Below are positions 1 through 40,876 of a stretch of DNA of 40,876 nucleotides, piece by piece. The notes beneath the pieces are model-generated. The model was not told the DNA's origin and did no database searches. It worked only from the letters and a program-made list of their open reading frames with translations. This DNA comes from a virus: UHGV virus genome UHGV-0232575. One strand, 5' to 3'. Made by a program: the position numbers and the translations under genes. How positions within the stretch are numbered: the first letter of the stretch is position 1; the number at the start of each line of letters is the position of its first letter.

Positions 1-459
1 AAAGAGTTTATCCACGAATGTAATGAACTAAGACAGTTTCAAATTATTACTAAAACAGGCTGGACCTTTGATAGAACGGTTGCACGTGATAGTGAAGGTA
101 ATAAGTTCAACGCACAAAAGGTTAACCGTGTATTCGCAGTAAAAGACAAAACTAATGCAGTAGAATTGTTTAAGGTCAAAGAAGGTCAATTATTAGATAT
201 TGAAGCTGATGAATTTAAAGATAACATTTCATATACAAAAGGATTGGCAAACGCACCAGAGTACTACACAATCAGTAATGAAGCGATTGGCGAAGGTATT
301 ACAATTGATGAAGTTGACAAACAATACTATATTGACCAAGTAGAAGATACGCTTGAACTATGGTTTGGTGAAAATTGGAAAGAACGTATTGAACAAGCAC
401 ATCATGAACGTAATGTAAAAGGTTTTAAACAATTAGAAGTTAAAAATTACATTGACTAA
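1..459 (+). CDS. 3' end of a + strand gene truncated by the window edge; hypothetical, possibly replication-associated
   Basis: Frame 1 is open from base 1 to the stop at 457-459, with no internal start. An early promoter lies immediately downstream. Confidence 0.5.
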   Translation, partial: KEFIHECNELRQFQIITKTGWTFDRTVARDSEGNKFNAQKVNRVFAVKDKTNAVELFKVKEGQLLDIEADEFKDNISYTKGLANAPEYYTISNEAIGEGITIDEVDKQYYIDQVEDTLELWFGENWKERIEQAHHERNVKGFKQLEVKNYID

Positions 460-463
460 AGTG

Positions 464-492
464 TTGACAACCTCCTTTTAACATGATATACT
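464..492 (+). promoter_or_regulatory. Early sigma70-type promoter TTGACA-17-TATACT with an extended TG
   Basis: TTGACA at 464-469, a 17-nt spacer and tgaTATACT at 484-492. This is the first copy of the conserved 40-bp promoter/leader module. Confidence 0.6.
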
Positions 493-523
493 TAGTTCAT
501 AAGTTAAGAGGAGGAATTAAACA

Positions 524-1036
524 ATGGAAAAATGGAAAGACATTGTAGAATATGAGGGTCTATATCAAGTAAGTAACTTAGGTAATGTTTACTCATTTAA
601 AACTAATAAATACTTAAAACCTAGTGGTGATAAATATTTACATGTAATATTATCTAAGAATAATAGAACTAAGACGGTTAGGATACACCGTTTAGTAGCA
701 GAAGCATTCATACCAAACCCAGATAATAAACCGCAAGTAAACCATATTGATGGTGATAGATATAACAATAATGTTAAAAATTTAGAATGGCTTACATGTA
801 AAGAAAATATAGTACATGCTTATGACTATCTTGGTAAAGTTGCTAGTACCACAAATGCACATAATAGTAATAAAGTAAGATGTGAAGTTATTGAAAAATC
901 AAATGGTAATAGTATTATATTTGATAGTATAAAGGAGGCTGAAAACTACTACGGTGTGCATACCAACACATTTAGTAGGGCTATAACTAAACAAAATGGT
1001 AAAATGAGAAAATACAATATAAGAAAGTTGGATTAA
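524..1036 (+). CDS. HNH homing endonuclease (NUMOD4 + HNH_3 + C-terminal DNA-binding module)
   Basis: EGLYQVSNLG NUMOD4-like motif; NHIDGDRYNNNVKNLEW HNH core; C-terminal IFDSIKEAENYYGV...SRAITK IENR/NUMOD1-like helix. Strong RBS AGGAGGAA. Confidence 0.85.
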   Translation: MEKWKDIVEYEGLYQVSNLGNVYSFKTNKYLKPSGDKYLHVILSKNNRTKTVRIHRLVAEAFIPNPDNKPQVNHIDGDRYNNNVKNLEWLTCKENIVHAYDYLGKVASTTNAHNSNKVRCEVIEKSNGNSIIFDSIKEAENYYGVHTNTFSRAITKQNGKMRKYNIRKLD

Positions 1037-1037
1037 A

Positions 1038-1262
1038 ATGTTAACAGTATATACTAAAAATAATTGTTTCCCCTGTACAATGACCAAACGTAAGTTACAA
1101 GAATTAGGGGCTACCTACCAGGAAATTAATATTGATGAAGATTTGAGCGCACTAAACTATTTAATGGAATGTGGATTTCGTTCATTGCCAGTGGTTTACT
1201 TAGATGATGAACCTATTATTACTGGTGGATTTGCACCAAATATCTTAGAAAAGCTTGTGTGA
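1038..1262 (+). CDS. nrdH: Glutaredoxin-like protein (NrdH-like thioredoxin-fold redoxin)
   Basis: CFPC redox motif near the N-terminus; 73 aa; GGF near the C-terminus. Start overlaps the upstream stop (TAAAATG). Confidence 0.75.
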   Translation: MLTVYTKNNCFPCTMTKRKLQELGATYQEINIDEDLSALNYLMECGFRSLPVVYLDDEPIITGGFAPNILEKLV

Positions 1263-1325
1263 GAGGAGCATTCTAAGCACGTTTCAGATTCAAAGTAAGG
1301 TGATTATCCATTAAAAAACAAATAA

Positions 1326-1357
1326 AGACACCCTATATAGGGTGTCTTTTGTGTTTT
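1326..1357. terminator. Bidirectional rho-independent terminator between the converging early (+) and late (-) arms
   Basis: Hairpin agacaccctatataGGGTGTCT followed by TTTTGTGTTTT; an A-run upstream serves the - strand. Confidence 0.7.
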
Positions 1358-2339
1358 ATTGATATAATAAAGTGTTTTTGTTTTCAGTGAATAACCAAAT
1401 GAACTCTTCTGGTAACTGTACATGAGATAATGTATAACCACCGTAAGGTGTTTGCTCTTGCACTACACCTACAGAATTAACTTGGAAATTGAAGTAATCA
1501 CCTACAGAAAGAACTTGGTCTTTGGTTGGTTGCCCAGTAGCTGGGTTTACTTTATCAACAACACTAACTGGAATACCGTTATCAGTCCAATTAAAGTCAA
1601 TTTTACCTAAATGTTCGTTATAGATTTGCCACATTCCGTTTACATATTCCAACCCATCAACTCTATAGTTAAAACGTTGTTTTTGAGGTGTTACACTTGG
1701 TTTAGAGGGTTTGTTAGGTGTTGCTGGGTTTGACGGCTTAGAATCACCCTGAACGCCATTTGCTAAGTCTTTAGCAAGTTGTGCTTTACTGATTCCCATT
1801 TCTGCTAAGTAACCATATGGGTCTGTGTGGTCACCCCATACATAATCTGATACCCATTTATGAGAGATAACACCTTTTTCCCAAACAGAAGAACCTTGGT
1901 CAAGTGTCATAGGAATACCAAACTTTTTACCCATGTCTCTTGTATAATCAATGTATGCTTTATAGTTCTTTTTGAACAATTCCTTATCATGTGTATGTTG
2001 CAACTCAATTTGAATAGGTGCGTAGGGGTTTGCGTTACCAGCCCCCCATGAGATGTTACCTTCTGGTGCAATCTTATAAACAATACCACCATCACCAACG
2101 ATAGCTGTTGTATGTGCGTTAAACCAGTTATTTTTCATGTACGTTGCTTCAGTTCTTCCTGTGGCACGTTCATTAGCAGTTTCATGTAAGATAATCTTAT
2201 TAGGTACTGCAACCTGTCCTGAACCTTCCCAAGGACTTAAATTGAACTCGTTATTAACTTCATATGCGTTAGCTGTTTGCATTCCAGCAAACAAACCAAT
2301 GGTTGCTAATGCACCAAATAAAATACCTTTTAATTTCAT
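1356..2339 (-). CDS. Endolysin: N-acetylmuramoyl-L-alanine amidase (Amidase_2/PGRP) with N-terminal Sec signal peptide and C-terminal cell-wall-binding domain
   Basis: N-terminal MKLKGILFGALATIGLFAGMQTANA signal-peptide-like segment with an AxA cleavage site. Amidase_2-like core (ILHETANE...HTTAIVGDGG...) and a proline-rich linker. Confidence 0.85.
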   Translation of the reverse strand: MKLKGILFGALATIGLFAGMQTANAYEVNNEFNLSPWEGSGQVAVPNKIILHETANERATGRTEATYMKNNWFNAHTTAIVGDGGIVYKIAPEGNISWGAGNANPYAPIQIELQHTHDKELFKKNYKAYIDYTRDMGKKFGIPMTLDQGSSVWEKGVISHKWVSDYVWGDHTDPYGYLAEMGISKAQLAKDLANGVQGDSKPSNPATPNKPSKPSVTPQKQRFNYRVDGLEYVNGMWQIYNEHLGKIDFNWTDNGIPVSVVDKVNPATGQPTKDQVLSVGDYFNFQVNSVGVVQEQTPYGGYTLSHVQLPEEFIWLFTENKNTLLYQ

Positions 2340-2341
2340 AA

Positions 2342-2575
2342 TTATTTGTCCTCCTTATTGTCTCTAATACCTTTTGTGGTTGGGTCTATAACTACCCCTA
2401 AAATACTTAACACAACGAATACTGCATTAACAACATCAATTAGTTGTTGACTCAAACCAGTTAGGTTTGATAAGTCTAATCCAAAAATGTTTCCCACAAC
2501 TTGAATCAGAACAATTACTGCTGGAATTAAAGCAATCCAGAACGCTTTGTTTTTGATACGTGTTTTCCAATCCAT
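2342..2575 (-). CDS. Holin (two-TM, LAB-phage holin family)
   Basis: Two hydrophobic helices with a charged C-terminus. The preferred start MDWKTRIK at 2575 has an AGGAGA RBS 8 nt upstream. The longer ORF reaching 2659 is Cys-rich and lacks an RBS. Confidence 0.75.
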   Translation of the reverse strand: MDWKTRIKNKAFWIALIPAVIVLIQVVGNIFGLDLSNLTGLSQQLIDVVNAVFVVLSILGVVIDPTTKGIRDNKEDK

Positions 2576-2589
2576 TTTTAACACTCTCC

Positions 2590-2835
2590 TTATAATATAG
2601 TTATAATAGCACCAATAACAGCAACAATGATTGCCCCTGATACTGTGCGTGTTAGCCAAGTTAAACGGTCATTTATACTAGCAATGTCTTTCTCATTTTG
2701 AATTGAACGGTGATGGGTTTCACTCAATAAATTATTGTTTGCCTTTAATTCATTTTTCAAATCTGGAATACCTTCCAAGTTTGATTCAATTCTAGCTAGT
2801 TGCACTTTTATTTCCATAAAGTCCTTATCTTCCAT
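2590..2835 (-). CDS. XhlA-like lysis-associated membrane protein
   Basis: 81 aa with an N-terminal coiled coil and a single C-terminal TM (AIIVAVIGAIITIL). It sits immediately upstream of the holin. RBS GGGAGA. Confidence 0.6.
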   Translation of the reverse strand: MEDKDFMEIKVQLARIESNLEGIPDLKNELKANNNLLSETHHRSIQNEKDIASINDRLTWLTRTVSGAIIVAVIGAIITIL

Positions 2836-2885
2836 GCCTACATCTCCCTATCTTATTATAATCACCGCCTTTCAGCTACTATTAT

Positions 2886-2894
2886 AGTATAGCA
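2886..2894 (-). promoter_or_regulatory. Extended -10 late promoter (TGCTATACT) for the lysis cassette
   Basis: The - strand reads aaaTGCTATACTATAATAGTAGC about 55 nt upstream of the xhlA-like start. Confidence 0.5.
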
Positions 2895-2972
2895 TTTAAA
2901 TAAGGGAAATAGTGTGCTTCACAGGACGATTCTAAGCGTTTTTCAGATTGAAAGTAAGGTGTTTGTACATTA

Positions 2973-3002
2973 AAATGCAAATAAAAAACACCCCTGAAAA
3001 GA
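2973..3002. terminator. Bidirectional rho-independent terminator
   Basis: aaaaACACCCCtgaaaagAGGTGTTTTT, with T-runs on both strands. Confidence 0.65.
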
Positions 3003-3013
3003 GGTGTTTTTAA

Positions 3014-3307
3014 CTATAATAAATCAGAAAGTAATGCTTCTAATTTTGCTAGTCTTTCAGCCATTTCTTCCTTAGTTGGTTCTGGTGGTTTATTGGCTTC
3101 TTCATCTAAAAACTTTTGGAAAGCATTATTTGTATTTCTAGTCAATTCTTTTCCATCATAGTAATAATTATGAAAGTCAATCAACCCACCTTGCATAGAG
3201 TTTGCCGTTGTAATATCAATGTCAACTTCTACATAGTCACCAAATGGTTCTGTTGTATAACCAGTTAGAAAACCGGTCTTATTCTCAATCCAAATTTTCA
3301 TATTCAT
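3014..3307 (-). CDS. Hypothetical tail-associated protein downstream of Tal/RBP
   Basis: ORF 3014-3346. The likely start MNMKIW at 3307 is preceded by AGGAAGG. It overlaps the end of the upstream gene. Confidence 0.55.
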   Translation of the reverse strand: MNMKIWIENKTGFLTGYTTEPFGDYVEVDIDITTANSMQGGLIDFHNYYYDGKELTRNTNNAFQKFLDEEANKPPEPTKEEMAERLAKLEALLSDLL

Positions 3308-3315
3308 CAACCTTC

Positions 3316-5376
3316 CTATACTGAAAATATACTTGTCAATACCCATTTAGCACCATTACCAGTACCATTATTGGCTCTGCCAGTTACACTCCTATTTGAT
3401 ACATATACGTATTTATATACAGTGTCATCCACACCACCACCACTAGCTCCACCACTTTGCAATCTCATACTAATACCTCTACCATTATTGAAATTGGCAT
3501 GTGCTTTAGGTACTAAATAATAATTGTATTCCCAAGGCTGTGGTTTTCCATTTGTGGCGTCGTATGGTTGCCATAAAAATAACCAACCAATTGCACACTC
3601 TTCCATTTTTAAAGTTGGTATAATGCTATCCGTATTTGTTACCCATGAATTGCCAGGGTATATCTTACGTCCTGTATTTGCAAATTGCATAATTAATTCA
3701 GCTGTTAAGAAACCACTGTGACCACTACTATCTTGTAATGATAGTCCAGCTGGTGTTAGACTTACATATTGATTAATTGAACCATCTGTGTTTAATACAC
3801 GTCCATCAAACCCTTGTGAAAATAACCTTGTTGAGCCTGTTCTATTTGTTGTTAAGTTCTTGTATTCAATTTCCATTTCACCACCAGCCACTGTTGATAC
3901 ACCTTCTAATTGTTCACCAGCTACTGTTGCTTTAAATGTATTCAAAAATTCAGAACCATTGATTGTAGAACCGTTCATTGTGATAGCGTTTAATGTTTCA
4001 ATGTTTAGCACAGCTTGGTCAATTGTTTGTTCAATCCATTCTGTTTTTAAATCGTCCCAAACCTTATAAGAAGCGATCTTAGGACTCTCTTTTACTTCAC
4101 GTGTTTCATAGTCACCTAGTCTTGCTATGGTTGGTTGCGGTACTGTTCCATCAACAACCCACCACATATCCCCTTGTTTTGGATTAACTGGCGGTTCTTC
4201 TTGTACAAATACACGTGGTATACTTCTAACTTTATTATTTATCTGGTCCGCTAGCTTTCTTAAATTATCATTAATGCCTGATTCTAAAACAACGAAATCA
4301 CTTAGTTGTGCTTCAACACTGTCTGTTGTATAATCATACTTCAATTCTTGAACACGTGATTTTAGATATAACTTTTCGTTTTCATCTACTAACTTAATAT
4401 AGTCACCAACTTGTAAATTGTAAGGTATGTTGGCAATGTCAACTTCATATGCAACCAGTGGTTTTCCATAATCTTTTAGATGTTTAACTGCATAGTCACG
4501 CAACTTGTTTTGTGCTGTTGTTTCAAACTCTAATTGCTGTTGAAAATAGTTTGATTCGTTGTGGGTTCTTGACCAGTGCTTTACATTCTCTTTGTCGTAA
4601 ATATACCCAGTTGCCTTATCTAAGTAAAAACGACCGTTAGGGTCTACCCAGTTATACCCAACTAAGTCAACAGGTTTTTCTTTACCTTCTGGAATCCCAC
4701 CAATTGGTTTTATTGCATTAACTAGTTGGTAAATATCTTCTTTAGTAGTTATTGAGTTAATATCTTTATTAACATAAAGTGTGTGTACTTCATCTGTACC
4801 ACGCTTCTTCTTAATATCAATATATCTACCTGTTAATTCATTACCTTTAAATGTAAACCTAAAATCAAGTTCTGCATTATCAAATTGGGTTGCTACTGAT
4901 TGAATACGTTCCAATGCTGTTGCTCCTGAATCCCATTCTAATGCTCTAGTTAGTCCAGATATTTCATTTATACCAACTTTGAAACCACTACTTGATGTAA
5001 ATATTTCAATATAGTATTTAATAGGAAATGCTTTTGTTTCCTTGTGTTTACCAACATGTTGGTTTAAAAGGTCTAGTGAAGCGTCTTCTAATTCCATACT
5101 GCGTGTTTGTGTCAATGGATTGTGTGTTGATTCTAAAATTGTCATCCATTCGTGTTTACCATTTAAGTCTTTATACAAAACGTAGTTACCAACTTTGAAT
5201 ACATCTTTAGCAAGTGCGCTTGTTTCTGGTGTAAATGATACATCTAGGCTCATGCGTCTACTTGCAGTTGCTAAACTTATTGTATCCTCTGTTGATGTTA
5301 CTTTGAATTGAGTACCACCACTGGTTGATACAATATCTAGTAACTTAAATGTCCTATCTGTAATGTAAAAGTCCAT
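3316..5376 (-). CDS. Tail-associated protein Tal / receptor-binding tail fiber (phage minor structural protein N-terminal domain, prophage tail endopeptidase-like)
   Basis: 686 aa; N-terminal MDFYITDRTFKLLDIV is typical of siphovirus Tal; Gly-rich C-terminal region; position directly after Dit. Confidence 0.75.
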   Translation of the reverse strand: MDFYITDRTFKLLDIVSTSGGTQFKVTSTEDTISLATASRRMSLDVSFTPETSALAKDVFKVGNYVLYKDLNGKHEWMTILESTHNPLTQTRSMELEDASLDLLNQHVGKHKETKAFPIKYYIEIFTSSSGFKVGINEISGLTRALEWDSGATALERIQSVATQFDNAELDFRFTFKGNELTGRYIDIKKKRGTDEVHTLYVNKDINSITTKEDIYQLVNAIKPIGGIPEGKEKPVDLVGYNWVDPNGRFYLDKATGYIYDKENVKHWSRTHNESNYFQQQLEFETTAQNKLRDYAVKHLKDYGKPLVAYEVDIANIPYNLQVGDYIKLVDENEKLYLKSRVQELKYDYTTDSVEAQLSDFVVLESGINDNLRKLADQINNKVRSIPRVFVQEEPPVNPKQGDMWWVVDGTVPQPTIARLGDYETREVKESPKIASYKVWDDLKTEWIEQTIDQAVLNIETLNAITMNGSTINGSEFLNTFKATVAGEQLEGVSTVAGGEMEIEYKNLTTNRTGSTRLFSQGFDGRVLNTDGSINQYVSLTPAGLSLQDSSGHSGFLTAELIMQFANTGRKIYPGNSWVTNTDSIIPTLKMEECAIGWLFLWQPYDATNGKPQPWEYNYYLVPKAHANFNNGRGISMRLQSGGASGGGVDDTVYKYVYVSNRSVTGRANNGTGNGAKWVLTSIFSV

Positions 5377-5405
5377 ACTATTACCTCCTAAATATTTATA
5401 TACTC

Positions 5406-5414
5406 ATTATAACA
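5406..5414 (-). promoter_or_regulatory. Extended -10 promoter (TGTTATAAT) upstream of tal
   Basis: The - strand reads tttttgTGTTATAATgagtatataaat, just after the intergenic hairpin. Confidence 0.45.
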
Positions 5415-5442
5415 CAAAAACAAAGGGGTGTAAACCCCTTTG
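5412..5442 (-). terminator. Intergenic stem-loop/terminator after dit
   Basis: caaaGGGGTttacaCCCCtttg followed by TTTTTGTG on the - strand. Confidence 0.55.
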
Positions 5443-5446
5443 TATC

Positions 5447-7534
5447 TTATAGATATGTTTGTTCTAAAATGCAATTCACTTCTGGTTGTAGCGCCCATGA
5501 TGAATAGAAAGGTAGTATTTCATGTTCTCCTACATCAAGTCTAAATGCTTCCCACTGATTACCAACAACATTCAGTTCATTGTTGATAGCACCATTGATG
5601 TATACATTACGTGAGTACGTGTCTAATTCTACTAAGTCACCATCTTTGTAATAGTTGCGTACATCTTTTATGTGCTTAACGTTTAACCAACGTAGTTTAG
5701 CATCTGTAACCATAACTTGGTTTGCTCTAAAGTTACTATACTGTTTAAACCAGAAACCAAACTTGTCTAAATTAGACTTGTCAGAAACATTGTATGTGAA
5801 AATGTAGTTGTCGCCTACCACAACGTTATTATATTTATTTATTCCTTTGATACTTGCTAAGCGCCATTTTATATATGTTTCAGTACGTTCAATGTTTATT
5901 TCCAGCTTAGTATTACCAAACTTCTTCTTGTCTAATGTGTACTCGTGTACCTTTTCACCCATATACCAACATTCCATAATGGTATGATTGGTACTGTATA
6001 ATGAATCTCTAAATAATGTATTGATTACTGGGTTTCCAGCTGTGTCACCAATCATAAATTCTAAATGTGCCATTGGTGGGTTGTCTTTATAGTTTGTAAA
6101 AATGAAACGTATGTTAGCAACAAAAGCTGATGTTCTATCATTTGTAGATGGTGCAGTTATTGGTACAACTGCCGTTGGTCCATGCCAAACATCTGTTTTT
6201 TCACCAGTAAAATCTGGTACTACTGAATCAACATCTTTTGTCATGTTTAATGTACCATCAACTAAGTTTGGTGTATCTGGGTTGTTTAGATAATTAGGAT
6301 ATATACTAATGAAACCACTGTTCTGTACCATATTGTCAGGTAGGTTTGGACCCCAAAAATCTAACCACTGCACTGTTTCTGTTCTTGTCTGTTCTGTGTA
6401 GTCAACCTCTTCTGGGTTTCCAAATTGTAAAATATCACCATTTTTGTTTACCAACCCAACCATGCCATTATCACCATTCATCTTGAATGAAAAGCGTGGG
6501 TAGGCTTTGTATGTTCCGTTGTTTACAACTTTTAATTCTTTTCTTAATTCAATTAATGATTTTTGATAAGTCATTGGTGCCGTAGTATCAAGTGCAAACA
6601 TTGGTTCACATATATCACCGCTCACATGGTCACCGTACAAACCAAAGTTCATTGATAATCCAGTTGTTTCAGGACTTTTGATAGTTATTGTTTTAAAGTA
6701 CAATGTCCAGTCTTTTACCTCATTAGGTATTTGAATAACATGTGTATATGTTTTTCTAATTGGATTGTCTGCCCATTCAATTAAAATTAGCCCTGATGTT
6801 TTATCTGGTATTACTTCATTGTCTACTACGTTGATACGCACTTTAGCTTGAAAGCCAACTGTTTGACCTACCTCTAAATCTAGGTTCATACGTCTATTGT
6901 ATGCGTCATAGAAAAACCATGCTTGGTGTGGTGTGCTGTTGTCTGTATAGTATGCTGGTATACCAGCGGTGAAGTCACAACTTAATACATTTTGACCAAA
7001 GTGCTTTTCTGGTGAAAGTTGCGCCCACGGTTTATAGTATTGGTCTTTGCGTTCAAAATTTGAATCTAATACCATATTACTGTTTTTAGTTGTTACATTA
7101 TTAAAATTTGAAGCTTCAACTTGGTGGGCAAGTGCGTCTGGAACATCAAAGGTTAATGTAAAAGGTGTGTACTTTGTGTCTGTAGCGTCATACTCTTCTG
7201 TCCCTGTGAATATTGCGTTAAAATATCTATCTGGCATTTGGTCCAATATAAGTCGTTTTGGTTCGTCTGAATTGATAATTTTAACTAATTCATCTTTAGT
7301 TTCTGATACAGTCATGCCACTGTTGTCTGATATAATGAAACCATCAATTGATATTGCGTATTCACCTAATCTAGTATTTCTGAAATGTTTACCGTCAGTA
7401 TTACCAACTGTGTAAAAATCATTATCTTTTGACAGAAAAGGTACATTTACTTTTGCTATCTGAAACAAGTGGCTTGTTTCTTTACCGTCAAATGTAAAGC
7501 TTCTCAAAAAATCATAATTTTGTGCCATTTTCAT
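5447..7534 (-). CDS. Distal tail protein Dit (long, evolved form with inserted domains)
   Basis: 695 aa ORF immediately downstream of TMP and upstream of Tal. The Dit call rests on synteny. The length implies inserted domains of the carbohydrate-binding kind. Confidence 0.65.
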   Translation of the reverse strand: MKMAQNYDFLRSFTFDGKETSHLFQIAKVNVPFLSKDNDFYTVGNTDGKHFRNTRLGEYAISIDGFIISDNSGMTVSETKDELVKIINSDEPKRLILDQMPDRYFNAIFTGTEEYDATDTKYTPFTLTFDVPDALAHQVEASNFNNVTTKNSNMVLDSNFERKDQYYKPWAQLSPEKHFGQNVLSCDFTAGIPAYYTDNSTPHQAWFFYDAYNRRMNLDLEVGQTVGFQAKVRINVVDNEVIPDKTSGLILIEWADNPIRKTYTHVIQIPNEVKDWTLYFKTITIKSPETTGLSMNFGLYGDHVSGDICEPMFALDTTAPMTYQKSLIELRKELKVVNNGTYKAYPRFSFKMNGDNGMVGLVNKNGDILQFGNPEEVDYTEQTRTETVQWLDFWGPNLPDNMVQNSGFISIYPNYLNNPDTPNLVDGTLNMTKDVDSVVPDFTGEKTDVWHGPTAVVPITAPSTNDRTSAFVANIRFIFTNYKDNPPMAHLEFMIGDTAGNPVINTLFRDSLYSTNHTIMECWYMGEKVHEYTLDKKKFGNTKLEINIERTETYIKWRLASIKGINKYNNVVVGDNYIFTYNVSDKSNLDKFGFWFKQYSNFRANQVMVTDAKLRWLNVKHIKDVRNYYKDGDLVELDTYSRNVYINGAINNELNVVGNQWEAFRLDVGEHEILPFYSSWALQPEVNCILEQTYL

Positions 7535-7560
7535 TCCCCTTTATAATTTACTATACTAGT

Positions 7561-7569
7561 ATTATAACA
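7561..7569 (-). promoter_or_regulatory. Extended -10 promoter (TGTTATAAT + ACTAGTATAGTAAA box) upstream of dit
   Basis: The - strand reads ttttgTGTTATAATactagtatagtaaatt. Confidence 0.45.
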
Positions 7570-7600
7570 CAAAAGGCAACCCTTGTAAAGGGGTTGCCTT
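7567..7600 (-). terminator. Stem-loop/terminator after the TMP gene
   Basis: A 10-bp stem AAGGCAACCC/GGGTTGCCTT followed by TTTTGTG on the - strand. Confidence 0.6.
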
Positions 7601-7607
7601 GATGTTT

Positions 7608-10600
7608 TTAAATGTAACCTAAATTACGTCTGTTGTTACGTTGCTGTGTATTATTTAGGTTGTTAAGTTCCTTGTTAAGCTTCTTACCGTCCAATAACAC
7701 ATCTGTATTTTTGGCTAAGATAGCTTGTAATAATTCGTTCTGTTGTTGCATTAAAGCAACCACTGTTGCCAAGTCTGTTGATGTTCCTTGCTTAGGTGTG
7801 TTGCGTTCTTCCTTCACTCCCAATGCTTGTTTAGCTTGGTTAAGCAATGCCATTGCTCTTCCTCGTTTAGCTGGTTCAGTTGGAATGATAAATTCTGGAT
7901 AGCCATTTTCAGCAAGTTTTGCAATTTGTGGACCTTTTGCAATACCACCATTATAATAACCTCTAATCCGTCCACCAGATGGACCCCAACCAGATTTACC
8001 ATAAGGTAAGTCTTGACGCCAGTTAGTATTGTTAAAGAATGCTAGTAATTGGTCATAACCTGAATAAATGTTGCCATGTCCTTTTACCTTGTATGCGTCA
8101 AACGTTTGTGGGATATATTGAAGCAGACCGCGTGCTGGGTTTCCACTTGCGGTGTTGACGTCCCATACTGCTGAACTTTGAACAATCTTTTCATTACCAC
8201 CCGATTCACGTTGAATCTGTGCTAAGATACCATTGATTTCACTTTCACTAGCATTTGCGCCTATTTCTTTGGAAGCTTTGATGACTAATGCACGCCAGTT
8301 ACCATCTACAGGACCGCTAACACGTTCTTCCTCTTCTTTCTTTTTGAATAAGGCTTTCACTTTTTCAGCAAATGCAGTTGTAGCTTTTGTTCCTAAAGCT
8401 TTTGCCATGTCTAGTGCTACGTGTGTTAGACCTCCTAAGTCCATTGCACCCATAATTGCATTTCGTGCTAAGTCTAATGGATTACCTACCCAGTCCATAA
8501 TATCGCCAATGGTTTGTTTTACCTTGTTAATACCATTACCAACAAATGACTTGGTATTGTCCCACATATTGCGAACTCCGTCCATGAAACCAGTTCCTTT
8601 TTTATAGAATGGAATGCGCCCTTTTTGTCCTAATACCATTGATGTTTCTTTGGCATTTAGCACTTGTGTTCCAGCTGGTGCATTCATCATAACGTTTCTA
8701 CCTTTTGGAATCATTGCTTGACCGTTTGGTGCGATTACCATTTCAGCACCACCACCGTCATTTACTACCATAGGTCCGCCTATGTGACCGTCAGTACCGT
8801 TTGCATATTGTGGTACGTCCCATTTAGGAATTTGAGGTGCGCCAAACTTTTCTAACACCCAGTTAGCACCACCAATGATACCATTTACTGGACCACCAAT
8901 TGCACTCAATACCTTATTGAAAATACCTTTAAATGCACCAGTAACATGACCAGCACCCCTACTGATTGCACCTCCTAAACGCTCTGGCAAACTAGTAAAC
9001 CAACGTACAATTGTGTCAATACCACCACTAAATGTGTTTTTAATTCCCTTCCAAAGAGATGAAATAGTTCCTGAAACATTACTTCTAAGGTCACGTGCAA
9101 TGCGTGTTACATTACTGAACCAACCTGAAACAGCACCATTTACATTTGATACACCACCTTTAAAGAAGTTTTTAACAGCTTCCCACATTCCAGAAATTGA
9201 ACCTTTGAATGTTGCGCCAAAACCATTTACACCTTTTAATATTTTACCAAAGAATGAAATATTAATCCAGTTCCAAATTACTTGAATAGCACCCCAAACT
9301 AATTGTTTGATACCGTCCCAGATTAATTTCCAATCACCGTTGAAAATACCTTTAAAGATTTTTGTTGCCCCTTCAATTACATTAAAGAAACCTTCAATCA
9401 AACCAACTACTGAATCAACAAAACTCATTACAATATCAATTGCAATTTTAAAAATTGGTGTTAATAATTCTAACCATTTTTTAATTGCATCCATTATTGC
9501 TTGTCCGTTTTCGTTCCACCACTTAGTTACCTTATCAAAAACAGCGCCTAACCTATCACCAAGTTCTTGAAGCTTAGGCATGATGTAAGGTATTAAGTCA
9601 TCTGCAATGTACTTAATCACAACACCCATAATGTCGCCCGCAACTTTGAAAGATGTACCAAGATATTGCGTTAACTTTTCAAGAATTGGTTGTGCAAACT
9701 CCCACATTTTTTGCAACGCTGGTTGGACCATTGGTAGAATTTTCTTGGTAAAGTTTGTGATACCGTCTGCCATTCCACCAAACATTGGGTTCAATGAGAT
9801 ACCAATTTCATTTCCTAATGCTTTTAATGCTGATTTAAAGGCGTCCATTCCAGTTGTGTTGCTCATTGCGTTGTTCATTGCGTCTTGTGCGCCTTCTACA
9901 TTATCATATGCCATTGATGTATTGTTTAATGACTTGATAACATTTAAGCTGTTATCTTCACCTAATGCGGACCAGATTGTTCCAGCTTTGTTTAATGCTT
10001 CATATTGGTTTTCCATACCTCCAAAGTCACTAATCATTGAACGGATAACGTCCGCTTGTGTTGCTCCACCTTGTTGCCATTGTCTAAACAGTTCTTGTGT
10101 TTGACCGCTGAACATACCTATGTTGTCCTCAAAACGACCATCTGTTAATGAAATAGCCATTTCTTTGATTAAGTCATTGACTTTATCTAAGTTGTATGCG
10201 CCGTTATCTAAACCACTCTGTAACATGTCAAATGTTTGTTCTGCTGTGAAACCAGCTTGACCGAAAATCTGTGAGTATTCAGCCATGTTGTCGCCTAGCT
10301 CGTCTGTTTGGTCAAGACCCAGTTGTGCGCCACGTGCCATCAAGTCCCAAGCATGGTCTGCGTCAATACCAAAGTTGGTCATCATTTTACCAATACCACG
10401 AATAGTTTCGTTAACGTCTGCACCAGTATTTTTAGAAAATGCAATTGCATTACGTGTCATTCGTTGTAACATGTCGTCGTCCATACCGCCCGCACCCATT
10501 ACATTTTGAACACGTATCATTGCTTCTGCTACTTCGTTGATGTCGTCTGAATAACCTTCTGCAACTAATTGGTTAGCTAACCTTGAAACAGCTTGGGCGC

Positions 10601-11495
10601 TCTCTGCGTCCCAATCAAAAGCACCTTTGAATTTATCAACCGCTTCAATACCCGCATTAATATTTTCAACAACTTCTGAAACAGCGTCACTAATCATATC
10701 AATTGCTTTAGTAGCTACCGCCATACCAACACCAGCAACCAAACCTTGTAGCCCTTTACTTGCTAGTCCTAAACCTTCGCTAGTTTCACCGCTTGATTTA
10801 CCTAGTTCTTGCATTCCTTTAGATACTGAATCTAGTTCACTGTCTGTATTGTTTAATTGCTTTTTAAAGCCTTGTAACTCTTGTTCAGCTTTGCTAACTT
10901 CTGTTGAATTTTTACCAAACTTTTGCGTTAATTGTTTGATTGCGTTTTCTTGACCAGCAATAGCTTGTTTAGTTAGGTCTGATTGACGTTTTAAACCAGC
11001 CTGTTTTGTCTCCAAAGCACCCATTTTGTCGCCAGCTTTATCCATTGCGTTGGCTTGTTTTTGGAAGTCTTTTGCGTTATCTTTGATTTCTTGACCTAGT
11101 TTATCTAAACCATTCTCAAACTTGATAACGTCAGCTGTAGTTTTTTGCAAATCTTTTTGCATTCCATTGTATTTGGCACTAGCATTGTTTAACTGTGTAG
11201 TTAGTGTTTTAACTTGGTTTGATTCTTCACCATATTTTGCAATAGCGTCTTGACGTTTCTTACTTAGTAATTCAACTTTCTTACCTTGTAAGTCAGTAGC
11301 TGTTGCTAAGTCTTTTTCTTTTTGTTGCAATTTCTCAATACTTTGTCCTGATTTATCAAACACTGATAAATTGGCTTTCATTGCTGATTCTTGCTGTTTA
11401 ATTGACTTGTTTAATTTGTCTAATGTATTAATGGTCTGGTCTACACCGTCAACACCAATACCAAACTTCATATTGCCAATAACCTTATCTACCAT
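7608..11495 (-). CDS. Tape measure protein with a C-terminal lytic transglycosylase (SLT) domain
   Basis: 1295 aa. N-terminal coiled coil (QKEKDLATATDLQ...) and central aromatic W/F repeats. SLT motif ...RESGGNEKIVQSS...GLLQYIPQTF... near the C-terminus. Confidence 0.9.
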   Translation of the reverse strand: MVDKVIGNMKFGIGVDGVDQTINTLDKLNKSIKQQESAMKANLSVFDKSGQSIEKLQQKEKDLATATDLQGKKVELLSKKRQDAIAKYGEESNQVKTLTTQLNNASAKYNGMQKDLQKTTADVIKFENGLDKLGQEIKDNAKDFQKQANAMDKAGDKMGALETKQAGLKRQSDLTKQAIAGQENAIKQLTQKFGKNSTEVSKAEQELQGFKKQLNNTDSELDSVSKGMQELGKSSGETSEGLGLASKGLQGLVAGVGMAVATKAIDMISDAVSEVVENINAGIEAVDKFKGAFDWDAESAQAVSRLANQLVAEGYSDDINEVAEAMIRVQNVMGAGGMDDDMLQRMTRNAIAFSKNTGADVNETIRGIGKMMTNFGIDADHAWDLMARGAQLGLDQTDELGDNMAEYSQIFGQAGFTAEQTFDMLQSGLDNGAYNLDKVNDLIKEMAISLTDGRFEDNIGMFSGQTQELFRQWQQGGATQADVIRSMISDFGGMENQYEALNKAGTIWSALGEDNSLNVIKSLNNTSMAYDNVEGAQDAMNNAMSNTTGMDAFKSALKALGNEIGISLNPMFGGMADGITNFTKKILPMVQPALQKMWEFAQPILEKLTQYLGTSFKVAGDIMGVVIKYIADDLIPYIMPKLQELGDRLGAVFDKVTKWWNENGQAIMDAIKKWLELLTPIFKIAIDIVMSFVDSVVGLIEGFFNVIEGATKIFKGIFNGDWKLIWDGIKQLVWGAIQVIWNWINISFFGKILKGVNGFGATFKGSISGMWEAVKNFFKGGVSNVNGAVSGWFSNVTRIARDLRSNVSGTISSLWKGIKNTFSGGIDTIVRWFTSLPERLGGAISRGAGHVTGAFKGIFNKVLSAIGGPVNGIIGGANWVLEKFGAPQIPKWDVPQYANGTDGHIGGPMVVNDGGGAEMVIAPNGQAMIPKGRNVMMNAPAGTQVLNAKETSMVLGQKGRIPFYKKGTGFMDGVRNMWDNTKSFVGNGINKVKQTIGDIMDWVGNPLDLARNAIMGAMDLGGLTHVALDMAKALGTKATTAFAEKVKALFKKKEEEERVSGPVDGNWRALVIKASKEIGANASESEINGILAQIQRESGGNEKIVQSSAVWDVNTASGNPARGLLQYIPQTFDAYKVKGHGNIYSGYDQLLAFFNNTNWRQDLPYGKSGWGPSGGRIRGYYNGGIAKGPQIAKLAENGYPEFIIPTEPAKRGRAMALLNQAKQALGVKEERNTPKQGTSTDLATVVALMQQQNELLQAILAKNTDVLLDGKKLNKELNNLNNTQQRNNRRNLGYI

Positions 11496-12066
11496 TATTC
11501 AATCTCTCCTTTTGCTTTTGCTAGGTCTGTTGGTGATAGGACAGTGCCAAAAAATGCTAATGGGTCTTGTTTCTCTTCTTTTTTCTCTTTAGTATTATCA
11601 CTGAATAATTCCAATAAAAGAAGGTAGTCAGCTTCGCTAACATCATTAACGGTCCAACCACCTTCCATGTATGAATTATATAATTTGTTTAGTGATTCTA
11701 AAGATTCGTCCCAGTTAACTTCAACACCGTCCTCTAGGCTTCCTTTGAATCGTCAACTCCCATAATAGTTCCTAAGATGTTTTCTAAAACGTCTACTAAG
11801 TCATCTGATTCAATTGAGTTTTCAATTGCTTCAAATGTAACTTCTGGGTGTTCAAAGATTTCAACTAATAAGACAATCATTGAATCTAATAATTCTAATT
11901 GGTCAACTTCTACACCATTAGCCATGTCTTTTTGTACGTTTTCCATATCACGGTAATACTTCATAATACTACGCATTGTCTTAACTTTGACACCTTTTTT
12001 TGTAATTTTGCGGTTTTTTCCGTCAATAATTAAGTTAATACTGAATGATTTTGTTTGTTTTGCCAT
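11495..12066 (-). CDS. Predicted gpGT fusion via programmed -1 ribosomal frameshift near 11743-11749
   Basis: The -1 frame is open from just before the gpG stop to a TAA that overlaps the TMP ATG (TAATGG). A dnaX-like layout is present: GGGAG, a 10-nt spacer, then TCA AAG slip. Confidence 0.55.
11734..12066 (-). CDS. Tail assembly chaperone gpG-like
   Basis: 110 aa acidic protein immediately upstream of TMP. RBS GGAGGAATAAAC-ATG. Confidence 0.7.
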   Translation of the reverse strand: MAKQTKSFSINLIIDGKNRKITKKGVKVKTMRSIMKYYRDMENVQKDMANGVEVDQLELLDSMIVLLVEIFEHPEVTFEAIENSIESDDLVDVLENILGTIMGVDDSKEA

Positions 12067-12092
12067 GTTTATTCCTCCAAATAATTTTATTT

Positions 12093-12101
12093 ACTATAGT
12101 T
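12093..12101 (-). promoter_or_regulatory. Extended -10 late promoter TGCTATAAT + AACTATAGTAAA box upstream of gpG
   Basis: The - strand reads aaTGCTATAATAACTATAGTAAAtaaaatt. It shares 20 nt with the copy at 12845. Confidence 0.5.
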
Positions 12102-12151
12102 ATTATAGCATTAAAAGTAATGGTTGTGGGTGTTGGTGAAACCAGTGTATA

Positions 12152-12180
12152 TAAAAAAAGAAGAGCTGTCAAGCTCTTCT
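12152..12180 (-). terminator. Rho-independent terminator after the major tail protein gene
   Basis: GAAGAGCTtgacAGCTCTTC followed by TTTTTTT on the - strand. Confidence 0.7.
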
Positions 12181-12248
12181 AAGTCAATTCAATTGTTACA
12201 CTTGTGTCAGCTGGTGTCACCTGCCCTACCACAGGTGGATTAGCTGGG
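12179..12248 (-). other. Conserved post-stop recoding-like element, copy B (after MTP): the +1 frame encodes a 21-aa extension and a hairpin CACCTGTGGTAGGGCAGGTG follows
   Basis: The + strand shows CCC AGC TAA then tCCACCTGTGGTAGGGCAGGTGACACCAGCTGACACAAGTGTAACAATTGAATTGACTTAG. It is ~88% identical to copy A at 15145-15214. Confidence 0.6.
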
Positions 12249-12812
12249 TAAACCGTTGTTTACTTTGTCAACAAACTTATCAAGTGTTAATGTATCGCTT
12301 GAAACAGCACTCATGTATGCAAAGCCACGTGAATCTGTTACAAATGAACCTTCAATTGTTTCTGTATTTGGTTCTGTACCACCAGATTCTGTTGTATTCA
12401 ATGCGATTTCTGGGTGGCTGAAACGTCCTTTAACTAAACCAAAGTACATCTCTTTACCGTCTGCACCGTCTGCAACAAATACTGCTGAAACGTAAGGCGC
12501 TTCTGTATTTTCACCAACGATTGCAATACCATCTTTATCACGTTCAATACCTAAAATTTTCTCATAAACGTTGTTTTTATACAAGTCAAATACGTTTAAT
12601 GAAGCTGTTAACTCTCCAACTCCTTTAGCTGATACCCAAATTGGAACGTTTGACGCATAAACGGTTGTTTGTTCTGCTGAAATTCCTTTAATTGACGCTT
12701 CAATAGTACCGCCACCGCTTTTATCAATTGTGTATTTATCAACACCTGAACCTGCTTTTTTAGGTACACTAATGATTGCTTTTTTGAATCCTACTACAGC
12801 TATGATAACCAC
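12240..12812 (-). CDS. Major tail protein (phi13-like family)
   Basis: 190 aa at the typical MTP position. GTG start with a nearby GAGGAG RBS; start is uncertain. Confidence 0.75.
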   Translation of the reverse strand: MVIIAVVGFKKAIISVPKKAGSGVDKYTIDKSGGGTIEASIKGISAEQTTVYASNVPIWVSAKGVGELTASLNVFDLYKNNVYEKILGIERDKDGIAIVGENTEAPYVSAVFVADGADGKEMYFGLVKGRFSHPEIALNTTESGGTEPNTETIEGSFVTDSRGFAYMSAVSSDTLTLDKFVDKVNNGLPS

Positions 12813-12844
12813 TCCTCAATATAGTTTATTTTGTTACTATAGTT

Positions 12845-12853
12845 ATTATAGCA
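12845..12853 (-). promoter_or_regulatory. Extended -10 late promoter TGCTATAAT + AACTATAGTAA box upstream of the MTP gene
   Basis: The - strand reads agtaTGCTATAATAACTATAGTAAcaaaata. Confidence 0.55.
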
Positions 12854-12875
12854 TACTATTATAGTCTTGTGTGTG

Positions 12876-13430
12876 TTATGCGAATGTTATTGAGAACCCT
12901 TTGTGTGTTTTTCTTTTACCTCGTAAGACTTTGTTAACATGGCCACTATCACCATTATGTTCTACACAAAACTCTCTAACTGTTCTATAATAGAATGACT
13001 CTCCATTTTTATTTGTACATATAATCCCATTAAATTTAAAACCATATATGGTGTCCATCTTCTTTAATTGTGATTCTTCTGAAAAAACCTGTTGTTTTCT
13101 CTTGTTTGATATATTATTTTTTGTAGTATCAGTATGATGTCTATTGTGCATTACACCATTACCACCAGCTGTTATATTATATCCATCAACTGTAGTGTTG
13201 TATTTTTCTATTAACTTCATTTCTAGTTCGTTAGCTTCATCTTTTGTTAATCCTTCTCTTATTATAAAGTGGTTGAATCCATCCCATCCGTATTTTTGAA
13301 TTGCATTGTAGAACTTGTGTGAACTACGATAGGCAGAACCGTTACCCCACCTAGTGTTTACTTTCTGCATAGTTTGACCAAAGTATTTTTTATTATTTTC
13401 TTTGTTTATATGCAAATATACTGTATACAT
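12876..13430 (-). CDS. GIY-YIG homing endonuclease (free-standing, inserted in the tail module)
   Basis: N-terminal YTVYLHINKENNKKYFGQT GIY-YIG motif. C-terminal NUMOD3/IENR-like HVNKVLRGKRKTHKGF. Confidence 0.8.
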   Translation of the reverse strand: MYTVYLHINKENNKKYFGQTMQKVNTRWGNGSAYRSSHKFYNAIQKYGWDGFNHFIIREGLTKDEANELEMKLIEKYNTTVDGYNITAGGNGVMHNRHHTDTTKNNISNKRKQQVFSEESQLKKMDTIYGFKFNGIICTNKNGESFYYRTVREFCVEHNGDSGHVNKVLRGKRKTHKGFSITFA

Positions 13431-13471
13431 TTAATCACCTCATGTATACAGTATATCATAATTTTTATGAT

Positions 13472-13837
13472 TTAGACAACTCTTTGTGTGATTACGTAAC
13501 GTTTCACAATGCGACTGGCTCCCTCTAGGTCTGGTTCATATGTCTGTGTACTAAATGAACATTGTACGTTATCAGCACGCATTGTCTTATCAATTGATAG
13601 ATAGTATTTATCTAACATTGTCAAATCTTCAACCCACAAATCAACTTGGATATAGGTTGTGTAATAATTTGGGTATGCACTTGCATATGCGTGATAGTCC
13701 ATGTCTAGCTCTGTGATTCTACCTACTGGCAACTTAGGAAGTGATACAAACTCATTTGGTACTTCGTTAGTAAACCAGTTGACTTCTGGGTGTGCTTCAT
13801 TAAGTATCTGTGCCACTTGTAAAATAGGTAATGTCAT
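13472..13837 (-). CDS. Tail completion/tail terminator (neck) protein
   Basis: 121 aa, called from its position between the head-tail joining genes and MTP. Start overlaps the upstream stop (ATGA). Confidence 0.5.
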   Translation of the reverse strand: MTLPILQVAQILNEAHPEVNWFTNEVPNEFVSLPKLPVGRITELDMDYHAYASAYPNYYTTYIQVDLWVEDLTMLDKYYLSIDKTMRADNVQCSFSTQTYEPDLEGASRIVKRYVITQRVV

Positions 13838-14241
13838 TTTAGAAACGCCTCCTCCATTGCTTTTATAATTACCTTTTCTATTTCGTCTTGAACCTCTTTG
13901 ATAGTCTTTTCAATGAAATGTTGTGGTCTTTGTGTCATTGTTCCTAATTCTGTGAAGTGAACCCTCCACGAAACTTGGTCATTATACCCAATCAACACTT
14001 CGTGTTTACCTTTACTTGCTTTTGTCATTGCTGTATTTTTCTGCATATGTTCACGTTTATACATCTGGTCTTTTCTACTGTATTTTTTACCGTCCCAATA
14101 TGGTGTGCGTTTAGCAAGTTCTTGCTCTCCTATTTCACCAGCTTTGTTCAGTGCTTTTCCTGTGATGGTATCTGCGTTTTTACCAATCTTTATAAGTGCG
14201 TTGTATGCGTCTGAAAAGTCAGCATAATTCTGCTTACTCAT
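13834..14241 (-). CDS. HK97 gp10-like tail component protein
   Basis: 135 aa ...TQRPQHFIEKT... call based on position and size. Confidence 0.55.
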   Translation of the reverse strand: MSKQNYADFSDAYNALIKIGKNADTITGKALNKAGEIGEQELAKRTPYWDGKKYSRKDQMYKREHMQKNTAMTKASKGKHEVLIGYNDQVSWRVHFTELGTMTQRPQHFIEKTIKEVQDEIEKVIIKAMEEAFLK

Positions 14242-14570
14242 TTCTTAACCCTCTTACATACTAATGTTGTAAAGTCACGGTCATAGCTACCTTCTAAAAT
14301 GGATACTATTTCATAGTTAACACCTTTATATACAACACGCATATTATTTTGTAATTGGAAACGCTGTTCATAACGCACAACAAAATTAGTTGTATCCTCT
14401 AATGCAGTACCATATGTTTCTTTAAAATCTCTGAAATACTGTTGTTTTACACTACACCATATAGTTGCTTTATCAACCCACGTTGTTACCCATTCAAATT
14501 TATCGTTTTTTGATGTTGTTTTCTCTTGAATGGTGATTTTCTGATTAAGATGTTGTGTTGGTATCGCCAT
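14238..14570 (-). CDS. Head closure / head-tail joining protein (gp7-like)
   Basis: 110 aa with ...KITIQEK...VWCSV...VVRYEQRF...VYKGVNYEI...C near the C-terminus. RBS AAGGGGG. Confidence 0.65.
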   Translation of the reverse strand: MAIPTQHLNQKITIQEKTTSKNDKFEWVTTWVDKATIWCSVKQQYFRDFKETYGTALEDTTNFVVRYEQRFQLQNNMRVVYKGVNYEIVSILEGSYDRDFTTLVCKRVKK

Positions 14571-14838
14571 CAGATAACCCCCTTAGTTGCCAAATAAATG
14601 CCTGAATAGTGAACGGTACATCTTGTTGAAGTGCACTGGTTGCTGGAACACGGTTTTCATACCAAAGAGAAACCAACATGAACTGGCAAGTCTTAAAGCG
14701 TACATCATTTGGAACTGTTTTAACCTCAATAGCACCTAAGATAAACATTGAGCTTGTATCAATTAACGTCTGAATATAAACATCGTCTGAATCATAGTCT
14801 AAACGTAAATTGTTTTTTACTTCTTCTAATGTTAACAT
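14545..14838 (-). CDS. Head-tail connector/adaptor protein (gp6-like)
   Basis: N-terminal LTLEEVKNNLRLDYDSDD is typical. The start at the second ATG (14838) has an AAGGAGG RBS 7 nt upstream. Confidence 0.65.
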   Translation of the reverse strand: MLTLEEVKNNLRLDYDSDDVYIQTLIDTSSMFILGAIEVKTVPNDVRFKTCQFMLVSLWYENRVPATSALQQDVPFTIQAFIWQLRGLSDGDTNTTS

Positions 14839-14879
14839 TATCATACCTCCTTAGTTAAAAAGAGGGCTAAGCCCTCTTT

Positions 14880-15083
14880 TTATTTTACAGCTGCTGCAGT
14901 TGTAGTGAATTGTGGTACATCTACTTTGCTAGATTCTGGCTTACCATCTTCAATTGCTGTTACTTGAAAATCACCTTTGCTATATAGTGTTTCTGCTGTT
15001 AAACCTGTGATTGTTACTGGTGATGGTTTTTCAGTCACAATCTTTTCACCTGTTTTCTTGTATACGTTAAATACTTTAGCCAT
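14880..15083 (-). CDS. Small Ig-like (Big_2-like) domain protein; possible capsid decoration
   Basis: 67 aa with VTITGLTAETLYSKGDFQVTA, a Big_2-like strand pattern. It has its own RBS AAAGGAGAG and lies between the MCP and connector genes. Confidence 0.5.
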   Translation of the reverse strand: MAKVFNVYKKTGEKIVTEKPSPVTITGLTAETLYSKGDFQVTAIEDGKPESSKVDVPQFTTTAAAVK

Positions 15084-15102
15084 AATTTACACTCTCCTTT
15101 TA

Positions 15103-15139
15103 TATTTTAAAAAGAGGTAAGGCGAATGCCCCACCTCTT
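15103..15139 (-). terminator. Rho-independent terminator after the MCP gene
   Basis: AAGAGGTggggcattcgccttACCTCTTTTT on the - strand. Confidence 0.6.
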
Positions 15140-15144
15140 AGTGT

Positions 15145-15214
15145 TTAACTCAATTCAATTGATACACTTTTATCTGCTGGTGTCACCTGTCCTACCACAG
15201 GTGGTGTACTAGGG
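15145..15214 (-). other. Conserved post-stop recoding-like element, copy A (after MCP): the +1 frame encodes a 21-aa extension and a hairpin CACCTGTGGTAGGACAGGTG follows
   Basis: The + strand shows CCC TAG then tacaCCACCTGTGGTAGGACAGGTGACACCAGCAGATAAAAGTGTATCAATTGAATTGAGTTAA. The +1 frame from CCC gives P-STPPVVGQVTPADKSVSIELS-stop. Confidence 0.6.
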
Positions 15215-16429
15215 CAATTGTGGTGTTAATGTAATGAATTTACCAGCGTTTTTGTCTACTACTTTAGCATCAAAACGCATGAAGATTGCTAAGTATTGAC
15301 CATAAATTTCGTGGTCAATCCAACGAGCAGTAGTTTCAGCACGATTGAAGAATGTTGCAAATGCTACTGGGTCGCCTAAGAATGCCACTTTATCACCTTT
15401 GTTACCTAACATTTCATCTTTCAACACTGTTACTGGAACACCAAACAATGATTTACCAGACTGTGCTGTAATGTCAGTTTGTAATAAGTAACGGCCTTCA
15501 CCGTCTTTCATGATGTCAACTGCGTTGTAGAATGATTGAGTAACAATTAATTCTAAACCGTAAGCTGGGTCGAAACCAGTGTTGATTTGAGTTTTGATAT
15601 CATCTAATGATTTAGCTGTTACTGCTGTAGCTGTTTTTAACAAGTTAGCTAAAACAAAGTTAGTTGTGTTTAAGCCTTGACGTTGTACTGAATCAGCAAT
15701 AATTCCAGCTAAGTCGTCCGCGGAATCATCTAATGATTCTTGTGATACAACAATTTGACCACGGTAAGTTGATACGTTGTAAGGTACTTCTTCAAATTCA
15801 GGTTTTGCCAATGCTGGGTTTTTTGCCAACTCTTCAACTGTCACCATTTTTGCAGTAGTTGATTTCAAGATTGGGTATTTACCGCCAGAAGTTTTTACTT
15901 TGATACTATTCACTTTATTACGTAAGTCAACAACTGTTTCTGGTAATTTACGTGCTTTTGTGATAATATCTTCTGGAATAATTGCTTCTGCGTCTGTTGA
16001 TTTAACTTGTCCGTCACCAACCGCACGTGTTTCGTTAAATGATTTTACGCTAGTTGATTTTGAAGTTACGTAGTCTAAAAACGCACGTTGTTCTGTTACT
16101 GGCTCTGCTAAGTCTTTACCATTGATTTTTACTTTCTCCATGTCAATATCTTCTCCTTTTGCGTTCTCAATTGAACGTTCTTCTTTTTTTGGTTCTTCCT
16201 TTGGTTTGTCTTTGACTTCGTCTTTAGGTTCGTCCTTTGGTTCTTCTTTAGGCTCTTCCTTTTTGACTTCGTCTTTAGGTGCTTCTGTTTTATCTTCTGC
16301 ACGTTCTTCGTTTTCAGCTGGTGTTTTATCTTTCAAAGCTTCTAACTGTTCAATAACTTTTTTAGCTTCGTCAAGTTTACCTTCTGCCAACAAAGATTTT
16401 GCTTGCGCTTCTAACTCTGCCTTGTTCAT
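15209..16429 (-). CDS. Major capsid protein (HK97-like) with an N-terminal scaffold-like delta domain
   Basis: 406 aa. N-terminal coiled coil plus KE/P-rich repeats (EEPKEEPKDEPKDEVKDKPKEEPKKEE), then the capsid core. No separate scaffold gene is present. RBS AAGGAG. Confidence 0.85.
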   Translation of the reverse strand: MNKAELEAQAKSLLAEGKLDEAKKVIEQLEALKDKTPAENEERAEDKTEAPKDEVKKEEPKEEPKDEPKDEVKDKPKEEPKKEERSIENAKGEDIDMEKVKINGKDLAEPVTEQRAFLDYVTSKSTSVKSFNETRAVGDGQVKSTDAEAIIPEDIITKARKLPETVVDLRNKVNSIKVKTSGGKYPILKSTTAKMVTVEELAKNPALAKPEFEEVPYNVSTYRGQIVVSQESLDDSADDLAGIIADSVQRQGLNTTNFVLANLLKTATAVTAKSLDDIKTQINTGFDPAYGLELIVTQSFYNAVDIMKDGEGRYLLQTDITAQSGKSLFGVPVTVLKDEMLGNKGDKVAFLGDPVAFATFFNRAETTARWIDHEIYGQYLAIFMRFDAKVVDKNAGKFITLTPQLP

Positions 16430-16468
16430 GCTGTAAACTCCTTTACATATTATTTTCTTACTAAAGAT

Positions 16469-16477
16469 AGTATATCA
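16469..16477 (-). promoter_or_regulatory. Extended -10 promoter TGATATACT upstream of the MCP gene
   Basis: The - strand reads caTGATATACTatctttagtaagaaaat. Confidence 0.5.
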
Positions 16478-16505
16478 TGAACAAGGTGAGTTGTGGGCGT
16501 TACTC

Positions 16506-17060
16506 TTACAAGGTTGCTAGTCGTAACTGTAATTCTAGTTTGCGTTTTTCCATTTCGTTTACTTCCATGTTTTCAAGTGAGCGTTTAGCTACTGCAACAT
16601 CTGTGTCATCATATGCTGGAATTGAAACCAGTGATATTTCAGCTAGTGTATTGATTTTTTTGATAGTTCTAACTGGTTTACCGTCTCTCCGTTCCCACTC
16701 ATCTTCAGCAACCGTAAAGCCAAATGAACATTGACTAAGGTCACCACGTTTTACAAGTTCCATAACATCATTTCCAAGTGTTGTATTTGGTAGCTCACAA
16801 CGGAATTTCAACCCTACTTCATCAACTGATAATTGAAGTGTACCGCTCTTTGTTCTTCCAAGTAAGTTGCCTGAATCATGGTTTAAAAATAATTTTACAT
16901 CTTCCATATTAACACCGTCTAATGCTCTTGCGTCAATAGTTTCAATAAAACCACCTAGGTCTTTTGATGGTTTATTGAATTTTAATGCGTAACCTTCAAC
17001 AATATTGTTGTCATTTATGAACTCTTGCAGTTGTCTAATTTCCAGTTCCGTCTGTTTCAT
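16506..17060 (-). CDS. Prohead protease (HK97 gp4 / peptidase S78/U35 family)
   Basis: Motifs EGYALKFN...GFIETI...HD...LLGRT...SFGF...EISLVSIPAY. The preferred start MKQTELE at 17060 has an AAAGGAAG RBS. The longer ORF reaches 17111. Confidence 0.85.
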   Translation of the reverse strand: MKQTELEIRQLQEFINDNNIVEGYALKFNKPSKDLGGFIETIDARALDGVNMEDVKLFLNHDSGNLLGRTKSGTLQLSVDEVGLKFRCELPNTTLGNDVMELVKRGDLSQCSFGFTVAEDEWERRDGKPVRTIKKINTLAEISLVSIPAYDDTDVAVAKRSLENMEVNEMEKRKLELQLRLATL

Positions 17061-18213
17061 TCTCGTACACTTCCTTTTCTTCACTCTCTGTTTTAACTGT
17101 TGTTTCGCCATCTTCTAAAGGTTCATACCCATAATATGCACGAACTTCGTTTTCTTTGATAGTTGATAGTAACTCTTTACTTGCTTTTCCACTAAACAAT
17201 TGTTTGCGTCTGTCATCTAATGTATCGTTCATTAGACTTGAAAAGTCCATTTCTAAAACATTACCTGTTTTAATTGCTATTTCGTCACAGATTGCAGATT
17301 CATATTGACTAATTGTTGACGCAATATAGATGTCATTTTGTCCGCTATCAGTTGAGTTTACTAATTCCATACCAAACCGGTTCAATGGAATACCTAAAAC
17401 TTTTGCAATTTGTTGCGTACTGAATTTATTTGATTGAATCAATTTCAAAATATCAGTATTCATTTTGTATTCTGTGAAGTCTGTTGCTTCATCTAAAACG
17501 ATAACGCCATTACTGTTTGTGCTTCCACCGTTAGCTCTTTCAAAATCTTCACGAATTTTCTTTTTGGTTGCGTTGTCTACATAACCTTTTTTAAGTTTTA
17601 AGATTCCGCCACCGAAAACACCGTTAGCAAAGAACTTGGATAAAATCTTGTTGCCGTTTGTTTGCATTCCGATTTCATCACGTAAAGACAATAAAGGACT
17701 ACGACCAATGAAACCATCTACAACTGAAATTCTAAAGTGTAAGATGTCACGTGGTTCACACCTTAACATGTGGTTACCATAATCTAACGTTACATCATAG
17801 CGCCATTCACCTGTTGTCATATCTTGAATGAGGTTCACTTGGTCTGCTGTTACAAACTCTAATGACTTAATTGGTGAGTTATAATCATTCTCTTTTTCTC
17901 TGTGAATGATTGCGTATGAGTTACCATAAAGAATCAGCTGTGCAACCGTTGCATACATGAATGTATAATGACTTTGTTTTTCATGTGGTCGCTTGTTGAT
18001 TAGTTGTAAAAAGTTTTGGTCTGCGTGTTCGTCTGGAACTTTTCTAAATAGTGATTTACCAATGTCACCACCAATGATATTTACACCTGTGAACACGTCT
18101 GAATTTTGTAATGCTCGTTCACCTGTCAAATATCCTAGGTTATCCATTCCGCTTTCAATATAATCAATGAAATTCTTCTCTGCTTTAGTCTGTGGTGCAA
18201 TAAATACGCCCAT
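17035..18213 (-). CDS. Portal protein (HK97-family)
   Basis: 392 aa with an acidic C-terminus, between terL and the protease. Confidence 0.85.
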   Translation of the reverse strand: MGVFIAPQTKAEKNFIDYIESGMDNLGYLTGERALQNSDVFTGVNIIGGDIGKSLFRKVPDEHADQNFLQLINKRPHEKQSHYTFMYATVAQLILYGNSYAIIHREKENDYNSPIKSLEFVTADQVNLIQDMTTGEWRYDVTLDYGNHMLRCEPRDILHFRISVVDGFIGRSPLLSLRDEIGMQTNGNKILSKFFANGVFGGGILKLKKGYVDNATKKKIREDFERANGGSTNSNGVIVLDEATDFTEYKMNTDILKLIQSNKFSTQQIAKVLGIPLNRFGMELVNSTDSGQNDIYIASTISQYESAICDEIAIKTGNVLEMDFSSLMNDTLDDRRKQLFSGKASKELLSTIKENEVRAYYGYEPLEDGETTVKTESEEKEVYENETDGTGN

Positions 18214-18217
18214 TTAA

Positions 18218-18382
18218 CTATTCACCTTCTTTCAATTCTAGGTATAATACTACTGCTGGTACTAATAATGATAGCCCTAATGCTACTAAACCAGCTACAA
18301 TGCTAACAAAAAACATGCTTGTTACAAGTGCTAATACTCCTAAAACGTAAAATAGCACTACATAAATTACTGGATTTTTCAT
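18218..18382 (-). CDS. Small two-TM membrane protein
   Basis: Preferred start MKNPVIY with an AGGAGGG RBS 7 nt upstream. Two hydrophobic helices. Confidence 0.45.
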   Translation of the reverse strand: MKNPVIYVVLFYVLGVLALVTSMFFVSIVAGLVALGLSLLVPAVVLYLELKEGE

Positions 18383-18424
18383 ATTAAACCCTCCTATACA
18401 CCTTATTTTAACACAAAACATATA

Positions 18425-18452
18425 AAAAAAGAGTGGTGTTTAGCCACTCTTT
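18425..18452. terminator. Stem-loop/terminator
   Basis: aaaAGAGTGGtgtttagCCACTCTttt, with A/T runs on both sides. Confidence 0.55.
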
Positions 18453-18456
18453 TAAT

Positions 18457-18723
18457 TTATGCTAATTTACGTAATGTTTTACCTTCATCATTTAATAGAT
18501 ATACACCATAAACTTTAAACCCTTCATAATTATCAAGGTTTTCAATCTCAATTTCAAACGTATTTTTTCGTACCACTAAAATTTGAGTACCATCTTTCTT
18601 GAAACATTTGATACCATCTGTAAATTGTTGAGTATGTGTAATCCCATCTACATAATCTACCAACGCGGAACACGGTTCTCCTTCTGGTAATTCCTTTACT
18701 ACCTTGTTAATTTGTAATAACAT
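18457..18723 (-). CDS. Hypothetical protein
   Basis: Preferred start MLLQINKV with an AAAGGAAG RBS. The ORF extends to 18786. Confidence 0.45.
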   Translation of the reverse strand: MLLQINKVVKELPEGEPCSALVDYVDGITHTQQFTDGIKCFKKDGTQILVVRKNTFEIEIENLDNYEGFKVYGVYLLNDEGKTLRKLA

Positions 18724-18779
18724 TTGAATCTTCCTTTCTATCTGTCTGTTTTTGTTACTATCTCTAGTACTTCTATAGT

Positions 18780-18788
18780 ATATCATAT
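18780..18788 (-). promoter_or_regulatory. Extended -10 promoter TGATATACT downstream of terL
   Basis: The - strand reads taTGATATACTatagaagtactagagatagtaa. Confidence 0.4.
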
Positions 18789-18811
18789 ATCCCTTACCTT
18801 GTGGGTGTTAC

Positions 18812-20539
18812 TTAAACACCAAAGCCAAATGTACCTTGCTCTAACATGTTTTCAAAACTTGAATATCCAAAGTCATAATACATTGCTTCACTCATTGCAT
18901 TTATTAAAGCGTCCAATGAATCAATCTTGTTACGATTCATTTTCTTTTCAATTGCTATGTTGTCAGCAAACTCTTTCATATACGCATTATATATCGCTGT
19001 ATTGAGTAGTGGGTTGTTTTGATGTATTATATCACCTTTGTATATTGCGTCCCTTAGATACTTTGTAGGGGCGTTTAAATACTGTATCCGCTGTGGTACT
19101 TCAATTAGATAGCGTTCACCGAAAACTTCCGCTAGTCGCAAGACTGATTGTGAAGCTTGGTGACCATCATAGAAAATACCTTGTAGGTCCAAATCATATG
19201 TTTCAACAAAATCAACTATCCAGTCGCACATGTCCGCATGGTCAATCAATCCTGATTCTAACTTACTAATTGAAACGATGCCTTCATTTTCATATTGGCG
19301 ATATGGTATTTTGTCCTCTTGAATTTTCTTTTCAATACCTCCAATTGATGAAATGAAACCATGTGTATTTACGAGTAACTTCTCTTCTTCTGCAATTGGT
19401 ATAATCCAGCTAACCGCCGTTATATCTTTTGTTCGTGATAAGTCCATTCCAATAAATACAGGACGTTTTCTAATATCATATTCTTTTGTTGCTTTGATTG
19501 CGTCCCAGCTTTCTTTATCCATGAAACTATCTTGTGAAGCTTGTACCCAGAAGTTCATTTCTTTAGTTAGCCAACCACTCATGTCTCCTTTTGCCTTGTA
19601 CTCTGCCAATGAATTAACTTTATGTTCATACATGGTTTCATACAATTGTGTATTCTCAAACAGTGGGTTTGATTTTATCCAATTGGCTTGGTCATCAACT
19701 TCGCTGATACTATCCATTTCCCAACATAAAGCAAGGTATGCGTCTGCTTCAACCTCTTCATTTAATAGCTTAGTTATAAATGGATATTCTATGCTGTGCA
19801 TTGGTCCATTAAGATTTTTAGTTGTTGTACTAATAATCAAAATCAAACCTTGTGGTTGTTGTGATTGTGAACTTTCCAATACCTCAATTAATGCTGTGCT
19901 TTTTGCTTCTCCGTATTCATCTAATACACCGCAAAGTACGTCTAGTCCGTCTAAACTATCTGCGTCACTTGCTAAAGGTTTAACAGTTGATTCATCTTCT
20001 AAATGTTCAATGTCATATTTGTTTACCTTAGTAATTTTACGCACACTATCACTTGAATTTCTCAATGCTTTCAGCTGTGATTTTAACATACGGAATACAA
20101 TACCAGCTTGTTCTTTAGTATTTGCCCCAGCTACAATCTGTCTTGAAGCTTTTGGATATTGTCCTAAGATGAACTCATACAATGAGATACCAGCAACCAG
20201 GATTGATTTACCGTTTTTACGTGCTAAACTGATATATACTTTTCTGAATCTGCGCATTTTATTACTCTTTTTGCGCCAACCATAGATTAATGCTACAATA
20301 AACTTCTGGAATTTAGCTAGTTTATTTGTCTTTTTACTTTTTGGGTCTGGTAACATTTCAATAAATGCGACTGGTTCATATGTTTCGCTTGGGTCGTAAT
20401 AGTATGGATAAGCTGGGTCTTTTGATTTTTCTAAGTCTTTCTCATGACGTCTAATAGCTTGTTTGATTTTATTACCTACCGGTATTTGATTATCTCTTAT
20501 ATAATTAATATAATCAGCTACAAAATCTATATTATTCAT
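18812..20539 (-). CDS. terL: Terminase large subunit (Terminase_1 family)
   Basis: 575 aa with a Walker A-like LARKNGKS and a C-terminal nuclease region. RBS AAGGAGG. Confidence 0.9.
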   Translation of the reverse strand: MNNIDFVADYINYIRDNQIPVGNKIKQAIRRHEKDLEKSKDPAYPYYYDPSETYEPVAFIEMLPDPKSKKTNKLAKFQKFIVALIYGWRKKSNKMRRFRKVYISLARKNGKSILVAGISLYEFILGQYPKASRQIVAGANTKEQAGIVFRMLKSQLKALRNSSDSVRKITKVNKYDIEHLEDESTVKPLASDADSLDGLDVLCGVLDEYGEAKSTALIEVLESSQSQQPQGLILIISTTTKNLNGPMHSIEYPFITKLLNEEVEADAYLALCWEMDSISEVDDQANWIKSNPLFENTQLYETMYEHKVNSLAEYKAKGDMSGWLTKEMNFWVQASQDSFMDKESWDAIKATKEYDIRKRPVFIGMDLSRTKDITAVSWIIPIAEEEKLLVNTHGFISSIGGIEKKIQEDKIPYRQYENEGIVSISKLESGLIDHADMCDWIVDFVETYDLDLQGIFYDGHQASQSVLRLAEVFGERYLIEVPQRIQYLNAPTKYLRDAIYKGDIIHQNNPLLNTAIYNAYMKEFADNIAIEKKMNRNKIDSLDALINAMSEAMYYDFGYSSFENMLEQGTFGFGV

Positions 20540-20559
20540 ATGTATACCTCCTTATTTAT

Positions 20560-20568
20560 ATTATAGCA
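20560..20568 (-). promoter_or_regulatory. Extended -10 late promoter TGCTATAAT upstream of terL
   Basis: The - strand reads tttttatttATGCTATAATAtaaataaggaggtatacatATG. Confidence 0.55.
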
Positions 20569-20569
20569 T

Positions 20570-20628
20570 AAATAAAAAGACTTAGGTCATGAGTTTATCC
20601 AAAGGGGATAACAAACTTACCTAAGTCA
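20570..20628 (-). terminator. Rho-independent terminator (tandem copy 2), long imperfect hairpin
   Basis: GACTTAGGTaagtttgttatcc...ggataaactcatGACCTAAGTC followed by TTTTTATTT on the - strand. Confidence 0.6.
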
Positions 20629-20688
20629 ACATGATTGAAACTTAATCTCGTTATATACATTATAACATAAAAAATAGTTTCTGTGTGT

Positions 20689-20741
20689 AAATAAAAAGAC
20701 TTAGGTAGTTATTCCCATAAGGCGATAACTAGTCTAAGTCA
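20689..20741 (-). terminator. Rho-independent terminator (tandem copy 1)
   Basis: GACTTAGACTAGTTATcgccttatgggaATAACTACCTAAGTC followed by TTTTTATTT on the - strand. It shares the aaataaaaagacttaggt core with copy 2. Confidence 0.6.
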
Positions 20742-21126
20742 ATTGGTCGCACTGCAACCCTTCTTAAATGATTAAGTGTTGTTATGTGGTTGGCGGACCA
20801 TCCACATACGGACTACCTCACAACACTTAATATAGTTTTGCTCACTTGGTTAAGGCGGTAAGAGCGTGCCTTTTTGTGTTGATTGCTACCCATCTCATGA
20901 TAGCCCTTCTAGTTAGGTTTTCACACCTATGGTTGCGCTACTGTTAAGCATAGTAGTTGCTACTCCTAGTATTATTTTTTACTTAGTTAAGCCCCTAGGC
21001 GGGAGCAAGCTACAACCCAAGCCCGCTAACATGTCAGTAACTTCTACCCAAAAGTTACTCCTGAATTGTAAACCTCAATACAATTCTAAACCTACAAATC
21101 ATCTGGAAGGCGTTTTCCATAAATAC

Positions 21127-21135
21127 ATTATAACA
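21127..21135 (-). promoter_or_regulatory. Extended -10 promoter-like TGTTATAAT directly downstream of terS, facing the non-coding gap
   Basis: The - strand reads caatttgTGTTATAATgtatttatgg. No credible ORF lies downstream before the tandem terminators. Confidence 0.4.
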
Positions 21136-21142
21136 CAAATTG

Positions 21143-21616
21143 CTAACCTTGTGCGCGCATTTTAAGCAATTGACCTAGTGGGTCTTTGCTTTCGTCCTCT
21201 ACTTCTTTTGGTGCTACCAGTTTTAATCTTGAATTGATAGTTAAACCTAAGTCATTCGTTGCGCTTTTGATTTGCTTACTATAACCCATCATAGCGGTTA
21301 CTTTGGGGTTCAGTTTTCCTTCGTTTGTCACTTCACCCTCAATAGACACCTCTTCTGCTAATTTACTATATAAGTAAACGTAGTTACAATAAGAAACCAG
21401 TGTTTGTGAATCTAACTCACTCAGTGGTAATGACCCAGCAAAGTTACCAATTCTTTCCCATTCTGGATATGCACCCCTTAACAACCCCATTGGAAAATAT
21501 GAAAAGTCTAAAGGTTCATAATTATATAAGTTCTCCTCTTCTTTTTTCTTTTGAAATTGTTGTTCTTGTGTTAAATTACCCTGTTGTGCATTTAATAACT
21601 TACGTGGTCTACCCAT
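21143..21616 (-). CDS. terS: Terminase small subunit (P27 family)
   Basis: 157 aa. The MGRPRK N-terminus and size fit P27-type terS. AAGGAGGTG RBS. Associated with HNH and Terminase_1 terL. Confidence 0.8.
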   Translation of the reverse strand: MGRPRKLLNAQQGNLTQEQQFQKKKEEENLYNYEPLDFSYFPMGLLRGAYPEWERIGNFAGSLPLSELDSQTLVSYCNYVYLYSKLAEEVSIEGEVTNEGKLNPKVTAMMGYSKQIKSATNDLGLTINSRLKLVAPKEVEDESKDPLGQLLKMRAQG

Positions 21617-22108
21617 TTAGTTCACCTCCTTATATTTAAAGGTGTATCCTCCACATGTTTTGCGCTTACCTTTTAAAACTTTTACAATTGAACCATCATC
21701 AATTTTCAAATCTCTAGCGCAACCTCTAATTGAATCATACTCAATTCCATTTGAACAAATTATTTGTTTTGATTTTTGTGTTTTCTGCTGTGTTTCAATT
21801 TGTCGTTTGGTTCTTGTTCCATGATTGATATTCTCTTTAGATGTTGACCATTCTAGGTTAGATACAAAATTATTTGTTTTGCATTCATCAATATGGTTTA
21901 CCTGTGGTTTTTTATCTGGGTTTGGTATAAATGCTTCTGCAACTAAACGGTGTACCCTCCTAAAGTGTGCTTTATTATCTTTCCACAATGTAACTGTCTT
22001 ATATCCATCTTTGTCAATATTTTGTTTTAACCGTTTGACGTTGTTATATACATTACCATAGTTGTCAACGTAGTATCTACCTTTAAATTCTAATACATCT
22101 TTCTTCAT
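21617..22108 (-). CDS. HNH homing endonuclease (NUMOD4-HNH_3 type) inserted between the cos-HNH and terS genes
   Basis: YYVDNYGNVYN NUMOD4-like; VNHIDECKTNNFVSNLEW HNH core; C-terminal GYTFKY. The preferred start MKKDV has an AGGAGG RBS. Confidence 0.8.
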   Translation of the reverse strand: MKKDVLEFKGRYYVDNYGNVYNNVKRLKQNIDKDGYKTVTLWKDNKAHFRRVHRLVAEAFIPNPDKKPQVNHIDECKTNNFVSNLEWSTSKENINHGTRTKRQIETQQKTQKSKQIICSNGIEYDSIRGCARDLKIDDGSIVKVLKGKRKTCGGYTFKYKEVN

Positions 22109-22164
22109 TGTATAACCTCCTATATAATATTTAATAGTATAACACATTATATAATAGGTGTCAA

Positions 22165-22356
22165 CTATACAACTTCAATAATTTCATAGTGGCGATTCTT
22201 ACCACCTAGCTTAGTTTTGATGTCTTTAAAATAGCCAGATTTTTTACCATAAAATTTGTCTGCTTCTGTTTGCGATTTGAAGGCTCTTGTCTGCTGGGTT
22301 CGCAAATCTTTTACCATAATAGGTTTTGGAGCTGGAATAATAATCACACCTTTCAT
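22165..22356 (-). CDS. Small hypothetical protein; possible remnant of a homing-endonuclease DNA-binding module
   Basis: KSQTEADKFYGKKSGYFKDIKTKL resembles the IENR/NUMOD1 helix of homing endonucleases. Weak RBS. The ORF extends to 22392. Confidence 0.35.
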   Translation of the reverse strand: MKGVIIIPAPKPIMVKDLRTQQTRAFKSQTEADKFYGKKSGYFKDIKTKLGGKNRHYEIIEVV

Positions 22357-22393
22357 TATATATTTTAGTTTAAAAGAAAAAGTCCCTAACAAT

Positions 22394-22402
22394 ATTATAG
22401 CA
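22394..22402 (-). promoter_or_regulatory. Extended -10 late promoter TGCTATAAT driving the terS-containing operon
   Basis: The - strand reads tttgTGCTATAATattgttagg. Confidence 0.5.
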
Positions 22403-22417
22403 CAAAAACTGTTGTTT

Positions 22418-22543
22418 GAGAAACCAGGTTTTGTGCTGTTTATGAGGGAAGATATTCGTATTAGTGAGATTATGAAACAATGCGTGAAACGTTTGATATT
22501 ATTGAAAAGAAACCAGTTTTGTATCGTTTTTTACGAGGGAAAA
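22418..22543. repeat. Two ~33-bp imperfect direct repeats (GAAACCAGnTTTTGTnnnGTTTnTnnGAGGGAA); candidate terminase-binding (cosB-like) sites
   Basis: Copies at 22418-22451 and 22507-22543, in the non-coding gap downstream of the terminase-associated HNH gene. Confidence 0.4.
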
Positions 22544-22599
22544 AGGCTGTTTTGAAACTTCGTTTTTAGAATTTTGTGTGAAAAGAAGGAATCTCCGAT

Positions 22600-22680
22600 T
22601 GTAGCCACCAAAAATTTGGCGGGGGGTGTTAAAATTTTCAGCTACCCTCCCTTCGCTTTTGGCGCTATCCCCCTTAAAAT
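22600..22680. other. Candidate cos site: GC-rich tract in an AT-rich genome
   Basis: ccaccaaaaatttGGCGGGGGGTGtt...ctaCCCTCCCttcgcttttggcgctatCCCCC, with a near-palindrome CCGCCAAAtttTTTGGtGG. It lies directly downstream of the cos-type HNH gene. Confidence 0.4.
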
Positions 22681-23075
22681 TATTTATGGTTAGCCCTACC
22701 TGCATTTTTAAAGGAATGAGCGTGCTCCTCTTTATTGTGACAGGATTGGCAAATTGATTCTAAATTATTAATATCTAAACGTTTTTCCCAACCAATTGGT
22801 GTACGTATTTCCTCCACATGGTGGACGATAGTGGCAAGCGTCTTGGTGTGGTCATTGCGTTCACATACTTCACACATTGGATTGATACTTAACTTGTATT
22901 GTCTCATTCGTTTCCATTCACTTGACTGGTAGAACTCTGCATACCTTTTGTTCTGTGGATTAGTGCGCACATACTTATTGTATTGTGTGGCTGTGTTACC
23001 TTTGTGCTTATCACAATACACCTCTGGTTGCTTTACATATTCTCTACATAAAGCAACCTTACACTTCTTATACAT
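22680..23075 (-). CDS. Terminase-associated HNH endonuclease (HK97 gp74-like, cos-cleavage cofactor)
   Basis: 131 aa. CxxC...HH...N...CxxCH zinc-finger HNH pattern (CEVCERN...HHVEE...NLESICQSCHNKEEH). Confidence 0.8.
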   Translation of the reverse strand: MYKKCKVALCREYVKQPEVYCDKHKGNTATQYNKYVRTNPQNKRYAEFYQSSEWKRMRQYKLSINPMCEVCERNDHTKTLATIVHHVEEIRTPIGWEKRLDINNLESICQSCHNKEEHAHSFKNAGRANHK

Positions 23076-23323
23076 TAGAATGAGTACATGTCTTTCTTAG
23101 TTACTGTATCAGTAAAGGTATATGATGTCAAGTGGTGTGGTGTTGGTTCAGTGATAGATGGTTGTGTACTATCATATACATTACCTTCACTATCTAATGG
23201 TTCTACTGCATTGTTAACATATGTGGATAGCGTACCCTCAAGTGTTCTGATGTATGCCACTAGGTCCACCTTGTTACTCTTTAGTAACTGCTTATCTGTC
23301 TTATTATATAGTTCATGTTCCAT
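23075..23323 (-). CDS. Hypothetical protein
   Basis: 82 aa, translationally coupled at both ends (TAATG overlaps). Confidence 0.5.
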   Translation of the reverse strand: MEHELYNKTDKQLLKSNKVDLVAYIRTLEGTLSTYVNNAVEPLDSEGNVYDSTQPSITEPTPHHLTSYTFTDTVTKKDMYSF

Positions 23324-23523
23324 TACTTATCACCTCGTTTAGTTGCTTTTAATAGTACACTAAATACAATGTTAACGATAACTAACCATGCAATTACTGT
23401 GTGACCTGTTGCAAACAATACGGCTACAATTACCCATAGGATATAGATGTTAAGTGCTAACAAACCAAGTACCAAGATACTTGCTAATACAATCCCAATG
23501 ATGTTTCCTACTTCTTTATTCAT
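23323..23523 (-). CDS. Small membrane protein (two TM)
   Basis: 66 aa, hydrophobic. RBS AGGAGG. First gene of the - strand operon. Confidence 0.55.
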   Translation of the reverse strand: MNKEVGNIIGIVLASILVLGLLALNIYILWVIVAVLFATGHTVIAWLVIVNIVFSVLLKATKRGDK

Positions 23524-23560
23524 AATTAATTCCTCCTATTTGTTTTTACTTTACTTCTAT

Positions 23561-23569
23561 ATTATAGCA
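23561..23569 (-). promoter_or_regulatory. Extended -10 promoter TGCTATAAT for the - strand operon start
   Basis: The - strand reads agtaTGCTATAATAtagaagtaaagtaaaaac. Confidence 0.5.
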
Positions 23570-23625
23570 TACTTATCTGTAGTTTAGGGAATAGATTAAT
23601 CATTAAGATGTATGAAATGTTCTTC

Positions 23626-23908
23626 ATGTGTTCTCTGTGTTCTCGGTGTGTTCTCTGTTTAAGTAACCAATTGATTCAATCGAGAACACCTATAAACGTT
23701 GATAAACCAAGATTCTTGGTTCATTTTATTATAAGTGTTCTCTGTGTTCTCTATATATTCTACTCTATCTAGAGATGAATACAGAAGGGAATGGTGTGTC
23801 TGGTAGGTGAGTAGTAAAACGACCCCCATACAGAGAACACTTTTGTTAAATCCCTTGTGGCTCTAAGGCTCAACCCTGTTCCTCATTGAAGAACAAACAG
23901 AGAACACT
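23626..23908. promoter_or_regulatory. Iteron/operator array: 8 copies of GTGTTCTCTGT-like motif (5 direct, 3 inverted) in the divergent control region
   Basis: Direct copies at 23628, 23637, 23648, 23735 and 23744. Inverted copies at 23681, 23830 and 23897. A palindrome CCAAGAtTCTTGG lies at 23708-23720. Confidence 0.6.
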
Positions 23909-23950
23909 TCAACTGGTTTCATTATTTTTAAATTACTTTAAACAAAAGTG

Positions 23951-23980
23951 TTGACAAATTAACCAACATGGTTTACTATA
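23951..23980 (+). promoter_or_regulatory. Early promoter TTGACA-18-TACTAT with an operator palindrome TGGTTTAC...GTAAACCA over the -10
   Basis: TTGACA at 23951-23956 and TACTAT at 23975-23980. The inverted repeat spans 23969-23994. Confidence 0.55.
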
Positions 23981-24013
23981 GTAAATGTAAACCACAACAA
24001 AGGAGGAAACAAA

Positions 24014-24238
24014 ATGAAATTAAGAGAAATGATTGACGTGATTAGCAATAGCCTAAAAATCACACTGGTTTTCCAAACTAAACAACCACTAAGTTTTGAA
24101 TATACCTCACGTGGACGATACATTGAGTATGTACCAGCGTACAAAACATTGGTCAAATATCTTGACAATGATGTTATAGGTATGTATATTATAAGTGACA
24201 AACATATCCAACTACTAATTAAGGAGAACCTAAAATGA
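24014..24238 (+). CDS. Hypothetical early protein
   Basis: 74 aa. RBS AAAGGAGGAAAC. Confidence 0.55.
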   Translation: MKLREMIDVISNSLKITLVFQTKQPLSFEYTSRGRYIEYVPAYKTLVKYLDNDVIGMYIISDKHIQLLIKENLK

Positions 24239-24642
24239 TAGACTACAAAGATTTAAAAATGAAATGCATAAGTAGCCACCCACAAGCACCATTTTTCACA
24301 GAAGGTAAAGAGTATGATATTCTAAAGAATGAAAGAGGTTTATATATTAAATGTGATGATGGTGATATATTAGAGTACGGAAAAACACCATTTGACTTAG
24401 CACAGAATCTAAATGAATATTGGTATGCAACATTTAAGCTGGTTAATACTGATGAACAAAGTAAGATTAGAAAAACATTTCAACGAACACTTACTCAATA
24501 TAATATTGATATTGGTCACTTGTCAGGACATTTGATAGGAAAGCCAAGTAATGTAATATCAGCACAAATTGCAATGCTAAAAGTAAAACGTGAAGCAATC
24601 CAAGAATTATATGATGAAGTGTTTAAAGGAGGTAATAAGTAA
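24235..24642 (+). CDS. Hypothetical early protein
   Basis: 135 aa. AAGGAG RBS. Start overlaps the upstream stop. Confidence 0.55.
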   Translation: MIDYKDLKMKCISSHPQAPFFTEGKEYDILKNERGLYIKCDDGDILEYGKTPFDLAQNLNEYWYATFKLVNTDEQSKIRKTFQRTLTQYNIDIGHLSGHLIGKPSNVISAQIAMLKVKREAIQELYDEVFKGGNK

Positions 24643-24651
24643 TGACAAACA

Positions 24652-24759
24652 AAGTATTACTAACACTTGATGAAAACAAAGACTTAACTATTAATATTAA
24701 AAAAGCAGATGAAGCAGAAGTGATTGAAACTATCAAAGAATTTGAATAAAATACTTGAC
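24652..24759 (+). CDS. Small hypothetical protein (35 aa)
   Basis: RBS GGAGGTAATAAGTA-ATG. Acidic peptide. Confidence 0.35.
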
Positions 24760-24764
24760 ACCTA

Positions 24765-24793
24765 CTATATATGATGGTATAGTAGGTGTATAA
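24765..24793 (+). promoter_or_regulatory. Early promoter TTGACA-17-TATAGT with an 11-bp inverted-repeat operator CACCTACTATA-N8-TATAGTAGGTG
   Basis: Perfect consensus spacing. The palindrome spans the -35 to -10 elements (24771-24803). Confidence 0.6.
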
Positions 24794-24815
24794 GATAACT
24801 AAGGAGGAAAACAAT

Positions 24816-24893
24816 ATGGCACTGTTTGGTTTAGTATTTGTAACAATTGGAATCTGGGGTACTTATAACATTATCAAGTATATTGAGGACTAG
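24816..24893 (+). CDS. Tiny hydrophobic peptide (25 aa)
   Basis: RBS TAAGGAGGAAAAC. Sequence MALFGLVFVTIGIWGTYNIIKYIED. Confidence 0.3.
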   Translation: MALFGLVFVTIGIWGTYNIIKYIED

Positions 24894-24904
24894 GAGGAAC
24901 AAGA

Positions 24905-25063
24905 ATGAAAGAATATGAAGTTTTATGGCGCACAAGATACGATACAGTTGTGGAGGTAAGACATGTAACTGCGAATAGTCATGCTAGTGCAGCTATGAAA
25001 ATTTTAGATGAATCAGGTTTTAGACCAGAACAAATTGAAATTATACGAGTGGAGGAAGAATAA
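24905..25063 (+). CDS. Small hypothetical protein (52 aa)
   Basis: RBS GGAGGAACAAGA-ATG. Stop overlaps the next start (TAATG). Confidence 0.4.
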   Translation: MKEYEVLWRTRYDTVVEVRHVTANSHASAAMKILDESGFRPEQIEIIRVEEE

Positions 25064-25284
25064 TGACAGTAAAAACAAACTATAATATTTGCTTAACAAA
25101 TAATGAGTATTTCAACTTATACACAGAAGAGCCAATTCTTGTAATGTATGAACGAGCGGTTGAAAATGATGAAAAACTACTGAAATTAGAAAAACCAGAA
25201 ACACTTTATATTGATGGTGAAAAGCTATATACATTTATCACCATTCCAGTTGATTCAATCGTATATGTATTGGAGGACGCATAG
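25063..25284 (+). CDS. Hypothetical early protein
   Basis: 73 aa. RBS GGAGGAAGAATA-ATG. Confidence 0.5.
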   Translation: MTVKTNYNICLTNNEYFNLYTEEPILVMYERAVENDEKLLKLEKPETLYIDGEKLYTFITIPVDSIVYVLEDA

Positions 25285-25502
25285 TGAGTGATTCAGTAAA
25301 GGTTATTGGCTCAATATGGGCTTCAACAGATGGATTAAATATTTATAGAATTGACCAGATAGACACACGTGGATACTTTATCACATTATTAGACAATGAA
25401 ATACACATGGTTTCTAAAACATGGATACACAAGCAAGCCACCATGTGTGACACAAAAGCAACCAAAGCGCAGAAACAACAATTTGAGGAGGAAACAAAAT
25501 GA
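25284..25502 (+). CDS. Hypothetical early protein (GTG start)
   Basis: 72 aa. GGAGGA lies 6 nt upstream of the GTG. Confidence 0.45.
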   Translation: MSDSVKVIGSIWASTDGLNIYRIDQIDTRGYFITLLDNEIHMVSKTWIHKQATMCDTKATKAQKQQFEEETK

Positions 25503-25510
25503 CAGTAGAA

Positions 25511-25716
25511 TGAGTAATATTAGCGCAATTGAACAAGTGTTAGAAATGATTGAAGGATATGACGAAAACGCAGAACACAACCACGCTGGCATGAAATTTA
25601 TCCAAGGTGTAATTTTAGGACTTAGCATGGGTGATGTCATCACTATGGAACAATCAAGTGAATTACGTGAACGATTACATGATGTTTATAAATTTCATAA
25701 GGAGGCAGCAAAATGA
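25511..25716 (+). CDS. Hypothetical early protein
   Basis: 68 aa (MSNISAIEQVLEM...). Weak RBS. The longer ORF from 25396 overlaps the upstream gene. Confidence 0.4.
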
Positions 25717-25913
25717 GTAGAATGAGTAAATTAGAAGCATTAGGCTTAGCAGTGGCACTCGTTGTTTTATTAGGGTGTTTCATATTGTTAGGAATCGGAG
25801 TTGTGTACATGTTACTATCATTAAATACTATGGAATGGTTGATATTGGGTGTTGCGTTAGTATTAATAGTAACACTATGGATTGGTATATACCAATACGA
25901 CAAACATTTTTAA
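25713..25913 (+). CDS. Small membrane protein (two TM)
   Basis: 66 aa. RBS TAAGGAGG. Confidence 0.55.
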   Translation: MSRMSKLEALGLAVALVVLLGCFILLGIGVVYMLLSLNTMEWLILGVALVLIVTLWIGIYQYDKHF

Positions 25914-25934
25914 AATTAAATATGCTATGATAAG

Positions 25935-25972
25935 GGAGAAAGTTAAATAAAACAGTTGACTTTCTCTTTTTT
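25935..25972 (+). terminator. Rho-independent terminator whose 3' stem arm contains the -35 box of the next promoter
   Basis: GAGAAAGTtaaataaaacagttgACTTTCTC followed by TTTTTT. TTGACT at 25956-25961 lies inside the hairpin. Confidence 0.6.
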
Positions 25973-25984
25973 AGATGATATAGT
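25956..25984 (+). promoter_or_regulatory. Early promoter TTGACT-17-TATAGT
   Basis: Consensus spacing, upstream of the primase-helicase gene. Confidence 0.55.
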
Positions 25985-26013
25985 AATGTCATAAGATATT
26001 AGGAGGAATAATA

Positions 26014-27594
26014 ATGGTAAATGAATTACAAAAAGTTGAATATGACCAACCAGTTGAATTAAGGTTTATCAGCACGCTTGAAAAGACTTTAACACCAAGT
26101 AAGCAATATATCAAGGCATTATCAGAATATGAAAAGGACCACAAAGAGTGGGAAGTTGACTTTAAAAATGGTGATGCGGCTAAGAATGCAGAGCCACAAC
26201 GACCAGAACCAACCTATGATGGATTAAACGCAGAAGCCTTGGCAGTTCACATGGCTAAGGTATTACCAGTGCATGCAAGTTCCACAATTGGTTTACCAGT
26301 GGTTTATAATCATGACACAAAAATCTATGAGGTGTCAGAAGATAACCTAGAAGCTCGTTTATGGCAAAAGCTTTACAATGAGTTTATGATGGTATACACA
26401 CCACATTATGCAGAAAATGCAAAGGTGGCTAACCAATTTAGAAATGCAGTCCAAAGAATGGCAAAAAATGCGCTTGCTTCTGGTGCTAACTTACCATTTA
26501 ATGACAAAATGGACCCAAACAAAATAGCCTTTAAAAATGGCACATATCGCTTTAAAGAGGACACATTAAAACCAACTGTAAAAGAGGACTACCAAACAAC
26601 AAGAATTGAATATGATTATATTGAGAACCCTAAGCACAATATCGTTGCTGAATGGATTGAATATATTTTAGAAGAAGATGCAAAAACACTATTTCAATTG
26701 ATTGGACGTATTTTCTACCGCAACCAAGACCCACAAGCAATGGTATTCGCAACTGGTGAAGGTAGTAACGGTAAATCACACGTTATGGCATTTATTGAGG
26801 AACTAGTAGGAAAATCAAATACAAGTCATGCAACACTAGCTAGCTTGTCAGGTAATAATGACAAATTCGCAAGCTCTCAATTATTTGGTAAAATGGTGAA
26901 TATTGAAACAGATATGCCAGCACAGCATATTAAACAAACAGGTACACTGAAAACATTATCAGGTAATGACGTAATGAGTGCAGAGTACAAAGGTATTAAC
27001 AAGTTCACATTTACGAACTACGCACTAATGATTTTCACAACTAATAACATGCCTACATTTAGTGATACTTCACATGGTTTCTTGCGCCGTATTATCACAT
27101 TACCATTTAACAAGACTATGGGTAGAGATAACCCAACAGATTCAATGTGGCTGGAACGTTCAAAGAATTTCACATATGAAGAAAAGTCAGAGTTTATCAG
27201 CTACTGTCTGCAACAATATAGAAATGTATTATTTGGACTAAATGGAGAAACCAAAGGACACTTCTGGACCAGTGATAATGCAAATAAATTGCGTGATGCC
27301 TTTATCCAAGGAAATGACACAATGGCAAACTTTATTGACATGAACGAAATTGAGTTCGTAGAAGATGAAAACTCATTTATCCCAACAAACGAATTATTAG
27401 AAGCATATAACGATATGTTAGTTAATGAAGGACTAATGACCGTTTCAGCTCGCAAGTTTGTGCCAGAACTACAACGTAAATCGCATAATATTGTATTAAA
27501 CAGAGTTAAAAAACGAGTTAACGGAAAACCACAGTATGTGCTAACCAATATCAAATGGGCTAACAACTTTACTGAAACAGATAATATTTTTTAA
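26014..27594 (+). CDS. DNA primase/helicase, phage/plasmid primase P4-D5 family (SF3 helicase)
   Basis: 526 aa. Walker A GEGSNGKS, a Walker B-like ETDMP, and D5_N-like upstream region. RBS AGGAGGAATAATA. Confidence 0.8.
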   Translation: MVNELQKVEYDQPVELRFISTLEKTLTPSKQYIKALSEYEKDHKEWEVDFKNGDAAKNAEPQRPEPTYDGLNAEALAVHMAKVLPVHASSTIGLPVVYNHDTKIYEVSEDNLEARLWQKLYNEFMMVYTPHYAENAKVANQFRNAVQRMAKNALASGANLPFNDKMDPNKIAFKNGTYRFKEDTLKPTVKEDYQTTRIEYDYIENPKHNIVAEWIEYILEEDAKTLFQLIGRIFYRNQDPQAMVFATGEGSNGKSHVMAFIEELVGKSNTSHATLASLSGNNDKFASSQLFGKMVNIETDMPAQHIKQTGTLKTLSGNDVMSAEYKGINKFTFTNYALMIFTTNNMPTFSDTSHGFLRRIITLPFNKTMGRDNPTDSMWLERSKNFTYEEKSEFISYCLQQYRNVLFGLNGETKGHFWTSDNANKLRDAFIQGNDTMANFIDMNEIEFVEDENSFIPTNELLEAYNDMLVNEGLMTVSARKFVPELQRKSHNIVLNRVKKRVNGKPQYVLTNIKWANNFTETDNIF

Positions 27595-27603
27595 AAATAA
27601 TTT

Positions 27604-27640
27604 AAAGAAAGTTGACTAAAACAGTTGACTTTCTTTTTTT
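27604..27640 (+). terminator. Rho-independent terminator with an embedded -35 box
   Basis: AAAGAAAGTtgactaaaacagttgACTTTCTTT followed by TTTTT. Confidence 0.65.
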
Positions 27641-27653
27641 CGCATGATATACT
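27625..27653 (+). promoter_or_regulatory. Early promoter TTGACT-17-TATACT; second copy of the conserved 40-bp promoter/leader module
   Basis: 27645-27684 is identical to 484-523. Confidence 0.6.
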
Positions 27654-27684
27654 TAGTTCATAAGTTAAGAGGAGGAATTAAACA

Positions 27685-27873
27685 ATGATAACTAAAGAAA
27701 ATTACGAAAACGCATTACAAAAATTAAACGAAAGATTTGACAAATTAAAAGCTGAAATGATTGAAGCATACGAGAAAGGAGATAACGAAAAAGGACATAG
27801 ATTAAACGACAGACTAGAAAGCATCTTAGATGTAATTCTACTAACTGAAACAGTATTAGAAAATTTAAAATAA
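27685..27873 (+). CDS. Hypothetical protein
   Basis: 62 aa, helical and charged. RBS AGAGGAGGAA. Confidence 0.5.
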   Translation: MITKENYENALQKLNERFDKLKAEMIEAYEKGDNEKGHRLNDRLESILDVILLTETVLENLK

Positions 27874-27884
27874 AAATCAGAAAA

Positions 27885-27905
27885 GGGGTTGACAAGCTCA
27901 ACCCC
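27885..27905 (+). terminator. Stem-loop (terminator-like, no T-run) embedding a -35 box
   Basis: GGGGTTGAcaagcTCAACCCC, with TTGACA at 27889-27894. Confidence 0.4.
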
Positions 27906-27917
27906 AACTGATATACT
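27889..27917 (+). promoter_or_regulatory. Early promoter TTGACA-17-TATACT; third copy of the conserved leader module
   Basis: 27909-27947 matches the other copies with one mismatch. Confidence 0.6.
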
Positions 27918-27947
27918 TAGTTCATAAGTTAAGAGGAGGAATTAAAT

Positions 27948-28217
27948 ATGTTCAACAAGTTAGGTATTACATTATTGGCAATTAGTGCAATTGGTGCTGG
28001 TATTATTATTGGATATGAAGCAGACAAAGCTAAAGAAAATACACAGTTAAAAGAGGAAGTAAAATTATACAAAGGCTTGAATGAACGGCAACAAGATATT
28101 ATTTTGAAGTATAAGCAAGTATCAGGAATTGAAGTATCAAGTATCACTCAATCATTAGATAATGAACAATTAATTAACGAATTAGAAAAACGAATTAACA
28201 AATTGGAGGATAAATAA
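27948..28217 (+). CDS. Membrane-anchored coiled-coil protein
   Basis: 89 aa with an N-terminal TM (ITLLAISAIGAGIIIGY) and a charged helical remainder. Confidence 0.5.
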   Translation: MFNKLGITLLAISAIGAGIIIGYEADKAKENTQLKEEVKLYKGLNERQQDIILKYKQVSGIEVSSITQSLDNEQLINELEKRINKLEDK

Positions 28218-28218
28218 A

Positions 28219-28380
28219 ATGAATGAAAATATGGAAGTTTTAACGGCAATTTTAGTGGCAAATTTAGTAGGTATTTTAACAATTGTATTCACAACGTCAA
28301 GTGACGCTGGTTTAGTATCTTGGTTAGTATCATTCGCATTAACATTCTTAGCAATTCAAACATTTAAGGAGGATAACTAA
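28219..28380 (+). CDS. Small two-TM membrane protein (53 aa)
   Basis: MNENMEVLTAILVANLVGILTIVF...; follows the upstream stop after one nucleotide. Confidence 0.4.
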   Translation: MNENMEVLTAILVANLVGILTIVFTTSSDAGLVSWLVSFALTFLAIQTFKEDN

Positions 28381-28381
28381 A

Positions 28382-28591
28382 ATGAATTTATTACAAGTAT
28401 ATGAAGTGGTTGACAGTCATTTTTTAGTAGTGAAAGAATCAAATGGTATGACTGCATTAGTAATTGACACAACAAGTGATAAGTCAGTAGCAGGATTATT
28501 TAATAAGTATAATGAGTTGACAAAGGTATTAAATATCAGTTACAATGAATCATGGGGCGGAATTGAATTAGTAATTGGAGAGGAAGAATAA
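28382..28591 (+). CDS. Hypothetical protein
   Basis: 69 aa. RBS TAAGGAGGATAAC. Confidence 0.5.
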   Translation: MNLLQVYEVVDSHFLVVKESNGMTALVIDTTSDKSVAGLFNKYNELTKVLNISYNESWGGIELVIGEEE

Positions 28592-28594
28592 AAA

Positions 28595-28831
28595 ATGAAA
28601 ACAGAACGCATACAAGCAATTGACACATTATTAACGGATATGGAAACCAAGTTAAATGAAAAAGGTGTTACAGATAAGGAGTTGGAAAAATACGCATTAT
28701 ATTCTACACTAGGATTATTAGGAATGATGGAGCAAAAAGGACATACAGTACCAGAAGCAATTGTAAAACTAACAGAGGTTGCACAAGGTATGTCTAAAAA
28801 AGGTGGTTCAAACTATGGGAAAGGAATCTAA
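28595..28831 (+). CDS. Hypothetical protein
   Basis: 78 aa. RBS GGAGAGGAAGAA. Confidence 0.5.
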   Translation: MKTERIQAIDTLLTDMETKLNEKGVTDKELEKYALYSTLGLLGMMEQKGHTVPEAIVKLTEVAQGMSKKGGSNYGKGI

Positions 28832-29174
28832 ATTTAGTAGAGAAGTAGTAGACTATTTGAAAGCTAAAGGTGCATTAGTAAATGTTAACACAGCAACCAT
28901 ATATGACCGTGTTGGTCGCTCTGATATTGAAGCGTGTTATGAAGGTCATTATATCGCGTTAGAACTCAAAACAGGTAATTATGCGCCAGACCCATTACAA
29001 ATAACGTATTTACAACAAGTACGTGACGCTGGTGGGTATGGTTTACTATTGAGAGACACGTTATATGATTTAATTGAATTATTAAACTATTTAGATAATT
29101 GGGATGAGGTAGATTATGTAGAACCAGAATTACCAGAAATTAACTACGAGGAATTGGAGGTTTATTATGACTGA
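28815..29174 (+). CDS. VRR-NUC domain nuclease (PD-(D/E)xK superfamily)
   Basis: GRSDIEACYEGHYIALELKTG...PLQ matches the VRR-NUC D...E.K pattern. The preferred start MGKESKF has an AAAGGTGG RBS. The ORF extends to 28779. Confidence 0.65.
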   Translation: MGKESKFSREVVDYLKAKGALVNVNTATIYDRVGRSDIEACYEGHYIALELKTGNYAPDPLQITYLQQVRDAGGYGLLLRDTLYDLIELLNYLDNWDEVDYVEPELPEINYEELEVYYD

Positions 29175-29664
29175 AGAATTTCGGAAAGATATTAAAGGTT
29201 ATGAAGGATTATATCAGGTAAGTAACTTAGGTAGAGTTAAAAGCTTAAAAAGAGGTTCAGAACGAATTTTGAAGCCAAGGGTAAAATCTAGCGGATATAT
29301 CGAAGTGATTTTATATAAAAATAGCAAACCTAAAAATATTAGAGTTAACAGACTAGTAGCCCAAACATTTATACCAAACCCAGAAGACAAACCACAAGTA
29401 AACCATATTGATGAAGACAAAACAAATAACATGGTTTCCAATCTAGAATGGGTGACAGCTAAAGAGAATATGAATCACGGAACACGTAACGAAAGAATTT
29501 CAAAGAAAATCAAAGTAATTGACATTGCAAATGGTGAATATAATTACTATTATTCAACACGTGAGTGTGGTAGAAAACTTGGACTTAATCCACCTAGTAT
29601 AACCAATTGTCTAAAAGGTAGACTAAGACAAACAGGAGGTTATATGTTTGAATACGCAAACTAA
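29167..29664 (+). CDS. HNH homing endonuclease (NUMOD4-HNH_3)
   Basis: YEGLYQVSNLGRVKS; VNHIDEDKTNNMVSNLEW; C-terminal GGYMFEYAN. Confidence 0.85.
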   Translation: MTEEFRKDIKGYEGLYQVSNLGRVKSLKRGSERILKPRVKSSGYIEVILYKNSKPKNIRVNRLVAQTFIPNPEDKPQVNHIDEDKTNNMVSNLEWVTAKENMNHGTRNERISKKIKVIDIANGEYNYYYSTRECGRKLGLNPPSITNCLKGRLRQTGGYMFEYAN

Positions 29665-30952
29665 AATAGGAAAAATTGAACTATTACCAACACAAATTGA
29701 AGGTATTGAAAAATGGAATACACACCCTTACGATTTATCAGATGCTGGAACAGGTAAGACATTCACTGCATTAGGTGCCTACTTGCAATCAGGGTGTAGT
29801 AAGCTATTAGTTATCTGTTTAGCACCTAAAGTTGCAGACTTTTCAGAAGATGGTGCATTAATGGGTATTGATATTACACCATTGAATTTAGGAACAAAGA
29901 AAAATAAAGAGTTATTAGCTGAATCAAATAAAGTAGCAATCAGTTTTGAAAGTGTTTGGCGTATCACTGAATTATTGAAGTGGGTTGATGAAGATACTTT
30001 CATAATTGTGGATGAAGCACATAAAGTGGGGGTAACTAGTTCTAAGGTTACAAAGTTTGTAATGAAGTTGACAAAGAAAACTAAGTATGTTAGACTATTA
30101 ACAGCAACACCTGTTAGTAATGGAAAGCTTGAAAACTACTATAGTCAATTATATATGCTTAATGTTTTTAGAAAACCTAAAAAAGAGTTTGAGCAACTAT
30201 TTGTAGTTAAACAAATGCGTCAGTTAGGTTCAATGCGCTTCATGCAAATTGTTGGTTATCAGAACGAGCATTTATTAAATGATATGATTAATAGTGTTGC
30301 GGTACGTTTCACACGTGATAAAGACTATTTCCCAGAAGATTATGTATTAAAGACTAAAAAGCCAGCAATGTACGCTAAATTGAAAAAGAACCGCATGTAC
30401 AAAGCTGATAATGGTGAAGTGATTGAATTAGATAATAGTAGTAAACTATTTAACGCAATGCGCTGTGTGTCACATGGTTTCTTATTAGGAATCAATAAAC
30501 AGGTAAGTAAAGAACCATTTGAACGACTGAACCAGATTCTTGAAACACACAATGACGAACGAATAGTTATCTTTTATAATTACAATGTAGAGCTTGAAAT
30601 GTTGAAACAAGTATTAGACAAGTTAAAACGTCCATATAGTCAATATAATGGCGCTAGCAAGGATTTAAAACATTTCAAAGACAAAGACAACGGTATTGTG
30701 TTAGCACACTACAAATCCGCTTCTACAGGTATTAATGACTTTGTTATTGCGAATGTGACAATTTACAATTCAATGCCTTTGGAATCAATCAACTATGAAC
30801 AATCAAAGGCACGCACAGATCGTTATGGTCAAACTAAGAAACCACTTTATTATCACATTGTACCTGAAACACCAACGGAGAAAAAGATTTTTGAAACAGT
30901 AACAAATGGTAAAGACTTTACTAATGAAATGATGGAGGATATATTAAAATGA
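29648..30952 (+). CDS. SF2 DNA helicase (SNF2/DEAD-DEAH box family)
   Basis: Walker A AGTGKTF, DEAH box IVDEAHKV and C-terminal helicase motifs. TTG start with GGAGGT 6 nt upstream. Confidence 0.75.
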   Translation: MNTQTKIGKIELLPTQIEGIEKWNTHPYDLSDAGTGKTFTALGAYLQSGCSKLLVICLAPKVADFSEDGALMGIDITPLNLGTKKNKELLAESNKVAISFESVWRITELLKWVDEDTFIIVDEAHKVGVTSSKVTKFVMKLTKKTKYVRLLTATPVSNGKLENYYSQLYMLNVFRKPKKEFEQLFVVKQMRQLGSMRFMQIVGYQNEHLLNDMINSVAVRFTRDKDYFPEDYVLKTKKPAMYAKLKKNRMYKADNGEVIELDNSSKLFNAMRCVSHGFLLGINKQVSKEPFERLNQILETHNDERIVIFYNYNVELEMLKQVLDKLKRPYSQYNGASKDLKHFKDKDNGIVLAHYKSASTGINDFVIANVTIYNSMPLESINYEQSKARTDRYGQTKKPLYYHIVPETPTEKKIFETVTNGKDFTNEMMEDILK

Positions 30953-31125
30953 ATGAATTAAAAGAAGTAACAGTGAACTTTATGGTTGGTAAAGATAATA
31001 GAAATATCTTATTTATCAATGTTAAACGTGTAAATATCACACAACGTTTTTTAGAACTTAGTTTTGGTGATTCAGAAACATTCACCTTAAAATTAGAAAA
31101 TTTAGTATTTTATTCAATTAAATAG
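30949..31125 (+). CDS. Small hypothetical protein (58 aa)
   Basis: ATGA overlap with the helicase stop. MNELKEVTVNF... Confidence 0.4.
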   Translation: MNELKEVTVNFMVGKDNRNILFINVKRVNITQRFLELSFGDSETFTLKLENLVFYSIK

Positions 31126-31154
31126 TTGACAACTACTATACTACATGGTATAGT
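31126..31154 (+). promoter_or_regulatory. Early promoter TTGACA-17-TATAGT with the palindromic operator CTACTATA-N8-TATAGTAG
   Basis: Paralogous to the promoter at 24765. The downstream leader ATAAGATAAgcGGAGGAAG is also conserved. Confidence 0.6.
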
Positions 31155-31187
31155 AGGTACATAAGATAAGCGGAGGAAGTTATAACA

Positions 31188-31385
31188 ATGTTTACAAGAG
31201 AAGATAAATTACAAGAATGGTACAAACACACATACGTAGACTATATTAAAAGCTGGTTCTGTTTATTATTAATAATGTTTCTAGGTGCTTGCTTTATTTT
31301 TAAATTCATAGATACCACAGATACATGGGGTGCAGAAGAGATTGACCACAATGGTCAAGTAGTAACTATCAGTAAAGACTTTTAA
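31188..31385 (+). CDS. Small membrane protein
   Basis: 65 aa with one TM (WFCLLLIMFLGACFIF). Confidence 0.5.
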   Translation: MFTREDKLQEWYKHTYVDYIKSWFCLLLIMFLGACFIFKFIDTTDTWGAEEIDHNGQVVTISKDF

Positions 31386-31397
31386 GGAGGAAACGAA

Positions 31398-32138
31398 ATG
31401 GAATTATTAAGACTTAAAAAGAATGGTAAAGCACCGTTAGTTGCTGGTTCATTTAATGGTGAAGATAAAGTAGAAGTAAAGAAGTGGGTTGCAGAAGGTG
31501 GTAACTATGGTATTTTAACTGGTAAGTTATCAGGTATTGCAGTAATTGATATTGACACTCATAATGGTGTTAGTGGTGCTGATAACCTCAAAGAGTTTTG
31601 CGAAAAGTATGATATTGAGTTACCAGACACTAAAACAGTTATGACACCAAGTGGTGGGCTTCATCTGTATTACAACCTACCTGAAAAATATAATGATGTG
31701 CAATTCATTCAGAACCACAAGGAAGTTGAAGGTGTTGACTTCCAAACACATGGACGCTATGTTGTTGGCTGGGGTTCAACTATTGATGGTCTTAAATATC
31801 AAGTGATTAACAACCAACCAATCGCAGACCTACCCGCAAAATGGTTTGATATATTTACAGATAAAACCATTCAAAAGAAAAACAAAAAACGTGAACGTAA
31901 ATTCACAGCTAACTTACTCGGAGACATAATCGCCGGTTGTGATGCAGGGGGAAGAAACAACTTTTTAACACAAATCATTGGTAAGTTATTCGCAACTGGA
32001 TTAGAACATGAAGAAGTGCGTGTATGGTCACTATACGTTAACCAAATATCATTAAATCCACCACTATCAGAAGAGGAGGTATTAAGAACATATGAATCAG
32101 TGCGCAAACGAGAAATTAGAAGAATGGATAGAGATTGA
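31398..32138 (+). CDS. Bifunctional primase-polymerase (Prim-Pol) N-terminal domain protein with PriCT-like C-terminus
   Basis: GILTG...IAVIDIDTHNG...TPSGGLHLYY Prim-Pol motifs. C-terminal ...GGRNNFLTQIIGKLF is PriCT-like. RBS AAGGAGGAAACGAA. Confidence 0.75.
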   Translation: MELLRLKKNGKAPLVAGSFNGEDKVEVKKWVAEGGNYGILTGKLSGIAVIDIDTHNGVSGADNLKEFCEKYDIELPDTKTVMTPSGGLHLYYNLPEKYNDVQFIQNHKEVEGVDFQTHGRYVVGWGSTIDGLKYQVINNQPIADLPAKWFDIFTDKTIQKKNKKRERKFTANLLGDIIAGCDAGGRNNFLTQIIGKLFATGLEHEEVRVWSLYVNQISLNPPLSEEEVLRTYESVRKREIRRMDRD

Positions 32139-32610
32139 TAAACATAGTAGATACTGCGTATCTAATTTAGGTAGAGTTAAAAATAAATATACAGGAAGAA
32201 TTATGAAAGCTACCAAAAACAAAACAGCTGGGTATATGTATATAAGATTATATTCAGATAGTGGTAAACGAACCACCTTTAGATTGCACAGACTAATTGC
32301 ATTACACTTCTTAGATAATCCAAATAACTATGAAGATGTAAACCATATTGATGAAGATAAAACAAACAACATGGTTTCCAATCTTGAATGGTGTTCACAT
32401 TTAGAAAATATAAGACACGGAACAGGTGTCTCAAGAAGTAAACAAAGTAGAAGTACGCCTATACTTTGTTCAAACGGAATTGTATATCCTAGCTTAACTG
32501 ATTGTAGTAAAAGCTTAAAATTAAGTTGTGGAGCAATATCAGAAGTATTAAACGGAAAAAGAAAACACACTAAAGGTTTTAAATTTGAAAGGATTGAAGA
32601 AGTTGAATAA
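32092..32610 (+). CDS. HNH homing endonuclease (NUMOD4-HNH_3)
   Basis: YCVSNLGRVKN; VNHIDEDKTNNMVSNLEW, with the core nucleotides ~90% identical to the 29167 paralog. It overlaps the primase 3' end. Confidence 0.8.
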   Translation: MNQCANEKLEEWIEIDKHSRYCVSNLGRVKNKYTGRIMKATKNKTAGYMYIRLYSDSGKRTTFRLHRLIALHFLDNPNNYEDVNHIDEDKTNNMVSNLEWCSHLENIRHGTGVSRSKQSRSTPILCSNGIVYPSLTDCSKSLKLSCGAISEVLNGKRKHTKGFKFERIEEVE

Positions 32611-32617
32611 TTTACAC

Positions 32618-32809
32618 ATGTTTAGAAAATTGTTCCCAAATGGTTGGCTTATTGATGTAAAGTACAATCCAAATGGGTTTGGTGATATGTATAGTACAAA
32701 TTATAACTATTCAGTAATGATGCAACATGTAGCAAGTGGATTTGTTAGTTTTGAAAACATTGAAACAGCGGGAGAAGTTTTTAAACTTATCGCTAAATAT
32801 GCAAAATAA
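32618..32809 (+). CDS. Hypothetical protein
   Basis: 63 aa from the ATG. The longer ORF from TTG 32585 overlaps the HNH gene. Start is uncertain. Confidence 0.4.
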   Translation: MFRKLFPNGWLIDVKYNPNGFGDMYSTNYNYSVMMQHVASGFVSFENIETAGEVFKLIAKYAK

Positions 32810-32810
32810 A

Positions 32811-32872
32811 AACGACCACCCAATAGAGTAGTCGTTGTGAGTGTCACTTCATGCTGGGAGGAATCAGCATCA
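32811..32872 (+). terminator. Two stem-loops / putative terminator region
   Basis: AACGACcacccaatagagtaGTCGTT and ATGCTGggaggaatCAGCAT, followed by an AT-rich tract. Confidence 0.4.
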
Positions 32873-32923
32873 GTAACTTATAATTTATTATAACATAAAA
32901 TTAAAGTTTTGTGTTGACAAATG

Positions 32924-32952
32924 AACGTCAATATGATAGAATGATATTATAA
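32924..32952 (+). promoter_or_regulatory. Early/middle promoter TTGACA-17-TAGAAT
   Basis: Consensus spacing; leader AGGAGGAATTAATT-ATG. Confidence 0.55.
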
Positions 32953-32972
32953 AACATTAGGAGGAATTAATT

Positions 32973-33419
32973 ATGAAATTACATGATGGAATGTTAGTAA
33001 AACGTAAAGACAACGGTTTAAAAGGTGTAGCGCATAAAATGGAAGGTAAAATGTGGAAAGTCAAATATCATGACGGAACACACACATATACTACAGAGAG
33101 TGCTTTTAAAAACCATTTTGTTATTCCTGAATTAGAAGTTAATTTTGAAGATTCAAAATGTGATGGTGTTGAACCTGATGTAGAAGTTTATTTTGAATCA
33201 GATTTGATTGACAATCAAATTCATTACACAGTTAACGGTATTCAACCAATTCAAATAATGAAAGCTAACATGACAAAAGAAGGATACCGTGGTTTCCTAG
33301 AAGGAAATATTCTAAAATATCCATTACGTTATAAACACAAAAATGGACTAGAGGACCTTAAAAAAGCAAAAACATACTTAACTTGGCTGATTGAAGATAT
33401 TGAAGAAAGAGGTTTATAA
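32973..33419 (+). CDS. DUF3310-domain protein
   Basis: C-terminal IQPIQIM...GFLEGNILKYPLRYKHKNGLEDLKKAKTYLTWLIE matches the DUF3310 signature. Confidence 0.6.
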   Translation: MKLHDGMLVKRKDNGLKGVAHKMEGKMWKVKYHDGTHTYTTESAFKNHFVIPELEVNFEDSKCDGVEPDVEVYFESDLIDNQIHYTVNGIQPIQIMKANMTKEGYRGFLEGNILKYPLRYKHKNGLEDLKKAKTYLTWLIEDIEERGL

Positions 33420-33420
33420 T

Positions 33421-33627
33421 ATGGAAAATGTAGAAGTGTTTAATAGACCAATTGGAAATTATAAAACTATACACCTTATCTGTAATGATAACAAGCATGA
33501 ATATATGGAAGTAACTAAATACCCAGATGGTGATATTATGGCTAGCATGGTATTATACCACCCAGATAATGAGATTATCTTAACAATTGAGCAATTAGAA
33601 AAATTAGTAGAGGAGTTAAAGGAATGA
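33421..33627 (+). CDS. Hypothetical protein
   Basis: 68 aa from MENVEVF. The ORF extends upstream to 33391. Confidence 0.45.
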   Translation: MENVEVFNRPIGNYKTIHLICNDNKHEYMEVTKYPDGDIMASMVLYHPDNEIILTIEQLEKLVEELKE

Positions 33628-34103
33628 TTGAAAAATTTGAACCATTGTTTGAACCATATGAGATATACGCAGTTTCAAACATAGGGTATGTGATTGACCG
33701 TGACACAGGTTTAACGGTATTGAACTCATATGATGACAACGGCAAACCATATGTAGTATTAGAAGGATCACACAACAAGACACGTAAATTTTTTATTGCT
33801 AACTTAGTAGCTGAATCATTTGTATTAAATAAAGACAATCTAGGCTATCTGTATTACAAAGATGGTGATGTTAATAACACACACTGCAATAATCTTGGTT
33901 GGGCTATTAACCCACAAGAAGGCAAACAGCGTGTTGCACGTCCACTGCGCAAAAAAGTAGAGGATAAACGTCATAAATTAATTATTGAAATTAATAAAGC
34001 AATTGACAAGGATAAGTGGGACACTGCTAAACGACTTGGCAAGGAACTTTGGCAGCTAGAAGGAAATTCGTGGGAAGGGAGGAATACACCAGCTCAATAT
34101 TAG
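33624..34103 (+). CDS. Degenerate HNH/NUMOD4-like protein (homing-endonuclease relic?)
   Basis: YEIYAVSNIGYV is NUMOD4-like and THCNNLGWA is an HNH remnant, but the catalytic His-Asn pattern is eroded. Confidence 0.5.
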   Translation: MIEKFEPLFEPYEIYAVSNIGYVIDRDTGLTVLNSYDDNGKPYVVLEGSHNKTRKFFIANLVAESFVLNKDNLGYLYYKDGDVNNTHCNNLGWAINPQEGKQRVARPLRKKVEDKRHKLIIEINKAIDKDKWDTAKRLGKELWQLEGNSWEGRNTPAQY

Positions 34104-34114
34104 GTGTATATATT

Positions 34115-34651
34115 ATGATTGAAGAATGGAAAGATATTAAAGGGTATGAAGGTTTATATCAGGTTAGCAACTTAGGTAGAGTTAAATCATTAGAGCGTAT
34201 AACTAATATGAAAGACGGACGTATAAGAACTGAAAGGGAGAAGATATTAAAACCTATCAAAGACAAACATGGTTACTATAGAGTAAGACTATACAAAAAA
34301 GATGGTAAGAAAGAGTTTAAGATACATTCACTTGTATTATTTACATTTGTAGGAATACGTAAGGATGGTATGGTTGTAAACCATATTGATGAAAATAAAT
34401 CAAATAATTCACTATACAACTTAGAGTATATTACACAAAAAGAAAATATAAATCATGGTACAGGTAATATCAGGAGAAGTAAAAACCAACCAAACAGTAT
34501 AAGATTAAAAGCAATGAAAAATGGTATTTATTTAGAATTTAACTCTATAACACAATGTGCAAATAATCTTAATTTAAACATTTGTCACATAAGTTCTTGT
34601 TTGAGTGGAAAAAGAAAAACGCACGGAGGTTGGCAATTTGAGCGCATTTAA
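34115..34651 (+). CDS. HNH homing endonuclease (NUMOD4-HNH_3)
   Basis: YEGLYQVSNLGRVKS; VNHIDENKSNNSLYNLEY; C-terminal GGWQFERI. RBS AGGTG 8 nt upstream. Confidence 0.8.
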   Translation: MIEEWKDIKGYEGLYQVSNLGRVKSLERITNMKDGRIRTEREKILKPIKDKHGYYRVRLYKKDGKKEFKIHSLVLFTFVGIRKDGMVVNHIDENKSNNSLYNLEYITQKENINHGTGNIRRSKNQPNSIRLKAMKNGIYLEFNSITQCANNLNLNICHISSCLSGKRKTHGGWQFERI

Positions 34652-35417
34652 CTATGATATTCATTACACAGGTAGTAAAGGAAATTCAGTATCAATATAT
34701 ACTAATCAATTTAATATATTAGTTGATGCAGGTAAGCCTTACAAATTTATAGAGCCATTACTATATGAAAAACATTTTTTAATATTTACGCACAGACACG
34801 GTGACCATTTCAAACCAGCAGTATTTAGAAAAATACGTGAGAACTTCCCAAATATTAAAATTCTAGCAAATGAAGAAGTAAATAATTTAATGTTTGAAAA
34901 AACTAAAATGGGTGCAGATGTTGTTTTTAGTGATAACTTTCAGTTTCAAATTGGTACAATGAAATTCACAACTATCCAGAACTATCATGGTGCTGGTGAA
35001 GAATTAGTTGACTGTCATGGATTAATTATTGAAGATATTGAATCTGGTGAAGTATTATTATATGCAACTGATTTAAGCACTACAATAGATTATCAGGAAT
35101 ATTTAGATAAAAACTCTTTACAAGTAGATTACTTTCTGTTAGAATCTAACTATGACCCACAAGTAATTGAATTTTATGAATCAACAAAAGCACACACTGG
35201 TTTTGATATTTTTAGTAATGGTTCATATCGTCACTTATCTTCAACTGAACATAAAGAATTTACAGAAAAGTATTGCAAACCAGGGTCAATTGTGGTACCA
35301 TTACACCAAAGTGAAACATATTCAACTTTTGAAGGACTAATTAAACGTACTAAAAAAGATGAAAACAGATTGACAATGGAGGACGTGGAAGCATGGAAAA
35401 AAAGCAAGAACAAATGA
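34638..35417 (+). CDS. Metallo-beta-lactamase-fold hydrolase
   Basis: THRHGDH is the HxHxDH motif, with downstream His/Asp ligand candidates. Probable TTG start with GGAGGT 6 nt upstream. The GTG ORF begins at 34605. Confidence 0.65.
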   Translation: MSAFNYDIHYTGSKGNSVSIYTNQFNILVDAGKPYKFIEPLLYEKHFLIFTHRHGDHFKPAVFRKIRENFPNIKILANEEVNNLMFEKTKMGADVVFSDNFQFQIGTMKFTTIQNYHGAGEELVDCHGLIIEDIESGEVLLYATDLSTTIDYQEYLDKNSLQVDYFLLESNYDPQVIEFYESTKAHTGFDIFSNGSYRHLSSTEHKEFTEKYCKPGSIVVPLHQSETYSTFEGLIKRTKKDENRLTMEDVEAWKKSKNK

Positions 35418-35581
35418 GTTATAAAATGTTACTAATGTTAGATTATGGGTATACTGTAAATGACCTACTAAACACATTAGAGGAACGAACGGACCTAATT
35501 AAAATGGGGTTCACATTTAACGAGATTTTCAAAGCTAAGTGGTTACGATTAAAGGCGGAGGACGAACGCAATGGAATTTGA
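35393..35581 (+). CDS. Hypothetical protein
   Basis: 62 aa. RBS GGAGGA 9 nt upstream. Confidence 0.45.
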   Translation: MEKKQEQMSYKMLLMLDYGYTVNDLLNTLEERTDLIKMGFTFNEIFKAKWLRLKAEDERNGI

Positions 35582-36389
35582 AATCGCAATTAAAACCAAT
35601 GGTGTTCAGTCAATCGAATTTGCAGACTATGAAAAAATACTAAATGACGCACAGAAGTTGGCTGATAAAATGAAAGAGCAAGAAGTTACAGAAGAAACAA
35701 TCAAAGAGAATAAAAAACTAGTAGCTACAATCAATAAACGAATTAGAGAACTAGACACACAACGCAAACTGGTAAAAAGTGAAATCATGACCCCTTATGA
35801 CGAACTAAACGAAAAAATACAGACTTTAAAGGACGTACTAAAGGAAGGTATAGAACATGTCAATGTACAAATTAAAACATTCAACGAGCAAGAACAAAAA
35901 GAACGTACGTTACAAATTGAAGAACTTTTCAATAAGTACCAAGCTTCATATAATGCGCCACAATGGCTATCTTTTGATAAGTTCATTGCAAAAAACAGAA
36001 GTTTAGTAACTAATAAAGCAACCTCACAAAAAACAATCACACAAGCAATTGTGATGTATTTTGAACTGTTTAAACAAGACTATTCAGACTTGAAAGAACA
36101 GGTAACAGACAAAGATGACCGCATGGCAATACTTATTGCATATTCAAGAAATGGTTTCAATATGAATGAAGCTATTGAAGAATTTAAAGAAATGAAGTCA
36201 GAACGTGAACGACTGGAAGCTGAACAACAACGAGTAAGAGAAACGAAAGTTCCTGACATTGTAATTTTAACAGGAAATGAAGATAAAGTTGTTGACAAAC
36301 CAGTTGAAGTAAGTTATACTAACATTAAGGTTAAGACATCAGACTTAGCCAAACTAAAAGAATTAGGTATTGAATGGGAGGAAATGTAA
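35571..36389 (+). CDS. DUF1351-like coiled-coil protein (phage recombination/replication-associated)
   Basis: 272 aa, highly helical and charged. The architecture resembles DUF1351 proteins of LAB phages. Confidence 0.5.
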   Translation: MEFEIAIKTNGVQSIEFADYEKILNDAQKLADKMKEQEVTEETIKENKKLVATINKRIRELDTQRKLVKSEIMTPYDELNEKIQTLKDVLKEGIEHVNVQIKTFNEQEQKERTLQIEELFNKYQASYNAPQWLSFDKFIAKNRSLVTNKATSQKTITQAIVMYFELFKQDYSDLKEQVTDKDDRMAILIAYSRNGFNMNEAIEEFKEMKSERERLEAEQQRVRETKVPDIVILTGNEDKVVDKPVEVSYTNIKVKTSDLAKLKELGIEWEEM

Positions 36390-36680
36390 ATGATTATTAA
36401 AGAAGATTTATTGCGTTGCACGTATTTTTCAAAGGATTTAAAAGAAGGAAGTATCACATTTAAAAAACTGGTAGAGCGCAGAAATAAACACAATGCCCCA
36501 GAATTTGACTTTGATGGTGCTACATTTTATGTTGAAAGTATGGAAGTGGAATATGAAACAAATGAGTTCCACGTTATGAGGGCTATTATTGTAAAAGAAG
36601 CAAAAGGTGGACAGTCAATTGAGAGATTTAATCTTGAAGTGGACTATAACGCAAACACAATGACATTGGAGGAAATTTAA
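36390..36680 (+). CDS. Hypothetical protein
   Basis: 96 aa. RBS GGGAGGAAATG. Confidence 0.5.
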   Translation: MIIKEDLLRCTYFSKDLKEGSITFKKLVERRNKHNAPEFDFDGATFYVESMEVEYETNEFHVMRAIIVKEAKGGQSIERFNLEVDYNANTMTLEEI

Positions 36681-36932
36681 ATGGCTGAATTACCATTATG
36701 GAAGTTACACACATTAGAAGGTAAAAAAGAAGTACTCTTTATTAATGGAATAGCAACATATGGTGAAAGTTATATTATGATTGATAATGTACGTTTTGGA
36801 TTGATTGAGTTTACAGTGGTTAATAATTATGATGACTATACTCTTAAAGGTGTTGTATATGAAGAAGGTACTATTGACCCAATCAATATTTTTATTAATT
36901 TCAATAAACTTTATATTATTTTAGGAAAATAA
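36681..36932 (+). CDS. Hypothetical protein
   Basis: 83 aa. RBS TTGGAGGAAAT. Confidence 0.5.
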   Translation: MAELPLWKLHTLEGKKEVLFINGIATYGESYIMIDNVRFGLIEFTVVNNYDDYTLKGVVYEEGTIDPINIFINFNKLYIILGK

Positions 36933-36954
36933 GGTACACAAGTTAGGGAAAGTA

Positions 36955-36963
36955 TGTTATACT
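36955..36963 (+). promoter_or_regulatory. Extended -10 promoter TGTTATACT + TAGTAAA box on the + strand
   Basis: agtaTGTTATACTatttaagtagtaaaaaat upstream of the SSB-like gene. Confidence 0.4.
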
Positions 36964-37009
36964 ATTTAAGTAGTAAAAAATAAAAACAAATTATTGGAGG
37001 AACTTTATT

Positions 37010-37717
37010 ATGTCAGAATTACAAAAATTAGTTATCGTGAGTGTAGAGGATTCAGAAATTTCAACTAAGTTACAAGTTGCAAAAGAAGATTATTCAGCAA
37101 TGTTTGATGCAGTAGCGTACAAACAACAATTCAATAAAGAAGCTGGCGAATGGGAAGATTCAGAAGAAGCTATGAAAAAATATAATGAAGCACTAGAAGT
37201 TGCTGGTGGTTCATTTGAAGAAGATAATACTATTGAGTTATACGTTGATGAACAAACAGGTAAAGCGTACTTCACAGAAGGCTCCGGTTTTATCAAAATT
37301 GAGAAACCACTAGTTAGCTTAAAACGTATTAAGAAAGCACCTATTGTTGCAATTCAAGATTCACCTAAAGGACGTTCAGTAGTTATTGAACATAAAGGTA
37401 AGCACTACGCATTCAACTTCAACACAGGGGTATGGGTTGCTAAAAAAGAAATGTTCATTCCTAACATGGCTAAACTTGGAAAAGCAAAAGCGCGATTCAA
37501 CGAACTATTTGAAGATGTAGGTGTGGACTGGGAAACAGCAGAAAAAGCGGTTGGAATGGTTGTTGATGTTACAGTTAATAAAAATCAATTAGACCCAACA
37601 AACAACGTTGGTTGGTTAGAAGCATTACCTCTTGACCCAGAGGACCAACCAGAACAAAAACCAGTTGAAGAAGTTTATCACTCAATTGACATTACAGCTG
37701 ATGATTTACCATTCTAA
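37010..37717 (+). CDS. Putative single-stranded DNA-binding protein with an SSB-type acidic C-terminal tail (DDLPF)
   Basis: 235 aa. It ends in ...ITADDLPF, matching the DDD-(I/L)-PF tail of bacterial SSBs. The N-terminal part is not a canonical OB-fold SSB. Confidence 0.45.
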   Translation: MSELQKLVIVSVEDSEISTKLQVAKEDYSAMFDAVAYKQQFNKEAGEWEDSEEAMKKYNEALEVAGGSFEEDNTIELYVDEQTGKAYFTEGSGFIKIEKPLVSLKRIKKAPIVAIQDSPKGRSVVIEHKGKHYAFNFNTGVWVAKKEMFIPNMAKLGKAKARFNELFEDVGVDWETAEKAVGMVVDVTVNKNQLDPTNNVGWLEALPLDPEDQPEQKPVEEVYHSIDITADDLPF

Positions 37718-37729
37718 AAATAAACAAAC

Positions 37730-37762
37730 AAAACCCTTGACTTATGTTAGGGGTTTTGTTAT
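37730..37762 (+). terminator. Rho-independent terminator embedding a -35 box
   Basis: AAAACCCttgacttatgttaGGGGTTTTgttatt. Confidence 0.6.
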
Positions 37763-37765
37763 TAT
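37737..37765 (+). promoter_or_regulatory. Promoter TTGACT-17-TATTAT
   Basis: The -35 box lies inside the terminator loop. Confidence 0.45.
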
Positions 37766-37787
37766 ATACATATAGGAGGTAATGAGA

Positions 37788-38012
37788 ATGAAAAACAACT
37801 TTAAAATAGGTGCATACGCAGAACTTAAAAATGACAATCACAATGGTATTGGTAGTAAAGGTGATAAGGTAGTTATACTAGCTAAACTATTTAAACCAGT
37901 AGATGGTGTAGAACTTATCTGTAGATTCTCTAATGGGTGTACAGAAGGTTTCTTACAACGTGAGTTGAAATTAGCAACAAAAACACTTGACAGAATCACA
38001 TTAATAAAGTAA
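37788..38012 (+). CDS. Hypothetical protein
   Basis: 74 aa from MKNNFKIG. RBS AGGAGG 9 nt upstream. Confidence 0.5.
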   Translation: MKNNFKIGAYAELKNDNHNGIGSKGDKVVILAKLFKPVDGVELICRFSNGCTEGFLQRELKLATKTLDRITLIK

Positions 38013-38063
38013 GATAGTAGTATAAACATATATAATAAACTTATCAAACAGGGAGGTAACCGC

Positions 38064-38243
38064 ATGTATAACTCAAAAGACATTGTGTACACTATTAAAG
38101 ATTTTTGGATATTGAATACTGCTGAATACTATGAGCTATATAAAATAAATGGAACTCATAGCAAGAGGGTTGGAAAAGTAAGTAAAAAACTAGGTGTTAA
38201 TAAAGCAATTAAAAATTTAAATATTTTACACCTAAATAAATAA
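38064..38243 (+). CDS. Small basic protein (59 aa), possibly DNA-binding
   Basis: RBS GGGAGGTAACCGC-ATG. Lys-rich C-terminus. Confidence 0.4.
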   Translation: MYNSKDIVYTIKDFWILNTAEYYELYKINGTHSKRVGKVSKKLGVNKAIKNLNILHLNK

Positions 38244-38280
38244 TTTTAAAAACTATTGACAAATTGGAGGAATTAAATAT

Positions 38281-39009
38281 ATGAAATACGTAGGAAGTAA
38301 AAACAGATTAAGCAAGGAATTAGCACCAATTATTCAAAGTTACATTACAGATGATACAGTAGCATACATTGAACCATTTGTTGGCGGTGCTAATATGATT
38401 GACAAGATTGAGCATCATAACAAAATAGGTAGTGATTTACACAAAGAATTAATAGCATTGCACAAGTTCAATAGAGATTATAGTGATAACCTACCATCTA
38501 CAATCACAGAAGAACAGTATCTAAGTGTTAAAAACAACAAGAATGCATACAGTGATTACTACGTTGGTTTGGTTGGTTTTTGTGCAACATTTGGTGCTAA
38601 GTACTTTGGCGGATACGCTAGAGGATATAAAACGGACGGAGTCACACCACGTGACCTACCTAATGAAGCAATACGAAATTTACAAAAACAAGCACCAAAC
38701 ATTCAAGGGATTAAGTTTGAATGTAAGTCATTTACTGATTATAACCCTTCTGATTATAAAAATTGCGTGTTCTACTTAGACCCACCATATAGAAAAACAT
38801 TATCATATTCAACTGGCGGTTTTCCACATGAAGAATTTGACAAGTGGGCTATAGAGTTGGGAAAAAACAATACTGTATTAATCAGCGAATATGAACTACC
38901 TGAAGATAAATTTGAATGTATCTGGAGTAAAGATGTTAAGGTTGGTATCAGTGGACAAGGTGATATAAAAAACAAAAAAAGGGTTGAAAAATTGTTTAAA
39001 GTACGTTAA
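38281..39009 (+). CDS. dam: DNA adenine methyltransferase (Dam-like, D12 class N6-MTase), orphan
   Basis: N-terminal MKYVGSKNRL, motif I FVGGAN and motif IV DPPY. No restriction partner nearby. Confidence 0.8.
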   Translation: MKYVGSKNRLSKELAPIIQSYITDDTVAYIEPFVGGANMIDKIEHHNKIGSDLHKELIALHKFNRDYSDNLPSTITEEQYLSVKNNKNAYSDYYVGLVGFCATFGAKYFGGYARGYKTDGVTPRDLPNEAIRNLQKQAPNIQGIKFECKSFTDYNPSDYKNCVFYLDPPYRKTLSYSTGGFPHEEFDKWAIELGKNNTVLISEYELPEDKFECIWSKDVKVGISGQGDIKNKKRVEKLFKVR

Positions 39010-39042
39010 ACTAGTAGTATAAACCAATTGGAGGAATTAGCA

Positions 39043-40876
39043 TATGAAGAACATTGCAGAATTTAAGAAAGCACCAGAATTAGCAAGTAAATTATTAGAG
39101 GTATTCAGCAACCTAAAAGGTAATTCACGAAGTCTTGACCCAATGCTAGCTGGTCAACATGATGTGGTTGTCATTGAATCTAACAAAAAGTTATCAGCAA
39201 AAGGAAAAGAAATGAAAGTAGTTAAAATGCGCTCACTAGAAGATGGTAGGGACGTTACAAGCTACATCATGAAGTTTCGCAAATATGACTGGGATAAATG
39301 GAAAAATGTTGAAGTTGGTGACCGTTTACTAATTGACTTAAAATTTAGCAATGGTTTTGCTACAGTCAAACCAATTAGAACTATTTCAAAAGGTAATGAA
39401 ACACCATTTAAACCTAGTGAACCATTAACAAAGCAAACCATTTTATTATTTGATATTGAGATTTTTAAACATGATAGCTTATTTGTATTTCGTGATTACT
39501 TTACCAAAGAATGGTTTATAATTAATAATAACCTTGACGAATTACGCAAGTTTTACCTTGAATACCGTGATTCAATGTTCATTGGGTATAATAATGCGTC
39601 ATATGACAACAATGTAATGCGTGGATATTTACAAGGCAAAAACGCTTATCAAATGTCTAAAACTATTATTGAATCAGATAATAGAGGTCTAGTTTACAAG
39701 ATGTTTGATAGTCATAAAACCCCATTGTTTGGAATGGACCTATACCAAGATAATAAAGGTTTTAGCTTAAAAGAGCATTCCGCATTCTTAGGTATCAACA
39801 TTAAAGAAACAGAAGTAGACTTTGACATGGATAGACCATTGACAGATGAAGAGAAAGAGAAAAATATTGCATACTGTAAAAATGATGTTTTGGCAACTGA
39901 AAAACGTTTTGAACAAAACATTGGTATGCTATTGGCTAAAGCAACAATTGCTCTAATGTTTGACATGGATAAGACAGACCTATTACAAACAAACGCTAAC
40001 TTAACAGCTAAGTTACTTGGTGCAACTAAACAAGAAGTTAGACCAGACTTGACAGACCCATTAGAATTAGATAAACGATTAAATATTAATACAAAAGAGA
40101 TTGCAGAAGCATACTTGAATCATGAGTTTGAATTAAATGAAGATGGTAAATTGAATGTGTCATTAGAGTACACAGATGAAGATGGATACACAATGATTTT
40201 TGGTAGTGGTGGTGTGCATGGTGCTAAAGCTAGTTACATTCACATTGGAATATTCCCAATGCGTGACTGGGGTTCACTATATCCAAACACAATGGAACAA
40301 TTTAATTTACTATCACGAAATATTCCAAAGGATAAGATTCACCGCTACGGTGACTTATTAAAACAACGTATGGATGCTAAGTATTCAGGTGAAGAAGTGG
40401 CAAACATTAAAGGTGTAGAAGTACCAACATATGTAATGATTAACGGTATCAAGTTACCATTGAATACTAAGTTTGGTGCCAGCGGTGCGCAGTTTAATGG
40501 TTTGTATGACCCAAGAAACCAATTCTTAGTTTGTGCAACTGGTCAATTGATTATGACAAACATGTATGAATTGATTAAAGGTAAAGCACAATTTATTCAA
40601 TCAAATACTGACGCACACGCGTATATTCCAAACAGTGAAGCAGATGACAAAGCAATTGATGAAGCATTAGATGAATTTGCTAACAAGATTGGACTTACAC
40701 TAGATAAGGACATGTTTCGTGAAATTTGGCAAAAAGATGTAAACAACTACATTGCGGTACAACCAAATGGAAAAGTAAAAGTAAAAGGTGCTATTGGCTT
40801 AACTGGTGGTATGAAAGTGTCAAAAGCGATTGTATCAAATGCGTTCATTAATTATCTGGTAGCTGGTAAAGATTAT
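39043..40876 (+). CDS. Family B DNA polymerase with N-terminal 3'-5' exonuclease (3' truncated by the window edge)
   Basis: Exo I LLFDIEIF, Exo II YNNASYDNNV, Exo III YCKNDV. Pol motif A DWGSLYPNTM, motif B KLPLNTKFG, motif C QSNTDAHAY. RBS GGAGGAATTAGC. Confidence 0.8.

What the first reader, a model, noticed from the sequence alone, without database searches (positions are those of the whole stretch)
1270..2990. Paired ~65-bp conserved elements, each ending in a bidirectional terminator, flank the XhlA-holin-endolysin module
1270-1335 (ATTCTAAGCACGTTTCAGATTCAAAGTAAGGTGATTATCCATTAAAAAACAAATAAAGACACCC) and 2929-2990 (ATTCTAAGCGTTTTTCAGATTGAAAGTAAGGTGTTTGTACATTAAAATGCAAATAAAAAACACCCC) are ~80% identical direct repeats. 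Each is immediately followed by a GC-rich hairpin terminator, and the two bracket exactly the lysis cassette. On the + strand each copy looks like the body of a ~90-nt terminator-ended RNA. On the - strand each copy lies just after a terminator. One reading is recombination scars or target sites for modular exchange of the lysis cassette. Another is paralogous small RNAs. A third is conserved regulatory DNA.
Basis: seen in the sequence. Interest (0 to 1): 0.6.

Follow-up and report, generated by a model that had tools for sequence, protein, structure and literature searches.

The report
Paired conserved elements flanking phage lysis genes
Two copies of a roughly 60-bp non-coding sequence, each next to a transcription terminator, really do bracket the lysis genes of this Enterococcus phage; they belong to a previously undescribed family also found on hundreds of enterococcal plasmids, most likely work as DNA sites rather than small RNAs, and their exact function is still unknown.

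Summary
The window is a near-complete Efquatrovirus-type Enterococcus siphophage. It holds exactly two same-orientation copies of a ~65-nt element (A about 1258-1323, B about 2917-2983). Each abuts an intrinsic terminator (1324-1349, 2984-3011), and together they bracket XhlA-holin-endolysin.

- **Distribution.** Both copies occur in about 150 phages of two sister groups. A and B are old paralogues that still exchange sequence by gene conversion.
- **RNA readings fail.** The core is unstructured on both strands, shows no covariation and matches no Rfam family. Copy B has no conserved + strand promoter, and its terminator works mainly for the - strand. The paired-sRNA reading is therefore weak.
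- **Architecture.** A left block (GAGC-ATTCTAAG-N4-TT), a variable centre, and a right block (GGTRATTAY), with exactly 21 nt between ATTCTAAG and GGT.
- **Wider family.** Related elements occur in more than 400 Enterococcus plasmids, and in Vagococcus and Lactobacillus plasmids or chromosomes, in varied intergenic contexts.
- **Recombination.** Breakpoints cluster at copy A.

My best reading (about 0.35) is a bipartite DNA control site read on the - strand, lying upstream of the -35-less extended -10 lysis promoter. A passive recombination junction is the main rival. Function is unproven.

The parts
1258..1323 (.). Element copy A. Left block TGAGAGGAGC-ATTCTAAG (ATTCTAAG at 1270-1277); variable centre about 1288-1298; right block GGTGATTATCC at 1299-1309; A-rich tract 1310-1323. 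It starts at the stop codon of the NrdH-like gene (1038-1262, + strand).
   Evidence: Core 1270-1309 shows 0.92-0.95 mean pairwise identity among 25 distinct Efquatrovirus sequences, higher than the flanking coding sequence.
1324..1349 (.). Bidirectional intrinsic terminator A (AAAGACACCC-TATA-GGGTGTCTTT). It ends the + strand early/middle operon and the - strand lysis cassette.
   Evidence: Called on both strands. The stem changes in a compensatory way among relatives: CACCC/GGGTG, CCCCC/GGAGG, CCTCC/GGGGG, CCACTGG/CCAGTGG.
1356..2339 (-). Endolysin gene (327 aa), the last gene of the lysis cassette. Its 3' part is swapped among relatives; three types (W, E, S) were seen.
2342..2575 (-). Holin gene.
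   Evidence: annotation of relatives.
2590..2835 (-). XhlA-family gene, the first gene of the lysis cassette.
   Evidence: annotation of relatives.
2886..2894 (-). Extended -10 promoter-like site of the lysis cassette. It reads TGCTATACT on the - strand. The hexamer at the -35 position is CACTAT, which does not resemble TTGACA.
   Evidence: Read from the sequence. It aligns at the same distance (37 nt from ATTCTAAG) with TGTTATAAT of the sister group. It is retained as TGTTATACT in L036, which lacks copy B. No transcription start site has been mapped.
2917..2983 (.). Element copy B. Left block CTTCACAGGACG-ATTCTAAG (ATTCTAAG at 2929-2936); centre 2947-2957, A-like ('B1') in this phage; right block GGTGTTTGTAC at 2958-2968; A-rich tract 2969-2983, which forms the U-tract of the - strand terminator.
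2984..3011 (-). Intrinsic terminator B, which ends the - strand tail-gene operon.
   Evidence: Called on the - strand only. The + strand U-tract is weak or absent in the sister group.

Best explanation
Each copy is a bipartite DNA recognition element of about 58 bp. It has a left block (GAGC-ATTCTAAG-N4-TT), a non-specific spacer, and a right block (GGTRATTAY), with exactly 21 nt between ATTCTAAG and GGT. I propose it acts in transcription control read leftwards, on the - strand.

In the phage, the element lies immediately downstream of each - strand terminator.
- Copy B occupies roughly -45 to -105 relative to the lysis cassette's extended -10 promoter (TGCTATACT), which has no recognisable -35.
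- The reverse complement of the invariant left block is itself a -10-like TAGAAT.

The proposed mechanism is that a factor binds the two blocks and sets when the lysis genes are transcribed. The factor would be host-encoded or common to enterococcal mobile elements. It could work by activating the -35-less promoter, by providing a second activator-dependent start, or by repressing until late. Copy A would be a second site of the same kind at the convergence point with the early operon, acting as an antisense start, an insulator or a looping partner.

Shown: the element's anatomy, conservation, distribution and position. Inferred: any protein binding, any transcription start, and the role of copy A.
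For: 1. The only level common to both copies is DNA. Copy A is transcribed on the + strand as a 3' UTR. Copy B has no conserved + strand promoter, and - strand RNA would have to cross a terminator first.
2. The core is unstructured on both strands (z = +0.35 to +0.83). RNAalifold finds no consensus structure in 62 distinct copies.
3. Two conserved blocks sit at a fixed 21-nt distance around a variable centre. This holds in phages, plasmids and chromosomes, including copies found by BLAST rather than by the pattern.
4. The distance from ATTCTAAG to the lysis -10 is 37 nt in both phage genera. L069 has a similar layout, with the element followed after 43 nt by TGCTAAAAT.
5. Variants of ATTCTAAG seen in relatives are ATTATAAG, ATTTTAAG (twice independently) and ATTCTATG. 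On the - strand these read TAtAAT and TAaAAT, or change a base outside the hexamer. The pattern is what a TAnAAT -10 hexamer would tolerate, with rough p about 0.02.
6. In L073 the element abuts the ribosome-binding site of the next - strand gene.
7. In E. faecalis plasmids and in L071, the - orientation would yield an ~80-95-nt transcript ending at a terminator.
8. Core conservation exceeds that of the flanking coding sequence, and the element survives between genera whose genes are only 65-74% identical.
Against: - No transcription start or protein binding has been observed for any phage copy.
- dRNA-seq of E. faecalis V583 lists no start at the position predicted from the diverged pTEF1 copy (TAGAAT at 7295-7300). 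The real start is at 7392, from a separate promoter (PMC7724050 Table S1).
- There is no conserved -35 at 16-18 nt from TAGAAT, and no TGn extension.
- Copy A points into the antisense of the NrdH gene, where no function is evident.
- Each copy is dispensable in some lineage. DELF1 lacks A, EF36P-type phages keep only its last 22 nt, and L036 lacks B yet keeps the extended -10 promoter.
- Pfam and PHROG scans of ten small early proteins recognised no regulator.
- Non-phage copies lie in every kind of intergenic context, so their orientation relative to genes is not decisive.
- Retrieval by pattern biases the apparent invariance of the pattern columns.
Confidence: 0.35

Rival explanations
1. 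Passive recombination junction. The lysis cassette, or the element-plus-terminator unit, was duplicated by a Campbell-type or unequal homologous exchange. The two copies persist because each carries a needed terminator and because gene conversion keeps them alike. They matter only as patches of homology at which neighbouring variable gene ends are swapped between co-infecting phages: the endolysin C-terminus and the distal tail genes.
For: - Four-gamete violations place breakpoints within the ~100 bp of copy A plus its terminator.
- Conservation falls from about 0.9 to 0.3-0.6 exactly to the right of both terminators.
- Gene conversion occurs in both directions. B1 centres are A-like in 14 of 22 distinct B copies, L044's B even has an A-type terminator, and L004 and L043 A copies carry B-like parts.
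- Each copy can be lost.
- The left block of B is homologous to the last codons of the sister group's tmk gene, as expected if B arose as a copy of a gene's 3' end plus its 3' flank.
- The right ~16 nt of the element is simply the terminator's A/U-tract.
Against: - A-type and B-type centres are each conserved across two genera, so B is not merely overwritten by A.
- Two blocks at fixed spacing are conserved at 55-70% identity in plasmids and chromosomes of Enterococcus, Vagococcus and Lactobacillus. That is too diverged to serve homologous recombination with the phages, which points to sequence-specific recognition.
- The copy A core is more conserved than the adjacent coding sequence.
- Direct repeats flanking an essential cassette are a liability, because they allow deletion.
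Confidence: 0.25
2. Site for a site-specific recombinase. The element, especially the left block, is recognised by small catalytic-domain-only tyrosine recombinases of enterococcal and lactobacillal mobile elements. Cassettes integrate at it, leaving direct repeats on both sides. The phage copies are the flanks of such an event.
For: - In L074, two direct left-block copies (2501 and 3413) flank a small tyrosine recombinase gene, and an inverted left block lies 40 nt from the first.
- L070 has a homologous recombinase next to the element (28% identity, E 2e-19; both match Pfam Phage_integrase).
- L069 has AGAATCGCT-8 nt-AGCGATTCT, a lox-like arm-spacer-arm layout.
- L047 has inverted left blocks 38 nt apart.
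- The phage shows the same pattern of a cassette between direct repeats.
Against: - The phage copies have no inverted partner arm at a core-site distance, so they are not complete core sites.
- These virulent phages encode no recombinase of this kind (annotation).
- Most non-phage copies have no such recombinase adjacent.
- Mobile elements are rich in recombinases, so adjacency in 2 of about 12 contexts may be chance.
- A and B share both blocks and differ in the centre, the opposite of attL/attR hybrids.
Confidence: 0.1
3. + strand RNA function: a 3'-UTR-derived or independent ~90-nt terminator-ended small RNA with an unstructured conserved body.
For: - Copy A certainly lies in the 3' UTR of the early/middle operon, directly before a good + strand terminator.
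- An unstructured body followed by a terminator hairpin is a common sRNA layout.
- L072 repeats the gene-stop, element, terminator layout on a Vagococcus plasmid.
Against: - Copy B has no conserved + strand promoter. The only promoter-like sites are inside this phage's own B variant (2948-2976) or are the non-conserved 2578-2607.
- Terminator B is called only on the - strand, and in the sister group it mostly lacks a + strand U-tract.
- Many non-phage copies have the terminator on the other side or none at all.
- The centre, where a seed might be expected, is the variable part.
- No Rfam family matches, and sub-threshold hits are driven by the terminator.
Confidence: 0.1
4. - strand RNA element acting on read-through transcripts. 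Placed just after each - strand terminator, it would stop or process leaked transcripts. This would keep the lysis genes independent of the strong tail promoters and keep late transcription out of the early operon.
For: - In the phages the order on the - strand is always terminator then element.
- L036, which lacks copy B, also lacks the terminator there.
Against: - The sequence has no C-over-G skew of the kind Rho-utilisation sites show (+ strand G 12, C 10, counted).
- It has no structure.
- Non-phage copies are often not preceded by a terminator on that strand.
Confidence: 0.08

Closest known systems
Conserved 'boundary' or 'linker' sequences at module junctions of lambdoid phages (Botstein's modular theory; cited from my own knowledge, not checked in the paper library)
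   Same: Both are short conserved non-coding stretches at gene-module borders, next to segments that differ between relatives. Here recombination breakpoints are demonstrably concentrated at copy A.
   Different: This element is present twice per genome in direct orientation. It has two blocks at fixed spacing. It is also conserved, at a divergence too great for homologous exchange, on plasmids and chromosomes of several Lactobacillales genera.
Activator-dependent phage late or lysis promoters with an upstream binding site and no -35, such as Mu Mor/C-dependent promoters, TP901-1 Alt, and the RinA/ArpU/LtrC late activators of Gram-positive phages (PMC3753634 appeared in the search but was not opened)
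   Same: A -35-less extended -10 promoter precedes the lysis genes, with a conserved block just upstream of it. The position fits a class I or class II activator site.
   Different: No activator gene was identified and no transcription start is mapped. A second copy sits where there is no gene to activate. The same element occurs on plasmids unrelated to phage late genes.
Bidirectional intrinsic terminators at convergent operon ends
   Same: Each copy is fused to a GC-rich hairpin with flanking A- and T-tracts. The right ~16 nt of the 'element' is the - strand U-tract.
   Different: About 50 nt beyond any terminator requirement is conserved. Non-phage relatives keep those 50 nt without a terminator.
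Phage-borne mimics of plasmid antitoxin RNA (pseudo-ToxI of phage PhiTE; cited from my own knowledge)
   Same: A virulent phage carries short non-coding sequence homologous to sequence on plasmids of its host. Those plasmids carry abortive-infection and toxin-antitoxin genes nearby: AbiV and Fst in L075, AbiEii and MqsR in L074.
   Different: No toxin gene is directly linked to the element. There is no tandem repeat array and no evidence that the element is an RNA.

Membership tests
Any curated RNA family (Rfam 15) | Match at or above the family's gathering score | tested here: not met
   There were 0 hits in the window. The permissive scan of 1000-3300 gives only terminator-driven sub-threshold hits; the best is RefA9 at 34.5 bits against 49, at 1324-1381 on the - strand. 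No hit lies on the element in ten non-phage loci.
Structured small RNA or cis-regulatory RNA | Stable or conserved secondary structure with covariation in the conserved body | tested here: not met
   The core folds no better than shuffles on either strand (z = +0.35 to +0.83). RNAalifold on 62 distinct copies gives no consensus pairs on either strand.
Independent + strand sRNA gene | Its own promoter upstream and a terminator that works on that strand, in both copies | tested here: not met
   Copy A has no promoter of its own; it is a 3' UTR. Copy B has no conserved + strand promoter. Terminator B is called on the - strand only and lacks a + strand U-tract in the sister group.
Intrinsic (Rho-independent) terminator | GC-rich hairpin followed by a U-tract, with the stem kept by compensatory changes | tested here: met
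   One search finds the terminators at 1324-1349 (both strands) and 3011-2984 (- strand). The stems differ between relatives but stay paired. This applies to the hairpins, not to the ~50-nt element.
Sigma-A promoter on the - strand | -10 hexamer TAnnnT | tested here: met
   TAGAAT is the reverse complement of the invariant ATTCTA. Variants in relatives are TATAAT and TAAAAT.
Sigma-A promoter on the - strand | -35 hexamer at 16-18 nt, or a TGn extension | tested here: not met
   The -35 position falls in the variable centre (TTACTT, CACCTA, AATCAA and others). There is no TG at -15/-14 (read).
Sigma-A promoter on the - strand | A mapped transcription start about 7 nt downstream of the -10 | tested here: not met
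   The only available data concern the diverged pTEF1 copy. V583 dRNA-seq lists starts at 5087 and 7392, and none near 7307 (PMC7724050 Table S1). No data exist for the phage copies.
Module-boundary recombination sequence | Recombination breakpoints between relatives concentrated at the element | tested here: met
   All four gametes are seen for NrdH-3' type against endolysin type. There is a sharp conservation step at both terminators.
Tyrosine-recombinase core site (lox, dif or att type) | Two inverted binding arms around a 6-8-bp spacer | tested here: not met
   The phage copies have no such partner. Only L069 shows 9-bp arms with an 8-bp spacer. L047 and L074 have partners 38-40 nt away.
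Tyrosine-recombinase core site (lox, dif or att type) | A cognate recombinase that acts on the site | not testable with these tools
   Homologous small recombinases lie next to the element in L070 and L074. Their activity on the element is unknown.
Small coding gene (mini-ORF) | A conserved reading frame with start, ribosome-binding site and stop in all copies | tested here: not met
   The 12-14-codon frames present on either strand in this window lose their start or stop in IME-EF4-type B copies and in the sister group (read).
Miniature transposable element (MITE) or insertion-sequence end | Terminal inverted repeats and target-site duplication, with many dispersed copies | tested here: inconclusive
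   There are two copies per phage genome and no more. Inverted left blocks occur in L047 and L074 only. No empty sites were examined.

The most novel reading that the evidence does not exclude
The ~58-bp bipartite element (GAGC-ATTCTAAG, then 21 nt, then GGTRATTAY) is the recognition site of an as yet unidentified factor common to Enterococcaceae and Lactobacillales hosts or their mobile elements. The factor could be a regulator or a small tyrosine recombinase. Virulent phages, more than 400 Enterococcus plasmids and Vagococcus elements would all use the site to control or exchange accessory cassettes. In the phage, that cassette is the lysis module. This would be a shared cis-acting 'currency' between phages and plasmids of one host group.
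Probability: 0.25. Interest if true: 0.75.

Novelty: new variant of a known kind. Interest (0 to 1): 0.55.

Why it matters
Efquatroviruses are among the phages most often isolated for therapy against Enterococcus faecalis, yet nothing is known about how they time lysis-gene transcription. If the element is a control site, it gives a handle on lysis timing and a defined target for engineering.

If it is a recombination site or junction, it explains how endolysin and tail-tip modules, which determine host range and cell-wall specificity, are reshuffled. It also marks a deletion-prone architecture around an essential cassette.

The unexpected part is that the same bipartite sequence sits on hundreds of enterococcal plasmids and in Vagococcus and Lactobacillus elements. 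That points to an undescribed cis-element family shared by phages and plasmids of one host clade, and it can be tested directly by pull-down and transcript-end mapping.

Tried and rejected
- **Third copy.** BLAST tables show 3 'places' per genome. The third is the palindromic terminator on the other strand, and the profile search gives exactly 2.
- **Mini-ORFs.** Two candidate frames are not conserved in other copies: ILSTFQIQSKVIIH on the + strand and M[DY][NK]HLT[LF]NLK[RN]A on the - strand.
- **Ribosome-binding role.** AAGGTGAT resembles a Shine-Dalgarno sequence, but no conserved start codon follows, and the motif is lost in L026 A (AATGTAAT).
- **+ strand promoter for copy B.** The site at 2948-2976 exists only in this phage's B variant. 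The 11/12 match at 2578-2607 is not conserved.
- **Other - strand promoter types**, checked by eye. The sigma-54 GG-N10-GC spacing is absent, the sigma-H and ComX boxes have the wrong spacing or flanks, and ECF AAC...CGTC is too close.
- **Known operator motifs**, compared from memory only: cre, CodY box, NrdR box, CIRCE, Rex, ARG box, LexA/Cheo box, DnaA box (TTATCCAtt), dif and SRS. None fits across the family.
- **Rho-utilisation site.** There is no C-over-G skew.
- **CRISPR-repeat mimic.** Only an 8-mer (TTAGAATG) is shared with my recollection of the E. faecalis repeat. That is compatible with chance and was not pursued.
- **Trans-pairing targets in the phage genome.** Only 11-mers at chance frequency were found.
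- **Extra operators.** GGTRATTAYC and SATTCTAAGS occur elsewhere in the window at chance frequency: 12 against 9.8 expected, and 13 against 7.6.
- **Candidate regulator among ten small early proteins.** Pfam and PHROGs give only an HNH nuclease and families of unknown function.
- **Literature.** Searches found no description of the element and no transcriptome of these phages.
- **Element as the exact breakpoint between E. faecalis plasmid backbones.** Homology breaks lie in the terminator or at the next gene, not at the element.
Full report
**What the window is.** The 40,876-bp window is an almost complete genome of a virulent Enterococcus siphophage of the Efquatrovirus type. 115 phage records match the first 4.2 kb; IME196 gives the fullest match (99% of the query at 86.6% identity) and LoneStar the highest identity (94.6%), and the gene order is that of IME-EF4.

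Early and middle genes run on the + strand and end with DNA polymerase, an HNH endonuclease (524-1036) and an NrdH/glutaredoxin-like gene (1038-1262). Late genes run on the - strand and end with tail genes, then XhlA (2835-2590), holin (2575-2342) and endolysin (2339-1356). The two arms converge at 1262-1356.

**Checking the observation.** The repeat is real.
- The repeat finder gives 1249-1326 against 2908-2985, 78 nt at 77% without gaps. MAFFT gives 81%.
- Two 21-nt sub-patterns occur only at these two places. Chance expectation is 0.01 and 0.08, and no shuffle reaches two.
- A profile built from the core finds exactly two copies in this genome and in IME-EF4.
- Each copy abuts a hairpin terminator. 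1324-1349 is called on both strands, and 2984-3011 on the - strand only.
- The three lysis genes lie exactly between the copies.

The similarity extends about 10-20 nt further left. Only terminator A is clearly bidirectional. Part of the ~80% identity in this phage reflects gene conversion (see below).

**Distribution in phages.** Copy A matches 115 phage records and the copy B region matches 124, all from Enterococcus phages.

A sister group of E. faecium and E. gallinarum phages shares the synteny: IME-EFm1, IME-EFm5, SSBHU, KEN18-22, dArtagnan, Aramis, EF36P1-3 and 9184. Its genes are only 65-74% identical to this phage, its lysis genes do not align at the DNA level, and it still has both copies.

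I collected 62 distinct copies from 45 loci, and more from metagenomes. Their anatomy is constant:
- a left block, (T)C(A)C.GAGC-ATTCTAAG-N4-TT(T/A)(C/A)A;
- a variable centre of about 11 nt;
- a right block, GG-TGATTA(T/C)-CC(A)TT;
- an A-rich tract, .GCAAATAAA, which is simply the U-tract of the - strand terminator.

The centre comes in an A type (TCAAAGTAAGG or ATCAAACAAGG) and a B type (GCCAATGTGGG or TGTTAGGTGGG), and both types occur in both genera. The duplication therefore predates the split of the genera, and A and B have since evolved as distinct paralogues.

They still exchange sequence.
- 14 of 22 distinct Efquatrovirus B copies, including the one in this window, carry an A-type centre.
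- One B copy (L044) even has the A-type terminator.
- Some A copies carry B-like parts.

Each copy can also be lost.
- DELF1 has only a terminator at the A position.
- EF36P-type phages keep only the last 22 nt of A.
- SHEF2- and EfaCPT1-type A copies lack TTAAAACGCAAAT.
- One lineage (L036) has A but neither B nor a terminator between the tail gene and xhlA.

**Is it selected?** Within Efquatrovirus, the copy A core (1270-1309) shows 0.92-0.95 mean pairwise identity. The adjacent NrdH coding sequence shows about 0.6-0.9, and the endolysin side 0.3-0.7. The stretch from xhlA through the promoter to copy B is 0.85-1.0, then drops to about 0.5 just right of terminator B. Between the two genera the element is among the few non-coding stretches that still align. 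The terminator stems change by compensatory substitutions, so they are functional hairpins.

**RNA readings.**
- Rfam has no match at gathering thresholds. Permissive hits are all terminator-driven.
- Without its terminator, the core folds no better than shuffled sequence on either strand.
- RNAalifold finds no consensus pair in 62 copies.
- On the + strand, copy A is certainly transcribed as a 3' UTR. Copy B has no conserved promoter: the 11/12 promoter-like match at 2578-2607 varies among close relatives and is absent from the sister group.
- B's terminators in the sister group mostly lack a + strand U-tract.
- On the - strand, the element lies downstream of a terminator, so it would be transcribed only by read-through.

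The 'paralogous ~90-nt sRNA' idea is therefore poorly supported. The only level common to both copies is DNA.

**Position relative to the lysis promoter.** On the - strand, 37 nt beyond ATTCTAAG, lies TGCTATACT (2894-2886). This is an extended -10 with no TTGACA-like -35. It aligns at the same 37-nt distance with TGTTATAAT of the sister group, and it is retained in L036, which lacks copy B.

The other late promoters of this phage are canonical TTTACA-N17-TGTTATAAT sites fused to terminators, at 5434-5406, 7589-7561 and 21152-21127. The lysis cassette therefore has a distinct, probably weaker or regulated, promoter. Copy B occupies the region from about -45 to -105 upstream of it.

**The element is not confined to phages.**
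- A strict 54-bit pattern found nothing in 185,579 bacterial genomes.
- A relaxed 40-bit pattern found two Vagococcus loci and several non-phage metagenomic contigs.
- BLAST with these sequences found Vagococcus, E. hirae and Lactobacillus plasmids.
- One variant occurs in 579 plasmid records. Of these, 418 are Enterococcus, most listed hits being E. faecalis plasmids, and the listed hits cover essentially the full 64-nt query at about 91-97% identity.
- A profile made only from phage copies recovers these loci with E-values from 2.5e-9 to 0.05. The loci were pre-selected by pattern, so these values are optimistic. Matches outside the pattern columns argue for true homology, for example AGGACG or ACGAGC upstream, TTGTTAGGT and ATTATGC.
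- All copies keep exactly 21 nt between ATTCTAAG and GGT, including those found by BLAST.

The contexts are diverse.
- E. faecalis plasmids: after a bacteriocin-immunity operon and its terminator, about 200 nt before a LexA-box promoter.
- V. carniphilus plasmid: between a TnpV gene stop and a bidirectional terminator, the same layout as phage copy A.
- Another Vagococcus plasmid: after a lysis cassette and terminator, overlapping the end of a ParA/DUF5388 operon.
- E. hirae plasmid: directly against the ribosome-binding site of a gene.
- V. vulneris contig: upstream of a toxin-antitoxin operon.
- V. bubulae chromosome and a Lactobacillus plasmid: next to homologous small tyrosine recombinases.

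In the Lactobacillus plasmid, two direct left-block copies flank the recombinase gene. In L047 and L074 an inverted left block lies 38-40 nt away, and in L069 it lies 8 nt away. No Rfam family covers the element in any of these loci.

**What it most likely is.** Conserved primary sequence without structure, two blocks at rigid spacing around a free centre, and occurrence in any orientation relative to neighbouring genes together fit a DNA site read by a protein.

Two further observations point to transcription control on the - strand.
- The reverse complement of the invariant block is TAGAAT. The four natural variants found change only hexamer position 3 (giving TATAAT or TAAAAT) or a base outside the hexamer. 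A -10 element would tolerate exactly this; the rough chance of avoiding the five constrained positions is 0.02.
- The element sits at a fixed distance upstream of the -35-less lysis promoter in both genera.

I therefore favour, at about 0.35, a bipartite control element: an operator, upstream activating site or activator-dependent start. Copy B would modulate lysis-gene transcription, and copy A would be a second site at the early/late convergence point.

The weaknesses are serious.
- No transcription start or binding protein is known.
- The only experimental start-site data are negative. They concern a diverged copy on pTEF1 in uninfected V583.
- No -35 is conserved.
- Copy A faces the antisense of NrdH.
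- Each copy is dispensable somewhere.
- No regulator was recognised among ten small early proteins.

**Main rival.** The main rival, at about 0.25, is a passive recombination junction. All four combinations of NrdH-3' type and endolysin type exist. Conservation steps coincide with both terminators. Gene conversion is frequent. B's left block is homologous to the last codons of the sister group's tmk gene, as if B arose as a copy of a gene's 3' end plus its flank. This explains the mosaic pattern. It does not explain why two blocks at fixed spacing persist in distant plasmids.

A site-specific recombination site (0.1), a + strand RNA (0.1) and a - strand read-through element (0.08) are less likely, for the reasons given under each rival.

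**Comparison with known systems.** The element behaves like the conserved boundary sequences postulated for modular exchange in lambdoid phages. Copy B lies where activator sites of late promoters lie. It is not a member of any Rfam family, it is not a complete sigma-A promoter, and it is not a complete lox/dif-type core site (see the membership table). I found no description of it in the literature available here.

**Verdict.** This is a real, conserved and selected pair of non-coding elements. The sRNA reading is unlikely. The recombination-boundary reading is true as a pattern but is probably not the whole story. The element belongs to a wider, undescribed family shared with enterococcal plasmids. 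Its function remains to be shown by experiment.

Noticed in passing
window 458-526, 25950-26018, 27619-27687, 27883-27951, 31120-31188: A family of five strong + strand promoters (TTGACA-N17-TGATATACT). Each is followed by a nearly identical ~35-nt leader (TAGTTCATAAGTTAAGAGGAGGAATTAAAC) that runs up to the start codon. The conserved 5' UTR may be a shared translational or stability signal for early genes (families D2/D5/D7).
   Followed up: no
window 5406-5443, 7561-7589, 21127-21152 (- strand): Compact terminator-promoter composites on the late strand. A hairpin carries the -35 (TTTACA) and is followed by TTTTGTGTTATAAT, so termination and re-initiation overlap within about 40 nt. This contrasts with the ~100-nt gap at the lysis cassette.
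   Followed up: partly
window 524-1036, 21617-22147, 22680-23075, 29167-29664, 32092-32610, 34049-34651: At least six HNH endonuclease genes or paralogues share DNA repeats (families D1, D3, D8, D11, I1, I2). The 524-1036 copy is absent from IME-EF4 at the same position, as expected for free-standing homing endonucleases.
   Followed up: partly
window 23617-23761: Clustered GTGTTCTCT repeats (family D13) lie in the divergent region between the late and early arms. They may be iterons or operators of the early/late switch or of an origin. A paper on phage Abitsa reports 10-bp iterons near the helicase gene of this genus.
   Followed up: no
window 16175-16312 and 12180-12251 / 15146-15217: A 12-nt tandem periodicity occurs inside a - strand structural gene (family D4). 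A 72-nt repeat pair at 83% identity lies 2,966 nt apart within structural genes (family D12).
   Followed up: no
L074 (Lactobacillus taiwanensis plasmid NZ_CP059277.1) 2495-2575 and 3405-3445: A small tyrosine recombinase gene (2748-3389) is bracketed by two direct copies of the element's left block. An inverted left block lies 40 nt from the first copy, and repeated ATGCGTTAT/ATAACGCAT motifs lie in its promoter region. It looks like a minimal cassette.
   Followed up: partly
L069 (Vagococcus vulneris NZ_NGJS01000029.1) 4345-4380: AGAATCGCT-GCTGAGAG-AGCGATTCT forms 9-bp inverted arms around an 8-bp spacer, made from the element's left block. This is the layout of a lox-type recombination core.
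   Followed up: no
L075/L076 (E. faecalis plasmids pARO1.1 and pMP8-1), about 3393-3807 of L075: A ~415-nt non-coding region is conserved in hundreds of pheromone-type plasmids. It contains a bidirectional terminator, a small dyad (AATATAG...CTATATT), the element, and then a promoter carrying a LexA-type box (GAACGTTTGTTC) before a 172-aa gene upstream of the Fst/par locus.
   Followed up: partly
sister-group loci L023/L024/L026, about 2225-2262: The 3' end of the thymidylate kinase gene forms a hairpin with the left extension of element copy A. The arms are GTGAAGAACACA and TGTGTCTCTCAC, and the pairing is perfect in L026. The gene's stop codon is the TAA inside the invariant ATTCTAAG.
   Followed up: no
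window 3014-3346 (- strand): A 110-aa ORF lies between the minor tail protein gene and terminator B. It is present here but absent in IME-EF4, where the tail gene ends directly at the terminator. It belongs to the variable segment to the right of copy B.
   Followed up: no

What the first reader, a model, noticed from the sequence alone, without database searches (positions are those of the whole stretch)
15145..15214. Conserved post-stop element after the MCP gene: candidate programmed +1 frameshift adding a 21-aa C-terminal extension
The MCP ORF ends ...CAA TTG CCC TAG. Reading +1 from CCC (tRNA-Pro re-pairing on CCU) opens a frame of exactly 23 codons. That frame is CCT AGT ACA CCA CCT GTG GTA GGA CAG GTG ACA CCA GCA GAT AAA AGT GTA TCA ATT GAA TTG AGT TAA, which translates to STPPVVGQVTPADKSVSIELS. 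A perfect 6-bp-stem hairpin CACCTG-TGGTAGGA-CAGGTG starts 6 nt after the CCC. The ~60-nt element is repeated after the major tail gene at 12179-12248 with ~88% identity. The nucleotide differences between the two copies fall on third positions of the +1 frame (GCA/GCT, GAT/GAC) or give conservative changes (K/T, S/T). That pattern argues the +1 frame is a selected coding sequence. The layout of CCC next to a stop codon plus a downstream structure resembles known +1 recoding sites. From memory, 3' frameshift-extended capsid and tail proteins are described in some Listeria and Lactobacillus siphophages.
Basis: partly seen in the sequence, partly recalled or inferred. Interest (0 to 1): 0.85.

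Follow-up and report, generated by a model that had tools for sequence, protein, structure and literature searches.

The report
Frameshift tags docking a split FN3 domain
In this Enterococcus phage a programmed +1 ribosomal frameshift very probably adds the same 21-residue tail to a fraction of both the capsid and tail-tube proteins, and that tail looks like the missing first two strands of a small neighbouring protein, suggesting a natural tag-and-catcher way of hanging one decoration on head and tail alike.

Summary
The major capsid gene (15209-16429, minus strand) ends TTG CCC TAG and the tail-tube gene (12240-12812, minus) ends TTA CCC AGC TAA. In both, the +1 frame from CCC encodes a 21-aa peptide (STPPVVGQVTPADKSVSIELS / ANPPVVGQVTPADTSVTIELT), followed by a terminator.

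Across 32 distinct copies in related Efquatrovirus phages the +1 frame never has a stop and shows pN/pS 0.36, against about 3 in the other frames. The interval in which the frame must change narrows to ACT-NNN-CCC-TAG. CCC is rare here (13 of 355 Pro codons).

The new part is what the tail is. Tag plus the 67-aa ORF after the capsid gene (14880-15083) aligns end to end with contiguous domains in other phage proteins. It folds as one FN3 domain (AlphaFold pLDDT 94.8; all top PDB matches FN3), with the tag as strands A and B. In 76 of 80 diverse loci encoding such a truncated domain, a tag sits at the 3' end of a capsid- or tail-tube-sized ORF: 102 in the -1 frame, 6 in +1, 1 in frame. Trans-complementation is inferred, not shown.

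The parts
15209..16429 (-). Major capsid protein gene (406 aa), 0-frame stop TAG at 15209-15211
   Evidence: Pfam Phage_capsid E 7e-25 and PHROG major head protein E 8e-58. ORF list.
15209..15214 (-). Proposed +1 shift site CCC TAG ('shifty stop'): peptidyl-tRNA-Pro re-pairs from CCC to CCU
   Evidence: Sequence. CCC TAG is conserved at the end of MCP and tail-tube genes in nearly all relatives. Same motif type as SPP1 CCCUAA.
15145..15210 (-). MCP tag: +1-frame 21 codons STPPVVGQVTPADKSVSIELS plus stop TAA (15145-15147)
   Evidence: Purifying selection in this frame only. Matches positions 3-21 of an HMM of contiguous domains, though weakly (E 0.54).
15184..15203 (-). Hairpin CACCUGU-GGUAGG-ACAGGUG, 8 nt after CCC; possible frameshift stimulator
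   Evidence: RNAfold (z only -0.6). Stem third-codon positions 0/4 variable, against loop 3/3 and elsewhere 9/14.
15109..15137 (-). Terminator-like hairpin plus T-tract directly after the tag
   Evidence: stem 15137..15119, then ACCTCTTTTT.
14880..15083 (-). 67-aa ORF with its own RBS: truncated FN3-like domain (strands C to G), proposed 'catcher' for both tags
   Evidence: Matches HMM positions 30-90 of 92 of contiguous domains, E 3.6e-20. PHROG_341. 59 conserved standalone homologs of about 66 aa. The homolog was detected by MS in vB_EfaS-271 at 94% coverage. The fusion model is FN3.
12240..12812 (-). Major tail (tail-tube) protein gene (190 aa), ends TTA CCC AGC TAA
   Evidence: Pfam Phage_TTP_1 and PHROG_88. 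Sequence.
12240..12248 (-). Proposed +1 shift site CCC AGC TAA (CCC 12246-12248)
   Evidence: The identical ending TTA CCC AGC TAA is found on both MCP and tail-tube genes of Staphylococcus phage 3A, each with a +1 tag. CCC AGY is found in L038.
12179..12244 (-). Tail-tube tag: +1-frame 21 codons ANPPVVGQVTPADTSVTIELT plus stop TAG (12179-12181)
   Evidence: Matches HMM positions 3-22, E 0.083.
12218..12237 (-). Hairpin CACCUGU-GGUAGG-GCAGGUG, with an outer stem CAGCU/AGCUG (12242-12246 / 12208-12212) overlapping the shift site
   Evidence: RNAfold -17.5 kcal/mol, z -1.1.
12159..12180 (-). Terminator-like hairpin (9 bp) plus T-tract directly after the tag

Best explanation
Two linked claims.

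(1) Recoding (my estimate about 0.9). While translating the capsid and tail-tube mRNAs, a fraction of ribosomes pause with peptidyl-tRNA-Pro on the rare CCC codon. The A site then holds UAG (capsid gene) or AGC (tail gene). The tRNA slips +1 onto CCU/CCA and translation continues for 21 codons. This gives long forms of both proteins with nearly the same C-terminal peptide. A hairpin 8 nt downstream may help.

(2) Function (about 0.6, inferred). The 21-residue peptide is strands A and B of a fibronectin-type-III-like sandwich. The other five strands are the separate 67-aa protein encoded just after the capsid gene. The tag completes that protein's fold in trans and so tethers one decoration module non-covalently to the frameshifted subset of both capsid and tail-tube subunits. 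The frameshift rate would set the copy number.

In relatives the 'catcher' carries extra Big_2/Ig domains, so the likely role is weak adhesion to cell-surface polymers, as proposed for other phage Ig-like domains. What is shown: sequence conservation, homology, co-occurrence and a predicted fold. What is inferred: frameshifting itself, binding in trans, and the adhesion role.
For: Recoding:
- The +1 frame is open in 32/32 distinct copies, with pN/pS 0.36 against about 3 in the other frames, Ser codon-family switches and synonymous Leu changes.
- The shift interval narrows to ACT-NNN-CCC-TAG.
- CCC is 13 of 355 Pro codons, and only these two ORFs have it as last or second-last sense codon.
- SPP1 CCCUAA +1 is documented, with a 3:1 product ratio. 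PSA tsh ACA CCC TGA and cps CCC TCC are annotated as ribosomal slippage.
- A different hairpin sits at the same 7-8 nt spacing in L038.

Split domain:
- Exhaustive phmmer with the tag+ORF fusion finds natural proteins aligned across the junction, e.g. query 3-85 to P0065 residues 157-243, plus P0074, P0148, P0162 and P0122.
- Alignments A2/A3 place the gene break in the B-C loop.
- An HMM built from contiguous domains only hits truncated proteins at positions about 29-90 from their N-terminus, and tags at positions 2-22.
- AlphaFold of the fusion gives pLDDT 94.8 and pTM 0.82, with the tag as two strands. All top Foldseek PDB hits are FN3.
- An unsplit version is made by +1 at ACA CCC TGA in L044 and in SPP1 (fn3 E 2e-13).

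Co-occurrence:
- 76/80 loci with a truncated domain have a tag at the 3' end of a capsid- or tail-tube-sized ORF: 102 in the -1 frame, 6 in +1, 1 in frame.
- The same layout is found in Staphylococcus phage 3A and Brochothrix BtpYZU02.
- Phage 812 has in-frame tags on the capsid cement protein gp151 and on gp152.
- Tags within a genome are 51% identical, against 30-43% between genomes.
- The 7-kDa homolog is found by MS in vB_EfaS-271.
Against: - No protein-level data for any long form in this phage group.
- The fusion gets no Pfam fn3 hit and no PDB sequence hit. BLASTP against the SPP1 FN3 is not significant.
- Tag matches to the non-circular HMM are individually weak (E 0.08-0.5), and three lineages' tags did not reach E<1.
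- The AlphaFold model is a single fused chain whose tag-region alignment comes from contiguous domains. It shows compatibility, not binding in trans.
- Hairpin energies in the window are not significant, and SPP1 and PSA tsh have no hairpin.
- One metagenomic relative has GCC TAG instead of CCC TAG before an intact tag.
- In the solved phage 812/K capsid entries 9rox and 9roz, the deposited cement-protein chain stops at residue 175. The tag region and any bound partner are not represented there.
- The tail-gene site CCC AGC has no adjacent stop, so its efficiency is uncertain.
Confidence: 0.6

Rival explanations
1. The +1 frameshift happens, but the 21-residue tail acts on its own (for example a beta-hairpin contacting neighbouring subunits, or a still-selected remnant of a formerly complete FN3 extension). 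The 67-aa protein would then be an unrelated small virion or decoration protein that folds without it.
For: Tag matches to the domain HMM are weak. The tail-gene tag is 3 kb from the 67-aa gene. PSA Tsh-L also has a short (24 aa) extension with no known partner. No binding data exist.
Against: - Tag plus truncated protein align end to end with contiguous domains, with the break in one loop.
- Truncated proteins lack exactly HMM positions 1-28, which is two of the three strands of one sheet of an FN3 sandwich.
- Co-occurrence is near-complete across lineages using different recoding.
- In many loci the tag stop overlaps the RBS of the truncated-domain gene.
- Phage 812 has a chain of in-frame tags and truncated domains.
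Confidence: 0.25
2. There is no recoding. The repeated 60-nt element is an RNA- or DNA-level signal placed after highly expressed structural genes (part of a terminator/attenuator, an RNA stability element or a processing site), and the open +1 frame is incidental.
For: Both copies sit just upstream of terminator-like hairpins. The stem nucleotides are invariant. No long protein forms have been reported.
Against: - pN/pS is 0.36 only in the +1 frame, with 0 stops in 32 copies against 89 and 43 in the other frames.
- Ser AGT<->TCA/TCG switches keep the amino acid.
- Homologous peptides are encoded by unrelated nucleotide sequences, in the -1 frame or in frame, in other lineages.
- The terminators differ between the two copies while the peptide is kept.
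Confidence: 0.05
3. The tag is translated, but by independent initiation at an internal GTG (a free 13-17-aa peptide), or the ribosome bypasses the terminator to fuse capsid protein, tag and the 67-aa ORF into one chain.
For: Two in-frame GTG codons lie inside the tag and an AGGA lies 3 nt before the second. A hairpin plus stop codon resembles a bypass take-off context.
Against: - There is no proper RBS spacing.
- Residues upstream of the GTGs (S/A-T/N-P-P) are conserved.
- CCC or slippery heptamers abut the upstream stop in every lineage.
- In-frame fusions to the structural protein exist (L088; phage 812 gp151).
- For bypass, the ATG at 15083 is in a different frame with stops in between, no matching take-off and landing codons are present, and the tail-gene copy has no downstream domain at all.
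Confidence: 0.03

Closest known systems
Bacillus phage SPP1 tail-tube proteins gp17.1/gp17.1* (+1 frameshift at CCC UAA adding an FN3 domain)
   Same: Both have a rare CCC followed by a stop, a +1 slip onto CCU, a C-terminal extension on the tail-tube protein, an FN3-type extension, and a minority long form that would be displayed on the virion.
   Different: SPP1 appends the whole 87-aa FN3 domain in cis and only on the tail tube. Here only strands A and B (21 aa) are appended, to both capsid and tail-tube proteins, and the rest of the domain is a separate gene. SPP1 has no downstream hairpin. Direct sequence similarity is not significant.
Listeria phage PSA Cps-L and Tsh-L (+1 frameshifts in both major structural genes)
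   Same: Both the capsid and tail genes are recoded +1 at a CCC near the 3' end. One site is a shifty stop (tsh ACA CCC TGA) and one has a sense codon after CCC (cps CCC TCC), like CCC TAG and CCC AGC here. The tsh extension is short (24 aa) and followed by a terminator.
   Different: The PSA extensions are unrelated to each other and to this tag (acidic ETPLELPLENES...; the cps extension is 47 aa). No truncated FN3 gene follows, and no Listeria phage was hit by the truncated domain. PSA long forms were shown by mass spectrometry (from memory of Zimmer et al. 2003, not read here); here nothing is shown at protein level.
Ig-like domains added to phage structural proteins by 3' programmed frameshifts (Fraser et al. 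2006; Lactobacillus phage A2; from memory and the reference lists)
   Same: An accessory beta-sandwich decoration is displayed on a subset of capsid or tail subunits, and recoding efficiency sets the dose. An unsplit homolog of this very domain is made this way in L044.
   Different: In those cases the domain is covalently part of the long form. Here the domain appears to be split between two polypeptides.
Donor-strand complementation in chaperone-usher pili, and engineered split Ig-like tag/catcher pairs
   Same: An incomplete Ig-like sandwich is completed by strand(s) from another polypeptide, giving a stable non-covalent link. Phage 812 gp151-gp152-gp153 even looks like a chain of such links.
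   Different: In pili the missing strand is the C-terminal G strand and the donor is an N-terminal extension. Here the N-terminal A and B strands are missing and the donor is a C-terminal extension. There is no homology and no chaperone. Complementation here is predicted, not observed.

Membership tests
+1 programmed frameshift at a CCC 'shifty' site (SPP1 gp17.1*, PSA Cps/Tsh type) | P-site CCC followed by a base that gives an overlapping Pro codon (CCU/CCA) in the +1 frame | tested here: met
   CCC T (capsid gene) and CCC A (tail gene). CCC is the shared element of all +1 shift intervals.
+1 programmed frameshift at a CCC 'shifty' site (SPP1 gp17.1*, PSA Cps/Tsh type) | Slowly decoded A-site codon (stop or rare sense codon) next to CCC | tested here: inconclusive
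   Met for the capsid gene (UAG directly after CCC). For the tail gene the next codon is AGC and the stop comes one codon later. Whether AGC is slow in the host was not tested. The same CCC AGC/AGT recurs in L038 and phage 3A.
+1 programmed frameshift at a CCC 'shifty' site (SPP1 gp17.1*, PSA Cps/Tsh type) | CCC is a rare codon in the genome | tested here: met
   13 of 355 Pro codons (1.1 per 1000) in 62 crude ORFs, and no phage tRNA genes. Host tRNA pools were not examined.
+1 programmed frameshift at a CCC 'shifty' site (SPP1 gp17.1*, PSA Cps/Tsh type) | The +1 ORF downstream is conserved as coding sequence | tested here: met
   0 stops in 32 distinct copies; pN/pS 0.36 against 3.1 and 2.9 in the other frames.
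+1 programmed frameshift at a CCC 'shifty' site (SPP1 gp17.1*, PSA Cps/Tsh type) | Two protein products with the same N-terminus and different C-termini in virions | not testable with these tools
   The published MS of the relative vB_EfaS-271 was searched only against annotated ORFs.
Fibronectin type III domain (Pfam PF00041) | Significant match to the Pfam fn3 profile | tested here: not met
   No family at E<=10 for the 67-aa ORF or either fusion. Contiguous relatives give only sub-threshold fn3 hits (E 0.004-0.09). Profile A3 against PDB gives fibronectin at E 0.004-0.009.
Fibronectin type III domain (Pfam PF00041) | Seven-strand FN3 beta-sandwich fold | tested here: met
   Tested on a predicted model only. 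The fusion model has pLDDT 94.8, and all of the top 50 Foldseek PDB hits are FN3 domains or FN3-containing proteins, with probability 1.0 and TM up to 0.7.
Phage Ig-like/FN3 decoration domain appended in cis by 3' frameshift (Fraser et al. 2006 class) | A complete beta-sandwich domain encoded in the shifted frame, contiguous with the structural gene | tested here: not met
   The shifted frame holds only 21 codons, then a stop and a terminator. The complete version exists in L044 and SPP1.
Strand-complementation (split Ig-like domain) assemblies | One polypeptide has an incomplete sandwich and a second polypeptide supplies the missing strand(s) | tested here: inconclusive
   Homology and the fused-chain model support it, and so does co-occurrence. 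No separate-chain prediction or experiment was possible.
-1 programmed frameshift at an X XXY YYZ heptamer | Slippery heptamer at the recoding site | tested here: not met
   There is none at either site in the window. It is the route used for the homologous tag in other lineages, e.g. G GGA AAG in Brochothrix BtpYZU02.

The most novel reading that the evidence does not exclude
Hundreds of Firmicutes phages use a natural, non-covalent tag/catcher system built from a split FN3 domain. They include Enterococcus Efquatrovirus, Staphylococcus Triavirus and Kayvirus, Brochothrix and Latilactobacillus phages. A roughly 20-residue A/B-strand tag is put on capsid, tail-tube or cement proteins by +1 frameshift, -1 frameshift or plain fusion. 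It docks a separately encoded, N-terminally truncated FN3 module, often carrying Big_2 adhesin domains. One decoration gene thus serves head and tail, its dose is set by recoding efficiency, and catchers that themselves end in a tag can be chained.
Probability: 0.55. Interest if true: 0.85.

Novelty: new variant of a known kind. Interest (0 to 1): 0.74.

Why it matters
- **Annotation.** The recoding is unannotated in the Efquatrovirus records whose annotation I inspected. About 100 such records carry the element, and the genus is widely isolated for therapy against E. faecalis. Their true virion protein sets would include two extra species.
- **Mechanism.** If the split-domain reading is right, it is a previously undescribed way of attaching decoration proteins. 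A recoded docking peptide would complete the fold of a separate protein. This would explain why short frameshift extensions with no obvious fold are conserved, and why many small phage ORFs begin mid-domain.
- **Dose and economy.** It links translational recoding efficiency directly to decoration stoichiometry. It also shows one gene being shared between head and tail.
- **Applications.** It offers a ready-made natural peptide tag/partner pair for phage display or engineering.
- **Testability.** It can be tested directly with a synthetic 21-mer and a 67-aa protein.

Tried and rejected
Led nowhere:
- Pfam and PDB sequence searches of the 67-aa ORF and fusions gave no hits.
- BLASTP of the fusion against the SPP1 FN3 extension was not significant.
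- The word-indexed homolog search with the fusion returned only standalone ~66-aa proteins.
- Hairpin thermodynamics were not distinguishable from shuffles in the window.
- Dorscht et al. 2009 is not held.
- Eight literature searches found no description of the frameshift in Efquatrovirus or of a split FN3. The Brochothrix NF5 structure paper has nothing relevant.

- Alignment A5 was too diverse for locus finding.
- A 38-aa query was too short.

Self-correction:
- My first HMM test was circular because A3 contains the window's own sequences. I repeated it with contiguous domains only.

Considered and rejected:
- RCC1-repeat hits are repeat and low-complexity noise.
- Stop-codon readthrough is ruled out because the tag is in a different frame.
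- Independent initiation and translational bypass are ruled out for the reasons given under rival explanations.
Full report
**What is in the sequence.** The window is essentially a complete Enterococcus siphophage genome of the genus Efquatrovirus. It is 97.7% identical to vB_EfaS_159 and Q69 over the structural region. The structural genes lie on the minus strand: portal, S78 protease, major capsid protein (MCP, 15209-16429), a 67-aa ORF (14880-15083), head-tail connector genes, a GIY-YIG endonuclease, the tail-tube protein (MTP, 12240-12812), the tail chaperone and the tape measure.

The MCP ends CAA TTG CCC TAG and the MTP ends GGT TTA CCC AGC TAA. From the CCC, the +1 frame is open for 21 codons in both, giving STPPVVGQVTPADKSVSIELS and ANPPVVGQVTPADTSVTIELT. 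Each is followed at once by a terminator-like hairpin, and the two hairpins differ in sequence. The 23-nt core occurs twice, against none expected by chance.

**Is the +1 frame translated?** I collected 32 distinct versions of the 63-nt extension from related genomes.
- All are open for exactly 21 codons.
- Nei-Gojobori pN/pS is 0.36 in the +1 frame. It is 3.1 and 2.9 in the other two frames, which also contain 89 and 43 stops.
- The changes include Ser AGT<->TCA and AGT<->TCG, and Leu TTG<->TTA<->CTG. These keep the residue while changing several bases.
- About 100 phage records, all from Enterococcus, carry the element, nearly always twice per genome.

This excludes a purely nucleic-acid element.

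**Where must the frame change?** The interval between the last upstream stop in the +1 frame and the 0-frame stop is as short as ACT ACA CCC TAG, ACT GCA CCC TAG or ACT AAA CCC TAG. In more distant lineages it is ACA CCC AGC ... TAA. CCC is the shared element. CCC is rare in this genome (13 of 355 Pro codons). The MCP and MTP are the only two of 62 ORFs with CCC as last or second-last sense codon.

This is the architecture documented for SPP1. There, ribosomes pause on rare CCC in CCCUAA and shift to CCU, giving gp17.1 and gp17.1* at about 3:1 (sequence). It is also annotated as ribosomal slippage in Listeria phage PSA, in tsh (ACA CCC TGA, 24-aa extension then a terminator) and cps (ACA CCC TCC). 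From general knowledge, Pro-tRNA in the P site next to a stop is a classic +1-prone and termination-poor context.

**The hairpin.** Support for the hairpin as a stimulator is only moderate.
- Its energy is ordinary against shuffles (z -0.6 and -1.1). SPP1 and PSA tsh have no comparable structure.
- On the other hand, the synonymous third positions in the stem never vary (0/4), while those in the loop (3/3) and elsewhere (9/14) do (about p = 0.02 by my hypergeometric count).
- In the more distant phage L038 a different hairpin (GCGGUG-N7-CACCGC; -20.9 kcal/mol, z -3.9 for the MCP copy) sits 7 nt after CCC. It covers a different part of the peptide.
- The stronger structures accompany the sites that lack an adjacent stop. 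This recalls the 'shifty stop versus pseudoknot' pair proposed for PSA (from memory).

**What the 21 residues are.** The 67-aa ORF after the MCP is highly conserved as a standalone ~66-aa protein (59 hits). It matches PHROGs labelled 'major tail protein'. Its homolog gp11 was detected by mass spectrometry at 94% coverage in vB_EfaS-271. By eye, tag and ORF looked like the two halves of an FN3 domain. Pfam, PDB sequence search and BLASTP against the SPP1 FN3 gave nothing.

An exhaustive phmmer search with the fused 88-aa sequence found natural proteins aligned across the junction. These are P0065 (query 3-85 to residues 157-243), P0074, P0148, P0162, P0182 and P0122. In alignments A2 and A3 the fusion aligns end to end with these contiguous domains at 27-37% identity. 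The break between the two genes falls in the B-C loop, where contiguous domains have 3-5 extra residues.

P0065 is itself informative. It starts with a truncated copy and continues with two complete copies, each preceded by a tag-like segment (PPEVESVVPTDTTATITM...).

I then built an HMM from the nine contiguous domains only, so that the test is not circular.
- It hits the window's 67-aa ORF at positions 30-90 of 92 (E 3.6e-20).
- It hits the truncated proteins of five other lineages from their own N-termini.
- It hits the tags at positions 2-22, in register and ending at the stop. These tag hits are weak: E 0.083 and 0.54 for the window, and 0.013-0.32 for L041 and L042. Three other lineages' tags stayed above E = 1.

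AlphaFold2 of the fusion gave pLDDT 61 without an alignment. With alignment A4 it gave pLDDT 94.8 and pTM 0.82, with the tag forming strands at residues 5-12 and 15-21. All leading Foldseek matches in the PDB are FN3 domains. In an FN3 sandwich, A and B are two of the three strands of one sheet. The 67-aa protein alone would therefore expose its core.

**Generality.** Gene-end inspection in distant loci confirmed the prediction that a truncated-domain gene is accompanied by a tag on a structural gene.

| Locus / phage | Gene ends | Frame | Tag(s) |
|---|---|---|---|
| L038 | MCP and tail tube, CCC AGY | +1 | ASAVSNPPLVGTITTDEKSVRIELS; VVAVSNPPRVGSITTDETSATIELS |
| L048 | MCP, ACA CCC TAA | +1 | NNLPVIGQVTPGDTFATITVS |
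| L047 (unrelated capsid family, SPP1-like tail) | Tail tube, ACT CCC TAA | +1 | KIAPAELKVTPTTSGAVIELV; its stop overlaps the RBS of a 373-aa catcher |
| L042 | MCP and tail tube, GCG GGG AAG TAA | -1 | EVTSPVVGKLSPTADGAVINLS; EVTSPVVGKVSPTIDGATLELI |
| L044 | Tail tube, ACA CCC TGA | +1 | Whole, unsplit domain |
| Staphylococcus phage 3A | MCP and tail tube, TTA CCC AGC TAA (same ending as the window's tail gene) | +1 | AKPQKVNVTAKAKSAVISAE; ANPQNVEVAVNSKSATVSAE; followed by a truncated FN3+Big_2 gene |
| Brochothrix BtpYZU02 | MCP and tail tube, G GGA AAG before the stop | -1 | GKVDSPVVAKVNSTTTGANVELS; GKVTIPLVGAVNATSTGANVNLT |

An automated survey covered 80 IMG/VR loci chosen only for encoding a truncated domain.
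- 76 had a tag ending at a stop at the 3' end of a capsid- or tail-tube-sized ORF.
- The four exceptions were phage 3A (tags found by hand), one locus just over the threshold, and two short contigs.
- 102 tags were in the -1 frame, after G GGA AAG, GCG GGG GAG, A-rich runs or CA AAG next to the stop. Six were in the +1 frame and one was in frame (L088).
- Many of these loci are near-duplicates. They reduce to 57 distinct tag contexts.
- Tags within a genome are more alike (51%) than tags on the same gene in different genomes (30-43%). A shared partner would predict this, although gene conversion would too.

The truncated domain is present in 469 phage records. These are mostly Staphylococcus (Triavirus and the Kayvirus myophages K, 812 and ISP) and Enterococcus.

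In phage 812 no recoding is needed.
- gp151, annotated 'head cement protein', ends in frame with ...APKNVQVTPKEDGADVSAE.
- gp152 is a truncated FN3 plus Big_2 plus a further tag.
- gp153 is a truncated FN3 alone.
- This suggests a chain.

The solved cement-protein chains (9rox, 9roz) contain only residues 2-175. gp152 and gp153 have no solved structure. The proposed interaction has therefore not been seen.

**Most likely mechanism.** A minority of ribosomes shift +1 at CCC in both mRNAs and add the A/B-strand tag. The separately made 67-aa protein completes its FN3 sandwich on that tag. A subset of capsid and tail-tube subunits thus carries the same small module. The terminators after each tag, and the catcher's own RBS, fit independent synthesis of the catcher in this phage. 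In other lineages the tag stop overlaps the catcher's RBS.

The likely evolutionary origin is a whole FN3 appended by +1 frameshifting, as in SPP1 and L044. This was later split in the B-C loop, which lets one gene serve two structural proteins. The biological role is inferred from other phage Ig-like domains: weak binding to cell-surface polymers. That role is more evident in relatives whose catcher carries Big_2 domains.

**Confidence and limits.**
- The recoding is supported by strong comparative evidence and close precedent, but there are no protein data.
- The split-domain complementation rests on homology, near-complete co-occurrence and a fused-chain prediction. The alignment for that prediction's tag region came from contiguous domains, so it shows compatibility rather than binding.
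- My literature searches cover only open-access papers and preprints. They found no description of either the Efquatrovirus frameshift or a split FN3 tag system. That is not proof of novelty.

Noticed in passing
L131 (Staphylococcus phage 812, KJ206563.2) 2319-3728: Three adjacent genes look like a daisy chain with no frameshifting. The capsid cement protein gp151 ends in frame with a tag. gp152 is a truncated FN3 + Big_2 + C-terminal tag. gp153 is a truncated FN3 only. PDB 9rox/9roz hold gp151 residues 2-175 only.
   Followed up: partly
window 12876-13430 (-): A 184-aa GIY-YIG + NUMOD-like homing endonuclease sits between the tail-terminator and tail-tube genes. Close relatives have a different endonuclease or none at this spot (TwoStep carries a 'homing endonuclease' there). 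This probably explains the 88% coverage breaks.
   Followed up: partly
window 11495-12066 (-): The tail assembly chaperone gene (Phage_TAC_19, 11734-12066) ends GAT TCA AAG GAA GCC TAG. The -1 frame stays open from there to 11495, just before the tape-measure gene. This is probably the usual G/GT-type -1 frameshift, at a non-canonical A AAG site.
   Followed up: no
L047 2200-2522: In this unrelated phage the capsid gene ends ACA AAA AAA GCA TAG. The -1 frame continues SIAPSGVTLNKSALT..., which is the Big_2 domain that gene callers list as a separate 80-aa ORF. This is a probable -1 frameshift adding a whole Big_2 domain to the capsid protein, alongside a +1 tag on the tail tube.
   Followed up: no
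P0073, P0116, P0080 (L046 147-404 for P0073): These small proteins (85-92 aa) consist of a truncated FN3 followed by a linker and a tag-like C-terminus (...PTATADGASIELA, ...ATATTDGASVTAS). They might self-complement or polymerise head to tail.
   Followed up: no
L045 1-1561: One tag (..TTDTTATIELS*) and a terminator are followed by two tandem genes that both begin with a truncated FN3 (236 aa and 247 aa, both with Big_2). Two different catchers may compete for the same tag.
   Followed up: no
L007 about 8590-8610 (IMGVR_UViG_3300045988_002390), also in L011: The tail-tube gene of this relative ends TTG GCC TAG instead of CCC TAG, while the tag downstream is intact. This is either a sequencing error, a recent loss of shifting, or evidence that CCC is not strictly required.
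   Followed up: no
L038 5861-5890 and 8518-8547: The hairpin after the shift site has a completely different sequence (GCGGUG-N7-CACCGC) from the window's. It covers a different part of the peptide but keeps the 7-8 nt spacing to CCC.
   Followed up: partly
P0063 (167 aa): This database protein has a C-terminal 47 residues 89% identical to the 67-aa ORF. Its N-terminal ~120 residues are unrelated. It is probably an assembly or gene-calling chimera.
   Followed up: no

What the first reader, a model, noticed from the sequence alone, without database searches (positions are those of the whole stretch)
20540..21142. Unexplained ~600-bp structured non-coding gap between terS and terL: candidate non-coding RNA or alternative cos locus
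No credible ORF is present. Directly after the terS stop there is an extended -10 (TGTTATAAT, 21127-21135) pointing into the gap on the - strand. About 380 nt downstream sit two tandem paralogous rho-independent terminators (20689-20741 and 20570-20628, both starting aaataaaaagacttaggt). Then the terL promoter follows. Between promoter and terminators lie several strong hairpins. Examples are the 17-bp stem TTAAGTGTTGTtatgTGGT...ACCtcaCAACACTTAA at 20768-20836, GTAACTTctacccaaAAGTTAC, and GCGGG...CCCGC. A + strand terminator-like AAGGCGgtaagagcgtGCCTTTTT is also present. This reads like a dedicated transcription unit for a ~400-nt structured RNA. Alternatively it could be the cos/packaging-recognition region insulated by terminators.
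Basis: seen in the sequence. Interest (0 to 1): 0.65.

Follow-up and report, generated by a model that had tools for sequence, protein, structure and literature searches.

The report
Phage structured RNA between terminase genes
The 600-bp gap between the two DNA-packaging genes of this Enterococcus phage is a non-coding stretch with its own promoters and terminators. It folds into a chain of RNA hairpins that evolution has kept intact, it is shared unannotated by about a hundred related phages, and at least one viable relative lacks it.

Summary
Window 20540-21142 has no conserved ORF. On the gene-sense (-) strand it carries three consensus extended -10 promoters (P1 21127-21135, P2 20659-20667, P3 20560-20568) and two paralogous intrinsic terminators (T1 20688-20740, T2 20569-20627). 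Between P1 and T1 lies a chain of hairpins.

In 34 distinct Efquatrovirus gaps and 15 from the sister genus Efemunavirus the layout is the same: terS stop, TGnTATAAT, hairpins, terminator, TGCTATAAT, RBS, terL. Gap length runs from 44 to 951 bp. Hairpin modules are lost or gained but keep their order.

The helices are maintained by compensatory changes (hairpin G: 11 of 22 pairs, 98% paired, 0 of 500 shuffles). G·U pairs fit only the sense strand (31 cells against 2). Rfam has no match, and database records leave the stretch unannotated or call short hypothetical ORFs in it.

The cos reading is rejected. The mapped IME-EF4 termini lie about 1.45 kb away, upstream of terS. The isolated phage vB_EfaS_Ef6.4 has only terminator plus promoter there (44 bp), so the RNA is accessory.

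Best reading: a transcriptionally autonomous structured RNA, a non-coding "moron", placed at a terminator-promoter junction. Its function is unknown. No expression data exist.

The parts
21143..21616 (-). terS (small terminase, 157 aa), the upstream flank
   Evidence: Pfam Terminase_4, E 2e-11. ORF listed.
21127..21135 (-). P1: extended -10 promoter TGTTATAAT, 7 nt after the terS stop. The start site is inferred at about 21120-21124.
   Evidence: Exact consensus match. TGnTATAAT followed by RTATT is kept at this position in 32 of 34 distinct Efquatrovirus gaps and in Efemunavirus, while the bases around it vary. Promoter activity was not measured.
21105..21118 (-). 5' leader with a weak hairpin A (GGAA/UUCC) and a CCUUCC/CCUCCC tract
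   Evidence: Present in 21 of 34 gaps. The pairing is not conserved; some relatives lack the 5' GGAA.
21063..21086 (-). Hairpin B (GAAUUGUA / UACAAUUC, 8 bp)
   Evidence: Four Watson-Crick alleles of the stem. Two pairs carry double changes. The B plus C domain has z -5.2.
21036..21059 (-). Hairpin C (10 bp, loop GGGU)
   Evidence: Four of 8 counted pairs carry compensatory changes and 97% of cells are paired. Present in 28 of 34 gaps.
21026..21035 (-). Linker GACAUGUUAG, the recurrent module boundary
   Evidence: Variable modules begin directly after it in relatives. Deletions and duplications end at (CAT)GTTAG(TAA) repeats, for example in IME-EF4.
20914..21027 (-). Module D: four local hairpins (21004-21027, 20965-20999, 20938-20956, 20914-20929). 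It is the module with the most conserved sequence.
   Evidence: 95% column identity across 12 distinct copies. Three compensatory pairs come from L065, and 98.9% of cells are paired against 25-49% when slid. On its own the fold is not unusually stable (z +0.5). Present in 16 of 34 gaps.
20885..20906 (-). Module E (GGGCUAUCAUGAGAUGGGUAGC)
   Evidence: Present in 14 of 34 gaps. Its structure was not resolved.
20852..20872 (-). Hairpin F (AAGGC / GCCUU, conserved 11-nt loop)
Evidence: AAGGC/GCCUU changes to AAGGA/UCCUU in relatives. It is weak on its own (-4.1 kcal/mol). Present in 24 of 34 gaps.
20772..20830 (-). Hairpin G: an 11-bp outer stem, a small side hairpin, a 7-bp inner stem, and a tip GG-UCCG-CC capped by a UNCG-type loop
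   Evidence: -23.3 kcal/mol, z -4.5. Eleven of 22 pairs are compensatory and 98.1% of cells are paired. No shuffle of 500 reaches the observed value on any measure, and slid versions pair at 36-50%. Present in 26 of 34 gaps.
20745..20759 (-). Hairpin H (GGUUGC AGU GCGACC)
   Evidence: -6.2 kcal/mol, z -2.9. Variants in loop and stem keep the pairing. Present in 25 of 34 gaps.
20688..20740 (-). T1: intrinsic terminator (long hairpin plus UCUUUUUAUUU), a paralogue of T2
   Evidence: -17.9 kcal/mol, z -5.0. It shares a 19-mer with T2. The T1-P2 block is present in 13 of 34 gaps.
20659..20667 (-). P2: a second extended -10 promoter, TGTTATAAT
   Evidence: (family D1).
20628..20651 (-). 5' segment of the short P2-to-T2 RNA, about 80 nt in all
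   Evidence: Fold of 20566-20654: -22 kcal/mol, z -3.2. Its existence as a separate RNA is inferred.
20569..20627 (-). T2: intrinsic terminator kept in 33 of 34 Efquatrovirus gaps
   Evidence: -19.1 kcal/mol, z -5.4. L041 and L043 carry a short form with the same stem base.
20560..20568 (-). P3: the terL promoter TGCTATAAT, abutting the T2 U-tract
   Evidence: Kept in 34 of 34 gaps and in Efemunavirus. The same terminator-then-promoter junction recurs at 7561, 5406 and 12102.
20540..20553 (-). terL ribosome-binding site AAGGAGG plus spacer, followed by the terL ATG at 20539
18812..20539 (-). terL (large terminase, 575 aa), the downstream flank
   Evidence: Pfam TerL_ATPase and TerL_nuclease.

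Best explanation
The gap holds two things.

**(1) A terminator-promoter junction (T2 plus P3).** It ends transcription coming from terS and restarts it for terL. This is the phage's general way of punctuating its late genes, and every relative keeps it.

**(2) One or two autonomous non-coding transcription units inserted upstream of that junction.**
- Host sigma-A RNA polymerase starts at the consensus extended -10 promoter P1, just after the terS stop.
- It transcribes a sense-strand chain of independently folding hairpins (A-H, about 430 nt) and stops at T1. If T1 is read through it stops at T2, giving about 550 nt.
- P2 gives a further RNA of about 80 nt that ends at T2.

The product is a stable, highly structured RNA with no coding capacity: a 'moron' whose cargo is RNA. 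Selection acts on the helices and on a few loops, not on any protein.

Modules can be deleted, and one viable phage lacks all of them. The RNA is therefore accessory. Most likely it acts in trans during infection, for example by binding or titrating a host or phage factor that recognises structured RNA.

Shown here: the anatomy, conservation of the layout across two genera, covariation, the folded strand, the absence of a conserved ORF, and dispensability. Inferred: that P1 and P2 fire, that T1 and T2 terminate, and any trans-acting role.
For: **Layout**
- P1, the hairpins, the terminator, P3 and the RBS are found in 34 distinct Efquatrovirus gaps (P1 32/34, T2 33/34, P3 34/34).
- Fifteen distinct Efemunavirus gaps show the same layout although their sequence is almost entirely different.
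- TGNTATAAT occurs 17 times in the window against 4.2 expected, and no shuffle of 100 reaches 17.
- A terminator followed directly by such a promoter recurs at three other late-gene junctions.

**Structure under selection**
- Hairpins B and C: 95.7% of cells paired, 35 double-change cells against 11.7 in shuffles, 0 of 500 shuffles as high, 22-55% paired when slid.
- Hairpin G: 11 of 22 pairs compensatory, 98.1% paired, 0 of 500.
- Module D: 3 compensatory pairs, 1 of 500.
- Several independent stem alleles exist: four for B and five for the inner stem of G.
- Efemunavirus modules also show compensatory swaps on direct reading.

**Folded strand.** G·U pairs: 31 cells at 10 positions. A·C pairs: 2 cells. 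The strand that folds is the terS/terL sense strand.

**Stability.** z -3.3 for the whole RNA and -4.5 to -5.4 for G, T1, T2 and B plus C.

**Non-coding**
- No ORF is conserved on either strand.
- The 39-aa ORF annotated in KEN02 has a stop at codon 18 in the window.
- The + strand ORF inside D shows no synonymous changes, at least 5 non-synonymous changes, and frameshifts.

**Accessory and derived**
- Ef6.4 and UViG L040 have a 44-bp gap holding only a terminator, a promoter and an RBS.
- Relatives with terL at 45-52% identity mostly have terS and terL overlapping by 8 nt (7 of 8 loci examined).

**Not previously recognised**
- No Rfam match in the window or in 16 relatives.
- Most of the 98 phage records that hold the core annotate nothing there.
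Against: - There are no expression data for any Efquatrovirus. Promoter and terminator function rest on consensus and conservation alone.
- IME-EF4 and Ec-ZZ2 lack P1 yet keep modules F, G and H. In those phages the hairpins can only be the 3' UTR of terS.
- No internal module is universal. Module content looks like differential deletion from a longer ancestor, which fits weak or generic constraint.
- Module D is no more stable than its shuffles.
- No target, partner or host homologue was found.
- The sequences are related, so shuffle controls overstate significance. The slide controls and the multiple stem alleles reduce this problem but do not remove it.
Confidence: 0.55

Rival explanations
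1. Cis-acting mRNA architecture. The hairpins are 3'-UTR or 5'-UTR stability and processing elements, comparable to the RNase III hairpins between phage T7 genes. Together with the terminator they set the TerS:TerL expression ratio. P1 only adds a long-leader terL transcript by read-through.
For: - The terminator-promoter junction is the only universal part.
- Phages without P1 (IME-EF4) keep F, G, H and T1 behind terS.
- Hairpin G, with two stems separated by an internal loop, has the general shape of a T7 RNase III site (the resemblance rests on my own knowledge).
- Any stable hairpin seems to serve, since no module is universal.
Against: - P1 is conserved at the base level in 32 of 34 gaps and in the sister genus, often in tandem copies. 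A UTR role has no use for it.
- P3 directly after T2 supplies terL without read-through.
- One terminator hairpin is enough to protect a 3' end, as in Ef6.4. Some loops are conserved in sequence: the tip of G, the loop of F, and AGUUGGAAACCUUAG in Efemunavirus.
Confidence: 0.22
2. Non-functional debris: decaying remains of earlier insertions (morons or homing-endonuclease cassettes with their own promoters and terminators) that persist at a permissive junction.
For: - The site is an insertion hot spot. Efemunavirus L105 and L123 carry an HNH gene there, L103 carries an 86-aa ORF, and T1-P2 looks like a duplicated terminator-promoter unit.
- Deletions between short repeats are frequent.
- The region is dispensable in Ef6.4.
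Against: - Debris would not accumulate compensatory double changes that keep 96-98% of helix cells paired across several independent stem alleles.
- Debris would not keep a strand-specific excess of G·U pairs.
- Debris would not keep P1 intact in two genera.
Confidence: 0.1
3. Processive antitermination leader. Like HK022 put RNA, or the lambda PR'-6S-tR' unit acted on by Q, the P1 transcript modifies RNA polymerase so that it reads through T1, T2 and the later late-region terminators.
For: - A constitutive-looking promoter, two conserved 5' hairpins (B and C), then terminators, all at the head of the structural genes.
- The late region holds many terminators to be read through.
Against: - B and C are absent from 6-9 of 34 gaps that still have P1 and the terminator.
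- No core element is shared with Efemunavirus.
- P3 and further promoters follow each terminator, so read-through is not needed.
- Ef6.4 lacks the leader altogether.
Confidence: 0.06
4. A DNA-level packaging signal: an alternative cos site, cosB, or a TerS-binding site insulated by terminators.
For: Only its position next to terS and terL supports this.
Against: [quoted passage not shown] The 3' terminal sequence given in the paper is the last 20 nt of the GenBank record. That end lies about 480 bp upstream of terS, homologous to window position about 22,580-22,600.
- The strand-specific G·U pattern and the compensatory changes point to a folded single strand, not duplex recognition.
- The gap is absent in Ef6.4. 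It contains no iterated binding repeats.
Confidence: 0.02
5. Small proteins or an RNA anti-CRISPR. Either the gap encodes short peptides (including a hydrophobic + strand peptide, as in a type I toxin-antitoxin pair), or it mimics the host CRISPR repeat.
For: - Some records annotate short hypothetical ORFs there, for example KEN02.
- The + strand ORF MVALLLSIVVATPSII... looks hydrophobic.
- Thirteen nucleotides spanning the 5' arm of hairpin B match 12 of 13 nt of the E. faecalis CRISPR repeat.
Against: - ORF lengths vary or are interrupted among near-identical relatives, and only one sense ORF, itself variable in length, has even a weak Shine-Dalgarno-like motif.
- The + strand ORF shows no synonymous changes, at least 5 non-synonymous changes, and four frameshifted copies.
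- The CRISPR-repeat match is reached by 8% of shuffles and is not conserved in relatives.
Confidence: 0.03

Closest known systems
cabRNA of staphylococcal siphophages (phi80alpha-vir, phiNM1gamma6; PMC10686824)
   Same: It is a structured, hairpin-rich RNA of about 400 nt made from the terS-terL boundary of a Gram-positive siphophage. Different phages make unrelated sequences from the same place. Its benefit to the phage is unknown.
   Different: cabRNA lies inside the terS and terL coding sequences, which are contiguous in those phages. No dedicated promoter or terminator is described for it, and its length depends on TerS protein. Here the RNA occupies its own non-coding interval with consensus promoters and terminators. 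I did not compare sequence or structure directly, and binding to a CBASS cyclase cannot be tested with these tools. The resemblance is one of position only.
Morons of lambdoid and HK97-like phages (own promoter, cargo, own terminator, inserted between conserved late genes)
   Same: It is an autonomous promoter-cargo-terminator unit between two genes that are adjacent or overlapping in relatives. It is present in some otherwise collinear genomes and absent in others.
   Different: The cargo is a non-coding structured RNA, not a protein gene. It is built of several modules that can each be lost.
Lambda PR'-6S RNA-tR' unit and HK022 put RNA (own knowledge)
   Same: It is a short non-coding transcript from an unregulated promoter that ends at a terminator ahead of the late genes, with conserved stem-loops just downstream of the promoter.
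   Different: A strong promoter (P3) follows the terminator, so late expression does not depend on read-through. No leader element is universal, and one viable relative lacks the leader.
RNase III processing hairpins between phage T7 genes (own knowledge)
   Same: They are irregular hairpins of about 60 nt with an internal loop, located between genes on the sense strand.
   Different: Here they lie in a unit with its own promoter, several in a row, and there is no evidence of cleavage.
phi29 pRNA (packaging RNA)
   Same: It is a phage-encoded structured RNA linked by function or position to the packaging machinery.
   Different: pRNA is essential (own knowledge), and I expect it to be among the Rfam families, none of which matched. 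The RNA here is dispensable and sits in a terminase-type (TerS/TerL) phage.

Membership tests
Any Rfam 15 family | Covariance-model score at or above the family's gathering threshold | tested here: not met
   No hits in the whole window or in 16 relatives' loci. A permissive scan of 20400-21300 gave only chance-level hits, with E of 2.7 or more and 15-18 bits against thresholds of 55-120.
cos site of cos-packaging siphophages | Coincides with the virion DNA termini | tested here: not met
   The mapped IME-EF4 termini (PMC4445525) lie about 480 bp upstream of terS, homologous to window position about 22,580-22,600.
Intrinsic (rho-independent) terminator | Stable hairpin immediately followed by a U-tract on the transcribed strand | tested here: met
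   T1: -17.9 kcal/mol, z -5.0. T2: -19.1 kcal/mol, z -5.4. Each is followed by UCUUUUUAUUU. Termination activity was not measured.
Sigma-A extended -10 promoter | TGnTATAAT consensus at a conserved position upstream of a transcript | tested here: met
   Exact matches at 21127, 20659 and 20560, conserved in relatives. Promoter activity cannot be tested here.
Moron | Own promoter and own terminator flanking the cargo | tested here: met
   P1 and T1 or T2 by sequence.
Moron | Present or absent between genes that are adjacent in related genomes | tested here: met
   The gap is 44 bp in Ef6.4 and L040. terS and terL overlap in more distant relatives.
Moron | Protein-coding cargo | tested here: not met
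   No conserved ORF on either strand.
cabRNA | Structured RNA produced from the terS-terL region | tested here: inconclusive
   The position and the predicted structure agree. Production of the RNA has not been shown.
cabRNA | Binds and activates a CdnE-type CBASS cyclase | not testable with these tools
   This needs pull-down and cGAMP synthesis assays.
RNA anti-CRISPR (Racr) | Mimics the host CRISPR repeat | tested here: not met
   The best match to the E. faecalis repeat is 12 of 13 nt. Eight percent of shuffles reach it, and it is not conserved in relatives.
put-like antitermination RNA | A conserved stem-loop core just downstream of the promoter in all members | tested here: not met
   B is in 25 of 34 gaps and C in 28 of 34. 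Other phages have alternative 5' cassettes.
Type I toxin-antitoxin | Conserved small hydrophobic ORF antisense to the RNA | tested here: not met
   The + strand ORF in D shows no synonymous changes, at least 5 non-synonymous changes, and frameshifts in 4 of 12 copies. It has no good RBS or promoter.

The most novel reading that the evidence does not exclude
The RNA is a dedicated viral product that engages the host's RNA-sensing immunity, or the packaging machinery. One version is a decoy or modulator for cabRNA-type sensors such as CBASS cyclases or other proteins that bind structured RNA. Another is a TerS-associated RNA. In either case its module turnover and its exchange between Efquatrovirus and Efemunavirus would record an arms race. 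That would make the terS-terL boundary a general site for immunologically relevant RNA in Gram-positive siphophages, here in free-standing, genetically separable form.
Probability: 0.12. Interest if true: 0.85.

Novelty: new variant of a known kind. Interest (0 to 1): 0.6.

Why it matters
Efquatroviruses are among the most frequently isolated candidates for phage therapy against Enterococcus faecalis. Yet about 1.5% of the genome, lying between two of its best-known genes, is left blank or filled with spurious short ORFs in roughly a hundred records.

The locus is a clean and separable test case for what a phage gains from a large structured RNA:
- It has its own promoter and terminators.
- Natural deletion variants exist, down to complete absence in an isolated phage.
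- Its helices are supported by covariation, which shows which mutations would be informative.

It sits at the same genomic boundary from which staphylococcal phages produce the cabRNA sensed by CBASS. The phage-side function of that RNA is an open question. Here the RNA does not overlap coding sequence, so it can be deleted or mutated without touching TerS or TerL.

On the practical side, annotation pipelines should stop calling hypothetical proteins in this interval.

Tried and rejected
- **Known RNA families.** Rfam at gathering thresholds on the window and 16 relatives, plus a permissive scan of the gap, found nothing meaningful. ARAGORN found no tRNA or tmRNA.
- **The IME-EF4 cohesive-end 9-mer.** A search for TCATCACCG in the window gave only chance-level one-mismatch hits. 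I placed cos by homology instead.
- **CRISPR-repeat mimicry.** Not significant and not conserved.
- **Host homologue of hairpin G.** A pattern scan of 185,579 species genomes gave 14 hits, all in unrelated and mostly high-GC taxa and none in Enterococcus. I take them as chance.
- **Target of the conserved G tip within the phage.** Two one-mismatch sites at 8773 and 8836. Five percent of shuffles do as well, so I did not pursue it.
- **Extra copies of the modules elsewhere in the window** (a MITE-like origin). None apart from the promoter -10 boxes.
- **The 18-mer terminator half-site in IMG/VR.** Eight loci outside Efquatrovirus turned out to be unrelated terminators in other contexts.
- **RNAalifold's long-range multibranch fold of module D.** Rejected, because L065 and L050 break it at exactly the columns where the local-hairpin model shows compensation.
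- **Small ORFs on both strands.** Rejected.
- **Literature.** Searches for Efquatrovirus transcriptomes or any description of this interval found none.
Full report
**What the window is.** The window matches 107 Enterococcus phage records of about 40 kb. Those examined are classified as Efquatrovirus (IME-EF4, LY0322, phiSHEF4/5) or, like the closest record Q69 (95%), left unclassified. Around the finding every gene lies on the - strand:
- an HNH endonuclease (22680-23075);
- a 57-aa ORF;
- an I-HmuI-like HNH homing endonuclease (21617-22147);
- terS (21143-21616, Terminase_4);
- the 603-bp gap;
- terL (18812-20539);
- the portal gene.

**Check of the observation.** Read on the - strand, the gap runs as follows:
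- the terS stop, then 7 nt, then TGTTATAAT (P1, 21127-21135);
- about 430 nt rich in hairpins;
- a long hairpin followed by UCUUUUUAUUU (T1, 20688-20740);
- TGTTATAAT again (P2, 20659-20667), then about 25 nt;
- a paralogous hairpin plus U-tract (T2, 20569-20627);
- immediately TGCTATAAT (P3, 20560-20568), then AAGGAGG and the terL ATG.

The three -10 boxes form one repeat family, and the two terminators share an exact 19-mer. That sequence occurs nowhere else in the window without mismatch. The P1-to-T1 RNA folds better than all 100 shuffles (z -3.3). G, T1, T2 and the B plus C domain have z between -4.5 and -5.4. The opposite strand folds about as well, so thermodynamics alone cannot tell which strand matters. 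Rfam and ARAGORN find nothing.

**Relatives.** I took the terS-terL interval from GenBank phages, IMG/VR contigs and metagenome contigs and reduced it to distinct sequences. That gave 34 distinct Efquatrovirus gaps of 44-708 bp.
- All 34 keep P3, 33 keep T2, and 32 keep P1 directly after the terS stop.
- Between P1 and T2 lie hairpin modules that are each present in 14-28 of the 34 gaps. When present they always come in the same order.
- The pattern looks like differential deletion, plus some insertion, from a longer array. Breakpoints often fall at short repeats such as GTTAG(TAA). IME-EF4 lost P1 and the 5' modules in this way.

The sister genus Efemunavirus (IME-EFm1; terL 61-65% identical) has gaps of 173-951 bp. 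Its layout is the same, often with two promoters in tandem. Its sequences are almost entirely different and it has a terminator of its own. One cassette...CUGAUGUUCAAGGACAUUAUG..., is shared between the two genera.

The next relatives out (terL 45-52% identical) mostly have terS and terL overlapping by 8 nt: 7 of the 8 loci examined. The eighth has a different upstream ORF. The interval is therefore a derived feature of this clade.

**Evidence that the structure is selected.**
- *Hairpins B and C* (19 sequences). 95.7% of helix cells are standard pairs. Six of 16 pairs carry double changes, in 35 cells against 11.7 in shuffles. No shuffle of 500 reaches the observed value, and slid structures pair at 22-55%.
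- *Hairpin G* (17 sequences, gap-free alignment). 98.1% paired, and 11 of 22 pairs are compensatory. No shuffle of 500 reaches the observed value on any measure, and slid structures pair at 36-50%. Its inner stem has five different sequences that all pair. Its tip, GG-UCCG-CC (UUCG in some), is conserved.
- *Module D.* The sequence is 95% conserved. The one divergent copy (L065) compensates in three separate helices. Those same substitutions break RNAalifold's alternative long-range fold.
- *Folded strand.* G·U pairs number 31 cells at 10 positions, against 2 A·C cells. The strand that folds is the sense strand of terS and terL.

The sequences are related, so the shuffle figures are not probabilities. 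The slide controls and the multiple independent stem alleles carry the stronger argument.

**Not coding.**
- No ORF is conserved on either strand.
- The 21-codon ORF that begins at the predicted start site is ATG-TAA, ACG, or absent in relatives.
- The 39-aa ORF annotated in KEN02 stops at codon 18 in the window and in most copies.
- The ORF MGSNQHKK... varies between 26 and 61 aa because a TAG/CAG change sits in an internal loop of hairpin G.
- The hydrophobic + strand ORF inside D shows only non-synonymous changes, plus frameshifts in 4 of 12 copies.

[quoted passage not shown] The 3' terminal sequence given there is the last 20 nt of the GenBank record. That end lies about 480 bp upstream of the terS start, just downstream of the HNH gene. 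The homologous window position is about 22,580-22,600.

**Not essential.** The isolated phage vB_EfaS_Ef6.4 (MK721190) and a UViG (L040) have a 44-bp interval. A small terminator hairpin overlaps the terS stop and is followed by TGTTATAAT and the RBS.

**How it most likely works.** The window holds 17 TGNTATAAT sites against 4.2 expected. At 7561, 5406 and 12102 a terminator is followed directly by such a promoter. T2 plus P3 is therefore one instance of the phage's ordinary late-gene punctuation, and it is the only part that every relative keeps.

Upstream of that junction sits an extra promoter (P1) whose only product can be the hairpin chain. In 13 of the 34 gaps there is also a T1-P2 block, which gives a further short RNA. 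This is the architecture of a moron, with RNA as the cargo.

Three things follow from the comparison:
- Helices and a few loops are under selection.
- Modules are individually dispensable.
- The whole unit is dispensable.

I therefore favour an accessory RNA that acts in trans (confidence 0.55 for the autonomous-RNA reading as a whole). The trans-acting role itself is the weakest step.

The main rival is a purely cis-acting role in terS/terL mRNA stability and processing (0.22). The phages that lack P1 support it. Debris (0.10) and put-like antitermination (0.06) fit the covariation, or the lack of any universal core, poorly. The cos, peptide and CRISPR-mimic readings are contradicted.

**Comparison with what is known.**
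- *cabRNA.* This is the nearest analogue by position: a structured RNA of about 400 nt from the terS-terL boundary of staphylococcal phages, sensed by a CBASS cyclase (PMC10686824). It is embedded in coding sequence, and no promoter or terminator of its own is described.
- *Morons.* By architecture the locus resembles a moron, but it fails the protein-cargo criterion.
- *Lambda 6S and HK022 put.* It resembles these in being a short terminated transcript ahead of the late genes. It fails the conserved-core criterion, and read-through is not needed.

Rfam has no match. Most database records leave the interval unannotated. The literature I could search does not describe it. I rate it a new variant of a known kind: a phage-encoded structured RNA in a moron-like unit.

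**Limits.**
- Transcription, termination and function are all inferred.
- The structure of module D is unsettled (z +0.5).
- Only a subset of the roughly 100 available genomes was aligned.
- No phylogeny-aware covariation test could be run.

Noticed in passing
window 32800-32895 (- strand): A second candidate small RNA lies between two + strand early ORFs. It has TGTTATAAT (32887-32895), a hairpin whose loop is AUUCCUCC (anti-Shine-Dalgarno-like), and a strong intrinsic terminator. The 83-nt fold is -30.1 kcal/mol, z -5.0.
   Followed up: partly
window 23628-23907: All 8 copies of GAGAACAC in the window cluster here, in both orientations (1 expected). The region lies between the divergent late (-) and early (+) modules. 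It is probably an iteron or operator array, and possibly the replication origin.
   Followed up: partly
window about 22,580-22,600: This is the probable cos site, placed by homology to the experimentally mapped IME-EF4 termini. It lies in the non-coding stretch between the HNH gene (22680-23075) and the promoter at 22394-22402.
   Followed up: partly
window 21617-22147 (- strand): An I-HmuI-like HNH homing endonuclease gene (NUMOD4, HNH_3, NUMOD-like) abuts the terS start. It is present in only some relatives: LY0322 has a full-length copy, KEN02, LOK1 and MSF2 have shorter versions, and Q69, heks, phiSHEF4 and IME-EF4 have none.
   Followed up: partly
window 5406-5414, 7561-7569, 12102-12110 (- strand): An intrinsic terminator followed directly by an extended -10 promoter recurs between late genes. 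The window holds 17 TGNTATAAT sites against 4.2 expected. The late region seems to be cut into short units that each restart transcription.
   Followed up: partly
window 20929-21165 (+ strand): A 78-aa ORF with a hydrophobic start (MVALLLSIVVATPSIIFYLVKPLGGSK...) runs antisense through module D into terS. Across 12 copies it shows only non-synonymous changes and four frameshifts, so it is not coding.
   Followed up: yes
L105 about 1240-1760, L123 about 2310-2870, L103 about 2080-2345 (Efemunavirus loci): The same junction is an insertion hot spot in the sister genus. An HNH homing endonuclease gene with its own TGATATAAT promoter, or an 86-aa ORF, sits between the terminator-promoter pair and terL.
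   Followed up: no
L011, final ~270 bases of the locus: This deletion variant fuses ...CTATTAAGT directly to CTTTTTATTTA. It removes hairpins G and H and most of T1, apparently by recombination between TTAAGT and CTAAGT.
   Followed up: no
Efemunavirus gaps, e.g. L056 1237-1265, L054 1668-1693, L055 2213-2239: A hairpin with a conserved 15-nt loop AGUUGGAAACCUUAR sits on stems of entirely different sequence (UAGGAG/CUCCUA, GUGAG/CUCAC, GACGG/CCGUC). A loop conserved on varying stems suggests a recognition site.
   Followed up: no
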